Positions 1 to 64,000 of a stretch of DNA of 64,000 bases are shown here, one piece after another. This stretch comes from an uncultured Pirellulales bacterium. Its GTDB lineage: Bacteria > Planctomycetota > Phycisphaerae > Sedimentisphaerales > Anaerobacaceae. The notes under the pieces were generated by a model. The model worked only from the letters and a program-made list of their open reading frames with translations. It was not told the DNA's origin and ran no database searches. Each line of letters begins with the position of its first letter. The stretch's first letter is position 1. The DNA is taken from NCBI GenBank assembly GCA_964346195.1, contig CAYFUB010000097.1, forward strand, positions 4,688 through 68,687, written 5' to 3'. Both the position numbers and the translations under genes were made by a program.

Positions 1-5
1 ACGGC

Positions 6-1193
6 ATGATACGAAGCATCTGGATCACTCTGATGGCGCTCGCCGTTACGGCGGTGCACGCGGCGCCCCGCTACGTCGCGACCGACGGCAGACCGGAAAA
101 CGACGGTTCCGCAGAAAGACCGTGGCCTTCCGTAGAGCACGCGCTTTCCAACACCGGCGGCGGGCAGACCGTCATCGTCAAACCGGGCGTCTACCGCGGG
201 CCCATTCAAATTGCCAAACAGTTCGCAGGGACTCGGGAGCGACCGACGACCATTCAATCCCAGGTCAAGTGGCAGGCGGTCATTGTCGGTGCCGAGTACC
301 ACGTCATCAGCAACGCCGACGGCTGCGACTGGGTGACCATCGACGGCTTCGAGGTGATGGGGGGACGCTATGACGGGATCAAGATGAACGGCGATTATAA
401 CGTGGTGCGCAACTGCTGGGTGCACAACAACAAAGCCATGGGAATCGCCATGCACAACCAGAAAGGCGGCACCATCGAGAACAACCTCATCGAATTCAAC
501 GGCGGTCACATTCAGTTCGACCACGGCGTGTACGCCGATGGCGAGGGCCTGACCGTCAGCGGCAACGTCGTCCGTCACAACGCCAGTTTCGGCCTGCACC
601 TGTATCCATCCATCAAGAACTCACGAATTGTCAACAACCTTGTGTATGGCCAGGTGCGCCGGCGCGGGATCATCGTGGCGTGTCCCCCGGGCGGCGGCAA
701 GAACATCGTCGTCAATAACACGGTCGTGGAGGAGCAGCCGCTCACTATCTGGAATGGCGACGGTGAGACGGTGGTGAATAACATCCTGATCTCACAGGCA
801 GGAGACGCCTTTTCGTTCAGCGAAGACACCCGGAACGTTCAGTTGGACTACAACCTTTGTGTGCCCAAATCCGCTCGCCAGGGGCCGCACGGCCTGACCG
901 GCGATCCCAGGTTTGTGGATGCGACGAAAGGCTTGTTTTGGCTGCGGCGCGACAGCCCGGCCATTGGCAAGGGCTCTGCGCCGCATGCCCCTGCTACGGA
1001 TTTCTGGGGCCGCCCGCGCCCGCAAGGCAAGGCCCCCGACCTGGGCGCCTTTGCCTTCGAGCCTCTCCTGACGGGAGAGCAGGTCCGGGCCGCCTGGGAT
1101 TACGGGTGGGCCTATCACCGCCACGGGACCAAAATCGGCCTGCCCGACCTCTGGGTGCTGCCCACATCCGAGCCGGCCCGGCAATCCCGGTAA
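6..1193 (+). CDS. secreted right-handed parallel beta-helix repeat protein (pectate-lyase-like fold)
   Basis: ATG at 6. Signal peptide MIRSIWITLMALAVTAVHA/AP. Opening RYVATDG...NDGSAERPW, then a ladder of short Asn/Gly-rich turns (VVRNCWVHNN, IENNLIEFNGG, VSGNVVRHN, IVNNLVYG, VVNNTVV, VVNNILIS) typical of parallel beta-helix proteins. Confidence 0.75.
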   Translation: MIRSIWITLMALAVTAVHAAPRYVATDGRPENDGSAERPWPSVEHALSNTGGGQTVIVKPGVYRGPIQIAKQFAGTRERPTTIQSQVKWQAVIVGAEYHVISNADGCDWVTIDGFEVMGGRYDGIKMNGDYNVVRNCWVHNNKAMGIAMHNQKGGTIENNLIEFNGGHIQFDHGVYADGEGLTVSGNVVRHNASFGLHLYPSIKNSRIVNNLVYGQVRRRGIIVACPPGGGKNIVVNNTVVEEQPLTIWNGDGETVVNNILISQAGDAFSFSEDTRNVQLDYNLCVPKSARQGPHGLTGDPRFVDATKGLFWLRRDSPAIGKGSAPHAPATDFWGRPRPQGKAPDLGAFAFEPLLTGEQVRAAWDYGWAYHRHGTKIGLPDLWVLPTSEPARQSR

Positions 1194-1235
1194 GCGGGAA
1201 AAGAGCGTGCAAACGATAAAGGAGAAAGGACCTTT

Positions 1236-3797
1236 ATGAAGAGGTTATTGTCATTCTGGTTAGTTCTGGCCGTTGCTCATACGGTCTGCTGCGCCGGTGG
1301 GACGACTGACGATGTGAATCGCATCCAGCCCTGGCCGAAGAATCCGCGGTACTGGCAGTACCAGGGCCGACCCGTGCTGCTGCTCGGCGGGAGCAAGGAC
1401 GACAACCTGTTCCAGATTCCCGACCTCAAGGAGCACCTCGACGAGATCCAAAAGGCCGGTGGCAACTACATTCGCAACACCATGAGCGACCGCCGGGACA
1501 AGGGCTTCGAGGTCTATCCGTTCCGGCAGCGGCCCGACGGCAAGTATGACCTGGAGCAATGGAACGACGAGTACTGGCGGCGCTTCGAGAACATGCTCCG
1601 ACGGACCGCCGAGCGGGACATCATCGTGCAGATCGAGGTCTGGGACCGCTTCGATTACTCGACCAGGAACTGGGAGCCAAACCCGTACAATCCCAAGAAC
1701 AACGTCAACTACACCTACGAGCAGTCCGGCTTCGCGGAGCATTACCCCGACCACGCGGGCACGAACAAGCAGCCCTTCTTCTTTGCCACGCCGAAACAGC
1801 GGAACAATACGGTCGTCTTCAAATACCAGCAGCGCTTCGTAGACAAAATGTTGTCGCACTCGCTCCAGTACGACCATGTGCTCTATTGCATGGACAACGA
1901 GACCTCGGGCGACGAGGCCTGGGGCGCGTACTGGGCCGACCACATCCACCGGCGCGCCAGAGAAGCGGGCAAGCAGGTCTGCGTGACGGAGATGTGGGAT
2001 GCGTGGGACCTGAAGGCCGACGAGCACAAGCGCACGCTCGACCATCCCGAGCGATACGATTTTGCCGACGTTTCGCAGAACAATCAGAAGAAGGGCCAGG
2101 AGCATTGGGACAACTTCCAATGGGTGCGCGCGCGTATCGCCCAGCAGACGCGACCGCTCAATACGGTGAAGACCTACGGCGCCGACGGCGGCCGTTTTGG
2201 CAACAACCGTGACGGCCTGGAGCGCTTCTGGCGGCATGTCATCGGCGGAGCGGCCTCCGCCCGATTCCACCGGCCCGACTCGGGCCTGGGACTGTCCGAG
2301 CCGGCGGTCGCCGCCATCCAGGCCGCGCGCAAGCTGGAGTCGGTCGTCAAGCTGTGGGATGTCGAACCGGCCAATCATCTGCTCAGCGACCGAGCGGAGA
2401 ATGAAGCCTATCTGGCCACTCGTCCCGGCGTCGCCTATGCGCTCTATTTCACCGATGGCGGGTCCGTCGGCCTGGACCTGAAAGACGCGCCCGGTCGCTT
2501 CGAGGTGCGGTGGATCGACATCGGAACCGGCGCATGGGGCAAACGCGAAACGCTCGACGGCGGCGGCATAAGGACCGTGACCACGCCGGCTCGGGGCCAC
2601 TGGGTCGCGGCGCTCGTGGAAGCTCCGGCCGCAGCCTCGACCTCTGCCGCGGAAGATTACTTTCCGCCGTCCGAGGAGGAAGGCGGCTGGCGCGCGCTGG
2701 TCCCGGCCAATGCGATGCCGACGCCGGAACAGAGGGCCGTCATTCGCGAGCGTGTCGGACTCGATTGGGACAAGCTCCTCGATGCCTGGACTTACTGCAC
2801 CAGCTTCGGCGGGTCGCACAGCCTGCTGGTGGTACGCCACGGGTGGGTCGTGGCCGAGTGGCACAATTTCACCCAGCCGCGCGGCATTGCGTCCTGCACG
2901 AAATCCATCACGGCCCTGGTCATGGCCAGACTGCTCGACCTGAACGAGCGGCGCCTGCTTGAGAAGAGCATCAGCCTTGACGACTTCGCACATCGGTATG
3001 TACCGCCGTCATGGGGTGAGAGTGAGCCGGCGCGGCGAAATATCCGGCTTCGCCACTTGCTCACCATGACGTCGGGCCTGACGCCTTACGATGGTCCCTA
3101 CCGCGATGACTACGAGAAGCAGGTCTTCGCCCAACGCGTCGAATCGTCTCCCGGAACGGTCTGGGCGTACGCCTCCGTACCGGTGGATTTGCTGACCTAC
3201 GTTGTCGAGGACGTGACGGGCCGCCTGCTTGGCGACTTCTTCAATGACGAGATCGGTTCGGCCATCGGGGCCGCCCGCGTCGCCTTTCCGACCTTCAGCG
3301 GTCACAGCGGCGGCTCGGGTGGTCCGGGCGGGGGCGCGCGATTTACGGCCCGCGATCTGGCCCGCGTCGGCTATCTGCTGCTCCATCACGGCGTCTGGAC
3401 GCGTGACGGCCTTGTCCGGCAGGTCATTGAGGCAGAGCGCGTTGCACAATTCACTCAATGGGTCCCGTCCCTGGAAGGTGCGGAGTGGCGCCAACCGAAT
3501 TTTGCCTTCGAGGCCAACGCCAATCAGTACTACGGCTATCTCTTCTGGACCAATCGCACGCAGCAGGGCCCCGGCCCCGCCGTGCCACGCGACGCCTTCT
3601 ACATGTCCGGCTGGGGAAAACAAATCTGCGCCGTCATTCCCAGCCTCGACATGGTCGTCGTCCGGCTGGGCGGCAATCGCGCGTTAAACGAGCATCCGGA
3701 ATTCTACCCCGAACTATTCGTGCGTGTCATTGCCGCATCTGCAGAGGAACGCAGCTCCGGCGGGGCACAACTTGCCCAGGCAATCCCCCGGCACTGA
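1236..3797 (+). CDS. secreted two-domain protein: N-terminal clan GH-A-like (cellulase/DUF4038-type) barrel fused to a C-terminal beta-lactamase/PBP-type serine hydrolase
   Basis: aaggag about 10 nt upstream of the ATG. Signal peptide [21 protein letters not shown]. The N-terminal half has [19 protein letters not shown] and YCMDNETSG. The C-terminal half has the SxxK nucleophile motif ([10 protein letters not shown]) in a class-C beta-lactamase-like context. Confidence 0.75.
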
Positions 3798-3869
3798 CTA
3801 CCGAATTTGTCCGTCGAGACTCATCAGAGGCAGAATCACACGTCCTCATCTGTGGCCGGGTAGTCGGTT

Positions 3870-6866
3870 TCATTCGCTGGCAAGAGGCTTGCCGAAGCCG
3901 ATATCGTCGATGTAAATCCTGCCGGCGCCGCCCTGTGTGGGGTTGGCCCGGCCGCCCACACCGAGGTACAACCTCTTGACCTTGCTCAGATTCACACCGG
4001 CGAAATCACTCAGTGGGATCCTCCACTCGGTCCACGCGCCTGCCGTCACCAGCGTCGGGTTCGTGGCCGTGGCGGTCTTGCCCGCGCTGTCCTGGACCAT
4101 CGCGTACAACGTCGCAGGGTCGTTCACGGGCTGGGAAACGCCGAGTTCCCGTACCTGCCACGCGCCAGCGACGGTGCCGGTGGTCGAGATATTGGAGAAC
4201 TCGGCCGTCGTCATGACGTTGGCGTTGTGGCTGGTCACCGCCAGGCCGATGTAGACGGTCGAGCCCATCGTGAGGTCGCGGGCCGTTGGCTCGGTCGGGT
4301 TGGCCACCTCAATCATCGGCTCCCATGTAGTCCCGTCGCTGGAGTGCTCAGCCTGGATGGTGCTGCCGGTCCGAGTCAGCCGCAGCCAGTGAGGCAATGT
4401 GATGGTACCAGGATCACTGCGGGTGCTGTCGGAGGTGCCCGCGACAAGGAGCCGGAACTGCCATCCGACGCGGCCGTCCGCCGTGACGTAGGCCATAGCA
4501 TTCTTGGCGCCCGGATCGAGGCTTTCCCGAATCATGAGACCCGCCTTGGCCCAGGGATCGCTGTTGCCGAGGCTGTCGATCCTGGCCACGATGGAGCCGT
4601 CGTTATTGAGGTTTTTGAAAGCGAAGCGGAACTCGTCGGCGGTGCCCCAGATGTCTGCGCCGCCGCCACCGATGGTGATACTGCCGAGCGTGGATTCGAG
4701 GAAGCTGATGGGATTGCCCCGGACCCACAGGCTCAGGGTGTCGGCGCCGTTGACCGTCCAGTCCTGCACGGGCGCGAATTCCCGGTAGGCCTCGCTGCAG
4801 AAGGGCGAGTCGGTGTTGTTGTAGTCCATGGGCATCGACTGTTTGCCGCCGTGGACGATGGTCTGCTCGGCGAACGGCGGGTCCCAGTTGCCGACGGTCG
4901 CGCCATTCTTGGTGGCCGCGGCCCACCCGTCGATCCAGGTCTCGTAGATACGGGTGTCCATGCCCTGCTCATCGTTGTAGCTCTCGAAATCATCCACGAC
5001 GAGGTACTCGCGGGTGGAGAAACTCCAGAGGTCGCCGGGCCAGACGGCGGGGGTTTCGGCGTCGTTGACTTCCGTCACCTTCCAGAAGTAGGTCGTTCCG
5101 AGGCTCAGAGCGCCGGGATCAAAGCGGTTTTGGCTGAGGGTCTGGACCGGCGCGGTGCCGTCGATCACAGCCTGCTGATCGATGTCGAAAGACACCTGGT
5201 GCGAAGCAGCCTCTCGTCCGGAGCGCCAGCTCAGTACGGTGTCTACCTCCACGTCCGTTTGGCCGGAGACCGGCATCGGCTCGCGCGCCACGACCGGAGT
5301 ATAGAAGAAACGTAGCTCGCTCAGGCCGTATTGCGCCAGCAGCTCGCCCCAGTTGCTGTTGATTGTCAGCTTCACGTACCGGGCCACGGCGTCGGCGAAA
5401 TCTACCGCGATATCCGCCGCGTAGGTGGCCTGGCCGGGGGCCCGGGCAAACTCAAAATCACCCAGGGCCGTCCAGGTGATGCCATCGGCGGAGTACTCCA
5501 CCGTCACGCTCCTGGCGCCCAGGCCGAGGATGGACTCGAGCGTCTGGTTGGAGTTCCAGACGACCAACCGATCCAGCTTATAGGCTTTGTCAAATTCGTA
5601 CTGGATCCACGTCGGTTGCGGCCCGCCGTCGGCGCTGAGCCACATCTGCGTCTCTGTTGTCGAGTGTTGGTCCGCCGCATCGAGCCCCGAGCCGTCCACG
5701 GTCTTCTCGGGTCCCATGTTCTCGGTGAAACTTGAGGCCGTGGCCTGGATGTTCTGGATCGGGTAAGAAACGGGCTCGACGGTGAACGACCAGACCTCGC
5801 CTTTGACGACCGCAAAATCGGGCGCGGCGTTGACCTCATCGATGCGCCAGTGATACGTCCGGCCGAATTCGAGCACCCCGTCCGGATCGTAGCTATTGGC
5901 GTCTTGACCCGGGCTGACCAGCACACCCAGCGGACTGGTTGTGTCCGCGTTGTCAACGTCATCGGCACTGGTGCCGAAGTAGACATTGTGCGTGGCGGCG
6001 GTTTCACTCGGCGTCCAGCCCAGCACCACGTCGCGCGCCACGTCCGTGGCCTCGTGCGCCGGCACGGGCGACGACGCGGTGGTCTGTGTCGTGACGCCCA
6101 ACAGGTAGTTGACGGCGTTGATCAGGAGCTGCTTGCCGTTATCGGTGAGGTTGAAGGCCCCCTGAGGCGTGGCCCCCGATTCCTGCGTGCCGACGCAGAA
6201 CAACATGCGCTTGCCGCCGGGGGTCCCGGGCGAACCCGTGTAGTAGGGGACCCCGGGCTCCCATTCCGCGATCCAGGCATTGGTCCCGGTAGCCGTCGTG
6301 GCGAGCAACTTGCCGTTGCCGACGTCGGTCGTGCCGGCAAACGACGTCTGGCCTGTGCCGGTCGTTCCGTCTACCACATCCACCTGGTTGCTCGCATCGA
6401 GCGGGATGCCCTTGAAGATCGGATGCGTGGGCTCCACCACTTGCATCCTGGGACCCACGAGGTTACTGATCGTGCTGGAATTAAGCCAATACCATCGGTA
6501 ACCGCTGCTGGTGCCGCGCGAGAGGTACGAGCTGTGCAGCATCATCGGGGATGTCAGGCTGTTCCACGAAGTGATTTCTGTGGTATCGTCGTCATAGTTG
6601 CCGCTGCTGGTGGAGCGGCTGACGATGACCAGGTCCGCGGCATTGAGCTCCGCGATCTTGCCGGCGTCGAGGGTGGTCCAATTGCCGCGCCGAACGTCCA
6701 CCTGGTGTCCCAGACCCTTGAGGAAATCCTCAAGCCCGAGATCGTCCTGAATGCCGTTCCCATCTGCATCGCGGTTCTCAGCCACCAAGATAATGTTGGC
6801 GGCGTGAACCATGGGACCGATGCAGAAAACCAGCGCCAAAACAACGAGAGAAACTCTCTTACACAT
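3870..6866 (-). CDS. large secreted multidomain lectin-like protein (discoidin/F5-8 type C-like, concanavalin/LamG-like, carbohydrate-binding tail)
   Basis: Start trimmed to ATG 6866 (MCKRVSLVVLALVFCIGPMVHA signal peptide). The 53 upstream codons of the track ORF are Arg/Ala-rich junk. Discoidin-like block: GPEKTVDGSG...WIQYEFDKAYKLDRLVVWN...YVKLTINSNWG. Two modules of about 90 aa end in TYHWRIDEV..WSFTVEP and TYFWKVTEV..WSFST. Paralogous to CDS 12807-15707. Confidence 0.8.
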   Translation of the reverse strand: MCKRVSLVVLALVFCIGPMVHAANIILVAENRDADGNGIQDDLGLEDFLKGLGHQVDVRRGNWTTLDAGKIAELNAADLVIVSRSTSSGNYDDDTTEITSWNSLTSPMMLHSSYLSRGTSSGYRWYWLNSSTISNLVGPRMQVVEPTHPIFKGIPLDASNQVDVVDGTTGTGQTSFAGTTDVGNGKLLATTATGTNAWIAEWEPGVPYYTGSPGTPGGKRMLFCVGTQESGATPQGAFNLTDNGKQLLINAVNYLLGVTTQTTASSPVPAHEATDVARDVVLGWTPSETAATHNVYFGTSADDVDNADTTSPLGVLVSPGQDANSYDPDGVLEFGRTYHWRIDEVNAAPDFAVVKGEVWSFTVEPVSYPIQNIQATASSFTENMGPEKTVDGSGLDAADQHSTTETQMWLSADGGPQPTWIQYEFDKAYKLDRLVVWNSNQTLESILGLGARSVTVEYSADGITWTALGDFEFARAPGQATYAADIAVDFADAVARYVKLTINSNWGELLAQYGLSELRFFYTPVVAREPMPVSGQTDVEVDTVLSWRSGREAASHQVSFDIDQQAVIDGTAPVQTLSQNRFDPGALSLGTTYFWKVTEVNDAETPAVWPGDLWSFSTREYLVVDDFESYNDEQGMDTRIYETWIDGWAAATKNGATVGNWDPPFAEQTIVHGGKQSMPMDYNNTDSPFCSEAYREFAPVQDWTVNGADTLSLWVRGNPISFLESTLGSITIGGGGADIWGTADEFRFAFKNLNNDGSIVARIDSLGNSDPWAKAGLMIRESLDPGAKNAMAYVTADGRVGWQFRLLVAGTSDSTRSDPGTITLPHWLRLTRTGSTIQAEHSSDGTTWEPMIEVANPTEPTARDLTMGSTVYIGLAVTSHNANVMTTAEFSNISTTGTVAGAWQVRELGVSQPVNDPATLYAMVQDSAGKTATATNPTLVTAGAWTEWRIPLSDFAGVNLSKVKRLYLGVGGRANPTQGGAGRIYIDDIGFGKPLASE

Positions 6867-7042
6867 ACCGATTTTCCTTCGACAGAAATGAGATTCACAG
6901 CGGTTCATCACACCCACGTCCATCTTCCCGATCCGGACCTGCAGCGCCGCTGCGCGTCGGGGAGCGCCCGCCTCAGCGCTGTCCGGCCACGGCCGATCAG
7001 GCCACCCACGGCTCCCAACCGCCATCCTCGCTTGACCAGGAT

Positions 7043-7071
7043 ATTATAACCGGATCGGACCGGAATACCAA
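7043..7071 (-). promoter_or_regulatory. candidate sigma70-type promoter for CDS 3870-6866
   Basis: On the minus strand: TTGGTA (7071-7066), 17-nt spacer, TATAAT (7048-7043), about 175 nt upstream of ATG 6866. Confidence 0.3.
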
Positions 7072-7366
7072 CGGTAAAATTGTCCCTCAGGTGACCAAAA
7101 AGAAATTCGTCATCGTCTTTTTCGGTCCCCTGTCTTCTTTGGTATCTGCCGGTGGCATCGATCATGCGGACATGGCTTGATTGTGGAGCGGGCGGACAGT
7201 AGCATACGTGACGAACCTCTGGGATGTCGCCGACCCGGGCGAGTTGGCCTGCCCTTGGGAATGGACCGATGGACAAGCAAAGGAGGACGACGTGAGAGAA
7301 GTATCAAGGCCTGACGTACAGCAGCGCTCCGTGCCGAGTCCACGCCGAGACGACGCCGTGGGCACC

Positions 7367-9535
7367 ATGGCACGAACGGGTCTTCTTCTGGGGCTCCTGC
7401 AGTTCGTGGCGATCCAGGCGGCCTGGGGCTCTGCAATGCAAATTCTCATGTCTGGGAGAGACTCCTCGACGTCTCTCGTCGCCCTGGCAAGTTCGAACCC
7501 TTTCCAGCATCCAGGCCTGTTGCACACCCGGGCCGACCTGGATCGGACAAAGCGGATGGTCGAACAGGGCGTCGAGCCGTACCAGAGTGGGTTTGAGATG
7601 TTCAAAGCTCATCGGCAGTCCCAGGCAGACTGGCGTCTGCGTGGGCCATTCGAGAGCGTTTCGCGCGGACCTGGCCAGGACTTACACCGGGCCGAGTTGG
7701 GGCAGGATGGCAATGCCGCTTATCAGAACGCTCTGATGTGGGCCATCACGGGTGACGAAGCCCACGCCCGGAAGGCGGTCGAAATCCTGAATGCGTGGTC
7801 CGGCGTGCTCAAAGAGATCGTGGGAAAAGACAAAGAGCTGGCGGCGTCCCTGTGTGGTTTCAAGTATGCCAACGCGGCGGAGATCATGCGATACACGTAT
7901 GACGAATGGGCGCCGGCCGAGGTCGAACGATGCGAAACCATGATGAAGGCTGTTTTCTATCCCGTGATCGAGAACTTCGCCACGTTCGCCAACGGCAACT
8001 GGGATACCGGCTGTATCAAGACGATGATGGCTATCGGTGTATTCTGCGATGATCGGGCCGTGTTCGACCGCGCCGTGGATTACTACCACAACGGTCCGGG
8101 CAATGGACGGCTGACCCACTACGTCATCAACGAGCAAGGCCAATGCCAGGAAAGCGGTCGCGACCAGCAGCACGCACAACTGGGTCTGGCCCACTTGGCC
8201 GAGGCCTGCGAGACCGCGTGGAACCAGGGTCTGGACTTGTACGCGGTGGCGGACAACCGCTTGCTGAAGGGATTCGAGTACACCGCGAAATACAATCTCG
8301 GCAACGAGGTACCGTTCGTGCCGTGGCGCGACACGACCGGCAAGTACTATGCCGAGGCCATCTCCCCGAGTGGGCGCGGGCGCCTGCGGCCGATCTTCGA
8401 AATGGTCTGGAACCACTACGAGAAACGCCAGGGAATCCCGGCGCCGTACACGCAACAGGCCGCCGAGAAAATTCGGCCCGAGGGTGCGGCCTTTGACGCC
8501 GACCATCCGGGGTTTGGCACGTTGCTGTTCACCCGGCCCGACCGACCGGCGCTGCCCGCAGACTACATGATCGGGGCCGACCTGTCTTTTCTCAAGTGGG
8601 CCGAGGACCGGGGCACCGTGTTCAAGGACGACGGCGAGCCGCAGCCCGGTCTCCAGATTCTCCGCAACCACGGCTACGGTTGGGTTCGGCTTCGACTGTT
8701 CCACAGTCCCACACGGCTGCCGAACAACCTGGAATACACCATCGCCCTGGCTAAAGACGCCAAAGCGCTCGGTTTCCAGTTTCTCCTGAACTATCATTAT
8801 TCCGACACCTGGGCCGATCCGGGCAAGCAGATCATCCCCAAGGCGTGGGAGGGCAAGTCCCATGCCGAGCTGGTGCAGGCCGTGCGGGAGTACACGCGGG
8901 ATACGATTGCCGCGTTTCGGGAGGCCGGTGTCCTGCCGGAGATGGTCCAGATCGGTAACGAGATCACGCCCGGCATGCTCTGGCCGGATGGCAGATTGCC
9001 GGCCAACTGGGACAACTTCGCCGAGTTGCTCAAGGCCGGAATCGACGGCGTGGAGATGGGACGGGCCGATGCACCTCGCCCCCGCATCATGATCCACATC
9101 GACAAAGGCGGCGACAAGGAGGCCACGAAGCGGTTCTTCGACCGATTGAACACCTATGGCCTGGCCTACGATGTCATCGGCCAGTCCTACTATCCGTGGT
9201 GGCATGGCTCCTTGCAGGACCTGCAGGAGAACCTGGCTTTCATGGCCAATGAATACCAGAAGGACATCGTCCTCGTGGAGGTAGCCTATTGCTGGCGGCC
9301 GACCGAATACCGCGATAAGGATGGGCCGTTCCCGGAAACGCCCGAAGGACAGCGACAGTTCCTGGAGGAGGTGAATCGCATCGTTCTTGAAACACCTCAG
9401 GGTCGGGGCAGGGGCATTTTCTGGTGGGAGCCGGCGGTGACAGGCCCGCTGCGAAGTCGGGGTTACTTCGACGAGGGGGGGAATGCCCTGCCCGTCATTA
9501 CGGTATTTGATGAATTCACCAGGAGCAGCGAGTGA
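7367..9535 (+). CDS. secreted fusion: N-terminal alginate-lyase-like (alpha/alpha toroid) domain plus C-terminal GH53 endo-beta-1,4-galactanase
   Basis: Start trimmed to ATG 7367 (MARTGLLLGLLQFVAIQAAWGSA signal peptide). N-terminal half: HPGLLHTRADLDRTK...AYQNALMWAITGDEAHARKAVEILNAWSG, an alginate_lyase-family-like pattern. C-terminal half carries GH53 hallmarks: NYHYSDTWADPGKQ, GNEITPGMLWP (acid/base Glu), IGQSYYPWWHG, VLVEVAY (nucleophile Glu). Confidence 0.8.
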   Translation: MARTGLLLGLLQFVAIQAAWGSAMQILMSGRDSSTSLVALASSNPFQHPGLLHTRADLDRTKRMVEQGVEPYQSGFEMFKAHRQSQADWRLRGPFESVSRGPGQDLHRAELGQDGNAAYQNALMWAITGDEAHARKAVEILNAWSGVLKEIVGKDKELAASLCGFKYANAAEIMRYTYDEWAPAEVERCETMMKAVFYPVIENFATFANGNWDTGCIKTMMAIGVFCDDRAVFDRAVDYYHNGPGNGRLTHYVINEQGQCQESGRDQQHAQLGLAHLAEACETAWNQGLDLYAVADNRLLKGFEYTAKYNLGNEVPFVPWRDTTGKYYAEAISPSGRGRLRPIFEMVWNHYEKRQGIPAPYTQQAAEKIRPEGAAFDADHPGFGTLLFTRPDRPALPADYMIGADLSFLKWAEDRGTVFKDDGEPQPGLQILRNHGYGWVRLRLFHSPTRLPNNLEYTIALAKDAKALGFQFLLNYHYSDTWADPGKQIIPKAWEGKSHAELVQAVREYTRDTIAAFREAGVLPEMVQIGNEITPGMLWPDGRLPANWDNFAELLKAGIDGVEMGRADAPRPRIMIHIDKGGDKEATKRFFDRLNTYGLAYDVIGQSYYPWWHGSLQDLQENLAFMANEYQKDIVLVEVAYCWRPTEYRDKDGPFPETPEGQRQFLEEVNRIVLETPQGRGRGIFWWEPAVTGPLRSRGYFDEGGNALPVITVFDEFTRSSE

Positions 9536-9583
9536 GGATGGTCGGAAATTGGGGCCCCGTCTGGCAATTATGTGTTTGTAGTG

Positions 9584-9602
9584 ACGCCGTAAGGCGTTTT
9601 TC
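9584..9602 (+). terminator. weak intrinsic-terminator-like hairpin after the GH53 fusion gene
   Basis: ACGCC-GTAA-GGCGT followed by TTTTT, 49 nt after stop 9535. The stem is only 5 bp. Confidence 0.3.
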
Positions 9603-9607
9603 AGTAG

Positions 9608-9736
9608 CATGGGCATCTTGCCCATGAAGGGTCCCCAAAACGCGACCTTCGCGTTTTGGGAGCCCAGTCGCAGGGCCATCTTGGCCCTGTATTCACGGGC
9701 GGGACGCCCGTGAGACACACGGGCAGGATGCCCGTG
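9608..9736. repeat. tandem array of short palindromic (REP-like) hairpins between convergent genes
   Basis: CATGGGCA-TCT-TGCCCATG (9608-9626); CCCCAAAACGCGA-CCT-TCGCGTTTTGGG (9633-9660); CAGGGCCA-TCT-TGGCCCTG (9671-9689); CACGGGCG-GGA-CGCCCGTG (9694-9712); CACGGGCA-GGA-TGCCCGTG (9718-9736). Confidence 0.65.
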
Positions 9737-9775
9737 CTACTATGCCCTTACAGCCACACACTACCGAGTGGCCCT

Positions 9776-10711
9776 CTATTCTTTCGTTTGCTTGTAGGCG
9801 TCAAACAGGGTCGCAATGTCCGCCTGCCGGGAGTCGCCACTGTGGATGACAACCCGGTAGTTCAGGGTCAGTCTCTCGCCTTTGGCAATGTCGAGCCGGT
9901 CGCCTTCGAGCCAGAACATCGGCGTCGGTGAGAAAAAGCCGTAATCTCGTGTAAACCATTGCGCCGGGTACCAGCGGTTGCCCGGATGCTGCATGATGGC
10001 GATGCCTTCGGTGATCCCGTCGCGCGTGCCGGAGTAGTCGCACCACGGCGCAGCGACGCCGAACGTGCCTTTTTCCCGCGTGTTACCCTCGGCATTGATG
10101 AGTATTCCGCCCGCCAGGACACCCAACTCCGGCACGACGCGGGCCGCGAATAACGAATGATTCGTCTTGAGGATGCGCACGTCGGTCAGCGGCTCCAGGG
10201 TGATGCCGAAGTCGATAAGACGCAGAGTATCGCCCGGCGCGACGATCTCGATGCGCCGCCGGTCGCGTATGACGGGTTCCTTTCCCGGCTGCTGCCAGAG
10301 GCATTCATCGGTGAAGACGATCCTGCGGCCGGAAGACGCGACGAGTTTCGGACCCTGGGAGACAATCTGGCCGCGCTCGTTGCTCTCCTGCCAGTAATTG
10401 CCGCCGTTGACCCGGTCACACCCGAAGAACAGAGAATGATGGTGCGGGTACGGTTGCGAGGTTTCGGTCGTGATGGACCGACCCGATGCGGGGCCGTTGA
10501 CCGGCCAGAAGTAGGGGTATTTCTGCGACCGACCGAACTTGTAGCACGTGAACACACGTTCACCGACCGTGACCACGACCTGGTTTTCCTCGAGCCTGGC
10601 CTGTAATACGAGCGAGTCCGGTTGTGCCGAGGCCTGAAACCCGGCGCCACCCACCAGGATCAGCACGACGATCGAGAGTAAATGGCGAATCGATTTGTCC
10701 TGACTGTTCAT
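9776..10711 (-). CDS. PmoA-family (DUF6807-like) secreted protein
   Basis: Start trimmed to ATG 10711 (MNSQDKSIRHLLSIVVLILVGGAGFQASA). The upstream part of the track ORF overlaps the AraC gene in another frame. Motifs YPYFWPVNGP...PYPHHHSLFFGCDRVNGGNYWQ are typical of the family that Pfam names PmoA. Confidence 0.75.
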   Translation of the reverse strand: MNSQDKSIRHLLSIVVLILVGGAGFQASAQPDSLVLQARLEENQVVVTVGERVFTCYKFGRSQKYPYFWPVNGPASGRSITTETSQPYPHHHSLFFGCDRVNGGNYWQESNERGQIVSQGPKLVASSGRRIVFTDECLWQQPGKEPVIRDRRRIEIVAPGDTLRLIDFGITLEPLTDVRILKTNHSLFAARVVPELGVLAGGILINAEGNTREKGTFGVAAPWCDYSGTRDGITEGIAIMQHPGNRWYPAQWFTRDYGFFSPTPMFWLEGDRLDIAKGERLTLNYRVVIHSGDSRQADIATLFDAYKQTKE

Positions 10712-10721
10712 CTTCCTGTCC

Positions 10722-11663
10722 TCAAACAATGCGATTGCGTCTTTCCGGCCGTCTACGCATGGATTGGCGGTAACGCATGGGCGTGACGCCCATTCTCTTC
10801 TTGAACTGTCGGTGGAAGTAGTAGACATTGGCATAGCCGACGCGCTGAGCGATCTCATAGCAGCGCAGCGACGTGAAGCGCAGCAGTCTCTGGGCGGCCT
10901 CGAAGCGGAGGTCCTGCTGATAGGCCAGGGGGGAGACGCGGAAGGACTTTTTGAACGCCCGGAACAAGTGACCTTTCGAGCAGTGAGACACCGAGGCCAA
11001 ATCCTCAGCGGCGATGGCCTCGGCATAATGCTCATCGATATATTGCCGGACCAGCAGGATGGGGTTGTCCTGAGCGAGGGCGGCACCCGGAATTTCCTCC
11101 GTGTAGCAATGTGCAACGATCGTATCGAACACATCGGCCAGAGCGCGGCGGGCGTAAAAGTCCGACATGGAGAAAGGGCTTTGCAGGAAATCCATAATCT
11201 GGATCATGATGATCACGAGTTCCTGCATGGTGTCTTTGGGCAGGTGCGGCTCGCGGTGCAGCCGGCCGGCGACCCCCGTATAAATGTTCAAAATTTCCCC
11301 GAACGGGAGAGTCAGCACTTTTCCCGCCTGCGTCGCGAAGGAGAAGGTGATTTCCGAGTACACGCTGGAGTGGCGCAGGCTCACGAAATCGTGCGGCTGG
11401 CCGGGCGAGATGATGACCAGGGTTCCCGGCTCCGCGCGATACTTCCGGCCGCCTTTGAGGTAGAAGCCCGAGGATTGGGTATAGAGCACGATGTGGTACA
11501 GGTCGTGCGCATGCTCGTGAAACGTCCGCAGATCGCCGACGGCGCGGTCCTGGTCGATGGCCGCATGCACGAAGGTCGGAAAATAAGCCTCCCGATCGTG
11601 CAGAATCATCAGCGCCTGGGGCATTTCCTCACTGCGCCGACGGGTCTGTAAATATTGCCGCAT
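10722..11663 (-). CDS. AraC/XylS-family transcriptional regulator (cupin-like sensor domain plus C-terminal HTH)
   Basis: C-terminal double HTH: LASVSHCSKGHLFRAFKKSFRVSPLAYQQDLRFEAAQRLLRFTSLRCYEIAQRVGYANVYYFHRQFKKRMGVTP. Lies 10 nt upstream of the PmoA-like gene. The start could instead be Met14 (11624). Confidence 0.85.
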   Translation of the reverse strand: MRQYLQTRRRSEEMPQALMILHDREAYFPTFVHAAIDQDRAVGDLRTFHEHAHDLYHIVLYTQSSGFYLKGGRKYRAEPGTLVIISPGQPHDFVSLRHSSVYSEITFSFATQAGKVLTLPFGEILNIYTGVAGRLHREPHLPKDTMQELVIIMIQIMDFLQSPFSMSDFYARRALADVFDTIVAHCYTEEIPGAALAQDNPILLVRQYIDEHYAEAIAAEDLASVSHCSKGHLFRAFKKSFRVSPLAYQQDLRFEAAQRLLRFTSLRCYEIAQRVGYANVYYFHRQFKKRMGVTPMRYRQSMRRRPERRNRIV

Positions 11664-11774
11664 ATATCACGAAAGTGCAATAAATTGCGATTTTCATACA
11701 TTTTTCCGGCCCGTATGAGGTATGATAATAGAACATGGATCAGTAGGTGCAATCAAATAATGACGAGGTGACGC

Positions 11775-12638
11775 ATGAAAACGAAAGCGTTTACCCTGAT
11801 CGAGCTGCTGGTGGTGATCGCGATCATCGCGCTGCTGATGGCCGTCATCATGCCGGCGTTGAGCCTGGCCAAGAGAAAGGCCGGGACCACTGTGTGCATG
11901 AGCAACACCAAGAACCTCTCCCTCGGCTGGTACATGTACATGGGCGAGAATGACGGGCGCATCATGAGCTCGGACGATGAAGCCGATGGGAAGGAACGGA
12001 GCGGAAAATTCGTCGGCTGGTGCGGCGTGCCTCGTAACGAGGCCGGCACGGCGCTCAGTATCAGCCAGGCGGACCCTGCCGTGACGGATGAGGATGAAAT
12101 CCGAGGGATCAAGGAAGGGGTCCTGTTTCCCTATCTCAAGGAGCCGCAGACCTACCATTGCCCTGCCGACAATCAGCGCAAGAGTATTTACGACAGGACC
12201 AACGTCTTTGTCACCTACTCGATTCCCAAGTGTCTGTGCGGGTATCCCAACGAGACCCACGCGAACTATAACCTGCAGATCAGACGGTTCAATGAGATCA
12301 CGGCGCCGTCCACACGGTACGTGTTTGTGGAGACGGCGGAGACGCGGAACTGGAATTCCGGCCATCACTTCGTCATGGCGGCGCCGGAGTATACAAATCT
12401 GGCCACGTGGGGCTGGTGGGGACCCATGGCGATCAACCACGGCGACAGCAGCGTCCTGGGCTTCTGCGACGGCCACTCGGAGATACGCCGCTGGCGTGAC
12501 AAATACACCATCAACCGCGTGGACAAGCTGCTCACGACGGGGGGAACACTGTACAACCGGGACTACCCGCCGGTGGAACAGACACAGGACATCGACTACA
12601 TGGCCAAGGGTTGGGCCTACCGCCATAAAATACAATAG
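11775..12638 (+). CDS. prepilin-type N-terminal cleavage/methylation domain protein of the H-X9-DG (DUF1559) class
   Basis: Class III signal: MKTKA/FTLIELLVVIAIIALLMAV. C-terminal HGDSSVLGFCDGH matches H-X9-DG exactly. Confidence 0.9.
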   Translation: MKTKAFTLIELLVVIAIIALLMAVIMPALSLAKRKAGTTVCMSNTKNLSLGWYMYMGENDGRIMSSDDEADGKERSGKFVGWCGVPRNEAGTALSISQADPAVTDEDEIRGIKEGVLFPYLKEPQTYHCPADNQRKSIYDRTNVFVTYSIPKCLCGYPNETHANYNLQIRRFNEITAPSTRYVFVETAETRNWNSGHHFVMAAPEYTNLATWGWWGPMAINHGDSSVLGFCDGHSEIRRWRDKYTINRVDKLLTTGGTLYNRDYPPVEQTQDIDYMAKGWAYRHKIQ

Positions 12639-12806
12639 GCCGGTAAGGGGCCTCTACAAGAAGTTCTCTCACGAGAGAACAGGAACATATCATCTTTATG
12701 CATTTTTGCCGTTTCTGTCGAATGCGATAATACGGAGTGGCCGATACATTTCGGAGTCGGGTGATCTCCACACAAAGACGGTCGGGGGTCTGCAGGAAAG
12801 GAGAGT

Positions 12807-15707
12807 ATGATGAAAAAGGCAATGGCATTCACGTTTCTGTGTTTATCGGTCGGGCTCGGCGCGGCCCGTGCCCAGTTGAGGGTCGATTTCACACAGACCG
12901 GTGACCCGGTGGAGGCGGGCTACCAGGGGTACTTTGCCGACCACGAAGTGGCTGCCACGTTCACGGCGCAAAGCTTCACGGCGTTCGGCACGATGGTCAC
13001 GGTCCGCCCGGCCTGGGCCGCCGGCGTGACGCCGCAGGCCATGCAGATGATCGACCGCGGCGGGGACGATGGCACGGATGCTCCGAATCTGCTGCGGGAC
13101 TGGATCGGCACCGACAACCGCCAGCCCGGCAATCCCATGACGCTGACCATCAGCGGACTGCCCGCCGGCACGTATGAGTGGGTGTCCTATCACCACGATC
13201 CGCAGGACCAGACAGGCATCTTCGATGTCACGGTCAACGACGCGGCAGGCTCGGCAAAGACCACAGGCGTGGATATCTCGGACACCAGGGCCGGCGGGAT
13301 TGTCAACCTTGCTGACGTCACCAGGTTTACCACGACGATCGTATCCAACGGAACGGACGATGTTGTTCTCGTGTTCGATCTGACCTCCGGCACCAGTCCG
13401 GTGGCCAACGCGTTCTTTCTGATGAACGCCTTCGAGTTGACGATGAGGGAGAGTACTCAAGCCATCGCGCTTGCCCCGCGTCACGGGGCGACCGATGTCC
13501 TCAGAGACGGCACGATTCTCTCGTGGAAGCCGAGTGACAAGGCCGTCGCCCACGATATCTACCTGGGCACGGACTACGATTCCATCGACGATGGCATGAC
13601 CACCAGCGCCGTGTACAGGGGCCGCCAGGACGCCAACAGTTTCGATCCCGGCCGCCTGGAACTGGGGATAACTTACAACTGGCGTGTGGATGAGATATCC
13701 GCCGATGGCACGGTCACCAAGGGCAATATCTGGAGCTTCACCGTGGAGCCCGTCAGCGTGGCCTTGACCGGCGCGCACATTGCGGCCACCGGCTCCAGCT
13801 CGAGCAGTGTGGATGAGGGACCCGAGAAGACGATCGATGGCTCCGGGCTGAACGCCGACGAGCAGCACTCGACAGATACGGCCACGATGTGGCTCAGCCA
13901 CGCGGGCGATCCGAACGCGGCCTGGATCCAGTACGAGTTCGACAAGGTCTGTCAACTCAGTCGGATGCAGGTCTGGAACCACAACTCGGCCGTCGAGTCC
14001 CTGATCGGCCTGGGAATCAGAGACGCGACCGTTGCTTATTCCCTGGATGGAACCGAGTGGGTGACCCTGGCGCCGCAGGAATTCGCCCGGGCGAGCGGCA
14101 AGGAGGATTACCGGGCGGATTACGCGGTGGAATTCGGCGGAGTCGCGGCCCGGTACGTCAAGATCACCGCGAATAGCAACTGGGGCGGCGGCCTGCTCAA
14201 GCAATACGGTTTGAGCGAGGTCCGCTTCCTGGCGATTCCCGTCTTGGCCCGCAACCCTGAGCCGGCCGCCGGCGCGACCGACGTGAATCCGCAAGCGGTC
14301 CTGAGCTGGCGTGCGGGCCGGGCGGCGGCGCAGCACCGGGTGTATTTGAGCACCGATGCCAACGAAGTGATCGACGGGACGGCGCCGGTCGGTACGGTAG
14401 CCGAGCCCCGCTTCGATACCGAGGGTCTGCTGGAACTGGGTCGGACCTACTACTGGAAGGTTAACGAGGTCAATGACCTGGAGGATCCGAGCGTCTGGGA
14501 AGGCGAGGTCTGGAGTTTCTCCACCATGGCGTCGCTTCCGGTGGATGACATGGAGAGCTATAACGACGCGGAAGACCAGGGCACTCGCATCTATGAGACC
14601 TGGCTGGACGGCTGGACCGACGCCGTGTACGGCGGCTCTCAGGTCGGCTATGCGCCCGATCCCCCCTTTGCCGAGCGGACGATTGTTCACGGCGGCGCTC
14701 AGTCCATGCCGTTCTACTACGACAACAGCTCGATTGCCTATTCCGAGGCCGCACGCACCTTCGATACTCCGCAGAACTGGACCGAGTACGGCGTGAAGGC
14801 GTTGACCCTCTGGTTCTATGGCGCTGCGTCCAACACGGCGGCGCAGATGTACGTGAAGGTCAACGGCAGCAGGGTGGCGTATGACGGCGACGACGACAAT
14901 GTCCAACGCAAGCCCTGGCAGATGTGGTACATCGACCTGGGCAATCTGGCCGGGGTCAACCTCGAGAAGGTCACGGAATTGACGATTGGCTTCGAGGGCG
15001 GCACGGGACTTGTTTTCTTCGATGATATCGCGTTGTCTCCGTTCGACCGCCAGTTGGTGACGCCGGTCCAGCCCGACGCGACCAGCCTGGTGGCCCACTA
15101 TGCGTTCGAGGGCAACACCGACAGCAGCGCGGGCGGACCCGCCGGCACGGTCGTCGGCGCGCCCCAGTTCGTTACCGGCAAGGTCGGACAGGCGATCCAG
15201 CTCGATGGTGCACGCGATTTCGTCTCGGTCGAGAGTTCTTTCGACCTTCCCGTGTACTCGGCCGCCTTGTGGTTCCGGGTGGACGGCGGGGCGGGCAACA
15301 GGGACGTACTCTCGGTCTATGATTCCGACGGTGGGCACGGCATTTTGCTGGAGATCACCGGGACCGGCCAGGTGCGTTACCTGCATCGGCCTGTCGTCAG
15401 TACCCAAGGAGGCTCCAATGTCTACAGCGACGCCGGCTATGATGACGGAACATGGTACCATGTGGCGGTGGTCAAATCGGCGGAGGCGATGACGCTGTAC
15501 GTCAATGGCGAGCCGGCCGGCGCCGTCGCGGACAGCGCCTCGTTCGACAAGACTCTGACGCGACTGGCCCTGGGCGTGCTCAAACATGACAACCTCGCGC
15601 GCTTCTTCCCGGGCGCCCTCGATGAGTTCTATCTCTACGGTCGCGTCCTGTCGCAGGCCGAGGTCGCGTGGCTGGCCGGGCGGACGAAGCCGTTCGATAA
15701 ACCGTAG
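12807..15707 (+). CDS. large secreted lectin-like protein (discoidin-like core, C-terminal LamG/concanavalin-like domain)
   Basis: aaaggagag upstream of the ATG. Signal peptide MMKKAMAFTFLCLSVGLGAARA. The core GPEKTIDGSG...WIQYEFDKVCQLSRMQVWN...YVKITANSNWG is paralogous to CDS 3870-6866. C-terminal LamG-like block: GKVGQAIQLDGARDFVSV...AALWFRVD...WYHVAVV...LYVNG. Confidence 0.85.
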   Translation: MMKKAMAFTFLCLSVGLGAARAQLRVDFTQTGDPVEAGYQGYFADHEVAATFTAQSFTAFGTMVTVRPAWAAGVTPQAMQMIDRGGDDGTDAPNLLRDWIGTDNRQPGNPMTLTISGLPAGTYEWVSYHHDPQDQTGIFDVTVNDAAGSAKTTGVDISDTRAGGIVNLADVTRFTTTIVSNGTDDVVLVFDLTSGTSPVANAFFLMNAFELTMRESTQAIALAPRHGATDVLRDGTILSWKPSDKAVAHDIYLGTDYDSIDDGMTTSAVYRGRQDANSFDPGRLELGITYNWRVDEISADGTVTKGNIWSFTVEPVSVALTGAHIAATGSSSSSVDEGPEKTIDGSGLNADEQHSTDTATMWLSHAGDPNAAWIQYEFDKVCQLSRMQVWNHNSAVESLIGLGIRDATVAYSLDGTEWVTLAPQEFARASGKEDYRADYAVEFGGVAARYVKITANSNWGGGLLKQYGLSEVRFLAIPVLARNPEPAAGATDVNPQAVLSWRAGRAAAQHRVYLSTDANEVIDGTAPVGTVAEPRFDTEGLLELGRTYYWKVNEVNDLEDPSVWEGEVWSFSTMASLPVDDMESYNDAEDQGTRIYETWLDGWTDAVYGGSQVGYAPDPPFAERTIVHGGAQSMPFYYDNSSIAYSEAARTFDTPQNWTEYGVKALTLWFYGAASNTAAQMYVKVNGSRVAYDGDDDNVQRKPWQMWYIDLGNLAGVNLEKVTELTIGFEGGTGLVFFDDIALSPFDRQLVTPVQPDATSLVAHYAFEGNTDSSAGGPAGTVVGAPQFVTGKVGQAIQLDGARDFVSVESSFDLPVYSAALWFRVDGGAGNRDVLSVYDSDGGHGILLEITGTGQVRYLHRPVVSTQGGSNVYSDAGYDDGTWYHVAVVKSAEAMTLYVNGEPAGAVADSASFDKTLTRLALGVLKHDNLARFFPGALDEFYLYGRVLSQAEVAWLAGRTKPFDKP

Positions 15708-15833
15708 GAATTTGCGACTTGAAACTTGATTCGGGTTGCGCAGAATCTTCGCGGGGCTTGTGTCCGTGCGGCACGGGTCCCGCTGTTGTCTCTGGGAACG
15801 ACGCCAAGTCTTGCCGGCGGCGGGAATTGTCGA

Positions 15834-18800
15834 ATGGATATAAGCGTCAGAATGACAGTCATCCTGCTTTGTTTGCTGCTTCTGCTGTCCTGGGCTGCGG
15901 CTGCCGACGCCGCAGCGGGTGACCCGTCCGTAGTGATCAACGAGTTTGCCGCCTCGAATCGGCGCAGTCTGGACGACGGGGACGGCAATGCCGCTGACTG
16001 GATCGAGCTGTACAACAGCAGCGCCAGACCGATCTCTCTCAGCGGCTGGTACCTGACCGACGAGCAGAGTGATTTGCGGAAATGGCCCTTTCCTCCCGCC
16101 GCCGTAGTGCCTGCCGGCGGATACCTGGTCGTCTTCGCTTCGGGCCAGTCCGTGAGTGACTACGTTGACACGAAGGGGTATCTCCACACCAATTTCGCCC
16201 TTGACAGAGGCGGGGAGTACCTGGCCCTCGTCGATCCCGGCGGCGCCGTCGTGCACGAGTATGCTCCCTCTTTTCCTCCTCAGCAGACAGACGTCTCCTA
16301 CGGCGTGCGGCTTGGCGCGTTTTACTACTTCACGACGCCGACGCCGGGACGGGCCAATGGCCCGGGCGTCCCCGGCCTGGTCGAAAGGACGTACTACAGC
16401 CATGAGCGGGGGTTCTATGACCGCCCGTTCGACCTGCTGATCTTCTGCGACACGCCCGGGGCTGCGATTCGCTACACCCTGGACGGCTCGGAACCCACCG
16501 AACAGCACGGCCTCGTGTATCAGCCCAACACGCCCATTCACATCACGACGACAACCCAGGTGCGATCCTTTGCATTCAAGGCCGGCTGGCAGCCGGCGGA
16601 TGTTGCCACGCACACGTATATCTTCGTTGACCACGTCGCCTATCAGGAGTACCGGCCGACCGGCTGGCCGACCGATTGGGGCTATGATTCGGAGGTCGGC
16701 GGGATCGTTCCGGCCGACTATGAGATGGACCAGCGCGTCGTCAACAATACGCAGCCCGGCTACTCCGTCCGCGAGGCCCTTCTCGACATTCCCACGCTGT
16801 CAATCTCCATGCTCCTGGATGACTTCATCGGCCGAACCGGCGGCATTTACGCCAATCCTCTGAGCCGCTGGGAGCGCAAGTGCTCGATCGAATACATCCT
16901 GCCCGATGCGGCGGAGGGCTTCCAGTGCGATTGCAAGATCGAAATTCACGGCGGTTCCAGCCGTCGGCCCTGGCGAATGCAGAAACACTCCTTTCGCCTG
17001 ACCTTCACGAGCGAGTACGGCCCGGCGAAGCTGGAATACCCGCTCTTTCCCGAATCGGAGGTGGAGAAATTCAACCAGCTTGTCCTCCGCGCCTCCTTCA
17101 CCGATTCCTGGGCCCTCGTTTCCTGGGTCTCGACGCGCTACCGCCCCAACGACTCCCAATACATTCATGATGTCTGGATGAAGGAAAGCCTCGGAGATAT
17201 GGGTCAGCCCTCCAGTCATGGGAACTTTGTGCACCTGTATGTCAATGGCCTGTACTTCGGCCTCTACAACCTGACGGAACGTCTGGCAGACGACTTCTTC
17301 GCCGACCACCTGGGGGGCCAGCCCGAGCATTGGGAGATCAATGAGGATTTCGGCCGTCCCCGCACGCGCTGGCAAGCCATGATGGCCATCGATCCTTCCA
17401 CCGCGGCGGGATACCGGAAGATCCAGGACTATCTCGATGTCGAGGACTTCGCCGACTATATGCTGCTGCATTTCTATGCCGATGCCGAGGACTGGCCCCA
17501 TCACAACGGCCACGCCGCCGCTAATGCCGCGAGTGGTGACGGCAGGTTCCGTTTCTTTGTCTGGGACCAGGAGATTGTGCTCGATTATCACGGTCGCGCT
17601 GCCTCCCGGATCGACAACAACAGCGGGGTCGGCGCCGTCTTCCAGAAGATGCGCATGAATGAAGAGTTTCGCCTGCTCTTTGCGGACCGGGTCTACAAGC
17701 ATTGTTTCAACGGCGGGGCGCTCAGCCTCACCGCTTCTCAGGACCGCTACCGCGCAATCGCGAGCTGGATCGACAAGGCGATCGTTGCCGAGTCGGCGCG
17801 CTGGGGCGACGTCCAGATGAGCACCCCCTACGGCAACCCGATCCAGCAGCCGAGCCCGCTCACCAACATCAACCACAACCTGTATCCCCCCGTCCCCCAC
17901 GGTCCCAACTATTATTTCACCCGAGAGGATTCCTGGGTCGTGGAGCGCGACAATGTCATCAACGATTACATCCCGGCTATTCACGACCCCACCAACTCTT
18001 ACGCTCTCCTCAACGTGCTGCGCGCCGAGAACCTGTATCCCGATGTCGATCCCCCCGTCTTCCACGTCAACGGGACATATCGGCACGGCGGACACGCCGC
18101 CTCGGGCGACAGACTGACCATGACCAACCCAAATGGCACAGGAGCGATCTACTATACGCTGGACGGAACCGATCCGCGCCTCCCCGGCATTGGCTCCGGC
18201 CAAGAGGATATGAATGCCCTCGTCGGCGAGCACGCGGCCAAGCGCGTTCTGGTCCCAACCAGCGATATCGGCCAAAGCTGGAGGGACCTGGGTTACAGCG
18301 ATACGCTCTGGATCAGCGGCACCGGTGGCGTCGGATATGAGAGAAGCTCGGGCTACGAAACGCTCTTCGACATCGATGTCCAGGCCCAAATGTACAACGT
18401 GAACACCAGTTGCTACGTCCGTATTCCATTTAGCCTCACCGCCGACGCTCTGAGCAGTCTCGCCAGTCTCCTTCTGAGGGTGCGATACGACGACGGCTTC
18501 GTCGCTTATATCAACGGGACCGAAGTGGCCCGGGACAGGTGCACCGGAACGCCCCAATGGAATTCCATTGCCAGTGGCAGCCATGCTGACACCGAGGCCA
18601 TGTCCTTTACGGATTTCGACGTGACCGCTCACATCGGCCTGCTCCGACAGGGCAGCAATATCCTGGCCCTCCATGCCCTGAACGCGTCCCCGACGAGTTC
18701 CGATTTCCTTATCTCCGCGGCCCTGGTCAGCGTTCTGGGCGGTCCGCCAAGCGATCCGAGTGTCTCGCCCACGGCCGTTCCCTACACGGGGCCGATTTCC

Positions 18801-19361
18801 CTGGCCGAGAGCACGCACGTCAAGGCGCGCGTGTTGGATAACGGCACCTGGACCGCGCTGAGCGAGGCGATTTACGCGGTCGACCCGGTCGCCGAGAACC
18901 TGCGGATTACCGAGCTGATGTATCATCCAACGGCATCCCAGGCAGAGTTCATCGAGTTGGAGAACATCGGGACCGTGACGATCAACCTGAATGGGGTCCG
19001 GTTCACCCGGGGCGTTGATTTCACGTTTGGGAACGAGAGATTGGCGCCGAATGAGCATATCCTGGTGGTTCAGGATCTGGCGGAGTTTGCGAGCGGATAT
19101 GACGCCTCCGTCGTGAGGATCGCCGGCCGGTATGCCGGCAGACTCGATAATTCCGGGGAGACCATCGAGTTGCAGGACGCGGCTGGCACCATCATTCACC
19201 GGTTCCGCTACAAGGATGACTGGTATGACAGCACCGATGGCCGGGGGCACTCCCTGTCGATCAAGAATCCGACGAATACCGACATGACCCTCTGGGGGCG
19301 CAAGAGCGGCTGGCGGGCCAGCACCGTACGCGGAGGCTCGCCGGGCTACGATGATGAGTGA
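15834..19361 (+). CDS. secreted lamin-tail-domain (LTD) - CotH kinase-like - LTD protein
   Basis: Start trimmed to ATG 15834 (MDISVRMTVILLCLLLLLSWAAAADA). N-terminal LTD: VVINEF...DWIELYN...ISLSGWYLTD...GGYLVVFASG...NFALDRGGEYLAL. Central CotH-like region: KHSFRLTF, HDVWMKE, NLTERL, DWPHHN. C-terminal LTD: LRITELMYHP...EFIELENIG...INLNGVRFTRGVDFTF. Confidence 0.85.
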   Translation: MDISVRMTVILLCLLLLLSWAAAADAAAGDPSVVINEFAASNRRSLDDGDGNAADWIELYNSSARPISLSGWYLTDEQSDLRKWPFPPAAVVPAGGYLVVFASGQSVSDYVDTKGYLHTNFALDRGGEYLALVDPGGAVVHEYAPSFPPQQTDVSYGVRLGAFYYFTTPTPGRANGPGVPGLVERTYYSHERGFYDRPFDLLIFCDTPGAAIRYTLDGSEPTEQHGLVYQPNTPIHITTTTQVRSFAFKAGWQPADVATHTYIFVDHVAYQEYRPTGWPTDWGYDSEVGGIVPADYEMDQRVVNNTQPGYSVREALLDIPTLSISMLLDDFIGRTGGIYANPLSRWERKCSIEYILPDAAEGFQCDCKIEIHGGSSRRPWRMQKHSFRLTFTSEYGPAKLEYPLFPESEVEKFNQLVLRASFTDSWALVSWVSTRYRPNDSQYIHDVWMKESLGDMGQPSSHGNFVHLYVNGLYFGLYNLTERLADDFFADHLGGQPEHWEINEDFGRPRTRWQAMMAIDPSTAAGYRKIQDYLDVEDFADYMLLHFYADAEDWPHHNGHAAANAASGDGRFRFFVWDQEIVLDYHGRAASRIDNNSGVGAVFQKMRMNEEFRLLFADRVYKHCFNGGALSLTASQDRYRAIASWIDKAIVAESARWGDVQMSTPYGNPIQQPSPLTNINHNLYPPVPHGPNYYFTREDSWVVERDNVINDYIPAIHDPTNSYALLNVLRAENLYPDVDPPVFHVNGTYRHGGHAASGDRLTMTNPNGTGAIYYTLDGTDPRLPGIGSGQEDMNALVGEHAAKRVLVPTSDIGQSWRDLGYSDTLWISGTGGVGYERSSGYETLFDIDVQAQMYNVNTSCYVRIPFSLTADALSSLASLLLRVRYDDGFVAYINGTEVARDRCTGTPQWNSIASGSHADTEAMSFTDFDVTAHIGLLRQGSNILALHALNASPTSSDFLISAALVSVLGGPPSDPSVSPTAVPYTGPISLAESTHVKARVLDNGTWTALSEAIYAVDPVAENLRITELMYHPTASQAEFIELENIGTVTINLNGVRFTRGVDFTFGNERLAPNEHILVVQDLAEFASGYDASVVRIAGRYAGRLDNSGETIELQDAAGTIIHRFRYKDDWYDSTDGRGHSLSIKNPTNTDMTLWGRKSGWRASTVRGGSPGYDDE

Positions 19362-19453
19362 CCCTCGGACATTGACCGGGAATATCCGGGTGGCATCGTC
19401 AAGCGAAGCCTGGCGATCGTGTCGTGCGGACTATGATTGATCCGTGCGCGGTC

Positions 19454-19555
19454 TGTCATCCTGAGCGGAGCGCAGCGCAGTGAAGGATCTGGCCTGCGCG
19501 CGAGAGAAACCTCCCTTTCGATGGCCAGATCCTTCGGCTTCGCCTCAGGATGACA
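19454..19555. repeat. MITE/REP-like palindromic element of the TGTCATCCTGAG family
   Basis: Arms of about 33 nt: TGTCATCCTGAGCGGAGCGCAGCGCAGTGAAGGATCTGGCC and GGCCAGATCCTTCGGCTTCGCCTCAGGATGACA, around a centre of about 36 nt. Sits between the two convergent CotH genes. Confidence 0.6.
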
Positions 19556-19683
19556 GAGCCCACCGCGCAAGAATTTTTCCTGATCCGTATTACACCAATG
19601 CAAGAGAGCCATCGCCCAGACCTGCGGTCTTGACGATGCTGCCCAGCGACCAATCATGTTTCGCGTGAACACTTGGCGGATCG

Positions 19684-22600
19684 CTAATCTCCGTACCCTG
19701 GAGAGCCACCGACATGAGTACTGGGACGCCAGACACTCTTCTGGTCGAGAGTGCCGGGATCGGTTATGGGGGGGTCCGCAACGGTGAGCGAGAAACCCGA
19801 GCCGTCAGTAACTCTGTACCAGTCGTCCTCAAACCGAAAGTTGTGGATGACCTGTCCGGCGGCGTCCTGCAGCTCAACGCGCTCGCCGCCATTGTCAAGA
19901 CTCCCGGCGTACGCACCGACAATGGGCAAGCCCGGCCCGTACACGGCTTCAAAGGCGGCGATGTCCCTGACGACGAGCACGTACCCGCCTGGCGCCAACT
20001 CGAAGCCTGGGAAGGTGAAGTCGACGCCATCCGTGAACTTGACGAGATTGAGATTGATGGTCCCGGCGCCGACGTTGGTCAACTCGATGAATTCGGCGTT
20101 CGGGTCGGGCGGGTGGTACATGATCTCACTGATGCGCAGGCTCTCCGCCACCGGCCCGACCGCAAAGACCGCTTCGGTCAGCCCGCTCCACGGGCTATAG
20201 GGATTACCGGTTACCAGCACGCGCGCCTTGATTTGGGTGCTTTTGTTGAGAGTGATGGGCCCGGCGTACTCGCGAACGGCCCCGGGCAGGCCATCATCGA
20301 CCGGAGAGCTGCGCCGGCCGGCGATCAACTCGATGGAAAAGAGGAGGTCCGAGCTCGTACGCGATGAATTCAGGCCCTGAATGGCAAGCAGGTTCGGCCC
20401 CTGCTTCAGCAGGCCCGCCCCGGCGGAAACGTCGAATTCCTCGAAGGCCATCGCCGCCGAATCGTCATGATTGCCGTCGGCGGTGGAATTCCACGTCGGC
20501 GTGCCGGTGAACAGCGCTCGCTGGATCTCGACGCCGTTGAGCCAGGCGATGAAGCCGTCGTCATAGCGCATGTTCAAAACCATGAAATTGAACGTGCCCG
20601 GGTCCCCCGAGACAATGAACGGTATGCGGATATAGCAGCTTGTGCGGCTTCCGTACATCTGGTCGCCGAGGTCGATGCCCAGGAGGTTCTGGTAACCGCT
20701 GCCCCGTTCGTAGCCGACGCCGCCGGCGCCGCTGAGCCAGCTCGAGTCGTCGAAGTTGCCACCGCCGCGCCAGGCCTCATCGACCGGCCCCGCAGGCACG
20801 AGCGCTCGTTTGGGCGCATTCTCGGGCACCAGGGTGGACGACTCCAGGATGGTCGAGGTTACGCCGGGAGGACGCGGGTCCGAGCCGTCGAGTGTGTAGT
20901 ACAGCAGGCCGTTGGCGTGAGGATTTGTCAGGCTCACCACGCTGCCGGCCGCGAGATGGCCCCCGTCGGGGAGAATTCCCGGTGGGGCGACGAATTGACC
21001 ATCGACCCACGTGCATCGCGTCTGGAGCCACTGTTTGAGGTGGTCGATCTCGCCCTGGAAGCCGCCGAAGCGCGGGCCCTGCCCGCTCCATCTCTGGAAG
21101 TTGCGGGCCTGAGCCTCCCGAATCTCGTCGGCCATCGCGTCAATCGTGGCATTGAGACTCGCCGTGCTGAATGGGCCCTGGCGCAGCACATACCATCGAT
21201 CGATGTACCTCTGCCAGAATTCGGCGTCCTCGAACAGCCGGTCCCACCAGACAAACCTGTGATAGTCGGTTGCGTCTCCCGTTCCATGCCAGGTCCGGGC
21301 GTTGTCGTCGCGGCCGTCCGTGGAATCCAGCGCCCGGTCGAAATCCCAGAGCGGGCCCATTTCGAGTCGGCCGTTACGGGCCTTGTACAGGAAGGTGCTC
21401 AGGCGCAGGGCGTCCACATTCATCGCCAGCATGTTGAGCAGGTTGTGGTCGATGAAGGAATCCGCATCGATGTACCGTGCATAGCCGGTCCGGGGATTCG
21501 CAAAGTCCGGTCCGTAGAGCGCGTCTTCAAAAGCATCGAGATGGCCTCTGATCCACGCGGACTGTGCCGCTGTGATTTCCACTTCCTTCGGGTCAACATA
21601 GCAGAACGTCCCGCCGCCGAAGGTCGGGTTCCCCCGGGCCGTGCGAAAACCGGTGTCGCCCGGATCGCGCCGGTCGATCTTCAGCATGTACCCGCCGGCA
21701 ATCCTGGGCTCGGTGCTGTCCCAGGGCTCCAGCTTCTCGATATTGACACGTTCCGCGCCGCGTTTGATCTTCTCCATGAGAATGTACAGCCCAACGTAGT
21801 CGCTCGCCGATACCGTGTCATCGTTGGTGTTGAGATACATCTCGACGAATCGGGTGCGAACCGCGTACCGGCCGACCTGATTGCTTAAATCGAACACGAA
21901 CGCGTTGTTGATCAGCGCGCGGTCGTAATTGTACGGGCTGTACAGGATCCAGTCGGAATCGGCGGGCAGGCCCAGGATGGAAACATCGCGGTCCTGGTCG
22001 TTCTCGTCTCGCACTTCGAGTGCGTACGAGGGTTTGGCGGTCCCCTGCGTACTGGAGCCGCGTCTCTTGATCGCGGCCCGACCGTGGAAATCCGGCGGGT
22101 CCGTGATCCTCGCGCGCCCCTGAGCCCCTGTGTCTATGACAACGGCAGAGACCTTGACAAAATTGCCGCCGATGCTTCGGCGGCCCGTGTCGACGAGCAC
22201 AACCGGCAGGTTGGAGCTGAAGCCCAGAACCTCGTAGGAAAGGGCGATATACGTTTGGCTCACCACCGTGCTCGGGGCTTTGCCCGGCTCATAGGCGCGG
22301 GCGACGATTTCCTTCGTCCCGACGATTGGGATAGGGGCCTGGTACCTTGGGGAGCCAAGGGTGGGGACCTGGCCGTCCAGGGTGAACCGGATCTCGGCCG
22401 CCGGGCCGGGCGAGCTCAGCTCCAGAAGGAAGTAATCGACAAACGTGCCGGGCGGGCGTGAAAAGACGGGCTCCGCCGATATCTCAACGTACCCCGGACT
22501 GTTGGCCCGGCCCGGCGACGGCGTGCCGAAGTACTGCTCTTGATTGCCATAGAGACCATACGAGAGATCGGCACGCTGGGGAGGAAAACCTCTGTCGGCC

Positions 22601-23148
22601 CCGCCGCCCGTGCGTGAGCCGTATTCGTGGGCCACTTGCCCGTCCGGCCCGACCAGGGCCAGGTACTCGCCCGCGCCGTCCAGGGAGAAGTTCGCGTGGT
22701 ACTACCCTGCCTGGTCCCGATAGGGCCAATTCTCCGGATGGTCCTGTTCCTGAATCCCGGAAGCGAAAAACACCAGGAATCCGCCCGCCACGACAGGAAC
22801 GGCGGGCAGTGCCCATTTCGTCAGGTCATCCGGATCGTCCGTCAGATACCATCCACCAAGGGTGACCGGCTCGGTCCCGCGATTGTGGATTTCGATCCAA
22901 TCGGGAGGGGACACCGTCTTGCCTGCGACGATGGTCGAGATCCCTGTCTCATTGATAGCCTGGAACTCGCTGATAACCACCGGTGAGTCCGGAGGATGGG
23001 CGTAATCTCCCGGGGAGGCGAGGCCCGTCCGCGTCGCTATTTGCCCTGTCAACAGAACCGCTATCAACAGGAACAAGCTTTTTTCATTCGCTGGTCGCGG
23101 CCAACGCCAAAATCGCAGGGAAACCGACAATCGTGCAAGTCCGAACAT
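19684..23148 (-). pseudogene. second LTD - CotH - LTD paralogue, reading frame interrupted by a single in-frame TAG (22702-22704)
   Basis: Track ORFs 22702-23148 and 19684-22635 are in the same frame. Translating through gives ...ENWPYRDQAG*YHANFSLDGAGEYLALVGPDGQVAHEYG..., colinear with ...YVDTKGYLHTNFALDRGGEYLALVDPGGAVVHEYAP... of the intact paralogue. There are no other disruptions across about 1150 codons. Confidence 0.6.
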
Positions 23149-23378
23149 TTTTCATCCATCCTCTCTCAGGGGCGGTGCCGTCGGAACTCGACTTTCCGCC
23201 GATTCGGGCACTCTGCGACACGGAACAACTCCGTCGAAGCCATTGTAGCCAGTGGGCCCGGTCAGGTCAACGCACGCGGCTGCTCGTGACTGTCGCGACA
23301 CGATAAGGAGTCGCGCGTGTGGCCCTTACCGGGGCTCTATCCCTTGTGAGAATTTTTTTTATTTTTCAACATATGGTA

Positions 23379-23411
23379 TTGACCAAACGGTCAGAAATGA
23401 CTATATAGTCA
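23379..23411 (+). promoter_or_regulatory. promoter with two palindromic operator-like sites upstream of tetR-kamA operon
   Basis: TTGACC (23379-23384), 17-nt spacer, TATATA (23402-23407). Palindromes TGACCaaacGGTCA (23380-23393) and the perfect TGACTATATAGTCA (23398-23411) overlap the -35 and -10. A T-rich tract lies at 23353-23367. Confidence 0.5.
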
Positions 23412-23414
23412 CGT

Positions 23415-24053
23415 GTGGACGATATGGTCACACAACCTGATATACCGAATCGCACGCAGCGGCGGGTGTCCAAGACGCGAAACCGCCTGCTTAAAGCGGC
23501 ATTGGCGGTCTTTGCCGAGGTGGGGACCGATGCGGCTACGATCGAGATGATTACGCAACGGGCGGACCTGGGCAAGGGAACGTTCTACCGGCATTTTGCC
23601 GATAAGGGCGAAATCATCGGGATGCTCATCGAGCAGTGTGTCGACGAACTGGTGGAAGCCATATCCCAAGCCGCGGGCCAGCCGCACTCGCTGCAAGAGG
23701 CGCTCGACGCATTGGTCAATGGTCACGTGGAGTTCTTTCTGAGTCATCAGGATGAATATATTCTGTTGTTCCAGGGGCGCATGCTGTTGAAGTTGGACCG
23801 CGGATTGGCGTGTGATATCGAGCGGCCGTACGAAAGTTACCTGCACCGTGTCGAAGAACTGGTCGGGCCCTTCCTGCCCCAACCCGTGGACGCCGTGAAA
23901 ATCAGGCGTCTGGCGTGCGCCATCGCGGGTCTCGTGTCGGGATTCTTGTCCTTTGCCATGATTACCATGGAGCCCCAGGCCGTCAGAGAAAGCATCGAGC
24001 CGATGCGCGGCGCTTTTCTCGGCGCCGTGGTCGGCTTCATGGAGCGGCGTTAG
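23415..24053 (+). CDS. TetR/AcrR-family transcriptional regulator
   Basis: N-terminal HTH: RTQRRVSKTRNRLLKAALAVFAEVGTDAATIEMITQRADLGKGTFYRHFADKGEII. The start is GTG 23415 or ATG 23424. Confidence 0.9.
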   Translation: MDDMVTQPDIPNRTQRRVSKTRNRLLKAALAVFAEVGTDAATIEMITQRADLGKGTFYRHFADKGEIIGMLIEQCVDELVEAISQAAGQPHSLQEALDALVNGHVEFFLSHQDEYILLFQGRMLLKLDRGLACDIERPYESYLHRVEELVGPFLPQPVDAVKIRRLACAIAGLVSGFLSFAMITMEPQAVRESIEPMRGAFLGAVVGFMERR

Positions 24054-24095
24054 TTACGGATCTTTTTATGGCCACTGAAGCAAACGAGAAAGGAA

Positions 24096-25457
24096 ATGAG
24101 AATCATGTCTATGTGCTCTGCAAACGGAGGCGATGATTCCTGTCATGGAGATACCTCCCTGTGTGCGGTCGAGGAAGAGCCTCCGTCGATAACGGCGGCA
24201 CGCACAGATACCGAGGCCGCCATTTGCCGGTCGAAAGGCTGGAGCGACTGGCGCTGGCAAATGGCCAATCGAATCAGGACGCCTCAACAATTATCGTCAG
24301 CCTTCCCGCGCCTGGTCAGAAGTCCCGACTTGACTTCTGTGGTGGCCAAATATCCCATGGCGATTACGCCGTACTATGCGTCGCTGATTCGTCGTGCGGA
24401 CAGCTCCGACCCCATCTTTCGGATGTGCGTGCCTCAGGTCCAGGAACTGAGCGATCCGCCGTTCCTGACGCTCGACCCTCTGGAGGAATGCAGAGACATG
24501 CCGGTCCCCGGGATGATTCACCGCTACCCGGACCGCGCGCTGGTCATCGCCACCACCATGTGTTCGACCTACTGTCGGCATTGCACGCGCAAGCGGATCG
24601 CCGGAACGCGCGAGACCAGCATCACGAGGCGGCGTCTCGAACAGATCGCCGCCTATCTCACGGAGCACCCGCAGATCAGCGATGTGATTGTTTCGGGTGG
24701 GGACCCGCTGACCATGAGCACTGAACAGCTCGAGACGGTGTTGTCGCGATTACGCCAGGTGCCCTCCGTACAGATCATCCGCATCGGTACGCGCGTGCCG
24801 GTGGTGCTACCCCAGCGTGTCACCGATGAGTTGTGTCAGATGCTGCGCACGTATCACCCGGTGTGGATCAACACCCATTTCAATCATCCGCAGGAGTTGA
24901 CCGGGGAGTCGGTACAGGCCTGCAATCGCCTCGCCGACGCCGGTATCCCGCTGGGCAATCAGTCGGTCCTGCTGCGCGGGGTCAACGATTGTCCTCAGAT
25001 CATCGAGCGGCTCTGCCGCAGTCTGGTGCGCATGCGGGTCAGGCCGTACTACCTGTACCAGTGCGACCTCGTACGCGGAGTGGAGCATTTCCGCACGCCG
25101 TTGTCGCGCGGCATCGAGATCATGGAGTACTTGCGCGGCCGACTCAGCGGTCTGGCGATCCCCACCTTTGTCGTGGATGCCCCGCACGGCGGCGGCAAGA
25201 TCCCGGTCCTGCCGACCTATGTGGTCACCCAAAGTCCGACCCACACGGTGCTGAGAAACTGCGAGGGCATGCTGATTGCTTATCCCGAGCCGCGCCCGGA
25301 GTTCGGAGATCAGTGTCCAGCCCCACAGGAGGCCTCTGCGCCCGGGGTGTGGGAATTGACGGCGGGATATTACACTCGCATTCAGCCGAAGGAGACTTTG
25401 CGTCTCGCACGACGCCAACCGCACTGTGCGTCAGACGAATCGGTCGGAGATTTTTGA
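24096..25457 (+). CDS. kamA: KamA-family radical SAM aminomutase (lysine 2,3-aminomutase-like)
   Basis: CSTYCRHC (CxxxCxxC, 24561-24584). WRWQMANRI opening. SGGDPL. PYYLYQCDLVRGVEHFRTP. PLP-lysine context PTFVVDAPHGGGKIPV. Confidence 0.85.
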   Translation: MRIMSMCSANGGDDSCHGDTSLCAVEEEPPSITAARTDTEAAICRSKGWSDWRWQMANRIRTPQQLSSAFPRLVRSPDLTSVVAKYPMAITPYYASLIRRADSSDPIFRMCVPQVQELSDPPFLTLDPLEECRDMPVPGMIHRYPDRALVIATTMCSTYCRHCTRKRIAGTRETSITRRRLEQIAAYLTEHPQISDVIVSGGDPLTMSTEQLETVLSRLRQVPSVQIIRIGTRVPVVLPQRVTDELCQMLRTYHPVWINTHFNHPQELTGESVQACNRLADAGIPLGNQSVLLRGVNDCPQIIERLCRSLVRMRVRPYYLYQCDLVRGVEHFRTPLSRGIEIMEYLRGRLSGLAIPTFVVDAPHGGGKIPVLPTYVVTQSPTHTVLRNCEGMLIAYPEPRPEFGDQCPAPQEASAPGVWELTAGYYTRIQPKETLRLARRQPHCASDESVGDF

Positions 25458-25461
25458 GGAA

Positions 25462-26526
25462 ATGAGCAAGACATTGCGGACGGCTACGTCCGAATCAGGC
25501 AGGCGGAGTGACCCGTTGACGATCGGACTGGTCTACGATCTTAGAGACGACTACCTGGCGGAGGGCTTCACCGAGGAACAAGTGGCGGAGTTCGACTCGG
25601 CGGGAACCATAGCCGCCCTGGAAGGGGCCCTGCGGCTCCTCGGCTACTCGGTCGAGCGCATCGGCAACGGTCTGAATCTTGCCAGGCAGCTCGCTTGCGG
25701 CAGGCGGTGGGACCTCGTCTTCAACATTGCTGAGGGTTTGCACGGACGCAACCGCGAGGCCCAGGTGCCGGCCCTGTTGGAGATGTATGGGGTTGCCTAT
25801 ACTTTCTCCGACCCGCTGGTTTGCGCTTTGACTCTGGACAAAGCCATGACCAAGCGGGTGGTCCAGTCAGCGGGCCTGTATACGCCTCGTTTTGGCGTGG
25901 TGACGTCGGTTGACGACGTGAAACGCCTGGAGCTTGAGTTCCCGCTCTTCGCCAAACCCCTGGCCGAAGGTACGGGCAAGGGGGTTGACGAGCATTCCCG
26001 CGTCGGGTCGGCGCAGGCCCTCAAAAGGGTCTGCACCCGCTTGTTGGGGCGGTTTGGCCAGCCGGTCCTCGTGGAAGAGTATCTGCCCGGGCGCGAATTC
26101 ACGGCAGCCGTCCTGGGGACGGGACGGAACGCTGCTGTGCTGGGAACCATGGAAGTGGCCATTCGCAGCGATGCCCCGGCCCAGGATTACTCCTATGAAG
26201 TCAAAGAGCTGTGCGAGCGATACGTGGACTACTTCCCGATGCCGCGCGGGGCCCTGCGGGACCAGGTCGAGAACCTGGCCTTGCGGGCCTACCAGGTGCT
26301 CGAATGTCGTGATACCGGACGCATAGACATCCGTCTGGACGCTCGGGGCCGTCCGGCGTTCATGGAGATCAATCCTTTACCGGGGCTGCACCCGACGCAC
26401 TCAGATCTTCCGATGATCGCCACCCAGGAAGGCATGGCTTACGAAGAACTTGTCAGTCGCATCGTTGCCAGTGCTCTTACCCGTCAGGAGTCAATGCCGT
26501 GCCACGTCGAAAAATCAGCGTCCTGA
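25462..26526 (+). CDS. ATP-grasp ligase, D-alanine--D-alanine ligase-like family
   Basis: ATG lies 4 nt after the kamA stop. Ddl-like pattern: IGLVYDLRDDY...FNIAEGLHGRNREAQVPALLEMYGVAYTFSDPL...DKAMTKRV...FPLFAKPLAEGTGKGV...VLVEEYLPGREF...GRIDIRLD...FMEINPLPGL. Confidence 0.8.
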   Translation: MSKTLRTATSESGRRSDPLTIGLVYDLRDDYLAEGFTEEQVAEFDSAGTIAALEGALRLLGYSVERIGNGLNLARQLACGRRWDLVFNIAEGLHGRNREAQVPALLEMYGVAYTFSDPLVCALTLDKAMTKRVVQSAGLYTPRFGVVTSVDDVKRLELEFPLFAKPLAEGTGKGVDEHSRVGSAQALKRVCTRLLGRFGQPVLVEEYLPGREFTAAVLGTGRNAAVLGTMEVAIRSDAPAQDYSYEVKELCERYVDYFPMPRGALRDQVENLALRAYQVLECRDTGRIDIRLDARGRPAFMEINPLPGLHPTHSDLPMIATQEGMAYEELVSRIVASALTRQESMPCHVEKSAS

Positions 26527-28097
26527 TCCTGTACAACAGTCCACGGTCCTCCGGTCATGGCCATGCCTTCGCTGAAAGCGAGGCTGGCGTCCTGGGCGAG
26601 GTCCGGGCCGTTGGGCAGGCTCTGAACAAGCTGCGCATACCGCACCGGGCGGTCGGTGTGCGCTGGTTTCAGGAACTGCCCGTGATCCTCGCCGCGGCGG
26701 ACGAGCCGGTGGTGTTCAACCTGGTTGAGAGTTTCTGGGCGGACGCGGGAGAGGCCAACCTGGTTCCCACCGTCATACGGAGTTCCGGCAAGGCCTGCAC
26801 GGGTAACAACGCGCACGGTCTGCTGCTGTCTCTGGACAAATGGCAGAGCAAGGTCCTGCTCCAGGCCGCGGGACTCCCCACGCCCCAGGGCCTGATCATC
26901 CGTCCAGGGCGGCGCATCCGTGCGCGGGACCTGTTCGACGGACCCTACATCGTCAAACCGGTGCAGGCCGACGGCAGTGAAGGGATTGACAACACCAATA
27001 TCGTCCGCGGGCGCGGCAGGGCCCTTCGTGAGGTTGTCCGGCACATCCACGATCGACAGGGCCAACCGGCATTGATTGAGCAGTATATCGACGGACGCGA
27101 GTTGAACATCTCCGTGTTTTGTCGTGACGGTACACTGGAGGTGCTGCCTCTTGGCGAAATCGACTTCAGCGCCTTCGAGACAGGACGCCCCCGCATCGTA
27201 GGGTATGAAGCTAAATGGCTCATGGACAGCTTCGAGTACCGTCACACCCCCCATATCGTCCCGGCGCCGCTGCCGAAACGGCTGGCGCAGCGTATCCGCA
27301 AGCTGGCGATAGCCGCCTGCCACGCGCTCGCATGTTTCGAGTACTCCCGCGTGGACTTTCGTTTGGACAAGACCAACCGCCCCTATGTCCTGGAGGTCAA
27401 CGCCAACCCGGACATTTCGCCGGAGGCCGGGTTTGCGGCGGCCCTGCGGGCCGCCGCGATCCCGTACGAGGCCTTTGTGAAGCAGGCTGTCGACAATGCC
27501 TTGGCGCGACTCCGGGATAGTCTCAAGTCGCGAGTCTCAAATCTGAAGTCCTCGCGCTCTATCCATCGCACGTCCGACACTCACCTGCCCATCGAGATCC
27601 GCCGGTGCCGAGCTGAGGACCGGCAGACGGTGCTCTCGTTTCTGGCCGCGACCGGTTTCTTTCGGCCCGACGAGATCGACGTTGCCCGCGAGGTTCTCGA
27701 TGCAGCGCTCGCCGACGGCCCCGAAGGGGATTACCAATCCTTTGTCGCCCGGGTGAAACAGGAAACGACCGGCTGGGTCTGTTTCGGCCCGACGCCCTGT
27801 ACGCTCGGGACTTATGATATCTACTGGATCGGCGTAGCCCCGGCCTGGCAGGGGCGGGGTATCGGCCGGGCACTGACGGCCTTCGCTGAACAGGCGATCT
27901 CCGACCGGGGCGGCCGGCTGTTGGTCGTCGAGACCTCGAGCCGGGAAACGTACCGCCCGACGCGGCAGTTCTACGAGGGCCTGGGCTATCGCGAGGCGGG
28001 GCGAATCACCGAATTCTATGGGCCGGGCGACCACAGGGTCATTCTCGTCAAAGCCGCCAACGGTCAGAGCGATTCGGCCGATGAGAAGCCCCGGTGA
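26499..28097 (+). CDS. bifunctional ATP-grasp ligase (Ddl-like) fused to C-terminal GNAT N-acetyltransferase
   Basis: GTG start overlaps the preceding gene by 28 nt. ATP-grasp part: VFNLVESFWADAGEANLVPTVIRSSGKACTGNN...DKWQSKVLL...YIVKPVQADGSEGI...ALIEQYIDGRELNISV...SRVDFRLD...VLEVNANPD. GNAT part from about 27585: YWIGVAPAWQGRGIGRALTAFAEQ...ETYRPTRQFYEGLGY. Confidence 0.8.
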   Translation: MPRRKISVLILYNSPRSSGHGHAFAESEAGVLGEVRAVGQALNKLRIPHRAVGVRWFQELPVILAAADEPVVFNLVESFWADAGEANLVPTVIRSSGKACTGNNAHGLLLSLDKWQSKVLLQAAGLPTPQGLIIRPGRRIRARDLFDGPYIVKPVQADGSEGIDNTNIVRGRGRALREVVRHIHDRQGQPALIEQYIDGRELNISVFCRDGTLEVLPLGEIDFSAFETGRPRIVGYEAKWLMDSFEYRHTPHIVPAPLPKRLAQRIRKLAIAACHALACFEYSRVDFRLDKTNRPYVLEVNANPDISPEAGFAAALRAAAIPYEAFVKQAVDNALARLRDSLKSRVSNLKSSRSIHRTSDTHLPIEIRRCRAEDRQTVLSFLAATGFFRPDEIDVAREVLDAALADGPEGDYQSFVARVKQETTGWVCFGPTPCTLGTYDIYWIGVAPAWQGRGIGRALTAFAEQAISDRGGRLLVVETSSRETYRPTRQFYEGLGYREAGRITEFYGPGDHRVILVKAANGQSDSADEKPR

Positions 28098-28230
28098 CCG
28101 GGACTTTTGCAGATGCACATCTTGAACCGGTTCCAAAGGGAACTCCATGTCTTCCCTGGCAGGGGCAGATCATCGTTCGCCCCATCCATACCGGTAAGCG
28201 GACGACCCGGACATTCCGGATTCACGCAAT

Positions 28231-28258
28231 TTGAAAGACCGGAAAAGCGTCTTATAAT
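28231..28258 (+). promoter_or_regulatory. candidate sigma70-type promoter for the DUF1549/1553 operon
   Basis: TTGAAA (28231-28236), 16-nt spacer, TATAAT (28253-28258), about 40 nt upstream of ATG 28297. Confidence 0.35.
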
Positions 28259-28296
28259 GGCACCTGCAACTGCGTGAGTTCCGGCGCGTACTGGAT

Positions 28297-29886
28297 GTGA
28301 AAAGGGAAAACATGATGAGGAGTGTGCCTGTTCTTGTTCTCCTGACGGTCCTGGTCGCAACCGCGGGGACAGACGCGGGGCACAGCCCATTTGAAGGGGC
28401 GGCTGTTACGGCGCCCCAGGGCAAAATCGACGAGCTGGTCTTCGCCAGGTTGGCGCAACTGGGGATTGAGCCTGCCAATCTCTGCTCGGACGCCGTGTTT
28501 GTGCGGCGGGCCTATCTGGACGTGATTGGCACCCTGCCCACCGCCCAGGAGGCCAGAGCATTCCTCTCGGACCGCGACCCGAACAAACGCGGTGCCCTGA
28601 TCGAGCGCCTGCTGGAACGTGAGGAATTCGCGGATTACTGGGCGATGAAATGGAGCGACCTGCTGCGGGTCAAGGCGGAGTTTCCCATCAATCTGTGGCC
28701 CAACGCGGCCCAGGCGTATCACCGCTGGATTCGGACGTCGATTCGGGAGAACAAGCCGTACGACCAGTATGTCCGCGAGATGCTCACGGCCAGCGGCAGC
28801 AATTTCCGTGTGCCCCCGGTCAACTTCTACCGCGCCATGCAGAACAGAGAGCCGCCCGGCATCGCGCAGACTGTGGCCCTGACGTTCATGGGCGTGCGCG
28901 CGGAGAACTGGCCCAAAGACCGGCTGGCCGGCATGGCGGTCTTCTTCTCGCAGATCGGTTATAAGCCCACAGGAGAGTGGAAAGAGGAGATCGTCTGTTT
29001 CGATCCCAACCACGCGGCCGAGCCGGGTGGCGTGGCGCAAGCCGCGGTCTTTCCGGATGGGACCCAGGTTCGACTGGCACCGGACCGGGACCCGCGGGAG
29101 GTCTTTGCCGATTGGCTCATTGATGTGGAAAACCCGTGGTTCGCTCGCAACATCGTCAACCGCATCTGGTCCTGGCTGCTGGGGCGTGGCATCATCCACG
29201 AGCCGGACGATATCCGGCCGGACAATCCGCCGAGCAATCCGGAGTTGCTGGCCTGGCTGGAGAAGGAGTTGGTCGCGTCGCACCACGACCTCAAACATAT
29301 CTACCGGCTGATTCTGAACTCGCAAACGTACCAGCTTTCCTCCATTGCCCGTGACGACGATCCCAGGGGCGCGGCCAATTTCGCCTGTTATCCCCTGCGG
29401 CGGCTGGAAGCAGAAGTACTGATTGACGCCCTGTGCCAGATCACTGGTACGACGGAGGAGTATTCCAGCGCCATTCCGGAACCGTTCACCTTCATCCCGG
29501 AGGACCTGCGCTCGATTGCGCTGCCGGACGGCAGCATTACCAGTTCCTTCCTTGAAATGTTCGGGCGCCCGCCGCGCGATACCGGCCTGGAATCGGAACG
29601 CAACAATCGTCCCACGGCCGCCCAACGGCTGCATCTGCTGAATTCAAGCCACATCCAGCGCAAGATCGAACAGAGCCCAAAGCTCGGGCTGCAAATGCGA
29701 GCCAAGGCAAATCCGCGGCAAGTTGTCACCGGACTTTACCTGACGATTCTCTCGCGTTTCCCGACGGACGAAGAGTTGAAGATTGTGGCCACATATGCTC
29801 AGCCCGGCGGGGCCAAAGGCCGCGAGGCCGCCGTGGACCTCGCCTGGGCGCTGATCAATAGTGCCGAGTTCCTCTACCGGCATTGA
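28297..29886 (+). CDS. DUF1549/DUF1553 domain protein (PSD1-type, planctomycete-expanded family)
   Basis: Signal peptide MMRSVPVLVLLTVLVATAG. DUF1549-like: FVRRAYLDVIGTLPTAQEARAFL...EEFADYWAMKWSDLLRV. DUF1553-like: NPWFARNIVNRIWSWLLGRGIIHEPDD...LILNSQTYQLSS. The start could be 28312. Confidence 0.85.
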   Translation: MKRENMMRSVPVLVLLTVLVATAGTDAGHSPFEGAAVTAPQGKIDELVFARLAQLGIEPANLCSDAVFVRRAYLDVIGTLPTAQEARAFLSDRDPNKRGALIERLLEREEFADYWAMKWSDLLRVKAEFPINLWPNAAQAYHRWIRTSIRENKPYDQYVREMLTASGSNFRVPPVNFYRAMQNREPPGIAQTVALTFMGVRAENWPKDRLAGMAVFFSQIGYKPTGEWKEEIVCFDPNHAAEPGGVAQAAVFPDGTQVRLAPDRDPREVFADWLIDVENPWFARNIVNRIWSWLLGRGIIHEPDDIRPDNPPSNPELLAWLEKELVASHHDLKHIYRLILNSQTYQLSSIARDDDPRGAANFACYPLRRLEAEVLIDALCQITGTTEEYSSAIPEPFTFIPEDLRSIALPDGSITSSFLEMFGRPPRDTGLESERNNRPTAAQRLHLLNSSHIQRKIEQSPKLGLQMRAKANPRQVVTGLYLTILSRFPTDEELKIVATYAQPGGAKGREAAVDLAWALINSAEFLYRH

Positions 29887-29918
29887 CCGGAAAGAAAACG
29901 AAAGGCAGGCGGCATGAC

Positions 29919-31427
29919 ATGAGCAAGACAATTTCCAGACGTGAGATGCTACGCCATAGTCTCCTGGGTACTGCCGGTCTGCTCCTGGGCAGAGGTTTGG
30001 CCGGGGGCGCTTCGGGGACGTCGCCATCGCCCACTGACCAGGGTAAGTCCGTTTCGGTTAGACCCAACATAGTCATTATTCTGGCCGACGATCTCGGGTG
30101 GGGCAGTGTCGGATGCTATGGGGCCGACCCGAAGCTCGTGCGCACGCCGAACCTTGATCGACTGGCAAACGAAGGCCGCCGCTTCACCGATGCGAATACG
30201 GCGTCCTCCGTCTGTTCACCCACGCGCTATGCGCTGTTGACGGGCCGCTACTGCTGGCGCACGTCGCTGCAATACGAAGTGCTGAACGTCCGCGCCCCGC
30301 TGCACATCGAGCCGACACGGGCCACCCTCGCGTCCATGCTCAAATCACTGGGCTACCGTACGGCGGTCCTCGGCAAGTGGCATCTCGGCTATCAGTCGCA
30401 GAAGACGGACTACACCAGGCCGTTGCGTCCCGGCCCGCAGGACGTCGGCTTCGATTACCAGTTCGCCGTCCCGTCCAATCATGGCGACGCCACGGGCGTT
30501 TACGTCGAGGGCGACCGGGTGGCGGGACTGCGTTCCGCGACACTGAGCCCGGACAAGTACAAGAATTGGAGAGGCACTCGACAGCTCGGCCTGGACGCCC
30601 CGCAGCGGGTGGACGAGGACGTGATGCCTACGCTGACGGAAAAGGCCGTGGCGTGGCTTAAGCAACAGGAGCAGGGTCAGCCGTTCTTCCTCTACTACGC
30701 GCCGGTCGCCGTGCACAATCCGGTCACGCCATCGAACCAGACGAAGGACACGAGCCGCGCGGGTCCATATGGCGACTGGATTCACGAGCTGGACCGTTCC
30801 GTCGGCGCCGTGCTGGCGGTGCTGGACGAGAAGGGCCTGACAAATGACACGCTCGTGCTGTTCACGTCCGACAACGGGGGCGAATTCTTCGGTGAAAAGC
30901 AGGCCGCCGCACGGGCCGCAGGGCTCAAGTCGATGGGGCCGTTCAAAGGCGACAAGCACACCATCTGGGAAGGCGGCTTCCGCGTCCCGTACATCGTGCG
31001 TTGGCCCGGCCGGGTGGCGGCAGGTACGGCTTGTGACGAGATGGTCAGCCTGACAGATACGTTCGCGACCCTTGCCGCGCTGGTGGGCGTGCCGATGCCG
31101 GTCGCAAGCCAGGCCGCCGAAGACAGCTTCAACATCCTGCCCGCGTGGCTGGACGAGAGGCATGATGCGCCATTGCGTCCTCATATGATCGTCCACAGCG
31201 CCGATGGCGTTTTCGCCATCCGCCAGGGGCCTTGGAAATGGATCGAGGGTAAACCCGCCAAGCCCAAGCCGCCGCAAGCCCGCCGCGACGAATTCCATCC
31301 GCAGCTTTACAATCTGGCGAATGACATCGGCGAGACTACGGACGTGCAGGACTCGAACCCGGCTGTGGTCGCAGAATTCAAGGCACTCCTGAGTCGTTGC
31401 CGGGAACAGGGCCGGAGCCGCGGATGA
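29919..31427 (+). CDS. arylsulfatase (formylglycine-dependent sulfatase family), Tat-type signal
   Basis: Start trimmed to ATG 29919. Signal: ISRREMLRHSLLGTAGLLLG. IVIILADDLGWGSVGCYG. C-x-P-x-R motif in SSVCSPTRYALLTGRY. TSDNGG. Confidence 0.9.
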   Translation: MSKTISRREMLRHSLLGTAGLLLGRGLAGGASGTSPSPTDQGKSVSVRPNIVIILADDLGWGSVGCYGADPKLVRTPNLDRLANEGRRFTDANTASSVCSPTRYALLTGRYCWRTSLQYEVLNVRAPLHIEPTRATLASMLKSLGYRTAVLGKWHLGYQSQKTDYTRPLRPGPQDVGFDYQFAVPSNHGDATGVYVEGDRVAGLRSATLSPDKYKNWRGTRQLGLDAPQRVDEDVMPTLTEKAVAWLKQQEQGQPFFLYYAPVAVHNPVTPSNQTKDTSRAGPYGDWIHELDRSVGAVLAVLDEKGLTNDTLVLFTSDNGGEFFGEKQAAARAAGLKSMGPFKGDKHTIWEGGFRVPYIVRWPGRVAAGTACDEMVSLTDTFATLAALVGVPMPVASQAAEDSFNILPAWLDERHDAPLRPHMIVHSADGVFAIRQGPWKWIEGKPAKPKPPQARRDEFHPQLYNLANDIGETTDVQDSNPAVVAEFKALLSRCREQGRSRG

Positions 31428-31460
31428 GCGTGCCCTTATTTTGCATGGGACACGAAGATT

Positions 31461-32906
31461 ATGGAGACAGCCATGAGCATCCAACATGACTCAGCGGGCC
31501 TGATCTCAGGCAGGAACGGCACGCCGATCTCCAGGCGTGAGGCAATGCGGCGCGGCCTAACCGGTGCGGCCGGATTGCTGCTGGCCAACCGCACGGGGCT
31601 TGCTCCGGGTGGCAGCGTCAAGGCCGAAGGCCTTGGCGATGGTTCCGCCGCATCCGCACAGAGCCATCGCCAAGCTGCGCTTGACGCTGCCACCCGGGCT
31701 CGGGCCAAGGCGGTGATCCAGATTTGGATGTGGGGCGGGCCGTCACACCTGGACACGTTCGATCCGAAGCCGGAGGCGGGCAATGACTACTGCGGGCAGC
31801 TGAGCAATCCGATCCCCACCAACGTGGACGGCATCATCATCGGCGAATTGCTTCCCCTGCTGGCGAAACAGGCCGACAAGTACTCCATCATCCGCAGCAT
31901 GACCCACGGCGTGAACGCCCATGAGACCGCCTCCTATATGGTCCAGACCGGGCGGGCCTCCGGCGGGCGCGACGTATTTCCGTGCGTCGGGGCCGTCGTC
32001 TCGCTGTTCAAGGGCTATGAGGCGGGTTACAAGGGATTGATTCCGCCGTACATCGTGCTGACCGAGCCGCAGGGGCGGTTCTCCGAGGCGGGATTCATGG
32101 GCTCGCGCTACAAGCCTTTTGCCACGGGCGGCGACCCGGCCCGGACCCCGTTCGTCGTGGAAGGTGTTGTGGCCCAGGGCATTTCCGAGCAGCGGCAGAG
32201 GAATCGCCGCGAATTGCTGCAGGAACTGAACACGCTGGGACGTGTCATGGAAGGCGACGCCCAACTGGCGGCTTCGGAGCAGGCCGAGCGACAGGCGTAT
32301 GACCTGATTCTGGGCGACGCGGGCAAGGTGTTCGATCTCTCACAGGAGACGGTCGAGCTGCGGGACGGCTACGGCCGCAACACCTTTGGCCAATCGTGCC
32401 TGATCGCCCGGCGCCTGGTCGAGCGCGGCGTCACTTACGTCACCATCAACTACAAAGGCTGGGATACGCACAAGCAGCATTTCCAGATCATGCGCCGGAA
32501 ACTGCCGGAGATGGACAGGGGCATGGCGACCCTGCTGCAGGACCTGTCGGATCGCGGCCTGCTGGACAGCACGATCATCTGGTGGAGCGGTGAGTTCGGC
32601 CGAACGCCCAAGGTCCAGTGGGAACCGCCCTGGAACGGCGGCCGCGGCCACTACGGCAAGGTCTTTTCCGCCGTGGTCGCCGGCGGCGGATTCAAGGGCG
32701 GCCGCGTGGTCGGTGCCTCCGATGCAAAAGGCGAGGAAGTGAAAGAGCGGCCCGTGTATCCCTGTGACCTCATCGCCAGTATGTACGAGTTGCTCGGCAT
32801 CGATGCCAGCGCCAAACTGCCGCACCCCCAAGGCCTGGACGTCCGCGTGACGCCGACCATCGCCGACGGCGTGGCCATGGGCGGCCGCTTGAAAGAAATC
32901 ATGTAA
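31461..32906 (+). CDS. DUF1501 domain protein (sulfatase/phosphatase-like fold), Tat-type signal
   Basis: SRREAMRRGLTGAAGLLLA. IQIWMWGGPSHLDTFDPKPEAG. WSGEFGRTPKV. Confidence 0.9.
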   Translation: METAMSIQHDSAGLISGRNGTPISRREAMRRGLTGAAGLLLANRTGLAPGGSVKAEGLGDGSAASAQSHRQAALDAATRARAKAVIQIWMWGGPSHLDTFDPKPEAGNDYCGQLSNPIPTNVDGIIIGELLPLLAKQADKYSIIRSMTHGVNAHETASYMVQTGRASGGRDVFPCVGAVVSLFKGYEAGYKGLIPPYIVLTEPQGRFSEAGFMGSRYKPFATGGDPARTPFVVEGVVAQGISEQRQRNRRELLQELNTLGRVMEGDAQLAASEQAERQAYDLILGDAGKVFDLSQETVELRDGYGRNTFGQSCLIARRLVERGVTYVTINYKGWDTHKQHFQIMRRKLPEMDRGMATLLQDLSDRGLLDSTIIWWSGEFGRTPKVQWEPPWNGGRGHYGKVFSAVVAGGGFKGGRVVGASDAKGEEVKERPVYPCDLIASMYELLGIDASAKLPHPQGLDVRVTPTIADGVAMGGRLKEIM

Positions 32907-35221
32907 TGCCGGAGTACCCGTATATGCACAGCACCATTGAGAATCTCACGTACGACGGGTGGCAGCGGCAAGTACCGGCTTGCCGATGGCGGACCATTCT
33001 TGTGCCAATAACTGTTCTGGCGGTCGTGCCGGTTGCGTGGGCCCAGCAGGTGAGCCCGCGAATTGGCTATGTCTATCCCGCCGGCGGCCGGCAGGGCCAG
33101 ACGTTCGAAGTGAAGGTCGGCGGGCAGTATCTGAACGGCGTCGCCCGTGCAGATGTCTCCGGCGGCGGCGTTCAGGTCACCGTCGTCGAGCATACCAAAC
33201 CTCCGACGCAGAAGCAGATCAACGAGATGAGGCAGAAACTGCAGAAGCTGCAAAAAATGGAGGAAAAGGACGCGGCGGTCCGGGAGGAGATTGCTGAGAT
33301 CAGAAAGAAGCTGGCCAAGTTCAACCGGAACGCCAACCCCGCGATTGCCGAGACGGTCACGCTACGGGTCACGATGGACCCGAACGCCCCACCCGGCGCA
33401 CGGGAGTTGCGGCTGGCAACGCCGACTGGCTTGACGAATCCGCTGGTCTTCTGCGTCGATCAACTGCCGGAGTTCTGTGAGACCGAATCGAGCGACGACG
33501 TCCCGCCGAGGGGCAGCATAAACCCACGATTCAACCGGCCACTGCAACGCCGCGAACCCGAGCCACAGATGAATGTCACGCTGCCGGCGGTCGTGAACGG
33601 CCGAATCATGCCCGGCGACGTGGACCGGTATCGATTCGAGGCGCGCAAGGGTCAGCAATTGGTCATCGTCGCTCGTGCGCGGGGATTGATCCCTTATCTG
33701 GCGGACGCGGTCCCCGGCTGGTTTCAGGCTACGCTGGCCCTCTACGATGCCAAGGGCAACGAATTGGCCTATAACGACGATTATCGCTTCCATCCCGATC
33801 CGGTCCTCTTTTACGAGGTCCCCGAGGACGGTGAGTATGTGATCGAGATCAAGGACGCCATCTATCGTGGCCGCGAGGATTTCGTCTATCGCATCGCTAT
33901 CGGTGAACTGCCGTTCATCACGAGCATCTTCCCTCTGGGCGGTCCGGCCGGCGCTCGGACGGCAGTCGAGGTCAGAGGCCGAAATCTGCCCAAGGTCCGG
34001 CTGACGCGAGATAATAAGGGGCAAGAGTCGGGAATCCATTGGCTCTCCGTGCGCCGGGGTCAATGGGTTTCCAATCGTGTGCCTTTTGCGGTAGACACGT
34101 TGCCGGAATGCCGGGAAGAAGAATCGAACGATGCGCAGCAAGACGCTCAGCGAGTCACGCTCCCGGTCATAGTGAACGGGCGCATCGACAAAGGCGGCGA
34201 CCGGGACGTTGTTTGCTTCGAAGGCCGGACCGGCGACGAGGTCGTTGCCGAAGTCTACGCGCGCCGGCTCGGTTCACCACTGGATTCCGTGCTCAAGCTG
34301 ACCGACGCCACCGGCCGGCAACTTGCGTTCAATGACGATCATGAGGACAAGGGGGCGGGACTGGACACGCACCACGCCGACGCCTGGCTCTGCGCTACTG
34401 TGCCCGCGAACGGGACCTATTACCTTCACTTGGGCGATGCCCAGCACCAGGGGGGCGAGGAATATGGCTACCGCCTGCGGATCAGCCCGCCCCGGGCTGA
34501 TTTCGAGTTACGAGTGGTGCCTTCCAGCGTCACTGTACGCGGCGGGGCATCTGTTCCCCTGACGGTGTATGCCCTTCGCAAGGACGGGTTCTCCGAGGAG
34601 ATTGCGCTGGCACTGAAGGACCCGCCGGCGGGATTCATGTTGAGCGGCGGCTGGGTGCCGGCAAACCAGGACCAGGTTCGGCTCACGCTGGCGGTCCCGC
34701 CGAAGCCCGTCGAGGAGCCGGTCAGCGTGGTTCTGGAAGGTCGCGCGGTCGTCGGCGGCCGGGAAATCTGCCGGCCGGTTGTGCCCGCCGACGACATGAT
34801 GCAAGCCTTTGCGTATCGGCATCTCGTGCCCGCCCGGGAATTGAAGGTGACCGTGTCGGGACGCTGGATGTCCAAAGCCCCGCTGCGAGTCCTCGGCACG
34901 ACTCCCCTCAAGATCCCCGCCGGTGGGACGGCCCGCGTCTCGATCGGGGCGCCGGGCGGCGCATCCGTCTCCCGGGCCCGACTCGAATTGAGCGAGCCGC
35001 CGGAAGGAATCGCCATCCAGGACGTTGCGGCGATTCGCGACGGCGCGGAACTGGTGCTGAAGGCCGATGCCGCCAAGGTCGAGCCCGGCCTGAGCGGGAA
35101 CCTGATCGTCAACGTCTTTGCCAGACCCCCGGCCTCCGGCAACGCCAAGCCGCAGGTCAACCGGCGGCGCGCGCCGCTGGGCGTCTTGCCGGCCATCCCC
35201 TTCGAAATCGTCGAGCCGTAA
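32906..35221 (+). CDS. secreted protein with two pre-peptidase C-terminal (PPC)-like domains
   Basis: The ATG overlaps the DUF1501 stop (TAATG). Two PPC-like blocks: VNGRIMPGDVDRYRFEARKGQQLVIV...LALYDAKGNELAYNDD...EDGEYVIEI and VNGRIDKGGDRDVVCFEGRTGDEVVAEV...LKLTDATGRQLAFNDD...ANGTYYLHLGD. Confidence 0.7.
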   Translation: MPEYPYMHSTIENLTYDGWQRQVPACRWRTILVPITVLAVVPVAWAQQVSPRIGYVYPAGGRQGQTFEVKVGGQYLNGVARADVSGGGVQVTVVEHTKPPTQKQINEMRQKLQKLQKMEEKDAAVREEIAEIRKKLAKFNRNANPAIAETVTLRVTMDPNAPPGARELRLATPTGLTNPLVFCVDQLPEFCETESSDDVPPRGSINPRFNRPLQRREPEPQMNVTLPAVVNGRIMPGDVDRYRFEARKGQQLVIVARARGLIPYLADAVPGWFQATLALYDAKGNELAYNDDYRFHPDPVLFYEVPEDGEYVIEIKDAIYRGREDFVYRIAIGELPFITSIFPLGGPAGARTAVEVRGRNLPKVRLTRDNKGQESGIHWLSVRRGQWVSNRVPFAVDTLPECREEESNDAQQDAQRVTLPVIVNGRIDKGGDRDVVCFEGRTGDEVVAEVYARRLGSPLDSVLKLTDATGRQLAFNDDHEDKGAGLDTHHADAWLCATVPANGTYYLHLGDAQHQGGEEYGYRLRISPPRADFELRVVPSSVTVRGGASVPLTVYALRKDGFSEEIALALKDPPAGFMLSGGWVPANQDQVRLTLAVPPKPVEEPVSVVLEGRAVVGGREICRPVVPADDMMQAFAYRHLVPARELKVTVSGRWMSKAPLRVLGTTPLKIPAGGTARVSIGAPGGASVSRARLELSEPPEGIAIQDVAAIRDGAELVLKADAAKVEPGLSGNLIVNVFARPPASGNAKPQVNRRRAPLGVLPAIPFEIVEP

Positions 35222-35244
35222 CGGCCACGCATGGAGACCAGGAA

Positions 35245-36549
35245 ATGAGCATGAAGGCGCTCATCGTTCCGGTGATGGTCATCGGACTGACGCACTCCCA
35301 GGCAGGTCTGGCGCAAGATCGCCAGACCGGCGCTTACAAGATCGTCGAGCATGACGGAAAATGGCAACTGTTGCGAGACGGCGCGCCGTTCTACGTCAAA
35401 GGGGCCGTGGGATGGCAGTCCTACGACGTCTTGCGCCGGTGCGGTGCGAATTCGGTACGGACGGGGGCGAGCCAGGCGAGTCTGGACCGGGCCCACCAAT
35501 CCGGCCTGGCAGCAATGGCCAACCTGCCCGTCAGGGGCGAGCGAAGTGGGCTGAACTGGGGTGATGAGCGGATGGTCGCGGAGCAAAAGCAAAGGGTCCT
35601 GCGGATCGTGCGCGAATTGAAGGACCACCCGGCGCTGATGTTCTGGGCAGTGGGCAATGAGCTCGATTGGATCCCGCCCGGCGTTCCGTACAATCCCAGA
35701 CTCTGGGCGCGGCTCAACGACATCACGGCGGATATCCACCGGCTCGACCCGAGCCACCCGGTCATGACCGTCGTCGGCACAGGCGGATACGAGCACAAGA
35801 TCCAGGAGATTGCCAGACATTGCCAAGATATGGACCTGCTGGGGATCAACGCATACGGCGACATCGATGCGGTGACGGAATTGACGCGGCGGTTCTGGCT
35901 CAAGCCGTACGTGATCGCCGAGTGGGGACCGACGGGGCACTGGCAGGTCTCGAAGACGCAATGGCGGGCGCCTATCGAAGAAACCAGCACGGAGAAGGCC
36001 CGGGCCATCCACGACCGATATACGAGAGTCATCCAGGCCGATGCCGGCCACTGTCTCGGTTCCTTCGTTTTTCTGTGGGGTCAGAAGCAGGAGACGACCC
36101 ACACGTGGTACGGGCTGTTTCAGGACGGCCTGGAAACCGAGGCGGTCGGGGTCATGCAGTATCTGTGGAGCGGGACATGGCCGCAGAACCGAGCCCCGGC
36201 GGTGCCGGCACTCGACATTATCGGATTCTCCGACCGGACCCGGGTGTACCTTCAGCCGGGGGGAGTGTACGAGGCGAGGGTCGTGTCCTGTGACTGCGAT
36301 TTCGACCCCCTGACCTTCAAATGGGATATTCGGCCGGAGGTCGAGATTCCCAGGAATTCCTACGCCGGCGGCGGAGAGAAACCGGCCGTTCCTCTGCCCG
36401 GGCTGATACAGGAGGGCAGCGGCACACAGATTCGTTTCGCGGCGCCCGAGGGCGAGGGACCCTATCGCCTCTTCGTGCAGGTCCTCGATGGGCAAGGTCA
36501 TGTGGGCTATGCCAATGCGTCCTTCTATGTGCGCGAGCAATCGGAATGA
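35245..36549 (+). CDS. secreted clan GH-A (beta/alpha)8 glycoside hydrolase (GH2-TIM-like), family unassigned
   Basis: Signal peptide MSMKALIVPVMVIGLTHSQAGLA. Candidate acid/base in FWAVGNELDW and nucleophile in YVIAEWG. DLLGINAYG. Confidence 0.7.
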   Translation: MSMKALIVPVMVIGLTHSQAGLAQDRQTGAYKIVEHDGKWQLLRDGAPFYVKGAVGWQSYDVLRRCGANSVRTGASQASLDRAHQSGLAAMANLPVRGERSGLNWGDERMVAEQKQRVLRIVRELKDHPALMFWAVGNELDWIPPGVPYNPRLWARLNDITADIHRLDPSHPVMTVVGTGGYEHKIQEIARHCQDMDLLGINAYGDIDAVTELTRRFWLKPYVIAEWGPTGHWQVSKTQWRAPIEETSTEKARAIHDRYTRVIQADAGHCLGSFVFLWGQKQETTHTWYGLFQDGLETEAVGVMQYLWSGTWPQNRAPAVPALDIIGFSDRTRVYLQPGGVYEARVVSCDCDFDPLTFKWDIRPEVEIPRNSYAGGGEKPAVPLPGLIQEGSGTQIRFAAPEGEGPYRLFVQVLDGQGHVGYANASFYVREQSE

Positions 36550-37158
36550 CCATAGGGGTGGATCTGAAAAGGGTCCGAGACCCCCGACGCGCTGGACCGC
36601 GTTTGGGAACGGTCCTGACGCGGAATCATGGGTCTGGGAGACCGCCAGCCCAATGCCACTCGTACCGGCGGTTACCGCCGTCATTTCCCTGTAACCGCCG
36701 GCCGGACCACCGCCACTTACAGGGTGAAATGCAGCAGTGGGGGCGGGTTTGAGACTCGCCCCCGCGGCGCTCAGATGGAGATTCGGTACAGAGGAGTCAG
36801 AGCCATGGATTCCGAGGAGATGAGAGCGGAGTTGGAGAGATTTGTGAATGCAGGTTTGCAGGAAGGGTGGCATGGATGGCCGCTCAAGAGTGCGATTGGG
36901 GCCCCGAAACCTCGGAGGCGATCCCTCGCTTCGGGCAGGAGTTCCTCGACGCGACTGAGTGTATTGGGGGCTCCGAGCCCCACCGGCCGCGAAATAGTGC
37001 GGTTGGACACCCCGATCATCTTGACTGGTTGGCAAAAGCTCTCTGCGGTACTATCATCGCTGAGTTGAGAGTTGAAGAAGTCGGGCGCGCGCCCGCTATG
37101 ATCGTACGGGCGGGTCTGAAACCTATCCGTACAACCTGATATCAGAAGGAGATGGAAG

Positions 37159-37743
37159 ATGCGAAGAAAGGTGATTGCGATTGGTGTCGTGGCCTGCGTG
37201 TTGGCCTTGGTCGTCGGGAGCCTGTCCATTGCCCAGCCGCCCGCGCGTGGCGACCGGGGTGCCGCGGGAGGAGACAGAGGCGGCAGGTTCGACCCGGCGC
37301 AGATGCGCCAAATGATGGCTCAGCGGCTGAAGGAACAGCTTGGCGTCGATGACCAGGCCTGGAAGGTGATGGAGCCGCGGCTCATGAAAGTCATGGAGCT
37401 CAACCGCCGGGTGTCGGGCATGGGAGGACGTGGCGGTACGTTCTTCGGCGGTTTCCGGGGACAAAGGCCGGGGGCTGAAGGCCGCGGGCCGGCCGACAGA
37501 CCCGGATTCGCGGGACAGCAGCCCAATAGAGAGCTGACGCCGGTGGAGAAGGCCACGGAACAACTGCGGACCACTCTTGAGAATCAGTCGGCGTCGCCAG
37601 AAGAGATCAAGAAGCAACTGACGGCGGTCCGTGAGGCGCGAGAGAAGGCGAAACAGGAGTTGGCGGCGGCCCAGCAGGAACTCCGGCAGATCCTCACGTT
37701 GCGGCAGGAAGCCCAGTTGGTGCTCATGGGACAACTGAATTGA
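37159..37743 (+). CDS. small secreted coiled-coil protein, Spy/CpxP-like (one LTXXQ motif)
   Basis: aaggag 7 nt upstream of the ATG. Signal/anchor MRRKVIAIGVVACVLALVVGSLSIA. Gly/Arg-rich linkers. ILTLRQEAQL contains LTXXQ. Confidence 0.55.
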   Translation: MRRKVIAIGVVACVLALVVGSLSIAQPPARGDRGAAGGDRGGRFDPAQMRQMMAQRLKEQLGVDDQAWKVMEPRLMKVMELNRRVSGMGGRGGTFFGGFRGQRPGAEGRGPADRPGFAGQQPNRELTPVEKATEQLRTTLENQSASPEEIKKQLTAVREAREKAKQELAAAQQELRQILTLRQEAQLVLMGQLN

Positions 37744-37752
37744 TGATGGATA

Positions 37753-37818
37753 ATGGATGATTGATGATGCAAGGAGAAGTCTGGAGCCTTCTTTAATCAT
37801 CCATCATCAATCATCCAT
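37753..37818 (+). promoter_or_regulatory. AT-rich 17-bp perfect stem-loop immediately upstream of gspE
   Basis: ATGGATGATTGATGATG (37753-37769) pairs perfectly with CATCATCAATCATCCAT (37802-37818) around a 32-nt loop. It ends 11 nt before ATG 37830. No U-tract follows. Confidence 0.5.
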
Positions 37819-37829
37819 AATCAATACTT

Positions 37830-39548
37830 ATGGACCCACTTGCAGACAGAATGCTCGACCAGGGCCTGATCGACGAATCGGCGGCTCGGCGAATCAGCGA
37901 GTCGCTCGCGCAAGGCGAGCCTCCTGCCCGGGCCTTTGCGACCTGCGGTGTGGCCGATGAGCCGTTGCTGCGGTTCCTGGCCCGCGAGCTGGGGCTTACC
38001 TTCGTCGAGCTCGAAGGCCGGACGTTCTCTCGCGAGTTTCTCGCCCGATTTCCTGCGCGCATCCTTTTAGACAAACACATCGTGCCTGTCGAGAGGGACA
38101 ACGGCCGTCTGCTGGCGGTCACGAGCGATCCGTTCGACACCTCGGCCGTCGATGAGTTGTGTCTGGCCACGGGCCGGGATTTCCAGATCGGGCTGGCCCC
38201 CCTGGCGGAAATCGACCGGTGCATCAAACGGCATCTCGGCGTGGGGGCCGACACGGTGCAATCCATGATCTCGCAGGCCGGCGAGAACGGGCTGCAGGTC
38301 ATCGATACGGAGGCGGACGAGGACATGGACCTGACGCAGGCCGCCGAGGGTGCGTCCATCGTCCGCTTCGTCAACCAGATCCTCACCGAAGCCATCGAGC
38401 TGCGGGCGACCGACGTTCACATCGAGCCGTTCGAGGAAACCCTGCGCGTCCGCTATCGCATCGACGGCGTTCTTCAGGAGGCTTCGGTGGCCGCGGAGGT
38501 CAAGCAGTTCCAGGCGGCCATCGTCTCGCGCTTGAAGATTCTGAGCAAGCTGGACATCGCCGAAAAGCGCGTGCCGCAGGACGGGCGCATCAAGATTCTC
38601 ATTGCCGGGCGCGAGATCGACGTCCGCGTCTCGGTGATCCCAATGCTCTACGGCGAAGCGGTCGTGCTGCGCCTGCTGGACCGGTCATCGGTGCTGCTGG
38701 GGCTGGATAAGCTGGGCATGTCCGAGCGGGACCTGGGAATCATGCGGACCATCCTGGAACGGCCGCACGGAATCATTTTGGTGACGGGCCCGACCGGAAG
38801 CGGCAAGACCACGACGCTCTATGCGGCGCTGTCGCGCATCAACGACGTTCAGCGCAAGATCATCACCATCGAAGACCCCATCGAGTACCAGCTTCACGGG
38901 GTCAATCAGATCCAGGTTTCGCGCAAGGCCGGACTGACCTTCGCCAGCGGACTGCGCTCGATCCTGCGCCACGACCCCGACGTCGTCCTCGTCGGCGAGA
39001 TTCGCGACGCCGAGACGGCGGAGATCGCCATTCAGGCCTCGCTGACGGGCCACCTGGTCTTCTCGACCCTGCACACCAACGATGCGCCAAGCGCCCTGAC
39101 CCGCCTGGTGGATATGGGCATTGAGCCGTACCTGGTGGCCTCGTCGCTGGAGGCGGTCCTGGCCCAGCGGCTGGTGCGCCTGATCTGTCCGGACTGCAGA
39201 GAGCAGCTTGCGACAAACGAGGTGATGCCGTTGCGCCGGCGGTTCGGTGACCGGTTGCCCGGGTCGCTCTACCAGGGACGGGGCTGCCGCCGGTGCCAGG
39301 GGACGGGCTATCACGGCCGGGTCGGGATCTTTGAGCTGATGGTGGTCACGGATGAGGTTCGGTCGCTCATCCTGGAGAGCGCCTCGGCCCCCGAGCTGCG
39401 CAAAATCGCCGCGCGACAGGGCATGAAGAACCTCCGCGACGATGGATTCAGACATCTGTGCGACGGCCGCACGACGGTGGAAGAGATCCTCAGGGTCACC
39501 AAGGATGATGCCTTCGAACTGACCGGTCTCGGGGATTTGAGCCGGTAA
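37830..39548 (+). CDS. gspE: type II secretion / type IV pilus assembly ATPase (GspE/PilB family)
   Basis: N-terminal T2SSE_N-like domain. Walker A GPTGSGKTTT. ITIEDPIE. Walker B DVVLVGEIRD. His box GHLVFSTLHTND. Tetracysteine CPDC...CRRC. Confidence 0.9.
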   Translation: MDPLADRMLDQGLIDESAARRISESLAQGEPPARAFATCGVADEPLLRFLARELGLTFVELEGRTFSREFLARFPARILLDKHIVPVERDNGRLLAVTSDPFDTSAVDELCLATGRDFQIGLAPLAEIDRCIKRHLGVGADTVQSMISQAGENGLQVIDTEADEDMDLTQAAEGASIVRFVNQILTEAIELRATDVHIEPFEETLRVRYRIDGVLQEASVAAEVKQFQAAIVSRLKILSKLDIAEKRVPQDGRIKILIAGREIDVRVSVIPMLYGEAVVLRLLDRSSVLLGLDKLGMSERDLGIMRTILERPHGIILVTGPTGSGKTTTLYAALSRINDVQRKIITIEDPIEYQLHGVNQIQVSRKAGLTFASGLRSILRHDPDVVLVGEIRDAETAEIAIQASLTGHLVFSTLHTNDAPSALTRLVDMGIEPYLVASSLEAVLAQRLVRLICPDCREQLATNEVMPLRRRFGDRLPGSLYQGRGCRRCQGTGYHGRVGIFELMVVTDEVRSLILESASAPELRKIAARQGMKNLRDDGFRHLCDGRTTVEEILRVTKDDAFELTGLGDLSR

Positions 39549-39574
39549 GGAAAAACTTGAAGTACAGACTTACA

Positions 39575-40786
39575 ATGGCCACATTCGTCTATAAGGCGCT
39601 GGACACACAGGGGCGACCGATTGCCGATACGCTCGTGGCACCCGACCGGGCCTCGGCAATCGAGCAGCTCTGCGGCAGAAACCTCAGCCCGGTCTTGGTG
39701 GAAAGACAGGATGAACGCCGGGCCGAGGGCCTGCTCGTTCGCGTCGGTCGCGTCTCGAAGCGCGAGGTCGAGGCGTTCACCCGGCAACTGTCCAATCTGC
39801 TGGCGGCGGGCGTCCCGCTGAGCCGGGCGCTGAGCATTCTCAGCCGTGAAGCCTCAAAACCGGCGGCCGCGAGACTCTGGGCGACAGTGCACGACCAGGT
39901 TGCGGGCGGCATGTCCCTGGCCGAAGCGCTCGCCCACCACCCCCGGGCCTTCCCGCCTGTCTACGTGGCAATGGTGCGGGCCGGCGAGACCGGGGGCTTT
40001 CTCGATTTGGTGCTCGAACAGATTGCCACGTTCCGGTCACGCGAGCAGGACCTCAAGGGCAAGGTCACATCCGCACTGATCTACCCGATCATCCTGTCTG
40101 TGCTGGCTGCGGCGATTCTCGTGTTCCTGCTGACGTATTTCATTCCGCGTTTCTCGCAGATGTTTGTGGAATTCGGCGGCTCGTTGCCCGAGTTGACGAA
40201 AGCCATCGTCGCTGTCAGCCGGCTCCTGCTGCGGTACTGGGTCGTTCTGGTGCTCGTGATGGCGTTGGCCGTCTTCGGTATTCGACGCGCGCTGGCCAGC
40301 GCGGACGGACGCCGGGTCCTGGAGCGCGTGACGCTCCGGCTTCCGCTGTTCGGCGGCGCCGTGGCAAGGTTTGCGCTGGTACGGTTCTGTCGCATGCTGG
40401 GTACGCTGGTCGGGGCCGGCGTGCCGTTGATCGCCGCCTTGCGGGTGGCCAAGGAAGCCATCGGAAATCAGGTCCTGGCGGATACCGTGGACGGGGCCAT
40501 TGAGGACGTCCAGCACGGGACCTCTCTGGGCCGCAGCCTGGAGAGCTGTCGCGCGTTGTTCCCGGCTTCCGTGATCGAGATGATCTGCGTGGCGGAGGAG
40601 AGCAGCCGGCTGGACAAGGAACTGACCCGCCTGGCGACAGCCTACGAGCAGGAACTGGATCGTCATTTGAAAATGATCGTGGCGCTGGCGGAACCGGCCT
40701 TGCTGTTTGTCATGGCGGTTCTGGTCGGCACCGTCGTGATCGGAATGCTCCTGCCGATCTTCAATCTGCAGGAGCTGATTCGGTGA
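39575..40786 (+). CDS. gspF: type II secretion inner-membrane platform protein (GspF/PilC family)
   Basis: Start trimmed to ATG 39575 (MATFVYKALDTQGRPI, a typical GspF opening). Duplicated T2SSF domains. VAEESSRLDKEL. Confidence 0.9.
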   Translation: MATFVYKALDTQGRPIADTLVAPDRASAIEQLCGRNLSPVLVERQDERRAEGLLVRVGRVSKREVEAFTRQLSNLLAAGVPLSRALSILSREASKPAAARLWATVHDQVAGGMSLAEALAHHPRAFPPVYVAMVRAGETGGFLDLVLEQIATFRSREQDLKGKVTSALIYPIILSVLAAAILVFLLTYFIPRFSQMFVEFGGSLPELTKAIVAVSRLLLRYWVVLVLVMALAVFGIRRALASADGRRVLERVTLRLPLFGGAVARFALVRFCRMLGTLVGAGVPLIAALRVAKEAIGNQVLADTVDGAIEDVQHGTSLGRSLESCRALFPASVIEMICVAEESSRLDKELTRLATAYEQELDRHLKMIVALAEPALLFVMAVLVGTVVIGMLLPIFNLQELIR

Positions 40787-40854
40787 GAAATGTGAACGGC
40801 GAACGATCGCCTGTTGCATCTGATGTTCGGGGTATTTTTGAGTCGGGATTGAAC

Positions 40855-41319
40855 ATGAAATCGTGGATTGAAAACAAACGGCAGAGATCGAATCGGCAAG
40901 CAGTCGTCACTGATCGGGGCTTTACGCTGATCGAGCTGCTGCTGGTGCTGGTGATCCTGGCGACGCTGGCGGCCATTGTGACGCCGAAGTTCACGAAGCG
41001 GTCGGAGCAGGCCCGCATCACGGCGGCCCGCACACAGATCTCGCAGCTCGAGGTCGCGTTAGATGCCTTTGAGATCGACGTCGGCCGCTATCCTACGACC
41101 ACCGAGGGTCTGCGGGCTTTGGTCGACAAGCCTGCCTCCGACTCGGAGGGATGGCAGCAGGCGTACCTCAAGAGGGACGTGCCCCGGGACCCGTGGGGTA
41201 ACGAGTATGTGTACCGGTTCCCCGGCCAGTATAATCTGGATGGCTACGACCTGCACTCCAACGGCCCGGACCGGAAATTGGGCGGCGGCGACGACATCAC
41301 CAACTGGTCGGAAGAATAG
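40855..41319 (+). CDS. gspG: major pseudopilin (GspG family)
   Basis: Start trimmed to ATG 40855. Leader MKSWIENKRQRSNRQAVVTDRG/FTLIELLLVLVILATLAAIV. TQISQLEVALDAFEIDVGRYPTTTEGL. DPWGNEYVY. Confidence 0.9.
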   Translation: MKSWIENKRQRSNRQAVVTDRGFTLIELLLVLVILATLAAIVTPKFTKRSEQARITAARTQISQLEVALDAFEIDVGRYPTTTEGLRALVDKPASDSEGWQQAYLKRDVPRDPWGNEYVYRFPGQYNLDGYDLHSNGPDRKLGGGDDITNWSEE

Positions 41320-41324
41320 ACGCG

Positions 41325-41969
41325 ATGCTTCATTCCAAACATCTTTGGCCCTTGCGGATTGCGGATTGCGGATGGCGGATTCGCATTGCGGGTCGCCTTC
41401 CGTTTGCCGCGTCGCCACGGCAGACTCCGATCAGAAGCCGCAATCATCAATCATCAATCATCAATTATCAATCCGAAGGGGGCTTTACGCTCCTTGAATT
41501 GATACTGGTGATGGTCATTCTCTCGACCGTGCTGGCCATGGCGGCGCCGTCGCTGAGCGGGTTCTTCGCCTCACGCCGGAGTGATGATACGGCGGCCCAG
41601 ATTCTGGCCCTGACACAGTTGGCCCGTTCTCAGGCCGTCAGTGAGGGGATTGTCTACCGGCTCAATTTCGATACGCAGGAACGGACGTACTGGCTGACCG
41701 CGCAGCAGGCCGGGACTTTTGAAAAGCTCGAAACCGGATTCGGGCGGGTCTTCACCCTGCCGAAGGACATCACGATGGAACTGGAGGGGGTGGAGCAAGA
41801 GGACAGAGACGTGTTCCTTGCTTTTACGCCCCACGGCACGGCCACCGCCGGGACCATCAGGCTTGTTGGCCGTAGCGGCCGGGCCCTGGAGGTGACTTGC
41901 CCGACCGTTACGGAATCATTCTCCATCGTTGAGTGTGAACGGACATACAACAGATATGCGTCAAGATAA
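41325..41969 (+). CDS. minor pseudopilin, GspH-like by position, with 53-aa leader
   Basis: The only canonical in-frame start is ATG 41325, 5 nt after the gspG stop. Mature N-terminus: GG/FTLLELILVMVILSTVLAMAAPSLSGFFASRR. Confidence 0.7.
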   Translation: MLHSKHLWPLRIADCGWRIRIAGRLPFAASPRQTPIRSRNHQSSIINYQSEGGFTLLELILVMVILSTVLAMAAPSLSGFFASRRSDDTAAQILALTQLARSQAVSEGIVYRLNFDTQERTYWLTAQQAGTFEKLETGFGRVFTLPKDITMELEGVEQEDRDVFLAFTPHGTATAGTIRLVGRSGRALEVTCPTVTESFSIVECERTYNRYASR

Positions 41970-42426
41970 GAGAGACAGTTTGAAGTTTGAGGTTTCAAGT
42001 GTGAAGTCTGAGGTCTCGATTCCTCATACTTCCTACCTCAAACTGCCTACTGTAAACTCCCGCCTCGGCGGGTTCACCTTTGTCGAGCTGCTCGCGACGG
42101 TGGTGCTGCTCGCCATCATTATGCCCGTGGCCATGCGGAGCATCGGTCTGTGCACGCGCGTGGCGGGACTGTCGCGCAGGCAGCTCGAAGCGGCCTCGCT
42201 GGCCAGGACCAAGCTCACCGAGCTGACCGTCACACACGACTGGGAGAGCGGAACTCAGCGGGGAGACTTCGGGACGGACTGGCCCGGGTACGAATGGACC
42301 GCTGCGGTCACCAACTGGACGGATTCCGCCGTTCGCCAGCTTGAACTGACCGTCTCCTGGCGCTCCATGGGCAAGCAGCGCGGGCTCACCCTGAGCACGC
42401 TGGTGTATCCTCGGGAGGAGAGTTGA
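41956..42426 (+). CDS. minor pseudopilin, GspI-like by position and size
   Basis: RLGG/FTFVELLATVVLLAIIMPVAM. Small globular domain ending LELTVSWRSMGKQRGLTLSTLV. The start is uncertain: ATG 41956, GTG 42001, or the track's 41929. Confidence 0.65.
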   Translation: MRQDKRDSLKFEVSSVKSEVSIPHTSYLKLPTVNSRLGGFTFVELLATVVLLAIIMPVAMRSIGLCTRVAGLSRRQLEAASLARTKLTELTVTHDWESGTQRGDFGTDWPGYEWTAAVTNWTDSAVRQLELTVSWRSMGKQRGLTLSTLVYPREES

Positions 42427-42463
42427 CGTGGCGATTGATTTGAGATATCCCTGGAGACGGCGG

Positions 42464-43246
42464 ATGGCAGGTTGTGGATGGCGGATTCGCATCGCCGGTC
42501 GTCTTCCATCGGCCGTGTGGCCACCCCGGACTCCGGCCCGCAATCATCAATCATCAATTATCGATCATCAATCCGAAGGGGCTTTTACGCTGCTCGAACT
42601 GCTGGTAGCCATGGTGCTGATGGTAGTGACGGCATCGTGCTTGTATACGGCTTTGTACACGGGCTTTCGGGCGCATCGCAGCGCCCTGGCGGCGACCGAG
42701 CCCACGGCGCTGGCGATCAACGCGATCGAGCTGCTCAAGCAGGACATCAGCGGGGTCCTGCCGCCGGGAGGCGTCCTGGCCGGCGCCTTTACGGGTACGG
42801 ATTCGGCGGGGATCAGGGGGGCGGATGCAGATAGTCTCGGGTTCTGCACCACCCACGTATTTGCGGATGACGAGCAGTTGGCCGGCGGATTGGGCAAGAT
42901 CGAATTGCTCCTGGAAGAGGACGCCGAGAGCGATGACGGAACCTATCGGCTTATCCGGCGTGTGACGACGAACCTATTGACCTCGAAGGAGGCCGAGGCG
43001 GACGAGCAGATTCTGTGCCGCAGCGTCGAGTCGCTGAATCTCCGCTATTTCGACGGCTCAACCTGGGTCGATGACTGGGATTCGACGGCCGACGCCAACA
43101 GCCTCCCTCTGGCCGTGGAGATCGATATTCAGGTCGTGTACAAGACCAAGAGCAGCACCAGGGAACCTCAAAAGCGGCGGCTCATCCAGAGCTTCGCCAT
43201 ACCGTGCGAGACCCCCGCACAGAACGAGAGCGAGTCGGCAACATGA
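42464..43246 (+). CDS. minor pseudopilin, GspJ-like by position, with long leader
   Basis: SEGA/FTLLELLVAMVLMVVTASCLY. The start is ATG 42464 or GTG 42428. The stop overlaps the gspK start (ATGA). Confidence 0.65.
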   Translation: MAGCGWRIRIAGRLPSAVWPPRTPARNHQSSIIDHQSEGAFTLLELLVAMVLMVVTASCLYTALYTGFRAHRSALAATEPTALAINAIELLKQDISGVLPPGGVLAGAFTGTDSAGIRGADADSLGFCTTHVFADDEQLAGGLGKIELLLEEDAESDDGTYRLIRRVTTNLLTSKEAEADEQILCRSVESLNLRYFDGSTWVDDWDSTADANSLPLAVEIDIQVVYKTKSSTREPQKRRLIQSFAIPCETPAQNESESAT

Positions 43247-44628
43247 GACACGCGGCTGGACAATCAGGAAAGTATCATCGAGCCGGCCCGTCGAGGCGCC
43301 GGTGGCCGGGGGGTACCGTCCTGATCGTCACGATCTGGGTGGTCCTGGTTCTGGCAGGGCTGGCTCTTGTGTTTGCCGGCTCGGTGCGCGTCTCGGCGAC
43401 GGTGTCGGCTAATCATGTCGCTTCCCTGCAAGCTGAGTGTATCGCGACCGGCGCGATCGAGTACATCACGGCAAAGCTGAATGCCGCCGCACAGACGGAT
43501 GCCTCATCATCTCAGACGAGCGATTCTTACGAGGCCTTGCAGGTGGGACAGGGCTACTTTTGGGCCCTGCGTTCGAACCTGGAGAGTGATCGGGAGTTCG
43601 AATATGGTCTTACGGACGAAGCGGGCAAGATCAATCTGAATTCCGCCTCGCAGGAGACGCTGCTGAAACTGCCGGGCATGACGGCCGAACTGGCGGCTTC
43701 GATCATCGACTGGCGGGACGAAGACGGCGACGTCACGGCCGGCGGGGCCGAAGACGAGTACTACCTCTTGCAGCCGCAAGCCTATTACTGCAAGAACGCG
43801 CCGTTGGAGACGGTCGATGAGGTCCTCCTGATCAAAGGAGCCTCAGAGGACTTGCTGTACGGGGAAGATACCAACCTCAACGGCGTCCTCGACGAGCATG
43901 AAAACGATGGGGATCAGAGCGACCCGCCCGACAATCGCGATGGGAGGCTCGACAGGGGATTCTATCATTATGTCACGGTCTACAGCACGGAAGCCAACAC
44001 CGACGCCGAAGGCAACTCGCGCATCAATATCAACAGCGGCGGCACTCGCGGCGACCTGCTGAAAGCATTGCAGGAGGCGACCACGGCGGACCGCGCCCTG
44101 GAGATCATGAACCAGGTTCCCACCAACCCCTCCTATGCCAACATCCTGGACTTCTATTTCCGGGCGGGCCTGACGTTCGAGGAGTTCTCTTCGATCGTGG
44201 ATCGAATCACGACGAGCGATGCCGAGACGCTTCCCGGACTGGTGAACGTGAATACCGCCTCGAAGGAGGTCCTCATGTGTCTGCCGGAATTAGAGGAGAG
44301 CGACGTGGGGGCTTTGCTGTCGTATCGCAGCTCGAACAACCAGCTCGACTCCATCGCCTGGGTGACCAAGGTCCTGGATCGGCCCCAAGCGGTTGCCATC
44401 GGCAGCTACATCACGGTCCGCTCGTTCCAGTACTCTGCCGACATAATCAGCCTGTCCGGCAACGGGCGGGCCTACAAGCGGTATAAGGCGGTCCTCGATA
44501 CGCGCGAGGCGCCGCGGGTTGTCTACTGGAAGACACTGACCCACTTCGGTTGGCCTCTGGACCCGGATATCGTGACCGCGCTGAGGAAAGGGCGTCCTCT
44601 TACCAGCGTCGCGGTGAACATGAATTGA
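43243..44628 (+). CDS. gspK: minor pseudopilin GspK family
   Basis: GTVLIVTIWVVLVLAGLALVFA. TDEAGKINLNSASQETLLKLPGMTAELAASIIDWRDEDGD (helix-hairpin-helix region typical of GspK). VNVNTASKEVLMCLP. Confidence 0.8.
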   Translation: MRHAAGQSGKYHRAGPSRRRWPGGTVLIVTIWVVLVLAGLALVFAGSVRVSATVSANHVASLQAECIATGAIEYITAKLNAAAQTDASSSQTSDSYEALQVGQGYFWALRSNLESDREFEYGLTDEAGKINLNSASQETLLKLPGMTAELAASIIDWRDEDGDVTAGGAEDEYYLLQPQAYYCKNAPLETVDEVLLIKGASEDLLYGEDTNLNGVLDEHENDGDQSDPPDNRDGRLDRGFYHYVTVYSTEANTDAEGNSRININSGGTRGDLLKALQEATTADRALEIMNQVPTNPSYANILDFYFRAGLTFEEFSSIVDRITTSDAETLPGLVNVNTASKEVLMCLPELEESDVGALLSYRSSNNQLDSIAWVTKVLDRPQAVAIGSYITVRSFQYSADIISLSGNGRAYKRYKAVLDTREAPRVVYWKTLTHFGWPLDPDIVTALRKGRPLTSVAVNMN

Positions 44629-44632
44629 CTGG

Positions 44633-46063
44633 ATGGTGACGATGGTCGGCACGCGCAACATGTTGGGATTGGCTATCGATGACACCGGTGTCATCGCGGC
44701 GGAACTGCACGTCCGAGCCGGGCGTGCCGAGATCCGGCGCGCCGGCGAGTTCCTGTGGGGAGAGGAATTCACACCGGATAATGCCAGAGAGCTGGGTCTG
44801 CGGTTCCGCCGATTCCTGTGGGAGCAGGGGTTCTCGTCCCGGCGGGCCGTCGTCGGCTTGCCGGCCAAGTGGGTGCTGGTGAAAGAGATTGTCGCGCCGC
44901 CGGCGGGTCCCGATGCCCTGGCAGGCGTGTTGAGCATTCAAGCCGAGCGGGCGTTTTCCTTGAATGCTGCCGAACTGGTCTTTGACTATTGCGGCACAGC
45001 CAACGCGTCCGACAAAGGCCCGGTCCTGCTGTTGGCCGCACGGCGCCAGGTCGTCAGCCAGGTCCGTGACCTGGCGGGCGCCGCCGGTCTGCAAATCCAG
45101 TCCGTGACCGTCACGGCCCTGGCGTGCAGCCGGACTTCGTACGCGGCTGGTCCAGCGTGCCAGTGCGGGCTCTATACGCGTCCGACGTACTGTGAATTCT
45201 GGAGCCAGGTGCAAGGCATGCCGCGCTCCATCAGGCACGTCCCCATCGTGCAGGATGGGGCTCCGCAGGATTATGCCGAGCTCTTGGGTTCTGCCATCGA
45301 ACGGCTGATCCTGCTGTCACCCGGCGACAATCGGTCTCAGTCCCGGCGGATCACAGCGTATGATGCATGCGCTCTTTCGGACTCGGCCGTTGACCGGCTC
45401 AATACGCGCCTTGGGCCCGGAACCACGGTGCATGACGGCTGGGCAGAACTGCTGTCCAAAGGGCTTGCTCTGCCGGAGCGCCCGGAAGGGGCACGGTCCA
45501 TCGCCGCGGCGGCCGTGGCGCTGACGGCGGTGGAAACGGGCGGCGCCGTCGTCGATTTCCTGAACCCTCGTATCGGTCGCCGGAGGACACCCGGCCGCCG
45601 ACGTGCCGTTGCCTGGGCGACGTTCGTTGGCATGGCCTGTGTGGTGGCTCTGGGTGCGGTGGCAGCCGACTGGCACGGCGACAAGGTGGCGGTGGCGGCC
45701 TATACCGCGCAGTTGCAGCAGATGGGTGATGATATCACCGCCGCCCGAGAGATTGTGGAGCGTGTCTCGTACGCCGGCAGTTGGACGGCGCGCGAGCCGC
45801 GCTGTCTGGACTGCCTGCGGGAGTTGACCCTGGCATTTCCGGAGGAACCGTCCGTGTGGGTCAAGAGCCTGAGGCTGAACGAGGACGGTGCAGGATTGCT
45901 GAACGGCAAGGCCAGGAGCGAGAGAAGCTTCTATGAGGTCCTTGACAAGATAAGACAGAACGAGGTGTTCTCCGAGGTTCAGATGGTCCATATTCGGGAT
46001 GCGGGTCAGAATTCCAGAGAGAAGGAATTCGCCGTCAAATTCAAGTTCCGGGACGCGAAATAG
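44633..46063 (+). CDS. PilM-like actin-fold domain fused to a TM segment and PilN-like periplasmic domain (GspL analogue)
   Basis: N-terminus MLGLAIDDTGVIAAEL...VVGLPAKWVLVKEI. TM segment WATFVGMACVVALGAVAA. C-terminal coiled coil plus an alpha/beta domain. Confidence 0.65.
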   Translation: MVTMVGTRNMLGLAIDDTGVIAAELHVRAGRAEIRRAGEFLWGEEFTPDNARELGLRFRRFLWEQGFSSRRAVVGLPAKWVLVKEIVAPPAGPDALAGVLSIQAERAFSLNAAELVFDYCGTANASDKGPVLLLAARRQVVSQVRDLAGAAGLQIQSVTVTALACSRTSYAAGPACQCGLYTRPTYCEFWSQVQGMPRSIRHVPIVQDGAPQDYAELLGSAIERLILLSPGDNRSQSRRITAYDACALSDSAVDRLNTRLGPGTTVHDGWAELLSKGLALPERPEGARSIAAAAVALTAVETGGAVVDFLNPRIGRRRTPGRRRAVAWATFVGMACVVALGAVAADWHGDKVAVAAYTAQLQQMGDDITAAREIVERVSYAGSWTAREPRCLDCLRELTLAFPEEPSVWVKSLRLNEDGAGLLNGKARSERSFYEVLDKIRQNEVFSEVQMVHIRDAGQNSREKEFAVKFKFRDAK

Positions 46064-46065
46064 AC

Positions 46066-46656
46066 ATGGTCCTGTCGAGACGCGAACGCATCATTTTGAT
46101 TGTCGCAGCCGTGGTCGTGGGCGCTTTTGTTGCGGACCGGCTTGCCTTCACGCCTGTGATAAAGAGACTCGACGAGCTGGAGAGTGACAAGCAGCAGTTG
46201 CTGGCCGAACTCAACGAGGCCCGCAGCCTGTTTGAGCGTCGAAGGCTGATGGAGCGGAAGTGGAAAACGATGTTGTCCGGCGGCCTGCGGAGCGACGCCG
46301 AGGCCGAGAGCAGGGTAGGGCGGGCACTCAATGAATGGTCGCAAGAGGCGCGGCTGACGCTCACTTCCGTCAAGCCTGAGCGCATGTCAAGCGACCACGG
46401 TCTGCGGGAAGTCGTCTTTGCCACCGTCGGCAAGGGCCGGCTCGAAGCCGTGACGCGGTTCCTCTACCTGATTGAGACGGCGGAACTGCCCGTCAAGATC
46501 AAGTACGTGCAGCTCAACTCGGCCAGCGAGTCGGAGAACGACATGACGGTGGAACTGGGCCTCTCGGCACTCTACCTCGGCGCCGAGCAGGGGCCGTCCG
46601 ACAAACAATCAGCACCGGAGCAGCGCGAGGTGAACGATGAAGAACAGATACTGTGA
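46066..46656 (+). CDS. PilO/GspM-like bitopic assembly protein
   Basis: N-terminal TM RIILIVAAVVVGAFVA, coiled coil LDELESDKQQLLAELNEARSL, then an alpha/beta domain. Position is after the PilMN-like gene. Confidence 0.55.
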   Translation: MVLSRRERIILIVAAVVVGAFVADRLAFTPVIKRLDELESDKQQLLAELNEARSLFERRRLMERKWKTMLSGGLRSDAEAESRVGRALNEWSQEARLTLTSVKPERMSSDHGLREVVFATVGKGRLEAVTRFLYLIETAELPVKIKYVQLNSASESENDMTVELGLSALYLGAEQGPSDKQSAPEQREVNDEEQIL

Positions 46657-47302
46657 TGAAACGGCCGGGGTGCGGTTCCGGCCGGCGCAGATTGTTCTGA
46701 TGGTCGTGATATGTACCGCCGTCGGACCCGGTCAGGCCCCGGCGAATTCCGCCGGATCGAGCCCTGCGGGACAACCGGATCCATGGCAGAAGTACGATAT
46801 TATCCTCCAACGCAACATCTTCTCGCGACAGCGCGCCCCGATCAGGCGGCAGGAGGAGAGAAGGGAGCCTGAGGCGGTCGTGGTACCCAACCCGGAGTCC
46901 TATTATCTCCTCAAAGGCATCGTCCAGGAAAACGACACGTTCATCGCGTTCGTGGAGAACACCCAGGGTGGCGTGGTCCTTCGCCTGCGTGCGGGTGACC
47001 GTGTCGCGCGGGGCACAATCAAGGCCCTGAACCTCGATTCGATTGAGTACGAACTGGAGAACCAAACGGTTACCATTCAGCTCGGATACGATCTGGAGGG
47101 CAAGTACGGTATTGCTTCAGCCGGCGAATTGCCCAACCTGTCGGAGTTGCCGGGCTTGGCCGTTTCGGAGCAGCAAGGGTTCCCAAACGCAACAGATCGC
47201 GTTGGGGATTCCCAACCCACCCAGGCACCGCTCCCATCGAGCGATGAGGCGGAAATTCTCAGGCGACTCATGGAGCAGCGGAAACAGCAACTGGGGCAGT
47301 AG
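46637..47302 (+). CDS. PilP/GspC-like protein
   Basis: TM IVLMVVICTAV. NIFSRQ motif. Beta-domain pattern YLLKGIVQENDTFIAFVENTQGGVVLRLRAGDRVARGTIKALNLDSIEYE. Lies immediately upstream of the secretin. The start is uncertain. Confidence 0.5.
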   Translation: MKNRYCDETAGVRFRPAQIVLMVVICTAVGPGQAPANSAGSSPAGQPDPWQKYDIILQRNIFSRQRAPIRRQEERREPEAVVVPNPESYYLLKGIVQENDTFIAFVENTQGGVVLRLRAGDRVARGTIKALNLDSIEYELENQTVTIQLGYDLEGKYGIASAGELPNLSELPGLAVSEQQGFPNATDRVGDSQPTQAPLPSSDEAEILRRLMEQRKQQLGQ

Positions 47303-47303
47303 A

Positions 47304-50165
47304 ATGCAGGAGATAGTCACAATGTGGATTTATAGAATGATTGCAGCCGGCGTGGTCCTGGTTATCGCTATGGCCCAGCCGCCAGTGCCCGGGCGCGCCG
47401 CCGAGGGCGGTGCTGACGCCGCTGTCGAGACGGTCCAGACCAATGGCGAGGTAAAGATCAAGCTCAATTTTCAGGATGCGCCGCTGCAGACCATCCTGGA
47501 GTACCTGTCCGAGACCGCGGGCCTGGCCGTCGTGTCCGACGAGCCCATTATAAATGGTCGGATGACGGTGATCAGCCGCCAGCCCATCTCCCTGAACGAA
47601 GCTGTCTCCCTGATCAACTCGATCCTGAAAGAAAAGGGCCTGACCACCGTCCTGACCGGCAAGACCCTGAAAGTCGTCACGCTGCAAAACGCCAAGAAGG
47701 AAAACCTCCCCGTCCTCACCGGTCGGGACCCGGACGCCATAGTTCCCAGTGACGACGTGGTGACCTATATCATTCCCGTCAGCCACGTGACGGCGACCGC
47801 CCTCAAGAACAACCTGCAAGCCCTGCTGCCGGAATACGCCAGTCTCGAGGCCAATGAAGACGGCAATGCCCTCATCATCACGGATACGACCGCGAACATC
47901 AGACGCCTGATGCAGATCGTCGTGGCGCTGGATACGCACATGGCCAGCGTTGCGGAAATCCGGGTGTTCCGCCTGGTCAACGCGAACGCCACGAGTGTGG
48001 CCGACCTGATCAACAACATCTTTCAGCAGCAGGCACAAGCCAGCAGCCGGAGTCGGCAAAGCGGTCGCGGGCCCGGCGGACCACTCGAGATGCTGATGCG
48101 GATGAGAGGCGGGCCCGACCGCGGGCGGGGCGATGACGACCAGAATCGCAGCACGCAGGGCGGAGGCAGCGTCAACGTGGACGTGGTGGCGGCCGCCGAC
48201 GAGCAGACGAACTCCGTCGTGGTTCGCGGGCCGGCCGAGGCGATGGACCTCGTCGCCGATGTCATCAAGGCCCTGGACGACCGAACCGCCAAGGTCGCCG
48301 ACGTCCGGGTCTTTCAGCTTCGATACGCCGACGCGATGAACGTGGCCGACGTCATCAATCAGCTCTTCGGCCAGCAACTATCCTCTTCTTCCCGTTCCAG
48401 GTCGAGTCGGGGGGGCGACACGGGTCCCATGATGTTCCGCGGCCCGTTCGGCGGTGGACCGGGCGAGCAGCGGGCCGAAGGGAACACCCTGGTGCAGGTC
48501 ACCGCCGCCGCGGACAGCCGCACCAACACCGTGGTGGTCACCGGCCCGGAGGCTGTCCTCAATGTCGTGGCTGGCGTCATCGAAAAGCTCGACTCCCAAA
48601 TCGCCAACGTAGCTGACGTGAAGGTCTTTCACCTGGAGTATGCCGACGCCCAGGACACCGCCGAGCTGATCAACGAAGTCTTTGGGCAACAAAGCACCTC
48701 CTCGTCGCGTTCCTCGCGGTCCGGCAGCCAACAGAACCAGCAGATCAGTTTCATGCGGGGCGGTCCCCCCGGATTCGGCGGGTTCGGCGGTCGCGGGAGT
48801 TTGGGGCAGAGCACCCAGGGTTCCGGCAGCATCTCGGACGTGGCTGTGATTGCCTCTGCCGACTCACGCACGAACTCCGTCGTGGTCAGCGGTCCCCCGG
48901 AAACGTTGACGATTATCGCGCAAGTCATCAAGGAACTGGACGAGAACCCGGAGCAGGAGCGGCGGATTTTCGTCTACGCGCTCAAGAATGCCAGCGCGAC
49001 GAATCTTATGACGATTCTGAACAATCTGTTCGCGGAAATGCAGGCGTTGAACCAGCAGGGCACCAGCACGCGGACCGGCCAGCAATTCCAGGGCGGCCAG
49101 AGAGCGGCCCAGGGCCCCACCCAGGGTGCGTCGTCGTCCGACTCATCGTCCGGCACCGACATCTCCGAGGAGACGTACTTCGAGGCCGATCCGAACACCA
49201 ACTCGCTGCTGTGTATGACCTCCTCGAAGAATTACGAGAAGATCAAACCCATTATCGAGGAATTGGATAGACCGGTCGGCCAGGTCCTGATCAAGGTCCT
49301 GTTTGCCGAGCTGACGCATAGTGACAGTCTGGATTGGGGGACCGAGTTCTCCATGTTGAACATTCGTGGGGACGGTGATTCCACGGGCACGGTGCAGGTC
49401 TTTGGCCGGCCGTTGACGCTGACGACGCCTGGGTCGCCTACCAGTCCACAAGGGCCCGGTGTGGAGGGTCCGACGGGTCTGTCGATCCGGACCTTGGAGG
49501 GCGAGCTGGACTTCACCATCCACGCCCTGCAGGAAACCGGCCGGCTGAACGTTCTGTCGCGGCCTTACGTCCTGACCCGGAACAACCAGACAGCGACAAT
49601 CACCGTCGTGGAAGAAGTGCCGATCCCAACCAGCGAGACGACCCAAGGGACGATCGGCAGCACCACCACATTCGACTACCGCAACGATATCGGGATCGTG
49701 CTGGATGTCACGCCGTCCGTCAACCCGGATGGGTTGGTCAACATGGTCGTCAGTCCGAAGATCACGACGCGGACGGGTGAGACGGTGCAGATTTCGGAGG
49801 GCCTGTCTCCTTCCGTCTTTGCCACGCGGTCGGCCAGCACGAGAGTGGCCGTGCTGAACGGCCAGACCATCGTCATCGGCGGCCTCATCGAAGACCAGAT
49901 GAGCGATTCAGTCAAGAAGGTCCCTCTGCTGGGGGACATTCCCATCGCGGGAGCCCTGTTCAGGCGAACGATCAAGGAAAAGAGCAAGACGGAACTGCTG
50001 ATCTTCTTGACGCCGCACGTCGCCCAGGAACCGGCGGAACTGACTCCCATCTCGGAAGCCGAACGTGCCAGGAGCAATCTGAGCACGGACAGCGAGGCGG
50101 CCGAGATTTTCCAGAAACACCTGGACGCCATGCGGAACGACGCAAACCAGGTTCCGAATCCCTGA
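47304..50165 (+). CDS. gspD: outer-membrane secretin (GspD/PilQ family) with four tandem N-domain modules
   Basis: Start trimmed to ATG 47304, 1 nt after the upstream stop. Signal MQEIVTMWIYRMIAAGVVLVIAMA. C-terminal secretin domain: NVLSRPYVLTRNNQTATI...GQTIVIGGLI...VPLLGDIPIAGALFR...ELLIFLTPHV. Confidence 0.9.
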   Translation: MQEIVTMWIYRMIAAGVVLVIAMAQPPVPGRAAEGGADAAVETVQTNGEVKIKLNFQDAPLQTILEYLSETAGLAVVSDEPIINGRMTVISRQPISLNEAVSLINSILKEKGLTTVLTGKTLKVVTLQNAKKENLPVLTGRDPDAIVPSDDVVTYIIPVSHVTATALKNNLQALLPEYASLEANEDGNALIITDTTANIRRLMQIVVALDTHMASVAEIRVFRLVNANATSVADLINNIFQQQAQASSRSRQSGRGPGGPLEMLMRMRGGPDRGRGDDDQNRSTQGGGSVNVDVVAAADEQTNSVVVRGPAEAMDLVADVIKALDDRTAKVADVRVFQLRYADAMNVADVINQLFGQQLSSSSRSRSSRGGDTGPMMFRGPFGGGPGEQRAEGNTLVQVTAAADSRTNTVVVTGPEAVLNVVAGVIEKLDSQIANVADVKVFHLEYADAQDTAELINEVFGQQSTSSSRSSRSGSQQNQQISFMRGGPPGFGGFGGRGSLGQSTQGSGSISDVAVIASADSRTNSVVVSGPPETLTIIAQVIKELDENPEQERRIFVYALKNASATNLMTILNNLFAEMQALNQQGTSTRTGQQFQGGQRAAQGPTQGASSSDSSSGTDISEETYFEADPNTNSLLCMTSSKNYEKIKPIIEELDRPVGQVLIKVLFAELTHSDSLDWGTEFSMLNIRGDGDSTGTVQVFGRPLTLTTPGSPTSPQGPGVEGPTGLSIRTLEGELDFTIHALQETGRLNVLSRPYVLTRNNQTATITVVEEVPIPTSETTQGTIGSTTTFDYRNDIGIVLDVTPSVNPDGLVNMVVSPKITTRTGETVQISEGLSPSVFATRSASTRVAVLNGQTIVIGGLIEDQMSDSVKKVPLLGDIPIAGALFRRTIKEKSKTELLIFLTPHVAQEPAELTPISEAERARSNLSTDSEAAEIFQKHLDAMRNDANQVPNP

Positions 50166-51878
50166 TTACCGCTCAGACGCGGCTCCGTCTTTCGGAGCCG
50201 GCTTTCTCCATCCCGGTCCGCGTGCGACGCGGCCGGGCTTGGCGCCGGTATGCTCACCGTCCCTGAGGACCTGTATTCCGTTCACAAAGACGTGGATCAT
50301 GCCTGTGGCGTACTGATGCGGTTTCTCATAGGTGGCGCGGTCGATCACCCTTGCCGGATCGAAAACAACGATGTCCGCATGGTAGCCTTTCTCAAGTCTG
50401 CCGCGCCGGTCCAGCTTGAGGTTGTCGGCCGGCAGTGAGGTCAACCGCCTGATCGCCTCCTGAAGGGTAATGATCTTCTCTTGGCGCACGTACTTGCCGA
50501 GGAGCCGGGCGAAGCTCCCGTAGCCACGCGGATGCGGATTCGACTTCAGGAAGACTCCCTCGGGGGCAAGAGAGCCTGAGTCTGAGCAGAAGCTCACCCA
50601 CGGCAGCCTGATCTGCTTTCTCACATTCTCCTCCGACATCAGAAAATAGACCGTGCCGACCCGGCTGTCGTCCTCGATCACGAGGTCGATGATGGTCTCG
50701 GACGGCGATCTTCCCCTCAGCGCCGCGACCTGCGCCAGAGTCTTGCCGGTCAGATGCTTGAGTCTTTCGTTCTTGAAGGCCACCAGGAGCACGTTTTCCG
50801 GGCCACCCGCCAGCAGATAGAGATTTTCCCAATCAGCGGAAGGAGCGGCCATCTCCTCCAACACCCGTCGCCGGATGGCCGGATCCTTGAGCCGCGCCAC
50901 CCATGCCTGGTGTCCGCCGGCCTGGACCCAGGGTGGCATGGCGGCATCGAGGCCTGTAGCGCCGGCCGTATAAGTATACATGTCGGCGGTGATGCTCAGA
51001 CCCTCTGCCCGGGCCTTCTCAATCCTCTCAATCAGAGCGTCGCATTTGTGCCAATTCGATTTGCCGGCGGCTTTCATGTGGTACAGCTCTGCGGCTACGT
51101 TGGCTTTTCGCGCCGTCGCGATGAGCTCGTCCAACGCCTCCAGCAGGCCGTTGCCCTCGCTGCGGATATGCGAAATGTACATTCCCCCATATTCACCCGC
51201 CACCTCGGCCAGTGCCGTCAGCTCGTCGGCGCCGGCATAGCAGCCGGGAGCATAGATCAGCGCGGAACTGACACCTACCGCTCCCTCCTGCATTGCCGCT
51301 CTTACCAGTCCGCGCATCGCTTCAAGCTCCTTGGGAGTAGGCGGACGGTTCTCATACCCCAGGGCGTGAACGCGAACGGTCGCGGCGCCCACGAAAGAGG
51401 CTATGTTGGTCGATACCCCTCTGCGTGCCAGGTAGTCGAGGTACTCGCCGAGTGTGGTCCATTCAATGCTGAACTTGATGTCCCCCTGAGATCCGCGCAT
51501 CTCCTGTTTCATCTGTTCATTCAAAGGCCCCATGGACCACCCTTCACCCATGACTTCCAGGGTCACCCCCTGGCGAATGTCGCTCTGCGACCTTCCATCC
51601 GCGATGAGACAGTCCGTCGCCCAGCTCAGCATATTGATGAAACCGGGAGCTACGGCCAGACCCTGTGCCTGGATGACCCGGGCTGCGTCCGGCCGGAGAT
51701 TCCCGATAGCGACAATACGGTCGTCTTTGATTCCGACGTCCGCAATGTACGAGGGCCCGCCGGAACCGTCATATATTCTGCCTGACGCGATCACCACATC
51801 GTAAGTCTGTGAGTAGCAGACAACGGCCATACCCGCGATGAGCGCTGTTATTTGGAGAAGCACGATGGTTCGTTGCAT
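50166..51878 (-). CDS. N-acyl-D-amino-acid deacylase (D-aminoacylase) family amidohydrolase, secreted
   Basis: Signal MQRTIVLLQITALIAGMAVVCYS. YDVVIASGRIYDGSG...ADVGIKDDRIVAIGNL. YISHIRSEGNGLLEALDE. Confidence 0.85.
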   Translation of the reverse strand: MQRTIVLLQITALIAGMAVVCYSQTYDVVIASGRIYDGSGGPSYIADVGIKDDRIVAIGNLRPDAARVIQAQGLAVAPGFINMLSWATDCLIADGRSQSDIRQGVTLEVMGEGWSMGPLNEQMKQEMRGSQGDIKFSIEWTTLGEYLDYLARRGVSTNIASFVGAATVRVHALGYENRPPTPKELEAMRGLVRAAMQEGAVGVSSALIYAPGCYAGADELTALAEVAGEYGGMYISHIRSEGNGLLEALDELIATARKANVAAELYHMKAAGKSNWHKCDALIERIEKARAEGLSITADMYTYTAGATGLDAAMPPWVQAGGHQAWVARLKDPAIRRRVLEEMAAPSADWENLYLLAGGPENVLLVAFKNERLKHLTGKTLAQVAALRGRSPSETIIDLVIEDDSRVGTVYFLMSEENVRKQIRLPWVSFCSDSGSLAPEGVFLKSNPHPRGYGSFARLLGKYVRQEKIITLQEAIRRLTSLPADNLKLDRRGRLEKGYHADIVVFDPARVIDRATYEKPHQYATGMIHVFVNGIQVLRDGEHTGAKPGRVARGPGWRKPAPKDGAASER

Positions 51879-52056
51879 GTCGCCTGCTCCTTACCGCTGA
51901 ATCGTGACCGGATGACACATGTAAACCTGACGGAGTTGTCGCCGCACATCATAGCCTCAGAACGAAATCCCCGCAATCAATTCAGGCTGGACTTCCCGGA
52001 GGTGCCACGCGCGTTGTCATGTACAAGGCGGGAAACTCCCAAGGACTGTAAGTAAT

Positions 52057-52237
52057 CAGGGCAATCGTATGTGGGCGTGAATATCCTGTGATTGAGCGGT
52101 GCGTGGCAGGGTCCCCCAAACGCGGTCTCTCGCGTTTGGGGTCCCTACGCACCCTACGAATAACGCATGGCCCGTGGCCCGTAGGGTGCGCACCACGCAC
52201 CATCTTCAATCGCCAAGGGAACATGCGATTGCCCTGG
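52057..52237. repeat. nested palindromic element (outer stem, inner stem, two hairpins)
   Basis: CAGGGCAATCGTATGT (52057-52072) pairs with ACATGCGATTGCCCTGG (52221-52237). GGTGCGTGG pairs with CCACGCACC. Inner hairpins are CCCCAAACGCG-GTCTCT-CGCGTTTGGGG and CGCACCCTACG...CGTAGGGTGCG. Confidence 0.55.
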
Positions 52238-52281
52238 GGCCCGTGTCATGTTTGTAGGTAATGCGGATATCTTGCCTGGTT

Positions 52282-52466
52282 TGTCATGTCGAGCGAAGCG
52301 CCGGGGTAGTCGAGGGGTTCCCAAACGCGAAACGATGCGTTTGGGGACCCCGAGACATCTGGCCGCGAAGGAAAGGCGCCTCTTGTTCGTAGCCAGATTG
52401 CCGAGGCGGGCTCTCCGCTGCGCTGCGTGTCTCCGCTCCGGCCTTCGGCCTCCGGCCGAAATGACA
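52282..52466. repeat. MITE-like element with TGTCAT termini, carrying an internal CCAAACGC hairpin
   Basis: Termini TGTCATGTCGAGCG... and ...CGGCCGAAATGACA. Internal hairpin GGGGTTCCCAAACGC-GAAACGAT-GCGTTTGGGGACCCC (52315-52351). Confidence 0.5.
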
Positions 52467-52610
52467 GTTTCAGATGGTTTTCGCAGAATCTACCTACAAT
52501 CGTGACACACACCCATTGCCCTGTGCAGGCAACACTTGCAGGAGGGACGTAGAGCTCTTACAATCGCGGTCGAAGTCTTGCGCTCGATCGAGTATGAAAG
52601 GGGTCCAATC

Positions 52611-54665
52611 ATGCGGCTGACACACTTCCTGAGCGTTGTTTCCGTCATAATCTGTGTGAGTGTCTCGACAGGATGGAGCCAGGCCTATGGCCCGCCGGAC
52701 CGGGGTCAGCCCGGCGATGAGATGATCCAGGAATACCTGGCGCGCGAGGCTGAGTTGATCCACGGGACATTCATGCAGCACGTCAAATCGCGGGAAGATT
52801 GGGAGAAACTGCGGCCGCGATACAGGGACGAATATCTCTATATGCTGGGGCTGCAACCGATGCCGGAGAAGACCCCTCTGAAGGCCGTGGTCACCGGGAC
52901 CCTGAAGGGCGACGGCTATATCGTCGACATGCTTCATTATCAGAGTATGCCGAGGCTATACGTCACCGCCAATCTCTTCCGGCCCGCCGAGGTCGAGCAA
53001 GGTCGGCGTCTGCCCGCGGTGCTCTATGTCTGCGGGCATTCATTCTGTGGTCGCAATGGCAACAAGACCGCCTACCAGTCGCATGGCCTGTGGTTCGCCC
53101 GGCACGGCTATGTCTGTCTGGTCCTCGACACTCTGCAGTTGGGCGAAATTGCGGCCATTCACCATGGCACGTACCGCGAGGGCCGCTGGTGGTGGCATTC
53201 GCGAGGTTACACGTCGGCCGGTGTCGAGTGCCTCAACGGAATCCGCGGTATCGATTACCTGCTCAGCCGCCCGGACGTGGACCCGCAGCGCCTCGCCGTG
53301 ACCGGCATCAGCGGCGGGGGAGCCGCCACGTTCCGGATCGCGGCGGCCGACGAGCGCCCGCAGGTCGCGGTCCCCGTCAGCGGCATGGCCGATCTGCCGT
53401 CCTATGTCTCCAATCGCGTCATCAACGGACACTGCGACTGCATGTTCCTGTACAATACGTTTCAGTGGTCCTGGACCCATATCGCGGCTCTGATTGCGCC
53501 GCGCGCGCTGCTGTTCACCAACAGCGATCAAGACCGTATTTTCCCGATGGATGCCAACCGGCGGGTGATCAACCGCCTCGAACGGCTTTACAGCCTGTAC
53601 GGAGCCGGGGACTTCGTCGATAGCTTCGTCAGCGTCGGCGATCACGCCTATCGAAAGGACATCCGTCAGGCGGCGTATCGCTTCATCAACATGCACCTGA
53701 AGAACGATGCGCGCGTGGTCGATGACGGCGAGGTGGACCTTGCCACCGGCCCGCGGGACCAGCGGGAATACGCCATCAGTCCGGAGAAGCTCCGCGTTTT
53801 CCCCGAGGATTCGGATATCCCCGCGGGCGAGTTGAACACTACGATCGACCGGCACTTCGTGCCCATGGCCCAGGTCCAGCCGCCGGAGAACGGGGCCTAT
53901 GAAGCCTGGAAGGCGCCGCTCCTGGCCGAGCTGTGTCGGGTCGCGTTTCGGTATTTTCCCGAGCGAATCCCGCCGGGGAAGCCTCTTCCCGGGGGCCAGC
54001 CCGAGAGCGTTTGGCTCTTCTCCGAGCCCGGCATCAAAGTGCACGTGCAGTGCCTCAAGGATATGGAGCCAGGCGGGAAGCCGACTCGCATCCTGCTGGT
54101 GGTGCGAAACCTGGAAGCGGCAGGGGCGAATGATGATTCACCCCTGCTGTCGGACCGGGTGCGCCGCGTGTGCGAACCGGGCGATTGTATATATGCGTGT
54201 GCCCCGCGTGGCGTGGGTGACACGCGCTGGACCCGTAAGAATCCGCCGAACTACGTCGAGCGGTCACACGTCCTGCTGGGACGGACTGTCGATACCGGAC
54301 GGGTCTGGGATATCATCGCGGCAGCCCGCTATCTTCGCGAGAGGCACGGTCAGGGCGCTGCCGTTCACGTGCTTGGTGAGGGTCCCGCTGCTGTCCTGGC
54401 AGCCTATGCCGCGCTATTAGAGCCGGAGATTGCCGCGGTGATAGCCGTCGAGCCGCCGTCGTCCCACATGGAAGCCGAGGCCCCTCAGTTCCTGAACGTC
54501 CTCAGGGTGTGCGATATCCCGGATGTATTCGGCATGCTGGCGCCGCGCCCCCTGACCTTGCACGGAAAGGACAGTGACGCCATGACGAAGGTGGCGCGGC
54601 TCTACGCGGCGGCGGGAGCCTCGGAAAGACTCGTCAGGAATCCCGGCAAACGCGATACAAGGTAG
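52611..54665 (+). CDS. secreted alpha/beta-hydrolase (acetyl-xylan-esterase / S9-peptidase-like)
   Basis: Start trimmed to ATG 52611 (MRLTHFLSVVSVIICVSVSTGWSQA). Nucleophile elbow VTGISGGGAAT (GxSxG). Confidence 0.75.
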   Translation: MRLTHFLSVVSVIICVSVSTGWSQAYGPPDRGQPGDEMIQEYLAREAELIHGTFMQHVKSREDWEKLRPRYRDEYLYMLGLQPMPEKTPLKAVVTGTLKGDGYIVDMLHYQSMPRLYVTANLFRPAEVEQGRRLPAVLYVCGHSFCGRNGNKTAYQSHGLWFARHGYVCLVLDTLQLGEIAAIHHGTYREGRWWWHSRGYTSAGVECLNGIRGIDYLLSRPDVDPQRLAVTGISGGGAATFRIAAADERPQVAVPVSGMADLPSYVSNRVINGHCDCMFLYNTFQWSWTHIAALIAPRALLFTNSDQDRIFPMDANRRVINRLERLYSLYGAGDFVDSFVSVGDHAYRKDIRQAAYRFINMHLKNDARVVDDGEVDLATGPRDQREYAISPEKLRVFPEDSDIPAGELNTTIDRHFVPMAQVQPPENGAYEAWKAPLLAELCRVAFRYFPERIPPGKPLPGGQPESVWLFSEPGIKVHVQCLKDMEPGGKPTRILLVVRNLEAAGANDDSPLLSDRVRRVCEPGDCIYACAPRGVGDTRWTRKNPPNYVERSHVLLGRTVDTGRVWDIIAAARYLRERHGQGAAVHVLGEGPAAVLAAYAALLEPEIAAVIAVEPPSSHMEAEAPQFLNVLRVCDIPDVFGMLAPRPLTLHGKDSDAMTKVARLYAAAGASERLVRNPGKRDTR

Positions 54666-54696
54666 GATGGATTGTGATTGACTCTTGGACACAGCG

Positions 54697-54737
54697 TGTC
54701 ATCCTGAACGGAGCGACGCGGAGTGAAGGATCTGGCC
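54697..54737. repeat. solo arm of the TGTCATCCTGA(G/A) repeat family
   Basis: TGTCATCCTGAACGGAGCGACGCGGAGTGAAGGATCTGGCC closely matches the left arm of the element at 19454. Confidence 0.5.
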
Positions 54738-54829
54738 CGCGACGGAGAAGAACCTTACGTGCAACGGCCGAACCGACATAGAAGGTTTTCGTCTTTGTTG
54801 TTGCCAAAGGGCGACCGGGAGGAATCGTT

Positions 54830-55573
54830 ATGAAACTGCGTTTGCTGGTCTGGCCGGTTCTGGCGGTGGTAGTTGGTTGGAGTTCGTGGGTGTTCACGCA
54901 GCAGGCGGCCCGGGAAGAATCGGCCGCCCGGGTGCTGCGGGTGCCACAGACGGAGGATTTCACCGTTGACGGCAGCGGCGCTGCGTCCGCCTGGAAGAAG
55001 GCGGCCTGGGAGCCGCTCCACCTGCGTGTCACCGACGGCCATCAATACCAGACGCGCGTCAAAATGCTCTATTCGCGGACCGGACTGTACGTGCTGATGG
55101 AGGCGGAGGATCGTACCCTCACCGCCACGATGAACGAGGATTTCCTCAACCTGTGGAACGAAGATGTATTTGAGTTCTTCCTCTGGCCGGATGAGCGGTA
55201 CCCCGTCTATTTCGAATACGAGATCTCGCCCTTGGGTTTCGAGTTGCCGATCCTCATCCCCAACTTCGGGGGCGAGTTCCTCGGCTGGCGGCCCTGGCAC
55301 TACGAGGGGAAACGCAAGACGCAGAAGGCCACGGCGGCTGTGGGCGGCCCGAAGCAGTCGGGCGCCCGCGTGACGGGCTGGATCGCCGAAGTGTTTGTCC
55401 CATACGACCTGCTCAAGCCGCTGCAAAACGTTCCCCCGCAACGCGGAACACGCTGGCGGGCCAATTTCTACCGCGTCGATTACGACGACGGCAAGAGCAC
55501 GAGTTGGGACTGGACCCGTGTCGGTCCCAGCTTCCACGAGTTCAACAAGTTCGGCACGCTCATCTTCGAGTAG
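54830..55573 (+). CDS. carbohydrate-binding family 9-like (DOMON-like) secreted protein
   Basis: Signal MKLRLLVWPVLAVVVGWSSWVFT. LWNEDVFEFFLWPDERYPVYFEYEISPLG. GWIAEVFVPYDLL. RWRANFYRVDYDDG. Confidence 0.75.
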   Translation: MKLRLLVWPVLAVVVGWSSWVFTQQAAREESAARVLRVPQTEDFTVDGSGAASAWKKAAWEPLHLRVTDGHQYQTRVKMLYSRTGLYVLMEAEDRTLTATMNEDFLNLWNEDVFEFFLWPDERYPVYFEYEISPLGFELPILIPNFGGEFLGWRPWHYEGKRKTQKATAAVGGPKQSGARVTGWIAEVFVPYDLLKPLQNVPPQRGTRWRANFYRVDYDDGKSTSWDWTRVGPSFHEFNKFGTLIFE

Positions 55574-55795
55574 CAGGCGCAGAGTCAGTGACGACCTTGA
55601 CGTTGCACACCGCGCCGGACGCCGTCGAAAGAGCCGGCGCGACCACGATTGAAATACCTCTGGGTGCAAATCCTGCCTTCGTTCTCATCAGTCCTGGGCA
55701 CCTGCTCTGTTGTACTTGTGCGGATCGGTATGCTTTGCCGGTGGCCTTCTTGATTATTTCTCCCTGCCGGGGTTCGGGCGGCTGTCTTTTTCGTC

Positions 55796-57919
55796 TCATG
55801 TTCTTCCTAATTCGATGATAGCAACATCAAAGCGGTCGATCTGGAGGGATTCTCCGGTCTTTCTGCCGGTCAACAACTCAACTTTGTCCCTGGGCACCTC
55901 CACGGTCGTGGGCTCGTTGGTGTGATTGATGAGGAACAGCAGCCTGCGGTCCTGCTTCTGCCGTACCGATGTTTCCACGCCGGCTGGCGGAGTGACGACC
56001 GGGCGGATATCGGCGTCCTCAAGAAGCTTCTTGATCAGGGTGTCGTAGAAGGCTTCCTCCTTGACGACCGCTCCGACATACCATCCTTTCCCTTTGCCAT
56101 AGCTGTTCCGCGTGACGGCCGCGAAGGGCTCCAGATGCCACTGGCCCACGTACCGAGCCACGATCGCGGCACTTTCCGGAGTGACCCAGTCGACGTATTG
56201 AATCGCCGTGTAGGTGCCGCCAAGATTATCACCGCCATCGATTTTGTACTCACTGTCCGCTCCCAGGGAGCTGTATTCTTCGATCTTGACCCCCAGCGTG
56301 GGAGAGAGCAGTCCGGGCAGGGTCCAGTCGTGACAGAGATTCCGCTCGTCTTTCACCCCTGTCCTGCAATCGGCCAGCAAAATGCCGCCGCCCCTGACAA
56401 AGGCATTCAGCTTGTTCGCCGTCTCATTGGGCATGATCGACAGGTCCGGTGCGAGGACGAGCTTGTACTTCGACAGATCGGCGTGCCGATGCACCACGTC
56501 CACGTTGACGCCGGCCCGGAAGAGGGCGTCGTAGTACCGTTTTATCGCGCCCTGCAGGCTGTTGCCTGCGAAACCGGGCTGGAAGCTGAGTGACCACAGG
56601 TTGTCGTAATCGTAGATGATGGCGACGTCCGCGACGACTGTCGTTCCGCGCAAGGCGTCCTCTAGTTTGCGGAACTCCTGCGCCGTCCGGGCGGCTTCCT
56701 GGTAGCGTCTGAGGGGCTTCCCGTCGTGTCCGAGCAGCCCGTGCCAGTATTGCTCGCGGCCGGCGGTGCAGGTGCGCCATCGGAACCAGATTTGCCCGTC
56801 GGAGCCGTGCGCCAGTTGCTGGTAGGCGATTTTGCGAATCTCGCCCGGCCAGGGGTTGCGCCCGAAGCTCTCCCACCCGCACGGGCCGGCGGTCTGTTCC
56901 ATAATCATGAAGTTCTTCTGCTTGAGGCCCCGCATGACATCGGCAGCCAACGAGGCACTGTAGGGAATGTCCGGCTTATCCGACCAGATGGGGTAGTTGT
57001 CCCAGGCCACGAAATCGAGGTCTCGCGCCATGATGTAGTAATCGAGCGAACTGAAGAGTCCCATGAAGTTGTGGGTGACGAAGTCATCGGGACACAGGGC
57101 CCGAACAATATTGACCTGGTCGGCCTGGAAGCGAGCTTGCAGCCACGTGATGAACCGTTTCCAGTCGAGGCACGCGCCGGGATTGCCCATCACCCAGGGC
57201 CGATCCGTGCGGCAATCGGGTATCGTGATCTCGGCCCAGTCGGTAAACCTCAATCCCCAGAAATGATTTCCCCAGGCCCGATTCAACTCGTCCAGAGAGC
57301 CGTATTTGTTCCGCAACCAGGCCTGGAACTCCGCAATACAGGAATGGCAGTGGCACTCTTCGCCGCCGAACTCGTTGTCGATTTGCCAGCCGATGACATT
57401 AGGCGCCTTGGCAAAGTGCTCGGCCATGGCGCGCGTGATTCGCTTGGAGAGCAAGCGGTAGGCCGCGCTCGAATAACAGTTGTGTTTTCGTCCGCCCCAC
57501 ACGACGCGCGTGCCATCGGCCTGTATGCGAAGAGTCTGGGGGTACTTGCGGGCGACCCAGGCGGGCATCACGGCGGTGGGCGTGCCGAGGATCACGCTCA
57601 TGTCGTAGCGGTCCAGCAGCTTCATCACGTCATCCAGCCAGCCGAATTCAAACTGCCCTTCCTGCGGCTCCATCTCGACCCAGGCGAACTCCGCCAGACG
57701 CACGGTGTTGAACCCCGCCTCTTTCATGAGCTTGATGTCCGTTTCCCACCGCTCCCTGGGCCAATGCTCGGGGTAGTAGTCCACTCCAATTAGCATAGCC
57801 CGGCCCGGGAGCAGGGGTGACTGTTCCTGGTTGCCCAGCGTTGGGCGGACGCCGGGGCCTGGCCCTGCAAGAATTGCTGCAAAGCAGACGGTGGTGGCAA
57901 GGCCTGTGCAATGTCTCAT
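55796..57919 (-). CDS. GH42 beta-galactosidase
   Basis: IGVDYYPEHWPRERWETDIKLMKEAGFNTVRLAEFAW. WQIDNEFG (acid/base). FMIMEQTAG (nucleophile region). The start could be Met42 (57796). Confidence 0.9.
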   Translation of the reverse strand: MRHCTGLATTVCFAAILAGPGPGVRPTLGNQEQSPLLPGRAMLIGVDYYPEHWPRERWETDIKLMKEAGFNTVRLAEFAWVEMEPQEGQFEFGWLDDVMKLLDRYDMSVILGTPTAVMPAWVARKYPQTLRIQADGTRVVWGGRKHNCYSSAAYRLLSKRITRAMAEHFAKAPNVIGWQIDNEFGGEECHCHSCIAEFQAWLRNKYGSLDELNRAWGNHFWGLRFTDWAEITIPDCRTDRPWVMGNPGACLDWKRFITWLQARFQADQVNIVRALCPDDFVTHNFMGLFSSLDYYIMARDLDFVAWDNYPIWSDKPDIPYSASLAADVMRGLKQKNFMIMEQTAGPCGWESFGRNPWPGEIRKIAYQQLAHGSDGQIWFRWRTCTAGREQYWHGLLGHDGKPLRRYQEAARTAQEFRKLEDALRGTTVVADVAIIYDYDNLWSLSFQPGFAGNSLQGAIKRYYDALFRAGVNVDVVHRHADLSKYKLVLAPDLSIMPNETANKLNAFVRGGGILLADCRTGVKDERNLCHDWTLPGLLSPTLGVKIEEYSSLGADSEYKIDGGDNLGGTYTAIQYVDWVTPESAAIVARYVGQWHLEPFAAVTRNSYGKGKGWYVGAVVKEEAFYDTLIKKLLEDADIRPVVTPPAGVETSVRQKQDRRLLFLINHTNEPTTVEVPRDKVELLTGRKTGESLQIDRFDVAIIELGRT

Positions 57920-57937
57920 ATCGTCCCCTTTCTGTGT

Positions 57938-59470
57938 CTATGGTTTCTCGCAAGCGCCGATGGAAGGTCTCCCGGATTGCGGCAGGGCGCTGCCCCAGAA
58001 GTCCCGGCCGCCATTGTCCTTCAGGGAGATACCCGCGCCGATGCAGGGCGAGTCCGCCCCGAGCCGATAGGCGAACACACCGGCCAGGGCCGCCGGATCA
58101 GTGAGTGTCACGGTGCCAGGGCCCACCAGTAGCGGATCGACGCATCTGCCGAGGATTTCGTCGCCGGCCCTCTCCTGGCCGGTTGCCGCGCTCCATTGGC
58201 CAAGCGTTTTGTAGCCATCGAACGCTAATTCCCGCCCATCGGCGGACCAGTAGACGTTGCCCTCGAATCGTCCCCTTTGGGTCTCGCCCGAAATCACGTC
58301 ACCCGAACAGACGAAGATATTGTTGCGGAATACGACATCGGGCATGTACCGGCCCCCGAACCCGACGGCCGCACCGTTCTTGTTGTAGATCGTGTTGTTA
58401 TAGACCTGACAGCGCAAGGCGTTCGGACCGGCGGAGAAGACGTCGATGCCGCTGCGCCGGTTGTTCTTGACCCCGTCGTTCTGGCTGATGTTGTAGCGCA
58501 CGATGTTGTCCCTGAAATCAGGTGCGCCAGGATACTGACACAGGAAATATCCGGGGCCATCGTTGTTGTATGAGAGGTTGTATTGGAGGATCGAATTCGT
58601 GACCCCGCCGTCGAGGTCGAAACCGCCGCCATCGTCTCCGGGGCTCTTGTTGTCGTGGCTGATGCAGAACTGGATGATGACACGGTTACTGTTCCAGGCC
58701 CAGATGCCGACCGGCCCGTTGCCTTTTCGGGGCATGTCCCAGCCGTTGTTCGCGGCTTCGCAGTACTCGATGACAGTGTCCTCGGTATTGCCCACTACGA
58801 TGCCGTTGCCACTGTGATTCGTCAGATTCGAGGGATCTCCCGGATTGTTCCTGGCGACGCAGTGGCGGATTTGCACGTTCTTCGACCGGTTGCCGTAGCC
58901 TACGGTGATGCCGGCAGCGCCGTTCTCGTGGGCGTACACGTTCGTGATCCGCGCCTCGCACACGCCATCCGCCTGCACTCCGCTGCCCCGGAAGCCGCTG
59001 GCTTCCACGTGCTCGATCTGAAGCCCTTGCGAGTTGAGAATCCAGATGCCATCTTTCGTGTTCCCGCTCTTGCGTCCTGAGCCGATAAGATTCAGATCTT
59101 TCACAATGAGATGATCGCAGCCCTCGGCCCGCAGACCGCTGCTGTTCGTTCCGTTGATGAACGCCCGGCCGTCGCCGTATGATGTCACGACAATCTTCTT
59201 TTCCGACGTGCCGCTGTCATCCTGCCCCAGTTCAATCGTGCCGGTAAAGCTCGCGCCGCTTTCGAAGCGTATGCAGTCCCCGGGCTCGAAATTGGTGCTG
59301 TTCACCTTCGCGATGCTCCGCCAAGGCTCGGCCCGCGTGCCCGGATTCGAGTCATTGCCTGTGGGACTGACATAGTAGTCTCGCGCATGAGCGTCCGTCG
59401 GACCCAAGGCCCGCAACAGGAGACCGCACAGCAGCATCAGAGACTTGCGTGTCATAGTCCCCGACATCAT
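57938..59470 (-). CDS. secreted right-handed parallel beta-helix repeat protein
   Basis: Signal MTRKSLMLLCGLLLRALGPTDAHA. YYVSPTGNDSNPGTRAEPWRSI. Repeated N/G-rich turns. Lies 18 nt upstream of the GH42 gene. Confidence 0.8.
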   Translation of the reverse strand: MMSGTMTRKSLMLLCGLLLRALGPTDAHARDYYVSPTGNDSNPGTRAEPWRSIAKVNSTNFEPGDCIRFESGASFTGTIELGQDDSGTSEKKIVVTSYGDGRAFINGTNSSGLRAEGCDHLIVKDLNLIGSGRKSGNTKDGIWILNSQGLQIEHVEASGFRGSGVQADGVCEARITNVYAHENGAAGITVGYGNRSKNVQIRHCVARNNPGDPSNLTNHSGNGIVVGNTEDTVIEYCEAANNGWDMPRKGNGPVGIWAWNSNRVIIQFCISHDNKSPGDDGGGFDLDGGVTNSILQYNLSYNNDGPGYFLCQYPGAPDFRDNIVRYNISQNDGVKNNRRSGIDVFSAGPNALRCQVYNNTIYNKNGAAVGFGGRYMPDVVFRNNIFVCSGDVISGETQRGRFEGNVYWSADGRELAFDGYKTLGQWSAATGQERAGDEILGRCVDPLLVGPGTVTLTDPAALAGVFAYRLGADSPCIGAGISLKDNGGRDFWGSALPQSGRPSIGACEKP

Positions 59471-59634
59471 AACGCTCTCTCATGAACGGTTCAATTTTCC
59501 ATATGGCAGCTTGGCGCCTTCGGAATCCGGTTATGGACAAGAGAAGGGGAAATGATAGAATCCTGGCACCGCGCGGCATTTGCAGCAAGCGCACGGCACG
59601 CCGGCAGGCATCGAATTGAGAGTGGAGTGAGCTT

Positions 59635-60867
59635 ATGAGACGTCGGGATTTTGTGACGGGCACGACCATCGGTTTGGCAGCACTGGCGACCAGCCGGGCG
59701 GCAGGTACAGACGCGAAGACGGGCGGATATCGGGTCGCGATTATAGGCAGAACGGGCCGGGGAGACTATGGTCATGGGCTCGACGTGGTGTGGAACGGGA
59801 TCGAGCAGACCAAAGTTGTAGCTGTTGCTGATCCGGATCCACAAGGGCGTGCAGCAGCGGCCCAACGGGTCAAAGCACCAAGGAGCTATGCGGATCATCG
59901 CCGGATGCTGGAGAAGGAGCGTCCCCACATCGTGAGCGTGGCCCCGCGCTGGCTGGACTGCCACCGTGACATGGTGCTGGCGTGTGCCGAGCACGGCTGT
60001 CACGTTTTTCTGGAGAAACCGATGTGTCAGAGCCTCGAACAGGCGGACGAGATGATTGCTGCACTGGAAAAGAAGAACCTGAAGCTGGCGATCGCCCACC
60101 AGACGCGCTACAGCCCGGCCCTGGCCCACGCGAAGAGAGCAATCGAAGAGGGTCTGCTCGGGGACCTTCTCGAACTGCGCGGCCGGGGCAAGGAAGACCG
60201 TCGCGGCGGCGGCGAGGACCTCATGGTGCTTGGCACGCATATCATGGATCTCATGCGTTTCTTCACGGGAGACCCGCAATGGTGCTTTGCCCGGGCGAAA
60301 AGCAATCAACGTCCGGTCGGCGACAGTGACGTGCGTGAGGGGGCCGAGGGCATAGGTCCTCTTGCCGGTGACGAGATTCACGCCGTGTATGGGTTTGGCG
60401 GAGTGACCACGGGCTATTTCTCCACGCATCGGGCCCGGCACGGAGCCTCAGCGCGGTTTGGCCTCATGGTGTACGCGAGCAGGGGGATTCTCACGACAAC
60501 CACCGGCGCGGTGCCCGAAGTCTGGGTCGTGGAGGACCCGTCCTGGCAGCCCGGACGCAGCAAGGCCCCATGGAAACGAATATCGAGCGAAGGGATGGAC
60601 AGGCCCGAGCCCCTGAGTGATCCGCAACACCGATACGGCAACCGGCTGATCGCACTGGACCTCATCCGAGCCATTGAGACTGACAGTCAGCCGCACGGCA
60701 GCATGTACGATGCGCGAGCGGCACTGGAAATGATCCTGGCGGTATATGAATCCCATCGGCTGAATGCGCCGGTTCGTCTGCCGCTCGATAACCGCAAGCA
60801 TCCGTTGAGCGTCACCGGCAAGGGGCTTTCCGAGGTTCGGTCGTCTCTTTCGGATCGAGAATCGTGA
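59635..60867 (+). CDS. Gfo/Idh/MocA-family oxidoreductase with Tat signal
   Basis: MRRRDFVTGTTIGLAALATSRAAG. Rossmann motif RVAIIGRTGRGDYGHG. EKPMCQSLEQADEMI. Confidence 0.9.
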   Translation: MRRRDFVTGTTIGLAALATSRAAGTDAKTGGYRVAIIGRTGRGDYGHGLDVVWNGIEQTKVVAVADPDPQGRAAAAQRVKAPRSYADHRRMLEKERPHIVSVAPRWLDCHRDMVLACAEHGCHVFLEKPMCQSLEQADEMIAALEKKNLKLAIAHQTRYSPALAHAKRAIEEGLLGDLLELRGRGKEDRRGGGEDLMVLGTHIMDLMRFFTGDPQWCFARAKSNQRPVGDSDVREGAEGIGPLAGDEIHAVYGFGGVTTGYFSTHRARHGASARFGLMVYASRGILTTTTGAVPEVWVVEDPSWQPGRSKAPWKRISSEGMDRPEPLSDPQHRYGNRLIALDLIRAIETDSQPHGSMYDARAALEMILAVYESHRLNAPVRLPLDNRKHPLSVTGKGLSEVRSSLSDRES

Positions 60868-61067
60868 AGAAGGGGGTGCAGGTCAGATTGCCGAACCGCA
60901 GCAGCCCGCAAGCCCGGTACGCCTGTTCCGCCGCGAATCTTCCATCGAGCTCGAGTCCCTTCCGCGACCCTGTCCCGTATTTGTCACCATCACCAGTGCG
61001 GTATGGCCGGCGCCGGCGCCGGCAAACGCCGTCTGCAAAAAAAGCGAAAAATACGTATTTCCCTTAA

Positions 61068-61095
61068 TTGACGCCGAGAGTCGGGACCCTATAAT
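61068..61095 (+). promoter_or_regulatory. near-consensus sigma70-type promoter
   Basis: TTGACG (61068-61073), 16-nt spacer, TATAAT (61090-61095). An A-rich tract lies upstream at 61036-61051. Confidence 0.45.
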
Positions 61096-61488
61096 GTGTC
61101 ACTGGCTTATAAGGAGATCAGGGACTCATGAGTCGCGCGTAAGCGCGAAACCGTCTCGTGGGGGTGGATTGTCCGGTGGGAAAAACCGGAGGAGATTCAG
61201 GATGAATCAAGGTCATCGCTAACCGCCATCCCCAGGTACCCTCACCAATCCGATCGGTAGCTGGGACATTCTCCTGTGGTACAGTCGGCGCGTGTACATC
61301 GACGGGAGACCTGAGGACGACGTGGGGTGAGGCAGTGAATTTATCAATTGGACTCCGCGAGCAAGGAGTGTCTGCGCGCAGCATGCCAGGGTGACTTGGC
61401 AGGACGTGGCTTGAATAGACACTGAATAGACACTGTTTGAGAATCCCTTGCGGGAGCCGGGAAGGCCGGGTGAAAAAGGAGGACAATC

Positions 61489-62589
61489 ATGGTAAACGAC
61501 AGATGCAGGGTGGCGGCGTTTTTCGGGGTACTTGTGTCCTTACTACCGACGGTTGGGATCTTCGCCTCGGAAATGCCGGTCGTGGTGGATGCTATCGCTG
61601 CGCGACTCGATCAAGTCCAAATCAAGGAGGGCCCGTTTGCCGGAGATTGGGGCGGTGAATGGGGATTCAATGGTTCAGTTGTCGCCGGAATGGTTGACGC
61701 CTACGAGCAGACGGGCAACGTCACATACAAGACGGCCGCCCTTTTGGGGGGGGAATTCATCCTAAACGAAGCTCGAGGTGTCTTCATGGGTGACGAGGTC
61801 TACGCACTGGTACGACTCAGTGAGATCACCGTCCCTCCGGAGAGCGACCGTTGGCGTGGCTTCGTGACCAGGTTCTTCGATGAGATTCTGGACTGTCCGT
61901 GCGGCGTCAACAATTATGCGGACCTGTACCTGGAGATCGATCCGTCGACGGCGGTTTTCTATCTGGCACACTACGCCGTTGCCGCCCATCTCGTGCAGGC
62001 CAAGTGCACCGATCACTGGCGGCAGGTAGTGGTTCGCGGTCTTTCACGGGTCGGCGATGAGACTGCGAGTTTTCCCGTGATGGCCCTGGGCGTGGCCACC
62101 TGGGCCTTGGCGACAACCGGCGAGCTCGACGACACTTTCGTCGGTTCCTATGGCAACATCCCCTATTGGCAGGGCGTAGTCCTGGGCGATCTGCCCGGAC
62201 TCCTGGCTGGCCATCAGGTGCCGCAAGGCGAACCCTTTGGCGGCAGCTTCTACTGGCGCTTTGACCACACGTTCGGGCCGTTTGCGGGTCCGGTCGCGGG
62301 CTACACGGAGGATAGCATTTACGGTGCGCTCGGACTCGTTGCGGCCGCCTCCGCGCAGGAGGGGCTCTTCCAAGGGGACGTGCAGGAGCAAATCCGCGCC
62401 GTCTATGCCGCGCTTCTGAATGGAGTTGAGGAGGACGGAACCGTGTACGAGCATTTGTCGCGCGAGGGCCACGCCTACCACGCCTTCGCGGGCGAAATGC
62501 TGCAAGGGTTGTGCGGCGTGAAAACGTACCTGGATATGAAGGAAGCGATGGAAGCCACGGAGGCAACCTCTGCCGTGGCGCCGGAGTAA
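61489..62589 (+). CDS. hypothetical secreted protein (possibly alpha/alpha-toroid, prenyltransferase/terpene-cyclase-like repeats)
   Basis: aaggagg 7 nt upstream of the ATG. Signal-like VAAFFGVLVSLLPTVGIFA. The fold guess rests only on a QxxxGxxxxxW-like pattern and helical repeats. Confidence 0.6.
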   Translation: MVNDRCRVAAFFGVLVSLLPTVGIFASEMPVVVDAIAARLDQVQIKEGPFAGDWGGEWGFNGSVVAGMVDAYEQTGNVTYKTAALLGGEFILNEARGVFMGDEVYALVRLSEITVPPESDRWRGFVTRFFDEILDCPCGVNNYADLYLEIDPSTAVFYLAHYAVAAHLVQAKCTDHWRQVVVRGLSRVGDETASFPVMALGVATWALATTGELDDTFVGSYGNIPYWQGVVLGDLPGLLAGHQVPQGEPFGGSFYWRFDHTFGPFAGPVAGYTEDSIYGALGLVAAASAQEGLFQGDVQEQIRAVYAALLNGVEEDGTVYEHLSREGHAYHAFAGEMLQGLCGVKTYLDMKEAMEATEATSAVAPE

Positions 62590-62681
62590 CGCCGGAGCGA
62601 GTGGAAATCAGGGACGCACCGCGGCGTTATGGGATTTCGTCCGGCAATCCGTAGCGGACGGTGATTTGGAAAGGAGTCAGC

Positions 62682-62996
62682 ATGAGAAGAGTGAAGCGGC
62701 GTGACATCAAGAAAAGTGTTGTCCTGGCGGCCATTATCCTGTGGGTGGTATTCGTTGTTCTGAGCTCAACCGGATTTGCCGCGCTGGGGCAGGGCTCTGC
62801 AAGATCTGCCATCAGGCAGGCGAGCGTTTTCGACCCGTTCACGCTCAGGACCGTCGTACTATCCAGTACATCATCGGGCGGCCAGCCCGAGAACCCTCCG
62901 GGGCTTGTCAACAATCCCAATCCCCGGCGCGCGGTCCGGATACCGTTCAGGCTGCCCGTGCGCAGTCCCTGCAAGCCGGGATTGGATCGACGTTAG
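62682..62996 (+). CDS. small membrane-anchored hypothetical protein
   Basis: aaggag 6 nt upstream of ATG 62682. Basic N-terminus plus TM (MRRVKRRDIKKSVVLAAIILWVVFVVLSS). Pro/Arg-rich tail. Confidence 0.4.
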   Translation: MRRVKRRDIKKSVVLAAIILWVVFVVLSSTGFAALGQGSARSAIRQASVFDPFTLRTVVLSSTSSGGQPENPPGLVNNPNPRRAVRIPFRLPVRSPCKPGLDRR

Positions 62997-63564
62997 CGGA
63001 TAGTCGTCTCCGTCAGGGATGATCGGCGTCCCGTGACTGTCCAGGGAAGTGCCCGGACAGCAGGCGAAGAGGGTACGGACAGAGGGTGATTGTTGCAGAG
63101 CGCACCCGTGCATGCAGAAAGGACGGTATGAACTCCGGCTCCTGGGAGTCGAGCCAGCACGGATGATGCATGTTGGCGCCAAGAGGAGTTAGAGGAGGAT
63201 ACGAGGTACCAAGATGAAAATGGGCGATTTTCTTCATTGAGGAACTCCGTTGTCTTGGGCGCGCACGCAAACTCGCGGTGTGGAACCGGCATAATCTGTG
63301 AGCGTGAGCGTCGCCAGGCATTTGTGTCCTGAGGACCGGCCGTGAGCCGTGGTGAAAGCATGGAAGCTGTACTGCTATAGCGCGCTCACATGGTTTTGTG
63401 AGTGCCGTGGTCGTGTCCGCAGGATCCGGGTTCCGTGACCAGAAGATGGCGTCCGGCTGGGGTGGGCCGGCGCGGGTGAGTGAGAGTTGTAGATCTGAGA
63501 GGCCATGGTCTATGTCTTATGATCCTGGCAAGGAAAACCTGGGAAGAGGTTTGGAGGTGGAGTG

Positions 63565-64000
63565 ATGAGGCGATCGATGCGGGGACAACAATCGTCATTC
63601 GAGCGAACCGCCGGGTTTTGCATTTTCGTGCTTCTTCTGGCGGAAGCCTGCTGTGTTCTGACCGGTTGTGGGGACGGGATTCGCGCGCCGGCTGCGGAGG
63701 AACTCACCATGTTCGAGGCGGTGGCGCCCGCCGGCCCTTCCCTCGACATGGATCGTATCGCGCAGGCCAGAATCCCCACCGGTCCGTACCGGGTCGTGCC
63801 CGGTGACGTTCTGCAGGTGGAAATGCCACGGGTACTGGACCCACAGTCACTGGAGGCCGCGCCGGCGGCCGGCGGGCGACAAACCTACGTGTGCCGGGTC
63901 AGTGACGAGGGGACCGTCGTGCTGCCGATCGTTGGCCCGTTTCCCGTGGCAGGAAAAACGCTCGCGCAAATCGAGTCCGCTGTCATCGGTGAATACTACC
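63565..64000 (+). CDS. polysaccharide export outer-membrane lipoprotein (Wza/Poly_export-like), 5' partial
   Basis: Not in the ORF track because it runs off the window. My own translation: MRRSMRGQQSSFERTAGFCIFVLLLAEACCVLTGC (lipobox LTGC). Then YRVVPGDVLQVEM...DEGTVVLPIVGPFPVAGKTLAQIESAV, matching the Poly_export motif pattern. Confidence 0.6.
   Translation, partial: MRRSMRGQQSSFERTAGFCIFVLLLAEACCVLTGCGDGIRAPAAEELTMFEAVAPAGPSLDMDRIAQARIPTGPYRVVPGDVLQVEMPRVLDPQSLEAAPAAGGRQTYVCRVSDEGTVVLPIVGPFPVAGKTLAQIESAVIGEYY

Follow-up and report, generated by a model that had tools for sequence, protein, structure and literature searches.

Which metabolite is made where a lysine 2,3-aminomutase is encoded next to two ATP-grasp ligases and an acetyltransferase? 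The question is raised by an operon in the 64-kb stretch of DNA analyzed here (the window), whose features are the following:

23380-23393, forward strand: operator-like palindrome 1, TGACCAAACGGTCA, of the form TGACY-N4-RGTCA, upstream of the TetR start
23398-23411, forward strand: operator-like palindrome 2, TGACTATATAGTCA, ending 3 nt before the TetR start codon
23415-24053, forward strand: TetR-family regulator, 212 aa (TetR_N match, E 5e-13, 49 bits)
24096-25457, forward strand: radical-SAM/PLP lysine 2,3-aminomutase, 453 aa (Radical_SAM and LAM_C)
25462-26526, forward strand: ATP-grasp ligase 1, 354 aa (Dala_Dala_lig_C, 2e-28)
26499-28097, forward strand: fusion protein of ATP-grasp ligase 2 and GNAT (Dala_Dala_lig_C plus Acetyltransf_1/7/10)
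26499-27533, forward strand: ATP-grasp ligase 2 domain of the fusion, about residues 1-345 (Dala_Dala_lig_C, 6e-21)
27576-28097, forward strand: GNAT domain of the fusion, about residues 360-532 (Acetyltransf_7/1/10 and the acetyl-CoA motif QGRGIGRA)

When the gene layout was re-derived, it agreed with the preliminary description of this DNA: four co-directional genes, of which the first three are separated by gaps of 42 and 4 nt and the last two overlap by 28 nt. Ligase 1 starts at the ATG at 25462, and an open GTG is also present upstream, at 25426. The 28 nt by which the ligase 2 frame overlaps ligase 1 are also found at loci L020 and L021.

The order aminomutase - ligase 1 - ligase 2 - GNAT was found at 14 of the 15 independently retrieved loci that were inspected. 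These cassettes come from at least four phyla (Planctomycetota, Lentisphaerota, Bacteroidota, plus the Desulfovibrionaceae), and the core gene order is therefore non-random. The carriers are Pirellulales, Phycisphaerae/Sedimentisphaerales, Lentisphaerae, Bacteroidota, Desulfovibrio mangrovi and the cultured Oleidesulfovibrio alaskensis G20; at L034, the GNAT homologue is solitary, without the cassette. Both ligases lie between the aminomutase and the GNAT at the 14 loci, often in overlapping reading frames. The fusion of ligase 2 to the GNAT is lineage-specific: planctomycetes have the fused form, Bacteroidota and Desulfovibrio separate genes. The cassette genes are single-copy orthologues, 44 to 85% identical, while the flanking genes differ at each locus. 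When the genes flanking the cassette at ten loci were compared all-versus-all by BLAST, no further conserved gene emerged, and no transporter, carrier or precursor peptide; no exporter, resistance gene, peptidase or small-protein gene was conserved among these ten loci. Synteny had been proposed beforehand as a test, and the gene set is indeed syntenic across PVC phyla and Desulfovibrionaceae. The earlier remark that no characterized pathway with such a gene set was known was also borne out, as we found no description of the cassette in the full-text literature searched.

The TetR gene, initially counted as a component of the operon, turned out to lie outside the conserved core: it is present at 3 of the 14 cassette loci and absent from the other 11. 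Orthologues stand directly upstream of the cassette at L027 (82% identity) and L021 (57%), and a matching palindrome lies just upstream of each (6504-6517 in L027, 5172-5185 in L021). Within the 64-kb window, TGACY-N4-RGTCA occurs twice, both times upstream of TetR, for 0.11 occurrences expected. With its N-terminal helix-turn-helix domain and a palindromic putative operator at its own promoter, the TetR protein is probably an autoregulated repressor, and the window operon would be repressed through the two putative TGACY-N4-RGTCA operators. The two Desulfovibrio loci have instead a sigma-54 -24/-12 element adjoining the gene of a dedicated enhancer-binding protein. The regulators thus differ between lineages, namely TetR with a conserved palindrome in planctomycetes, and a putative sigma-54 activator with its promoter in Desulfovibrio.

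The aminomutase of the window carries CSTYCRHC (residues 156-163), YQCD (321-324) and VVDAPHGGGK (359-368), so that all motifs initially quoted for it (CxxxCxxC, the PLP-lysine context and both acidic residues) are present. In an alignment with PDB 2A5H (458 bits), they correspond to Cys125/129/132, Asp293, Asp330 and Lys337, and Arg134 is kept as well; the Asp293/Asp330 numbering of the preliminary description is correct. In lysine 2,3-aminomutase, Asp293 and Asp330 bind the epsilon-ammonium of lysine, and Arg134 binds the carboxylate. All lysine-binding residues of the Clostridium subterminale enzyme are kept in the window protein, and Asp293, Asp330, Lys337 and Arg134 are kept in ten of ten cassette aminomutases, window protein included. 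Among NCBIfam models, AblA scores highest for the window protein (497.9 bits, cutoff 525.4), followed by the glutamate (420), arginine (362) and EpmB (252) models, and the KamA subfamily model TIGR00238 is passed (311.8 versus 199.2). AblA is also the top model for all ten cassette aminomutases, at 447 to 519 bits, just under the equivalog cutoff of 525. A glutamate or arginine 2,3-aminomutase, or EpmB, was rejected, the scores being far below the cutoffs (420 versus 650, 362 versus 600 and 252 versus 369, respectively); the same models stay below cutoff in all orthologues. The N-terminal extension with its EEEPPS motif is specific to the cassette, and orthologues share an EPP-motif extension. 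The assignment to the lysine type, already made in the preliminary description, is thus strongly supported by homology, and the predicted reaction is the conversion of L-lysine into (3S)-beta-lysine.

For the two ligases, residues are numbered as in E. coli DdlB, whose reference sequence was verified to be identical to 2DLN. At ten loci, both ligases keep K97, K144, E180, E187, K215, R255, D257, E270 and N272, and both look catalytically competent as judged from these residues. Ligase 1 further keeps E15, S19 and S281, and is changed at S150T, Y216E (Ala in Desulfovibrio) and L282D; ligase 2 is without Glu15 and is changed at Y216W, G276D, S281A and L282G. Neither ligase retains Ser150, Tyr216 or Leu282, which are specific for D-Ala, and the D-Ala-binding set is thus not intact. 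Every Ddl/Van cutoff was failed, the best Ddl model, PRK01372 (cutoff 243), giving 169.8 for ligase 1 and 112 for ligase 2, and we reject a true Ddl identity for either enzyme. Their AF2 models are Ddl-like (pLDDT 74.6 for ligase 1, 82 for ligase 2), and the top PDB hits of the ligase 2 model in Foldseek are all Ddl, with a target-normalized TM-score of about 0.8. Across loci, ligase 1 is 47 to 82% identical and ligase 2 is 32 to 71% identical, against only 23 to 32% between the two, which form separate orthologous groups. The earlier claim of two distinct Ddl-like ligases consequently holds, with catalytic residues kept and neither being a true Ddl.

The GNAT domain is above the Acetyltransf_1/7/10 cutoffs and has an intact acetyl-CoA-binding motif, QGRGIGRA. 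Neither the AblB model nor any Ngg-type model matches it even at E <= 1, and the AblB model likewise has no match at E <= 1 to the stand-alone GNAT of D. mangrovi. The best named model for both proteins is rimI (36 to 42 bits for a cutoff of 86), and streptothricin acetyltransferase models give weak, non-significant matches (E 0.006 to 0.06), far below cutoffs. The best PDB match is the crystal structure 2R7H (E 8e-33), to which protein P0121 is 99% identical; P0121 and O. alaskensis G20 ABB39838.1 fall into one 90%-identity cluster. The 2R7H gene belongs to the aminomutase-ligase-ligase-GNAT cassette of O. alaskensis G20, where it is stand-alone, not fused. No reported function for 2R7H was found in the literature searched, and its structural genomics title, 'putative D-alanine N-acetyltransferase of GNAT family', was guessed from the neighboring Ddl-like genes. 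The only paper citing 2R7H reportedly deals with tRNA acetylation by a Salmonella toxin.

The cassette has a recurrent accessory GNAT/acetylpolyamine-amidohydrolase-like deacetylase, which was missing from the preliminary description. The deacetylase, whose best PDB matches are acetylpolyamine amidohydrolases (E 1e-64 to 1e-66), joins the cassette in three lineages, at three different positions.

Taken together, we think it fairly probable that the cassette works as a self-contained biosynthetic operon, its product being a small N-acetylated peptide of the cytoplasm with beta-lysine at its center. The aminomutase would turn L-lysine into beta-lysine. In Ddl, the acyl donor is held by its free ammonium at Glu15, and the acceptor by its carboxylate at Ser281; as ligase 1 keeps both residues and has gained Glu and Asp in the acceptor pocket, in place of Tyr216 and Leu282, it probably uses a free-amine donor and a basic acceptor, and would couple an amino acid onto beta-lysine. 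Ligase 2, in which Glu15 and the residues for the acceptor carboxylate are lost, probably activates the carboxylate of the resulting N-acylated intermediate and adds a further amine or amino acid. These substrates are assigned from a few residues that differ from those of Ddl. The GNAT would then use acetyl-CoA to acetylate an amine that is still free, most likely the terminal epsilon-amine, since three lineages add a deacetylase of the acetylpolyamine-amidohydrolase type that would reverse such a modification. In the best reading, the likely product is an N-acetylated di- or tripeptide of beta-lysine. Acetylation and in-cluster deacetylation could also serve as a protecting-group strategy, and the final product would then be non-acetylated.

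Other scenarios were considered. The cassette could make a beta-lysine homo-oligomer, a short polycation or nitrogen store in which the ligase(s) join the carboxyl group of one unit with the epsilon-amine of another, like those in the side chain of streptothricin, and the GNAT caps or neutralizes the chain. Glu15 and the acidic acceptor pocket of ligase 1 would let beta-lysine occupy both sites, a polyamine-like product would suit the type of the accessory enzyme, and the faint GNAT matches to streptothricin acetyltransferases point the same way, although they are far under cutoffs. However, every locus retains two ligases that share only 23 to 32% identity and differ in their substrate residues, which favors two different reactions over one iterative reaction, and we consider a homo-oligomer unlikely. 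An exported antibiotic or signal peptide containing beta-lysine, acetylated for self-protection or as a pro-drug and deacetylated on maturation, seems quite unlikely: di- and tripeptide antibiotics such as rhizocticin typically have small TetR-controlled clusters and paired ATP-grasp L-amino-acid ligases, and an acetyltransferase plus a deacetylase fits a protecting-group logic, but none of the ten compared loci has a conserved exporter, resistance gene or peptidase, and single-copy orthologues (44 to 85%) spread over four phyla between unrelated flanks are unlike patchy secondary-metabolite clusters.

It is very unlikely that the enzymes modify a protein or ribosomal peptide as RimK, TTL or LysX do, with beta-lysine or other residues being attached and the GNAT acetylating the modified protein. 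The partial Pfam TTL match of the ligases (25 bits) and their RimK match (18 versus 21) reflect a shared C-terminal ATP-grasp motif, a generic 40-residue one, and scores that could suggest such a role miss their cutoffs (rimK_fam 35.4 versus 143.4; rimI, although the best named GNAT model, 36 versus 86). By sequence and structure, the nearest relatives of the ligases are small-molecule Ddl enzymes, and that of the accessory deacetylase is likewise a small-molecule enzyme, acetylpolyamine amidohydrolase. No carrier, precursor or small protein gene is conserved beside the cassette at the ten loci, and the RimK-like alternative raised initially is unsupported. Finally, the operon might be the known N-epsilon-acetyl-beta-lysine osmolyte pathway, with two unrelated cell-wall paralogues, the Ddl-like genes, having landed by chance between the aminomutase and the acetyltransferase. 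An aminomutase just below the AblA cutoff and the presence of a GNAT would agree with it, but the AblB model does not match the GNAT even at E <= 1, the ligases are retained between the two genes at 14 loci in four phyla (one being fused to the GNAT), both fail the Ddl cutoffs with changed D-Ala-binding residues, and no mur genes are nearby. Synteny and the failed AblB test largely refute this highly improbable scenario.

Coming back to the N-acetylated beta-lysine peptide, the lack of a conserved exporter suggests that it acts inside the cell, where its role might be that of a compatible solute, a protectant or a nitrogen-rich metabolite. To our knowledge, TetR and sigma-54 control are not typical of osmolyte genes. 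This control and the sample label of one cassette locus (L003, a MAG), which we take to be freshwater Lake Tanganyika, weaken the compatible-solute idea. A more precise proposal, which we put forward tentatively, is a previously unknown cytoplasmic metabolite, a beta-lysine-centered tripeptide whose epsilon-amine is reversibly acetylated by the GNAT and deacetylated by the acetylpolyamine-amidohydrolase-like enzyme. If true, such a compound would define a new class of compatible solutes or of charge-switchable, polyamine-like protectants, common to anaerobic Planctomycetota, Lentisphaerota, Bacteroidota and marine Desulfovibrionaceae.

Four known systems can be compared with the cassette. The AblA/AblB pathway to N-epsilon-acetyl-beta-lysine occurs in methanogens and is annotated in Pelobacter too (PMC3543383). 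It likewise pairs a lysine 2,3-aminomutase of the same subfamily with an acetyl-CoA-dependent GNAT, for a product that is probably intracellular in both cases; in contrast, the cassette GNAT is no AblB homologue, two conserved ATP-grasp ligases are interposed, and the aminomutases are below the AblA cutoff (447 to 519 versus 525) and have the N-terminal EPP-motif extension. Ngg, which makes N-acetylglutaminylglutamine amide, resembles the fusion protein in that a single polypeptide combines N-acetylation and ATP-grasp ligation to give a small cytoplasmic N-acetyl peptide. Its domain order is presumably opposite and its ATP-grasp domain of RimK type, whereas the cassette ligase is of Ddl type and does not match the RimK model (35 versus 143 bits), the GNAT matches no Ngg-type model, an AsnO-like amidotransferase is absent from the cassette, and the predicted substrate is beta-lysine, not glutamine. 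The preliminary description saw in this operon a merger of the AblAB and Ngg logics; this stands as an analogy and not as homology, since the GNAT matches neither AblB nor Ngg-type models. With D-Ala-D-Ala ligase, both ligases share the fold (TM-score about 0.8), the residues that bind ATP, Mg and phosphate and, presumably, a mechanism by way of an acyl-phosphate, in an aminomutase and GNAT context instead of mur/fts genes. Lastly, a precedent is given by RhiM and RhiC of rhizocticin biosynthesis, two sequential ATP-grasp ligases by which a tripeptide is built on a non-proteinogenic amino acid (PMC13579937). They differ by their ATP-grasp subfamily, by a phosphonate amino acid, by an exported antifungal product and by the lack of a GNAT and of a radical-SAM enzyme, but there too, paired ligases assemble a product around a special amino acid made by their own cluster (PMC13579937).

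Four genes on the same strand form the operon, each where the preliminary description had placed it and with the spacing it gave (in order, gaps of 42 and 4 nt and an overlap of 28 nt). The domain calls of all four ORFs are borne out by Pfam and NCBIfam.

23415-24053, + strand: TetR
24096-25457, + strand: aminomutase
25462-26526, + strand: ATP-grasp 1 (ligase 1); the ATG at 25462 fits the 354-aa form of many homologues
26499-28097, + strand: ATP-grasp 2/GNAT fusion (ligase 2 and GNAT); its start, MPRRKISVLILYN, is kept in homologues

On both sides lie unrelated genes of planctomycete type: upstream those for CotH/lamin-tail proteins, downstream those for DUF1549/DUF1553, sulfatase and DUF1501. 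The upstream side holds two very large CotH-kinase/lamin-tail-domain/chitobiase-C paralogues (15726-19361, + strand, 1211 aa; 19684-22635, - strand, 983 aa), and between the second of these and the operon lies a 148-aa lamin-tail fragment (22702-23148, - strand), which may have been split off from the N-terminus of the 983-aa gene. Downstream, the run DUF1549/DUF1553 - sulfatase - DUF1501 (28297-32906) is typical of planctomycetes; a near-consensus promoter-like site ahead of its first gene (28231-28258, TTGAAA-16-TATAAT, 11/12 matches) marks the downstream boundary of the operon.

Neighbourhoods of homologous genes were gathered by a genome-collection scan, which with a single protein query gave only four full-length relatives, and by exact-protein look-ups, which supplied most of them. 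The order aminomutase - ligase 1 - ligase 2 - GNAT was found in 14 of the 15 loci with sufficient flanking DNA. TetR, which the preliminary description had counted in the set, is not part of this conserved core. Cassettes occur in a Pirellulales (L001), a Lentisphaerae (L003) and a Bacteroidota locus (L004), in Phycisphaerae-like contigs (L020, L021, L025, L027), in Desulfovibrio mangrovi (L028), in an O. alaskensis-like contig (L029) and in metagenomic contigs (L030-L033); ligase 2 and GNAT are separate genes in the Bacteroidota and Desulfovibrio loci. The sole exception, L034, has a lone GNAT (8001-8537) beside pheS, 54% identical to the GNAT structure 2R7H, and no aminomutase or ligase gene within 8 kb of it. 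Two loci show local peculiarities: in L030 the aminomutase is broken into two ORFs of 334 and 102 aa (4339-5656), reflecting either a frameshift/pseudogene or an assembly error, and in L031 a small CxxCxxCC (YkgJ-type) metal-binding protein, seen in this lineage only, lies between aminomutase and ligase 1 (3671-4195). When the flanking genes of ten loci were compared by all-versus-all BLAST, nothing beyond the cassette was universally conserved, and no transporter, resistance gene, carrier protein or precursor peptide was conserved beside it.

At E <= 0.001 the fusion protein has more than 1,500 matches in the database. Those listed, 120 in all, are 55 to 100% identical, full-length or partial, come mostly from MAGs of Phycisphaerae, Sedimentisphaerales and other Planctomycetota, and are named only 'D-alanine-D-alanine ligase' or 'GNAT family'. 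Ligase 1 is more strongly conserved, with 69 to 98% identity among its 120 matches listed.

The window aminomutase scores 458 bits against the C. subterminale lysine 2,3-aminomutase 2A5H, and alignment to this structure places the motifs singled out in the preliminary description at Cys125/129/132, Asp293, Asp330 and Lys337; Arg134 is kept as well. AblA is the best-scoring model for all ten cassette aminomutases examined (447 to 519 bits; cutoff 525.4). All ten pass on the generic KamA model, whereas their glutamate, arginine and EpmB scores are far under the respective cutoffs. Because AblA fits best and Asp293, Asp330, Lys337 and Arg134 are kept in all ten, beta-lysine is the likely product. 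Beyond the core aligned to 2A5H, the window enzyme carries an N-terminal extension (residues 1-46, 24096-24240) with the motif [DE][DE]EPP[SP], here EEEPPS, also present in L001, L003, L004, L020, L021, L025, L028 and L029; it may serve to dock the ligases. The C-terminal tails of cassette aminomutases differ from 2A5H past residue 370.

Both ligases were aligned to E. coli DdlB, using a reference sequence checked to be identical to 2DLN. K97, K144, E180, E187, K215, R255, D257, E270 and N272 of DdlB are kept in both, so that both should be catalytically active. In Ddl, the ammonium of the acyl donor is held by Glu15 and the carboxylate of the acceptor by Ser281 and Leu282, and the acceptor side-chain pocket is lined by Tyr216 and Leu282. 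Substrate positions are as follows.

Residues of the cassette ligases at DdlB positions
Glu15: kept in ligase 1; lost in ligase 2
Ser19: kept in ligase 1; lost in ligase 2 (Val/Thr)
Ser150: Thr in ligase 1; Ala in ligase 2 (Gly in the window)
Tyr216: Glu in ligase 1 (Ala in Desulfovibrio); Trp in ligase 2
Gly276: kept in ligase 1; Asp in ligase 2 (Cys in some)
Ser281: kept in ligase 1; Ala in ligase 2 (Ser in L004)
Leu282: Asp in ligase 1, invariant; Gly in ligase 2

From these residues we infer that ligase 1 would use a free-amine donor and, as acceptor, an amino acid whose side chain is cationic, namely beta-lysine, and that ligase 2 would activate a donor already acylated on the neighbouring nitrogen, with an acceptor different from that of ligase 1. 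The two are distinct orthologous groups, only 23 to 32% identical to each other; across loci, identity is 47 to 82% for ligase 1 and 32 to 71% for ligase 2. Their AlphaFold models (pLDDT 75 and 82, respectively) and sequence profiles resemble Ddl enzymes only, and a structure search with the models returned no alternative function. A related 638-aa fusion of a class-I SAM methyltransferase to a Ddl-like ATP-grasp domain is encoded in a Thermodesulfobacteriota MAG (L014, 6469-8385); no aminomutase lies nearby, so that this ligase type is put to another, uncharacterised use there.

The GNAT has an intact acetyl-CoA motif. The AblB model does not match it at E <= 1; among named models rimI fits best, with a score far under its cutoff. 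Its closest PDB entry is 2R7H, a 'putative D-alanine N-acetyltransferase' (E 8e-33), and P0121, a protein of the L029 cassette, is 99% identical to 2R7H; one cassette enzyme thus already has an orphan crystal structure. The 90%-identity cluster of P0121 includes ABB39838.1/WP_011368809.1 of Oleidesulfovibrio alaskensis G20, which places the cassette in a sulfate reducer amenable to genetics. Searching the whole library with the GNAT domain gave 145 clusters (at 50% identity) with E <= 1e-30; of the 150 matches listed, roughly 40% are fused to an ATP-grasp domain, and family members of odd length are mostly fragments of the fusion. The cassette type of GNAT also occurs in another setting: in P0486, a 490-aa representative-library match (E about 1e-31), it is joined to a MazG nucleotide pyrophosphohydrolase domain. 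Stand-alone GNATs 29 to 40% identical to the window domain occur in Actinomycetota (L005-L019; Acidimicrobiales, Nocardioides, Solirubrobacterales), the match taking in the N-terminal helical extension; that of L019 is a short fragment, 51% identical. In these loci neither an aminomutase nor a Ddl-like gene lies beside the GNAT, and gene context is not shared, so that they give no functional clue.

A recurrent accessory protein, missed by the preliminary description and not present in the window, fuses an N-terminal GNAT-like domain to a histone-deacetylase-family domain (582 to 597 aa), at three positions in three lineages.

L021, 7219-8967: after the aminomutase
L028 (D. mangrovi), 10629-12386: after GNAT
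L031, 6211-8004: between ligase 2 and GNAT

The solved structures closest to it are acetylpolyamine amidohydrolases (E 1e-64 to 1e-66), and this kinship points to a small-molecule product in which a terminal alkyl-amine is acetylated, in keeping with N-epsilon-acetylation of the beta-lysine moiety.

TGACY-N4-RGTCA has only two matches in the 64-kb window (0.11 expected), at 23380-23393 and 23398-23411, both putative operator palindromes directly upstream of the TetR start. They were found with the pattern of the L021 repeat, a generic inverted-repeat finder having missed their short arms; the palindrome recurs ahead of the orthologous TetR genes in L021 and L027. In both Desulfovibrio loci a sigma-54 enhancer-binding protein gene lies upstream of the cassette, and the single best -24/-12-type element (TGGCAT-N5-TTGCT; L028 6457-6472, L029 6488-6503) falls between that gene and the aminomutase. 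In L029 it is inside the aminomutase ORF as called, the start of which has therefore probably been set too far upstream. Taken with the TetR palindromes, this indicates a discrete regulated unit whose regulators are lineage-specific. An Rfam scan of the window and seven loci found no riboswitches.

The most economical model is that the aminomutase would convert lysine to beta-lysine, ligase 1 would form X-beta-lysine, ligase 2 would extend it to X-beta-lysine-Y, and GNAT would acetylate the latter, with optional deacetylation; the order of steps and the identities of X and Y are putative. Other roles of such enzymes were considered and rejected: EF-P beta-lysylation, because the EpmB score is too low; lysine fermentation, because no kamDE, kdd, kce or kal genes lie nearby; and a reading of both ligases, which fail every Ddl cutoff, as peptidoglycan Ddl paralogues. 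That no transporter, resistance, carrier or precursor gene is conserved makes an intracellular small molecule more likely than an antibiotic for export or the modification of a protein. Such a molecule might be an osmolyte, a role compatible with the named cultured hosts (O. alaskensis, D. mangrovi, D. psychrotolerans and Oceanidesulfovibrio indonesiensis), all of which we take to be of marine or saline origin. However, the sample label of the Lentisphaerae MAG L003 probably denotes freshwater Lake Tanganyika, and the cassette regulators are not classical osmo-regulators, both of which weaken the case for it.

Confirmation of the model would bring a new metabolite derived from beta-lysine, and its pathway, into bacterial physiology; many uncultured anaerobic planctomycetes carry this pathway, as do cultured sulfate reducers. 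It would also give a function to roughly 145 GNAT clusters (50% identity) now named 'RimI-like' or 'D-alanine-D-alanine ligase', to the orphan structure 2R7H and to two mis-annotated 'Ddl' families, and the synthesis of beta-amino-acid peptides would gain two new ATP-grasp ligase specificities, of interest for biocatalysis. The question can be put to a direct test in G20, which bears the cassette and for which a transposon mutant library is archived (PMC4045070). The cassette genes are unmentioned in the paper on that library and in the D. vulgaris sigma-54 regulome paper, and a full-text literature search found no description of this gene set, some queries probably having missed the comma form of 'lysine 2,3-aminomutase'.

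The four enzyme families and the chemistry of each step are already known; the novelty is in their combination which, like its wide conservation and its product, is undescribed in the literature searched. The general logic proposed in the preliminary description holds, without the homology to AblB and Ngg that it had drawn on. A precedent for a tripeptide built by two sequential ATP-grasp ligases is RhiM and RhiC (PMC13579937), and the closest kinds of system already known are beta-lysine-derived metabolite pathways and ATP-grasp peptide assembly.

What the first reader, a model, noticed from the sequence alone, without database searches (positions are those of the whole stretch)
41325..42583. 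Unusually long, mutually homologous leader peptides on two minor pseudopilins
The GspH-like and GspJ-like genes have no canonical start near the G/FTLLE cleavage site. The nearest in-frame starts give leaders of 53 aa (ATG 41325) and 39-52 aa (ATG 42464 or GTG 42428), versus 22 aa for GspG. The two leaders are homologous: (I/M)A(D/G)CGWRIRIAGRLP...RNHQSSII(N/D)(Y/H)QSEG(G/A)FTLLEL. In the 36-nt block encoding CGWRIRIAGRLP (41367-41402 vs 42473-42508) the two copies differ at five positions, all third-codon and all synonymous (tgc/tgt, att/atc, gcg/gcc, cgc/cgt, ccg/cca). If differences fell randomly across codon positions, all five hitting third positions has a chance of about (1/3)^5, roughly 0.4 percent. 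This argues the leader is translated and under purifying selection. It would be a conserved pro-region of unknown function, such as targeting, chaperoning or regulated processing.
Basis: partly seen in the sequence, partly recalled or inferred. Interest (0 to 1): 0.65.

Follow-up and report, generated by a model that had tools for sequence, protein, structure and literature searches.

The report
Heptamer-repeat insertions lengthen pseudopilin leaders
The two look-alike long leaders are copies of a 7-base-repeat hairpin element inserted in frame into the cut-off leader part of type II secretion pseudopilin genes; they are very probably translated, but their amino-acid sequence drifts freely, so they are tolerated repeat DNA and not a conserved pro-region.

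Summary
The sequence facts hold. gspH (ATG 41325) and gspJ (GTG 42428) have open, in-frame leaders of 53 and 52 codons, about 77% identical in DNA. gspG has 22 codons, and another prepilin at 11787 has 5.

Translation is well supported. In 63/63 gspI and 55/55 gspJ upstream regions from related metagenome loci, insertions of 0 to about 230 nt always keep the frame with the ancestral start.

A conserved pro-peptide is not supported. Between orthologues the J leader has omega 0.87, against 0.03-0.15 for the mature parts. Most orthologues have ordinary leaders of 10-18 aa. The "five silent changes" block is a post-hoc pick: scan-corrected P is 0.01-0.03, and whole-leader differences fall 9/12/14 over codon positions.

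The shared sequence is a composite heptamer-repeat element: (GCGGATT)n, a spacer, then (AATCATC)n. The AATCATC array also forms a non-coding hairpin in front of gspE. (GCGGATT)n arrays occur in more than 120 genomes of many phyla, mostly away from pilin genes.

What remains unexplained is why the heptamer arms stay 89% identical between lineages while the loops randomise.

The parts
37738..37825 (+). Non-coding heptamer-repeat hairpin that fills the gap between the upstream gene and gspE. Arms are (GATGATT)n 37738-37769 and (AATCATC)n 37795-37825. The upstream gene's stop codon is TGA 37741-37743 and the gspE start is ATG 37830.
   Evidence: TRF. Inverted repeat I6 is 92% complementary. Fold is -32.3 kcal/mol, z = -3.2. 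The hairpin is absent from the orthologous site in L001. The 5' arm carries in-frame TGA codons, so it cannot be coding.
40855..41319 (+). gspG, the major pseudopilin, with an ordinary 22-aa leader (MKSWIENKRQRSNRQAVVTDRG|FTLIE). Included as a comparator.
   Evidence: T2SSG, 1.9e-33. In relatives the same start, M(K/R)(A/S)W, precedes in-frame heptamer hairpins.
41325..41483 (+). gspH leader-coding region, 53 codons, from ATG 41325 to the G codon 41481-41483.
   Evidence: The orthologous leader in L205 starts at a GTG 2 nt after the gspG stop and is in frame.
41352..41391 (+). 5' heptamer array of the H element, (TTGCGGA) x5.9. It encodes LRIADCGWRIR.
   Evidence: TRF; period-7 scan.
41392..41440 (+). 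GC-rich spacer of the H element. It is shared only with the J elements of the window and L001 and with the H element of L205.
   Evidence: BLAST of the spacer against all 205 loci; four-way alignment.
41441..41473 (+). 3' heptamer array of the H element, (CAATCAT) x4.7. It encodes NHQSSIIN and ends 8 nt before the G codon.
41484..41969 (+). Mature GspH-like pseudopilin (161 aa) plus its stop codon.
   Evidence: Pfam GspH and N_methyl. Omega vs L001 is 0.10.
41956..42072 (+). gspI leader-coding region, 39 codons. The ancestral ATG overlaps the end of gspH. An in-frame heptamer hairpin has arms (AGTTTGA)n 41975-42016 and its complement 42022-42053.
   Evidence: I5. Fold z = -4.2. L001 and L002 have the same start without the insert. 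The array reads TCA where the consensus unit would give an in-frame TGA.
42413..42420 (+). Shine-Dalgarno-like GGGAGGAG. Its GGAGG core lies 9 nt before GTG 42428.
   Evidence: The columns G.AGG.G...TGAC.TG are invariant in ten J loci.
42428..42583 (+). gspJ leader-coding region, 52 codons, from GTG 42428 to the A codon 42581-42583.
42455..42492 (+). Degenerate 5' heptamer array of the J element (GGCGGAT-like). It is orthologous to the perfect (TGCGGAT) x4.7 array of L001.
   Evidence: Alignment A1; TRF on L001.
42541..42573 (+). 3' heptamer array of the J element, (CAATCAT) x4.7. It ends 8 nt before the A codon.
42584..43246 (+). Mature GspJ-like pseudopilin plus its stop codon.
   Evidence: Pfam T2SSJ, 3.2e-10.

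Best explanation
The two leaders are old paralogous copies of one composite repeat element. It has a 5' array of about 5 GCGGATT-type heptamers, a ~50-nt GC-rich spacer and a 3' array of about 4.7 AATCATC heptamers. It sits in the leader-coding DNA of gspH and gspJ.

Elements of this kind are paired, near-complementary arrays of about 4.6 heptamers, that is, hairpins. In this Planctomycetota lineage they occur patchily at the 5' ends of gspG, H, I, J and K, and in this window also before gspE.

Shown:
- They are present in some close relatives and absent in others.
- They always preserve the reading frame from the ancestral start codon.
- They avoid stop codons.
- Their 3' arm ends 7-17 nt (in one case 22 nt) before the Gly/Ala(-1) codon.
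- Their encoded peptide evolves at about the neutral rate.

Inferred:
- Translation starts at the ancestral start (ATG 41325, GTG 42428) and runs through the element. This gives 50-odd-residue leaders that the prepilin peptidase removes at G/A|F.
- The leader is a safe harbour for repeat DNA because it is discarded. Only the frame, the absence of stops and the few residues next to the cleavage site are under selection.
- The H and J copies look alike because they share descent from one DNA element (duplication or gene conversion between neighbouring pseudopilin genes), not because a peptide function is conserved.
- In the window the H and J copies have lost arm complementarity. They are probably inert as RNA structures.
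For: Repeat nature:
- Period-7 arrays occur at exactly four sites in the 64-kb window, all in the T2SS operon.
- The AATCATC 17-mer gives 13 hits against 0.1 expected, including a non-coding hairpin before gspE.
- (GCGGATT)3 occurs in at least 120 genome loci from many phyla. Only 4 of 130 arrays lie next to a prepilin motif.

Presence/absence:
- L001 (GspH 91% identical) has normal E-upstream, H and I regions but carries the J element.
- L002 has normal I and J leaders but elements at G and H.
- L021 J is an empty site against the filled sites in L017, L015 and L014. The difference is 78 nt, or 26 codons.
- 81 of 120 GspH homologues have leaders of 11-18 aa.

Translation:
- The distance from the gspH stop to the gspI G codon is 1 mod 3 in 63/63 distinct regions (19-253 nt).
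- The gspI-stop to gspJ distance is 1 mod 3 in 51/55. The other 4 have a shifted in-frame start.
- Indels inside elements are 3, 6, 21 and 78 nt.
- The I arrays read TCA where the unit consensus would give TGA.
- A conserved SD precedes GTG 42428.

No peptide constraint:
- Omega for the J leader is 0.87, against 0.03-0.15 for mature parts.
- Leader DNA divergence (0.20-0.28) is about equal to four-fold-site divergence (0.27).
- Arm variants change the peptide, for example DCGLRIA to DFGFRIS.

Decayed hairpin:
- Window H arms are 71% complementary, z = -1.2 to -2.1. The J region has z = +0.9.
- Intact relatives are 88-96% complementary with z = -5 to -11.6.

Precedents:
- In-frame palindromic insertions are known as RPEs (PMC10969869).
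- An Acidobacteriota Ser/Thr kinase carries NPQSAIRNPQ in frame in its activation loop.
Against: - The 12-codon block CGWRIRIAGRLP has 5 silent and 0 replacement differences between H and J. This keeps a scan-corrected P of 0.01-0.03.
- In intact elements the arms are 89% identical between loci whose loops are only 39% identical. The arms therefore do not evolve neutrally, so "junk" may be too strong for the element as a whole.
- All four array sites of the window lie in the 12-kb T2SS operon. The 3' arm sits at a fixed distance from the cleavage codon in five different genes. This could reflect function and not only tolerance.
- No protein-level evidence for the start codons exists.
Confidence: 0.62

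Rival explanations
1. The heptamer hairpins are functional cis-acting RNA (or DNA) elements embedded in the first codons of T2SS genes. For example, they could set mRNA stability, processing or translation rate of individual cistrons. The long leader would then be a by-product of dual coding. The window's H and J copies would be diverged members.
For: - Arms are 89% identical against 39% for loops across seven J loci.
- Predicted hairpins are strong, with z = -5 to -11.6.
- The position is fixed 7-17 nt (once 22 nt) before the cleavage codon in G, H, I and J. Arrays at the position expected for the gspK 5' end were assigned from coordinates only.
- A hairpin of the same family sits in non-coding DNA 4 nt before the gspE start.
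- All four sites in 64 kb lie in this one operon.
- Heptamer repeats just upstream of start codons have been proposed as translational regulators in Beggiatoaceae (PMC4679880).
Against: - Most orthologous operons lack the elements. They are found in 16/63 G, 4/63 H, 3/64 I and 10/54 J regions at the threshold used.
- Many pairs carry one systematic mismatch per heptamer, such as GATTTCG/AATCCGC and GATTGCG/AATCCGA.
- Almost no compensatory pairs are seen: 2/25 and 4/25, with a positive covariation term.
- The window H and J copies and the L001 J copy have lost complementarity yet persist.
- No Rfam match.
Confidence: 0.22
2. One reading: the long leader is a conserved, selected pro-peptide (targeting, chaperoning or regulated processing) shared by GspH and GspJ.
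For: - The frame is strictly kept.
- The block CGWRIRIAGRLP is identical in H and J, with five silent differences; corrected P is 0.01-0.03.
Against: - Omega is 0.87 between orthologous J leaders and 0.55 between the H and J leaders.
- The same block changes at about 4-6 of 12 residues in orthologues (my reading of the alignment).
- Leaders are ordinary in most orthologues, and in the closest relative for H and I.
- Other genes of the operon carry unrelated heptamer peptides at the same place.
- The same DNA is non-coding before gspE.
Confidence: 0.06
3. The heptamer arrays are contingency loci. Gain or loss of one 7-nt unit shifts the frame and switches individual pseudopilins on or off (phase variation).
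For: - The unit length is not a multiple of 3.
- The arrays lie between the start codon and the mature part.
- Some arrays are perfect, 100% over 4.4-4.7 copies.
Against: - Every one of the distinct I and J upstream regions examined is in frame.
- Length differences between relatives are multiples of 3, for example 21 nt (three units) in L014.
- Copy number is narrow at 3.3-5.9, below that of typical slippage-prone tracts.
- Near-identical loci (L017/L018, L068/L069) differ by substitutions and not by unit number.
Confidence: 0.04
4. The element is untranslated 5' leader RNA, and translation starts at a non-canonical codon just upstream of G|F.
For: - In other phyla and before gspE, arrays end a few nucleotides before start codons.
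- 25 of 120 GspH homologues are called from a Met at +1.
Against: - Only 8 nt separate the array from the G/A codon, and they hold no ATG, GTG, TTG, CTG or ATH in frame.
- If the element were untranslated, its frame and freedom from stops would not be conserved, yet they are in 63/63 and 55/55 cases.
- The conserved G/A(-1) residue and the basic residues before it imply that this part is translated.
Confidence: 0.03

Closest known systems
Heptanucleotide long simple-sequence repeats in bacteria: STRR of Calothrix/Nostoc, GGGAATC arrays of Xanthomonas, GGGGA(T/C)T of Nostoc, TAACTGA of marine Beggiatoaceae
   Same: - Tandem 7-nt units, most often about four per array.
- Sometimes arranged as inverted pairs able to form stem-loops.
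- Often close to gene starts.
- The same unit is shared by distant taxa.
- Function unknown.
Sources: PMC4692102; PMC4679880, which also reports Mrazek 2007's finding that heptanucleotides are the most abundant class of long SSR.
   Different: - The unit sequences here are GCGGATT/AATCCGC, AATCATC and AGTTTGA.
- The regular two-arm hairpin is the normal form.
- They lie inside translated leader-coding DNA, with frame and stop-codon avoidance maintained.
- The described families are reported as intergenic, and TAACTGA cannot be translated.
- I found no paper that mentions these units.
Rickettsia palindromic elements (RPE) and other intragenic MITEs
   Same: Short palindromic repeat elements inserted in frame into unrelated protein-coding genes and translated as extra peptide segments at tolerant positions. 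Filled and empty sites occur among relatives (PMC10969869).
   Different: - RPEs are ~150-bp families with a conserved sequence throughout.
- Here only the heptamer arms are shared and the loops are unique.
- No terminal inverted repeats, target-site duplications or transposase link were seen.
- The arms look like in-situ tandem arrays.
- The insertion target here is a cleaved signal-type leader.
Long leaders of type IVb pilins
   Same: Prepilin-type (class III) signal peptides that are longer than the usual fewer than 10 residues and are removed by the prepilin peptidase. Type IVb leaders are about 15-30 aa (PMC3927602).
   Different: - The leaders here are 39-53 aa, and longer in some relatives.
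- They are on T2SS pseudopilins.
- They are variable in presence.
- They are made of repeat-derived sequence and are not a family-typical leader.
REP/REPIN, ERIC and Correia-type intergenic palindromes
   Same: Dispersed hairpin-forming repeats within operons that can affect mRNA stability or processing (established knowledge; review PMC10969869).
   Different: - No conserved full-length consensus and no GTAG/CGTC tag were noted.
- The arms are built from tandem heptamers.
- A RAYT or transposase association was not examined.

Membership tests
Prepilin-type (class III) signal peptide on T2SS pseudopilins | Gly/Ala at -1, Phe/Met at +1, Glu at +5, followed by a hydrophobic helix. Pfam N_methyl plus a GspH/GspJ domain. 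| tested here: met
   GG|FTLLELILVMVIL and GA|FTLLELLVAMVL. N_methyl scores 26.1 bits for H (cutoff 21.2) and 20.6 bits for J (just under). GspH 1.8e-07, T2SSJ 3.2e-10.
Prepilin-type (class III) signal peptide on T2SS pseudopilins | Short, basic leader: under 10 aa in type IVa pilins, about 15-30 aa in type IVb. | tested here: not met
   53 and 52 codons from the frame-conserved starts. For comparison: 22 for GspG, 5 for the prepilin at 11787 and 11-18 for 81/120 GspH homologues. Length classes are from PMC3927602.
Prepilin-type (class III) signal peptide on T2SS pseudopilins | Cleavage and N-methylation by a cognate prepilin peptidase. | not testable with these tools
   A simple G-x-G-D-x-K motif scan found no peptidase in the window. 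Biochemistry is needed.
Conserved pro-region / propeptide | Present in orthologues. | tested here: not met
   L001 lacks it in H, and L002 lacks it in J. Only 4/63 H and 10/54 J upstream regions show a heptamer signal.
Conserved pro-region / propeptide | Purifying selection on the amino-acid sequence (omega well below 1). | tested here: not met
   Omega is 0.87 for the J leader (window vs L001), with differences 11/10/10. Mature parts give 0.03-0.15. The H-vs-J block signal is marginal.
Heptanucleotide long simple-sequence repeats (STRR-like) | Tandem 7-nt units, at least 3 copies, more than chance. | tested here: met
   TRF finds period 7 with 3.9-5.9 copies at four sites. The 17-mer gives 13 hits against 0.1 expected. 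No such region appears in five shuffles. Period 7 is the commonest TRF period in 85 loci.
Heptanucleotide long simple-sequence repeats (STRR-like) | Intergenic location. | tested here: not met
   Met for the gspE-upstream copy. The H, I and J copies lie inside frame-conserved ORFs.
Heptanucleotide long simple-sequence repeats (STRR-like) | Many arrays of the same unit per genome. | not testable with these tools
   Only 64 kb of this genome is available.
RPE-like in-frame palindromic insertions | Palindromic element. | tested here: inconclusive
   Clear for the I and E-upstream copies and for relatives (88-96% complementary). The H and J copies of the window are only about 70% complementary.
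RPE-like in-frame palindromic insertions | In-frame insertion in ORFs, with filled and empty sites among relatives. | tested here: met
   L021 empty against L017 filled, 78 nt; frame; kinase activation-loop example.
RPE-like in-frame palindromic insertions | A conserved full-length family consensus that implies transposition. | tested here: not met
   Loops are 39% identical against 89% for arms. The spacer of the H/J element is found only in pseudopilin genes of three relatives.
SSR contingency locus (phase variation) | Unit-number polymorphism that shifts the reading frame. | tested here: not met
   All distinct I and J regions are in frame. Indels are multiples of 3.
Rfam RNA families | Match to a curated covariance model. 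| tested here: not met
   No hit at E <= 1 in 37000-44000.

The most novel reading that the evidence does not exclude
The paired heptamer arrays ((GCGGATT)n - loop - (AATCCGC)n and variants) may be an undescribed class of sequence-specific cis element. It would be shared by many bacterial phyla and maintained by selection or by a dedicated mechanism. In this planctomycete lineage it would have been recruited into the translated leaders of all T2SS pseudopilins, as a dual-coded RNA hairpin plus disposable peptide, to tune their expression. The silent-only divergence of the CGWRIRIAGRLP block would then be a trace of real constraint.
Probability: 0.15. Interest if true: 0.75.

Novelty: new variant of a known kind. 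Interest (0 to 1): 0.45.

Why it matters
For secretion and pilus biology, prepilin leaders could be three to five times longer than textbook values and still, presumably, be processed. This follows only if the inferred processing is real; it was not tested here. Such leaders should not be read as functional pro-domains without comparing orthologues.

For genome annotation, this explains a class of odd low-complexity N-termini, such as RIADCGLRIAD, NPQSAIRNPQS and NHQSSIINHQS. It also explains inconsistent start calls in Planctomycetota and other soil and sediment phyla.

For genome evolution, it is a clean case of repeat DNA colonising the one part of a tightly packed operon where extra codons are harmless. 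Frame and stop-codon avoidance are the only visible constraints. It also exposes an open question: why one heptamer is kept across phyla.

Tried and rejected
- Rfam scan of 37-44 kb at E <= 1: nothing.
- Phase variation: rejected on frame and indel data.
- A start codon between the array and G|F: none present.
- BLAST of the private ~50-nt spacer against all 205 loci: only window H and J and L001 J (L205 H was seen by alignment). It is therefore not itself a dispersed repeat.
- Recent H<->J gene conversion in the window: the quartet analysis gave 6/3/4 informative sites, so there is no clear signal. All four leaders are about equidistant at 71-80%.
- Covariation in the I and J hairpins: too few compensatory pairs to argue for or against structure.
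- Whether (AATCCGC)n arms sit just before gene starts in other phyla: only a modest excess. A long-ORF start lies within 50 nt in 48% of cases against 34% at random positions, using a crude ORF criterion. I do not rely on this.
- Literature searches for these heptamers, their peptide translations, and planctomycete heptanucleotide repeats: no hits.
- Motif scan for a prepilin peptidase in the window: none.
- My first dN/dS run had two frame errors, in the G leader and the L001 J leader. These were corrected.
Full report
**1. What is at the coordinates.**
The window from 37.8 to 50.2 kb holds a Planctomycetota-type type II secretion operon:
- gspE 37830-39548
- gspF 39557-40786
- gspG 40855-41319
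- a GspH-like gene to 41969
- a GspI-like gene to 42426
- a GspJ-like gene to 43246
- gspK, L/M-like genes and a secretin

Pfam confirms G, H, J and K. The cleavage motifs are GG|FTLLE (G codon 41481) and GA|FTLLE (A codon 42581).

No ATG/GTG/TTG lies within 22 codons upstream of either motif. The open frames run back to ATG 41325 (53 codons) and GTG 42428 (52 codons; ATG 42464 gives 40). GspG has 22 codons. A further prepilin gene at 11787 has five (MKTKA|FTLIE).

The H and J leaders align colinearly and in the same frame, with indels of 3 and 6 nt. They are about 77% identical (BLAST E = 5e-27).

**2. Is the silent-site pattern more than chance?**
Over the whole leader the 35 differences fall 9/12/14 on codon positions 1/2/3 (chi-square P = 0.58). 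Eight codons differ silently and 19 differ by replacement.

The block was chosen after looking. By simulation, a run of at least five third-position differences somewhere in such an alignment has P = 0.03. A run of identical residues holding at least five silent differences has P = 0.01. A weak signal therefore remains, far from the stated 0.4%.

In the orthologous leaders the same twelve codons are not conserved. CGWRIRIAGRLP reads CGLRVRSAGRLA in the L001 J leader and CGLRIRTAARFL in the L205 H leader.

**3. The shared sequence is built from heptamer repeats.**
Tandem Repeats Finder reports period-7 arrays at four places in the 64 kb, all in this operon:
- before gspE: GATGATG 37742-37769 and ATCATCC 37796-37822
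- in the H leader: TTGCGGA x5.9 at 41352-41391 and CAATCAT x4.7 at 41441-41473
- in the I leader: AGTTTGA x5 at 41977-42016, with its complement at 42022-42050
- in the J leader: CAATCAT x4.7 at 42541-42573

A period-7 scan finds nothing comparable elsewhere in the window and nothing in shuffles. AATCATCAATCATCAAT with up to 3 mismatches hits 13 times against 0.1 expected.

The gspE copy is a clean hairpin that fills the whole intergenic gap. The arms are 92% complementary and z = -3.2. Its 5' arm contains in-frame TGA codons, so it is non-coding. The I copy is also a good hairpin (z = -4.2).

The H and J copies are not. Their 5' arm (GCGGATT type) and 3' arm (AATCATC type) are only about 70% complementary. 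The folds give z = -2.1 and +0.9 and -1.2. Rfam has no match.

**4. Relatives.**
GspH has hundreds of homologues at 70-90% identity in sediment, wetland and sludge metagenomes. One is labelled Planctomycetota.
- 81 of the best 120 have leaders of 11-18 aa ending in G|FTLLE.
- 25 are called from a Met at +1.
- The few leaders longer than 30 aa are mostly repeat-derived, for example RTEDRGQRTEDR...PSSVVRHPSS.

The closest locus is L001 (GspH 91% identical). It has no hairpin before gspE. Its H leader (MSKALKRQRDGCGG|F) and I leader (MRRDKANNVHGRHEG|F) are normal. It does carry the J element, in frame.

L002 has normal I and J leaders but has elements in G and H. L205 has the H element, starting at a GTG two bases after the gspG stop, with a 3' arm of AATCAGC units.

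In 80 further loci, period 7 is the commonest tandem period. Most arrays have about 4-5 copies (range 3.3-5.9), and most come in near-complementary pairs 13-21 nt apart. The 3' array ends 7-17 nt (once 22 nt) before the Gly/Ala(-1) codon of gspG, H, I or J. Further arrays lie at the position expected for the gspK 5' end; I assigned these from coordinates alone.

At the threshold used, 16/63 G, 4/63 H, 3/64 I and 10/54 J upstream regions carry such arrays. Alignment A1 shows L021 J as an empty site against filled sites in its close relatives L017, L015 and L014. The difference is 78 nt, or 26 codons. L014 lacks exactly three units, 21 nt.

**5. Are the long leaders translated?**
The gspI start overlaps the end of gspH, and the gspJ start lies four bases after the gspI stop. 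These anchors do not depend on the downstream frame.

The distance from the gspH stop to the gspI Gly codon is 1 mod 3 in all 63 distinct upstream regions. These span about twenty different lengths from 19 to 253 nt. The gspI-stop to gspJ distance is 1 mod 3 in 51 of 55 regions, and the other four have a start shifted so that the frame is restored.

If the insertions were untranslated, each length change would keep the frame one time in three. For gspG, all the element-bearing leaders listed that I read through continue in frame from the conserved M(K/R)(A/S)W start.

Arrays whose consensus unit would give an in-frame stop (AGTTTGA, GAAGTGT) read TCA at exactly that codon. A GGAGG nine bases before GTG 42428 is invariant in ten loci. 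I conclude that translation starts at the ancestral start codons and reads through the elements. Cleavage at G/A|F is inferred from the family and was not tested.

**6. Is the peptide under selection?**
Nei-Gojobori estimates, window against L001:

| Region | omega |
|---|---|
| mature GspG | 0.03 |
| mature GspH | 0.10 |
| mature GspI | 0.15 |
| first 40 mature codons of GspJ | 0.03 |
| J leader | 0.87 (differences 11/10/10 by codon position) |

The H and J leaders within the window give 0.55. Leader DNA divergence (0.20-0.28) matches four-fold-site divergence (0.27).

The four related leaders (window H, window J, L001 J, L205 H) are roughly equidistant at 71-80%. All are multiples of three in length. 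The H/J duplication is therefore old. Only openness and frame have been kept.

**7. What the element is.**
These come from Acidobacteriota, Verrucomicrobiota, Planctomycetota, Gemmatimonadota, Chloroflexota, Bacteroidota, Armatimonadota, proteobacteria and others.
- Only 4 of 130 arrays lie next to a prepilin motif.
- 126 of 143 arrays have 3-4.9 copies.
- A third have an (AATCCGC)-type partner within 130 nt.
- One sits in frame in the activation loop of an Acidobacteriota Ser/Thr kinase. The Pkinase match is a single stretch at 1.1e-46.

The literature knows the class but not these members. Heptanucleotides are the most abundant long simple-sequence repeats in many bacteria. GGGAATC arrays of about four units, some as inverted pairs, occur in Xanthomonas. 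TAACTGA arrays lie just upstream of start codons in Beggiatoaceae (PMC4692102; PMC4679880). Translated in-frame palindromic insertions are known as Rickettsia palindromic elements (PMC10969869). Searches for these units or their peptide read-outs found nothing.

**8. What does not fit a purely neutral picture.**
Across seven intact J elements the arms are 89% identical, while the loops are 39% and the 5' flanks 55% identical. There are almost no compensatory pairs. Many pairs keep one systematic mismatch per unit.

Arms change in concert. AATCCGC became AATCAGC in L205, AATCATC in the window and CATCATC in L001.

Something therefore keeps arrays homogeneous and close to a preferred unit. This could be selection on a nucleic-acid element, or a repeat-homogenising process. 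For that reason I give the functional-RNA rival 0.22 and keep a novel reading at 0.15.

**9. Verdict.**
Their likeness comes from a shared heptamer-repeat DNA element sitting in a disposable part of the protein, not from a conserved pro-peptide. This is a new variant of known kinds: heptameric SSRs, and in-frame palindromic insertions. Interest is moderate for the finding as stated. It is higher for the unexplained cross-phylum conservation of the heptamer arms.

Noticed in passing
Arrays are mostly 3-4.9 copies. A third have an (AATCCGC)-type partner 10-112 nt downstream. Other heptamer families (TTTTGGA, ATTCGTA, GAGATTT, CCTCCTG) are often adjacent.
   Followed up: partly
L123 523-3633 (+), array at about 1243: In an Acidobacteriota Ser/Thr kinase, an (AATCCGC) array is translated in frame as NPQSAIRNPQ between DFG and GTPQYMSPE in the activation loop. 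Pfam Pkinase still matches as one stretch (1.1e-46).
   Followed up: yes
L017 3717-3851, L015, L014, L068, L010, L013, L064 (alignment A3): The heptamer arms of orthologous J elements are 89% identical between loci, while the loops are 39% identical. Many arm pairs keep one systematic mismatch per unit (GATTTCG/AATCCGC, GATTGCG/AATCCGA).
   Followed up: partly
L205 1095-1215; also GspI leaders of L016, L059, L065 and GspH homologue P0014: A different, non-heptamer palindromic repeat is also inserted in frame in pseudopilin leaders. Examples are ...GGTGCGTACCACGC... in L205 and peptides ending GRLRAHGCAGVLGG|F. The leader therefore accepts several kinds of repeat DNA.
   Followed up: no
L002 5541-5571 and 5993-6020: An (ATCCGCC) array before the gspG cleavage codon and a (GATGGCG) array at the start of gspH form an inverted pair that brackets the whole mature gspG coding region, about 420 nt apart.
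   Followed up: no
window 37770-37795: The loop of the gspE-upstream hairpin contains an SD-like AAGGAGAAG about 50 nt from the gspE ATG. The orthologous L001 site has a 17-nt gap with no hairpin.
   Followed up: no
GspH homologues P0020, P0024, P0026 and others (25 of 120): Many orthologues have Met in place of Phe at +1 (G/A|MTLLE). Gene callers start the protein at that Met, giving 161-aa products without a leader. These are probably start-call errors.
   Followed up: no
window 11637-11816: A separate prepilin-like gene (MKTKA|FTLIELLVV) has an ordinary 5-aa leader and no heptamer array.
   Followed up: yes
L017 3810-3841; window 42470-42480: Some array variants contain the 7-mer core of the E. 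coli DnaA box: ATCCACA in the (AATCCAC) units, and TGTGGAT in the window J 5' arm. This is probably coincidence.
   Followed up: no
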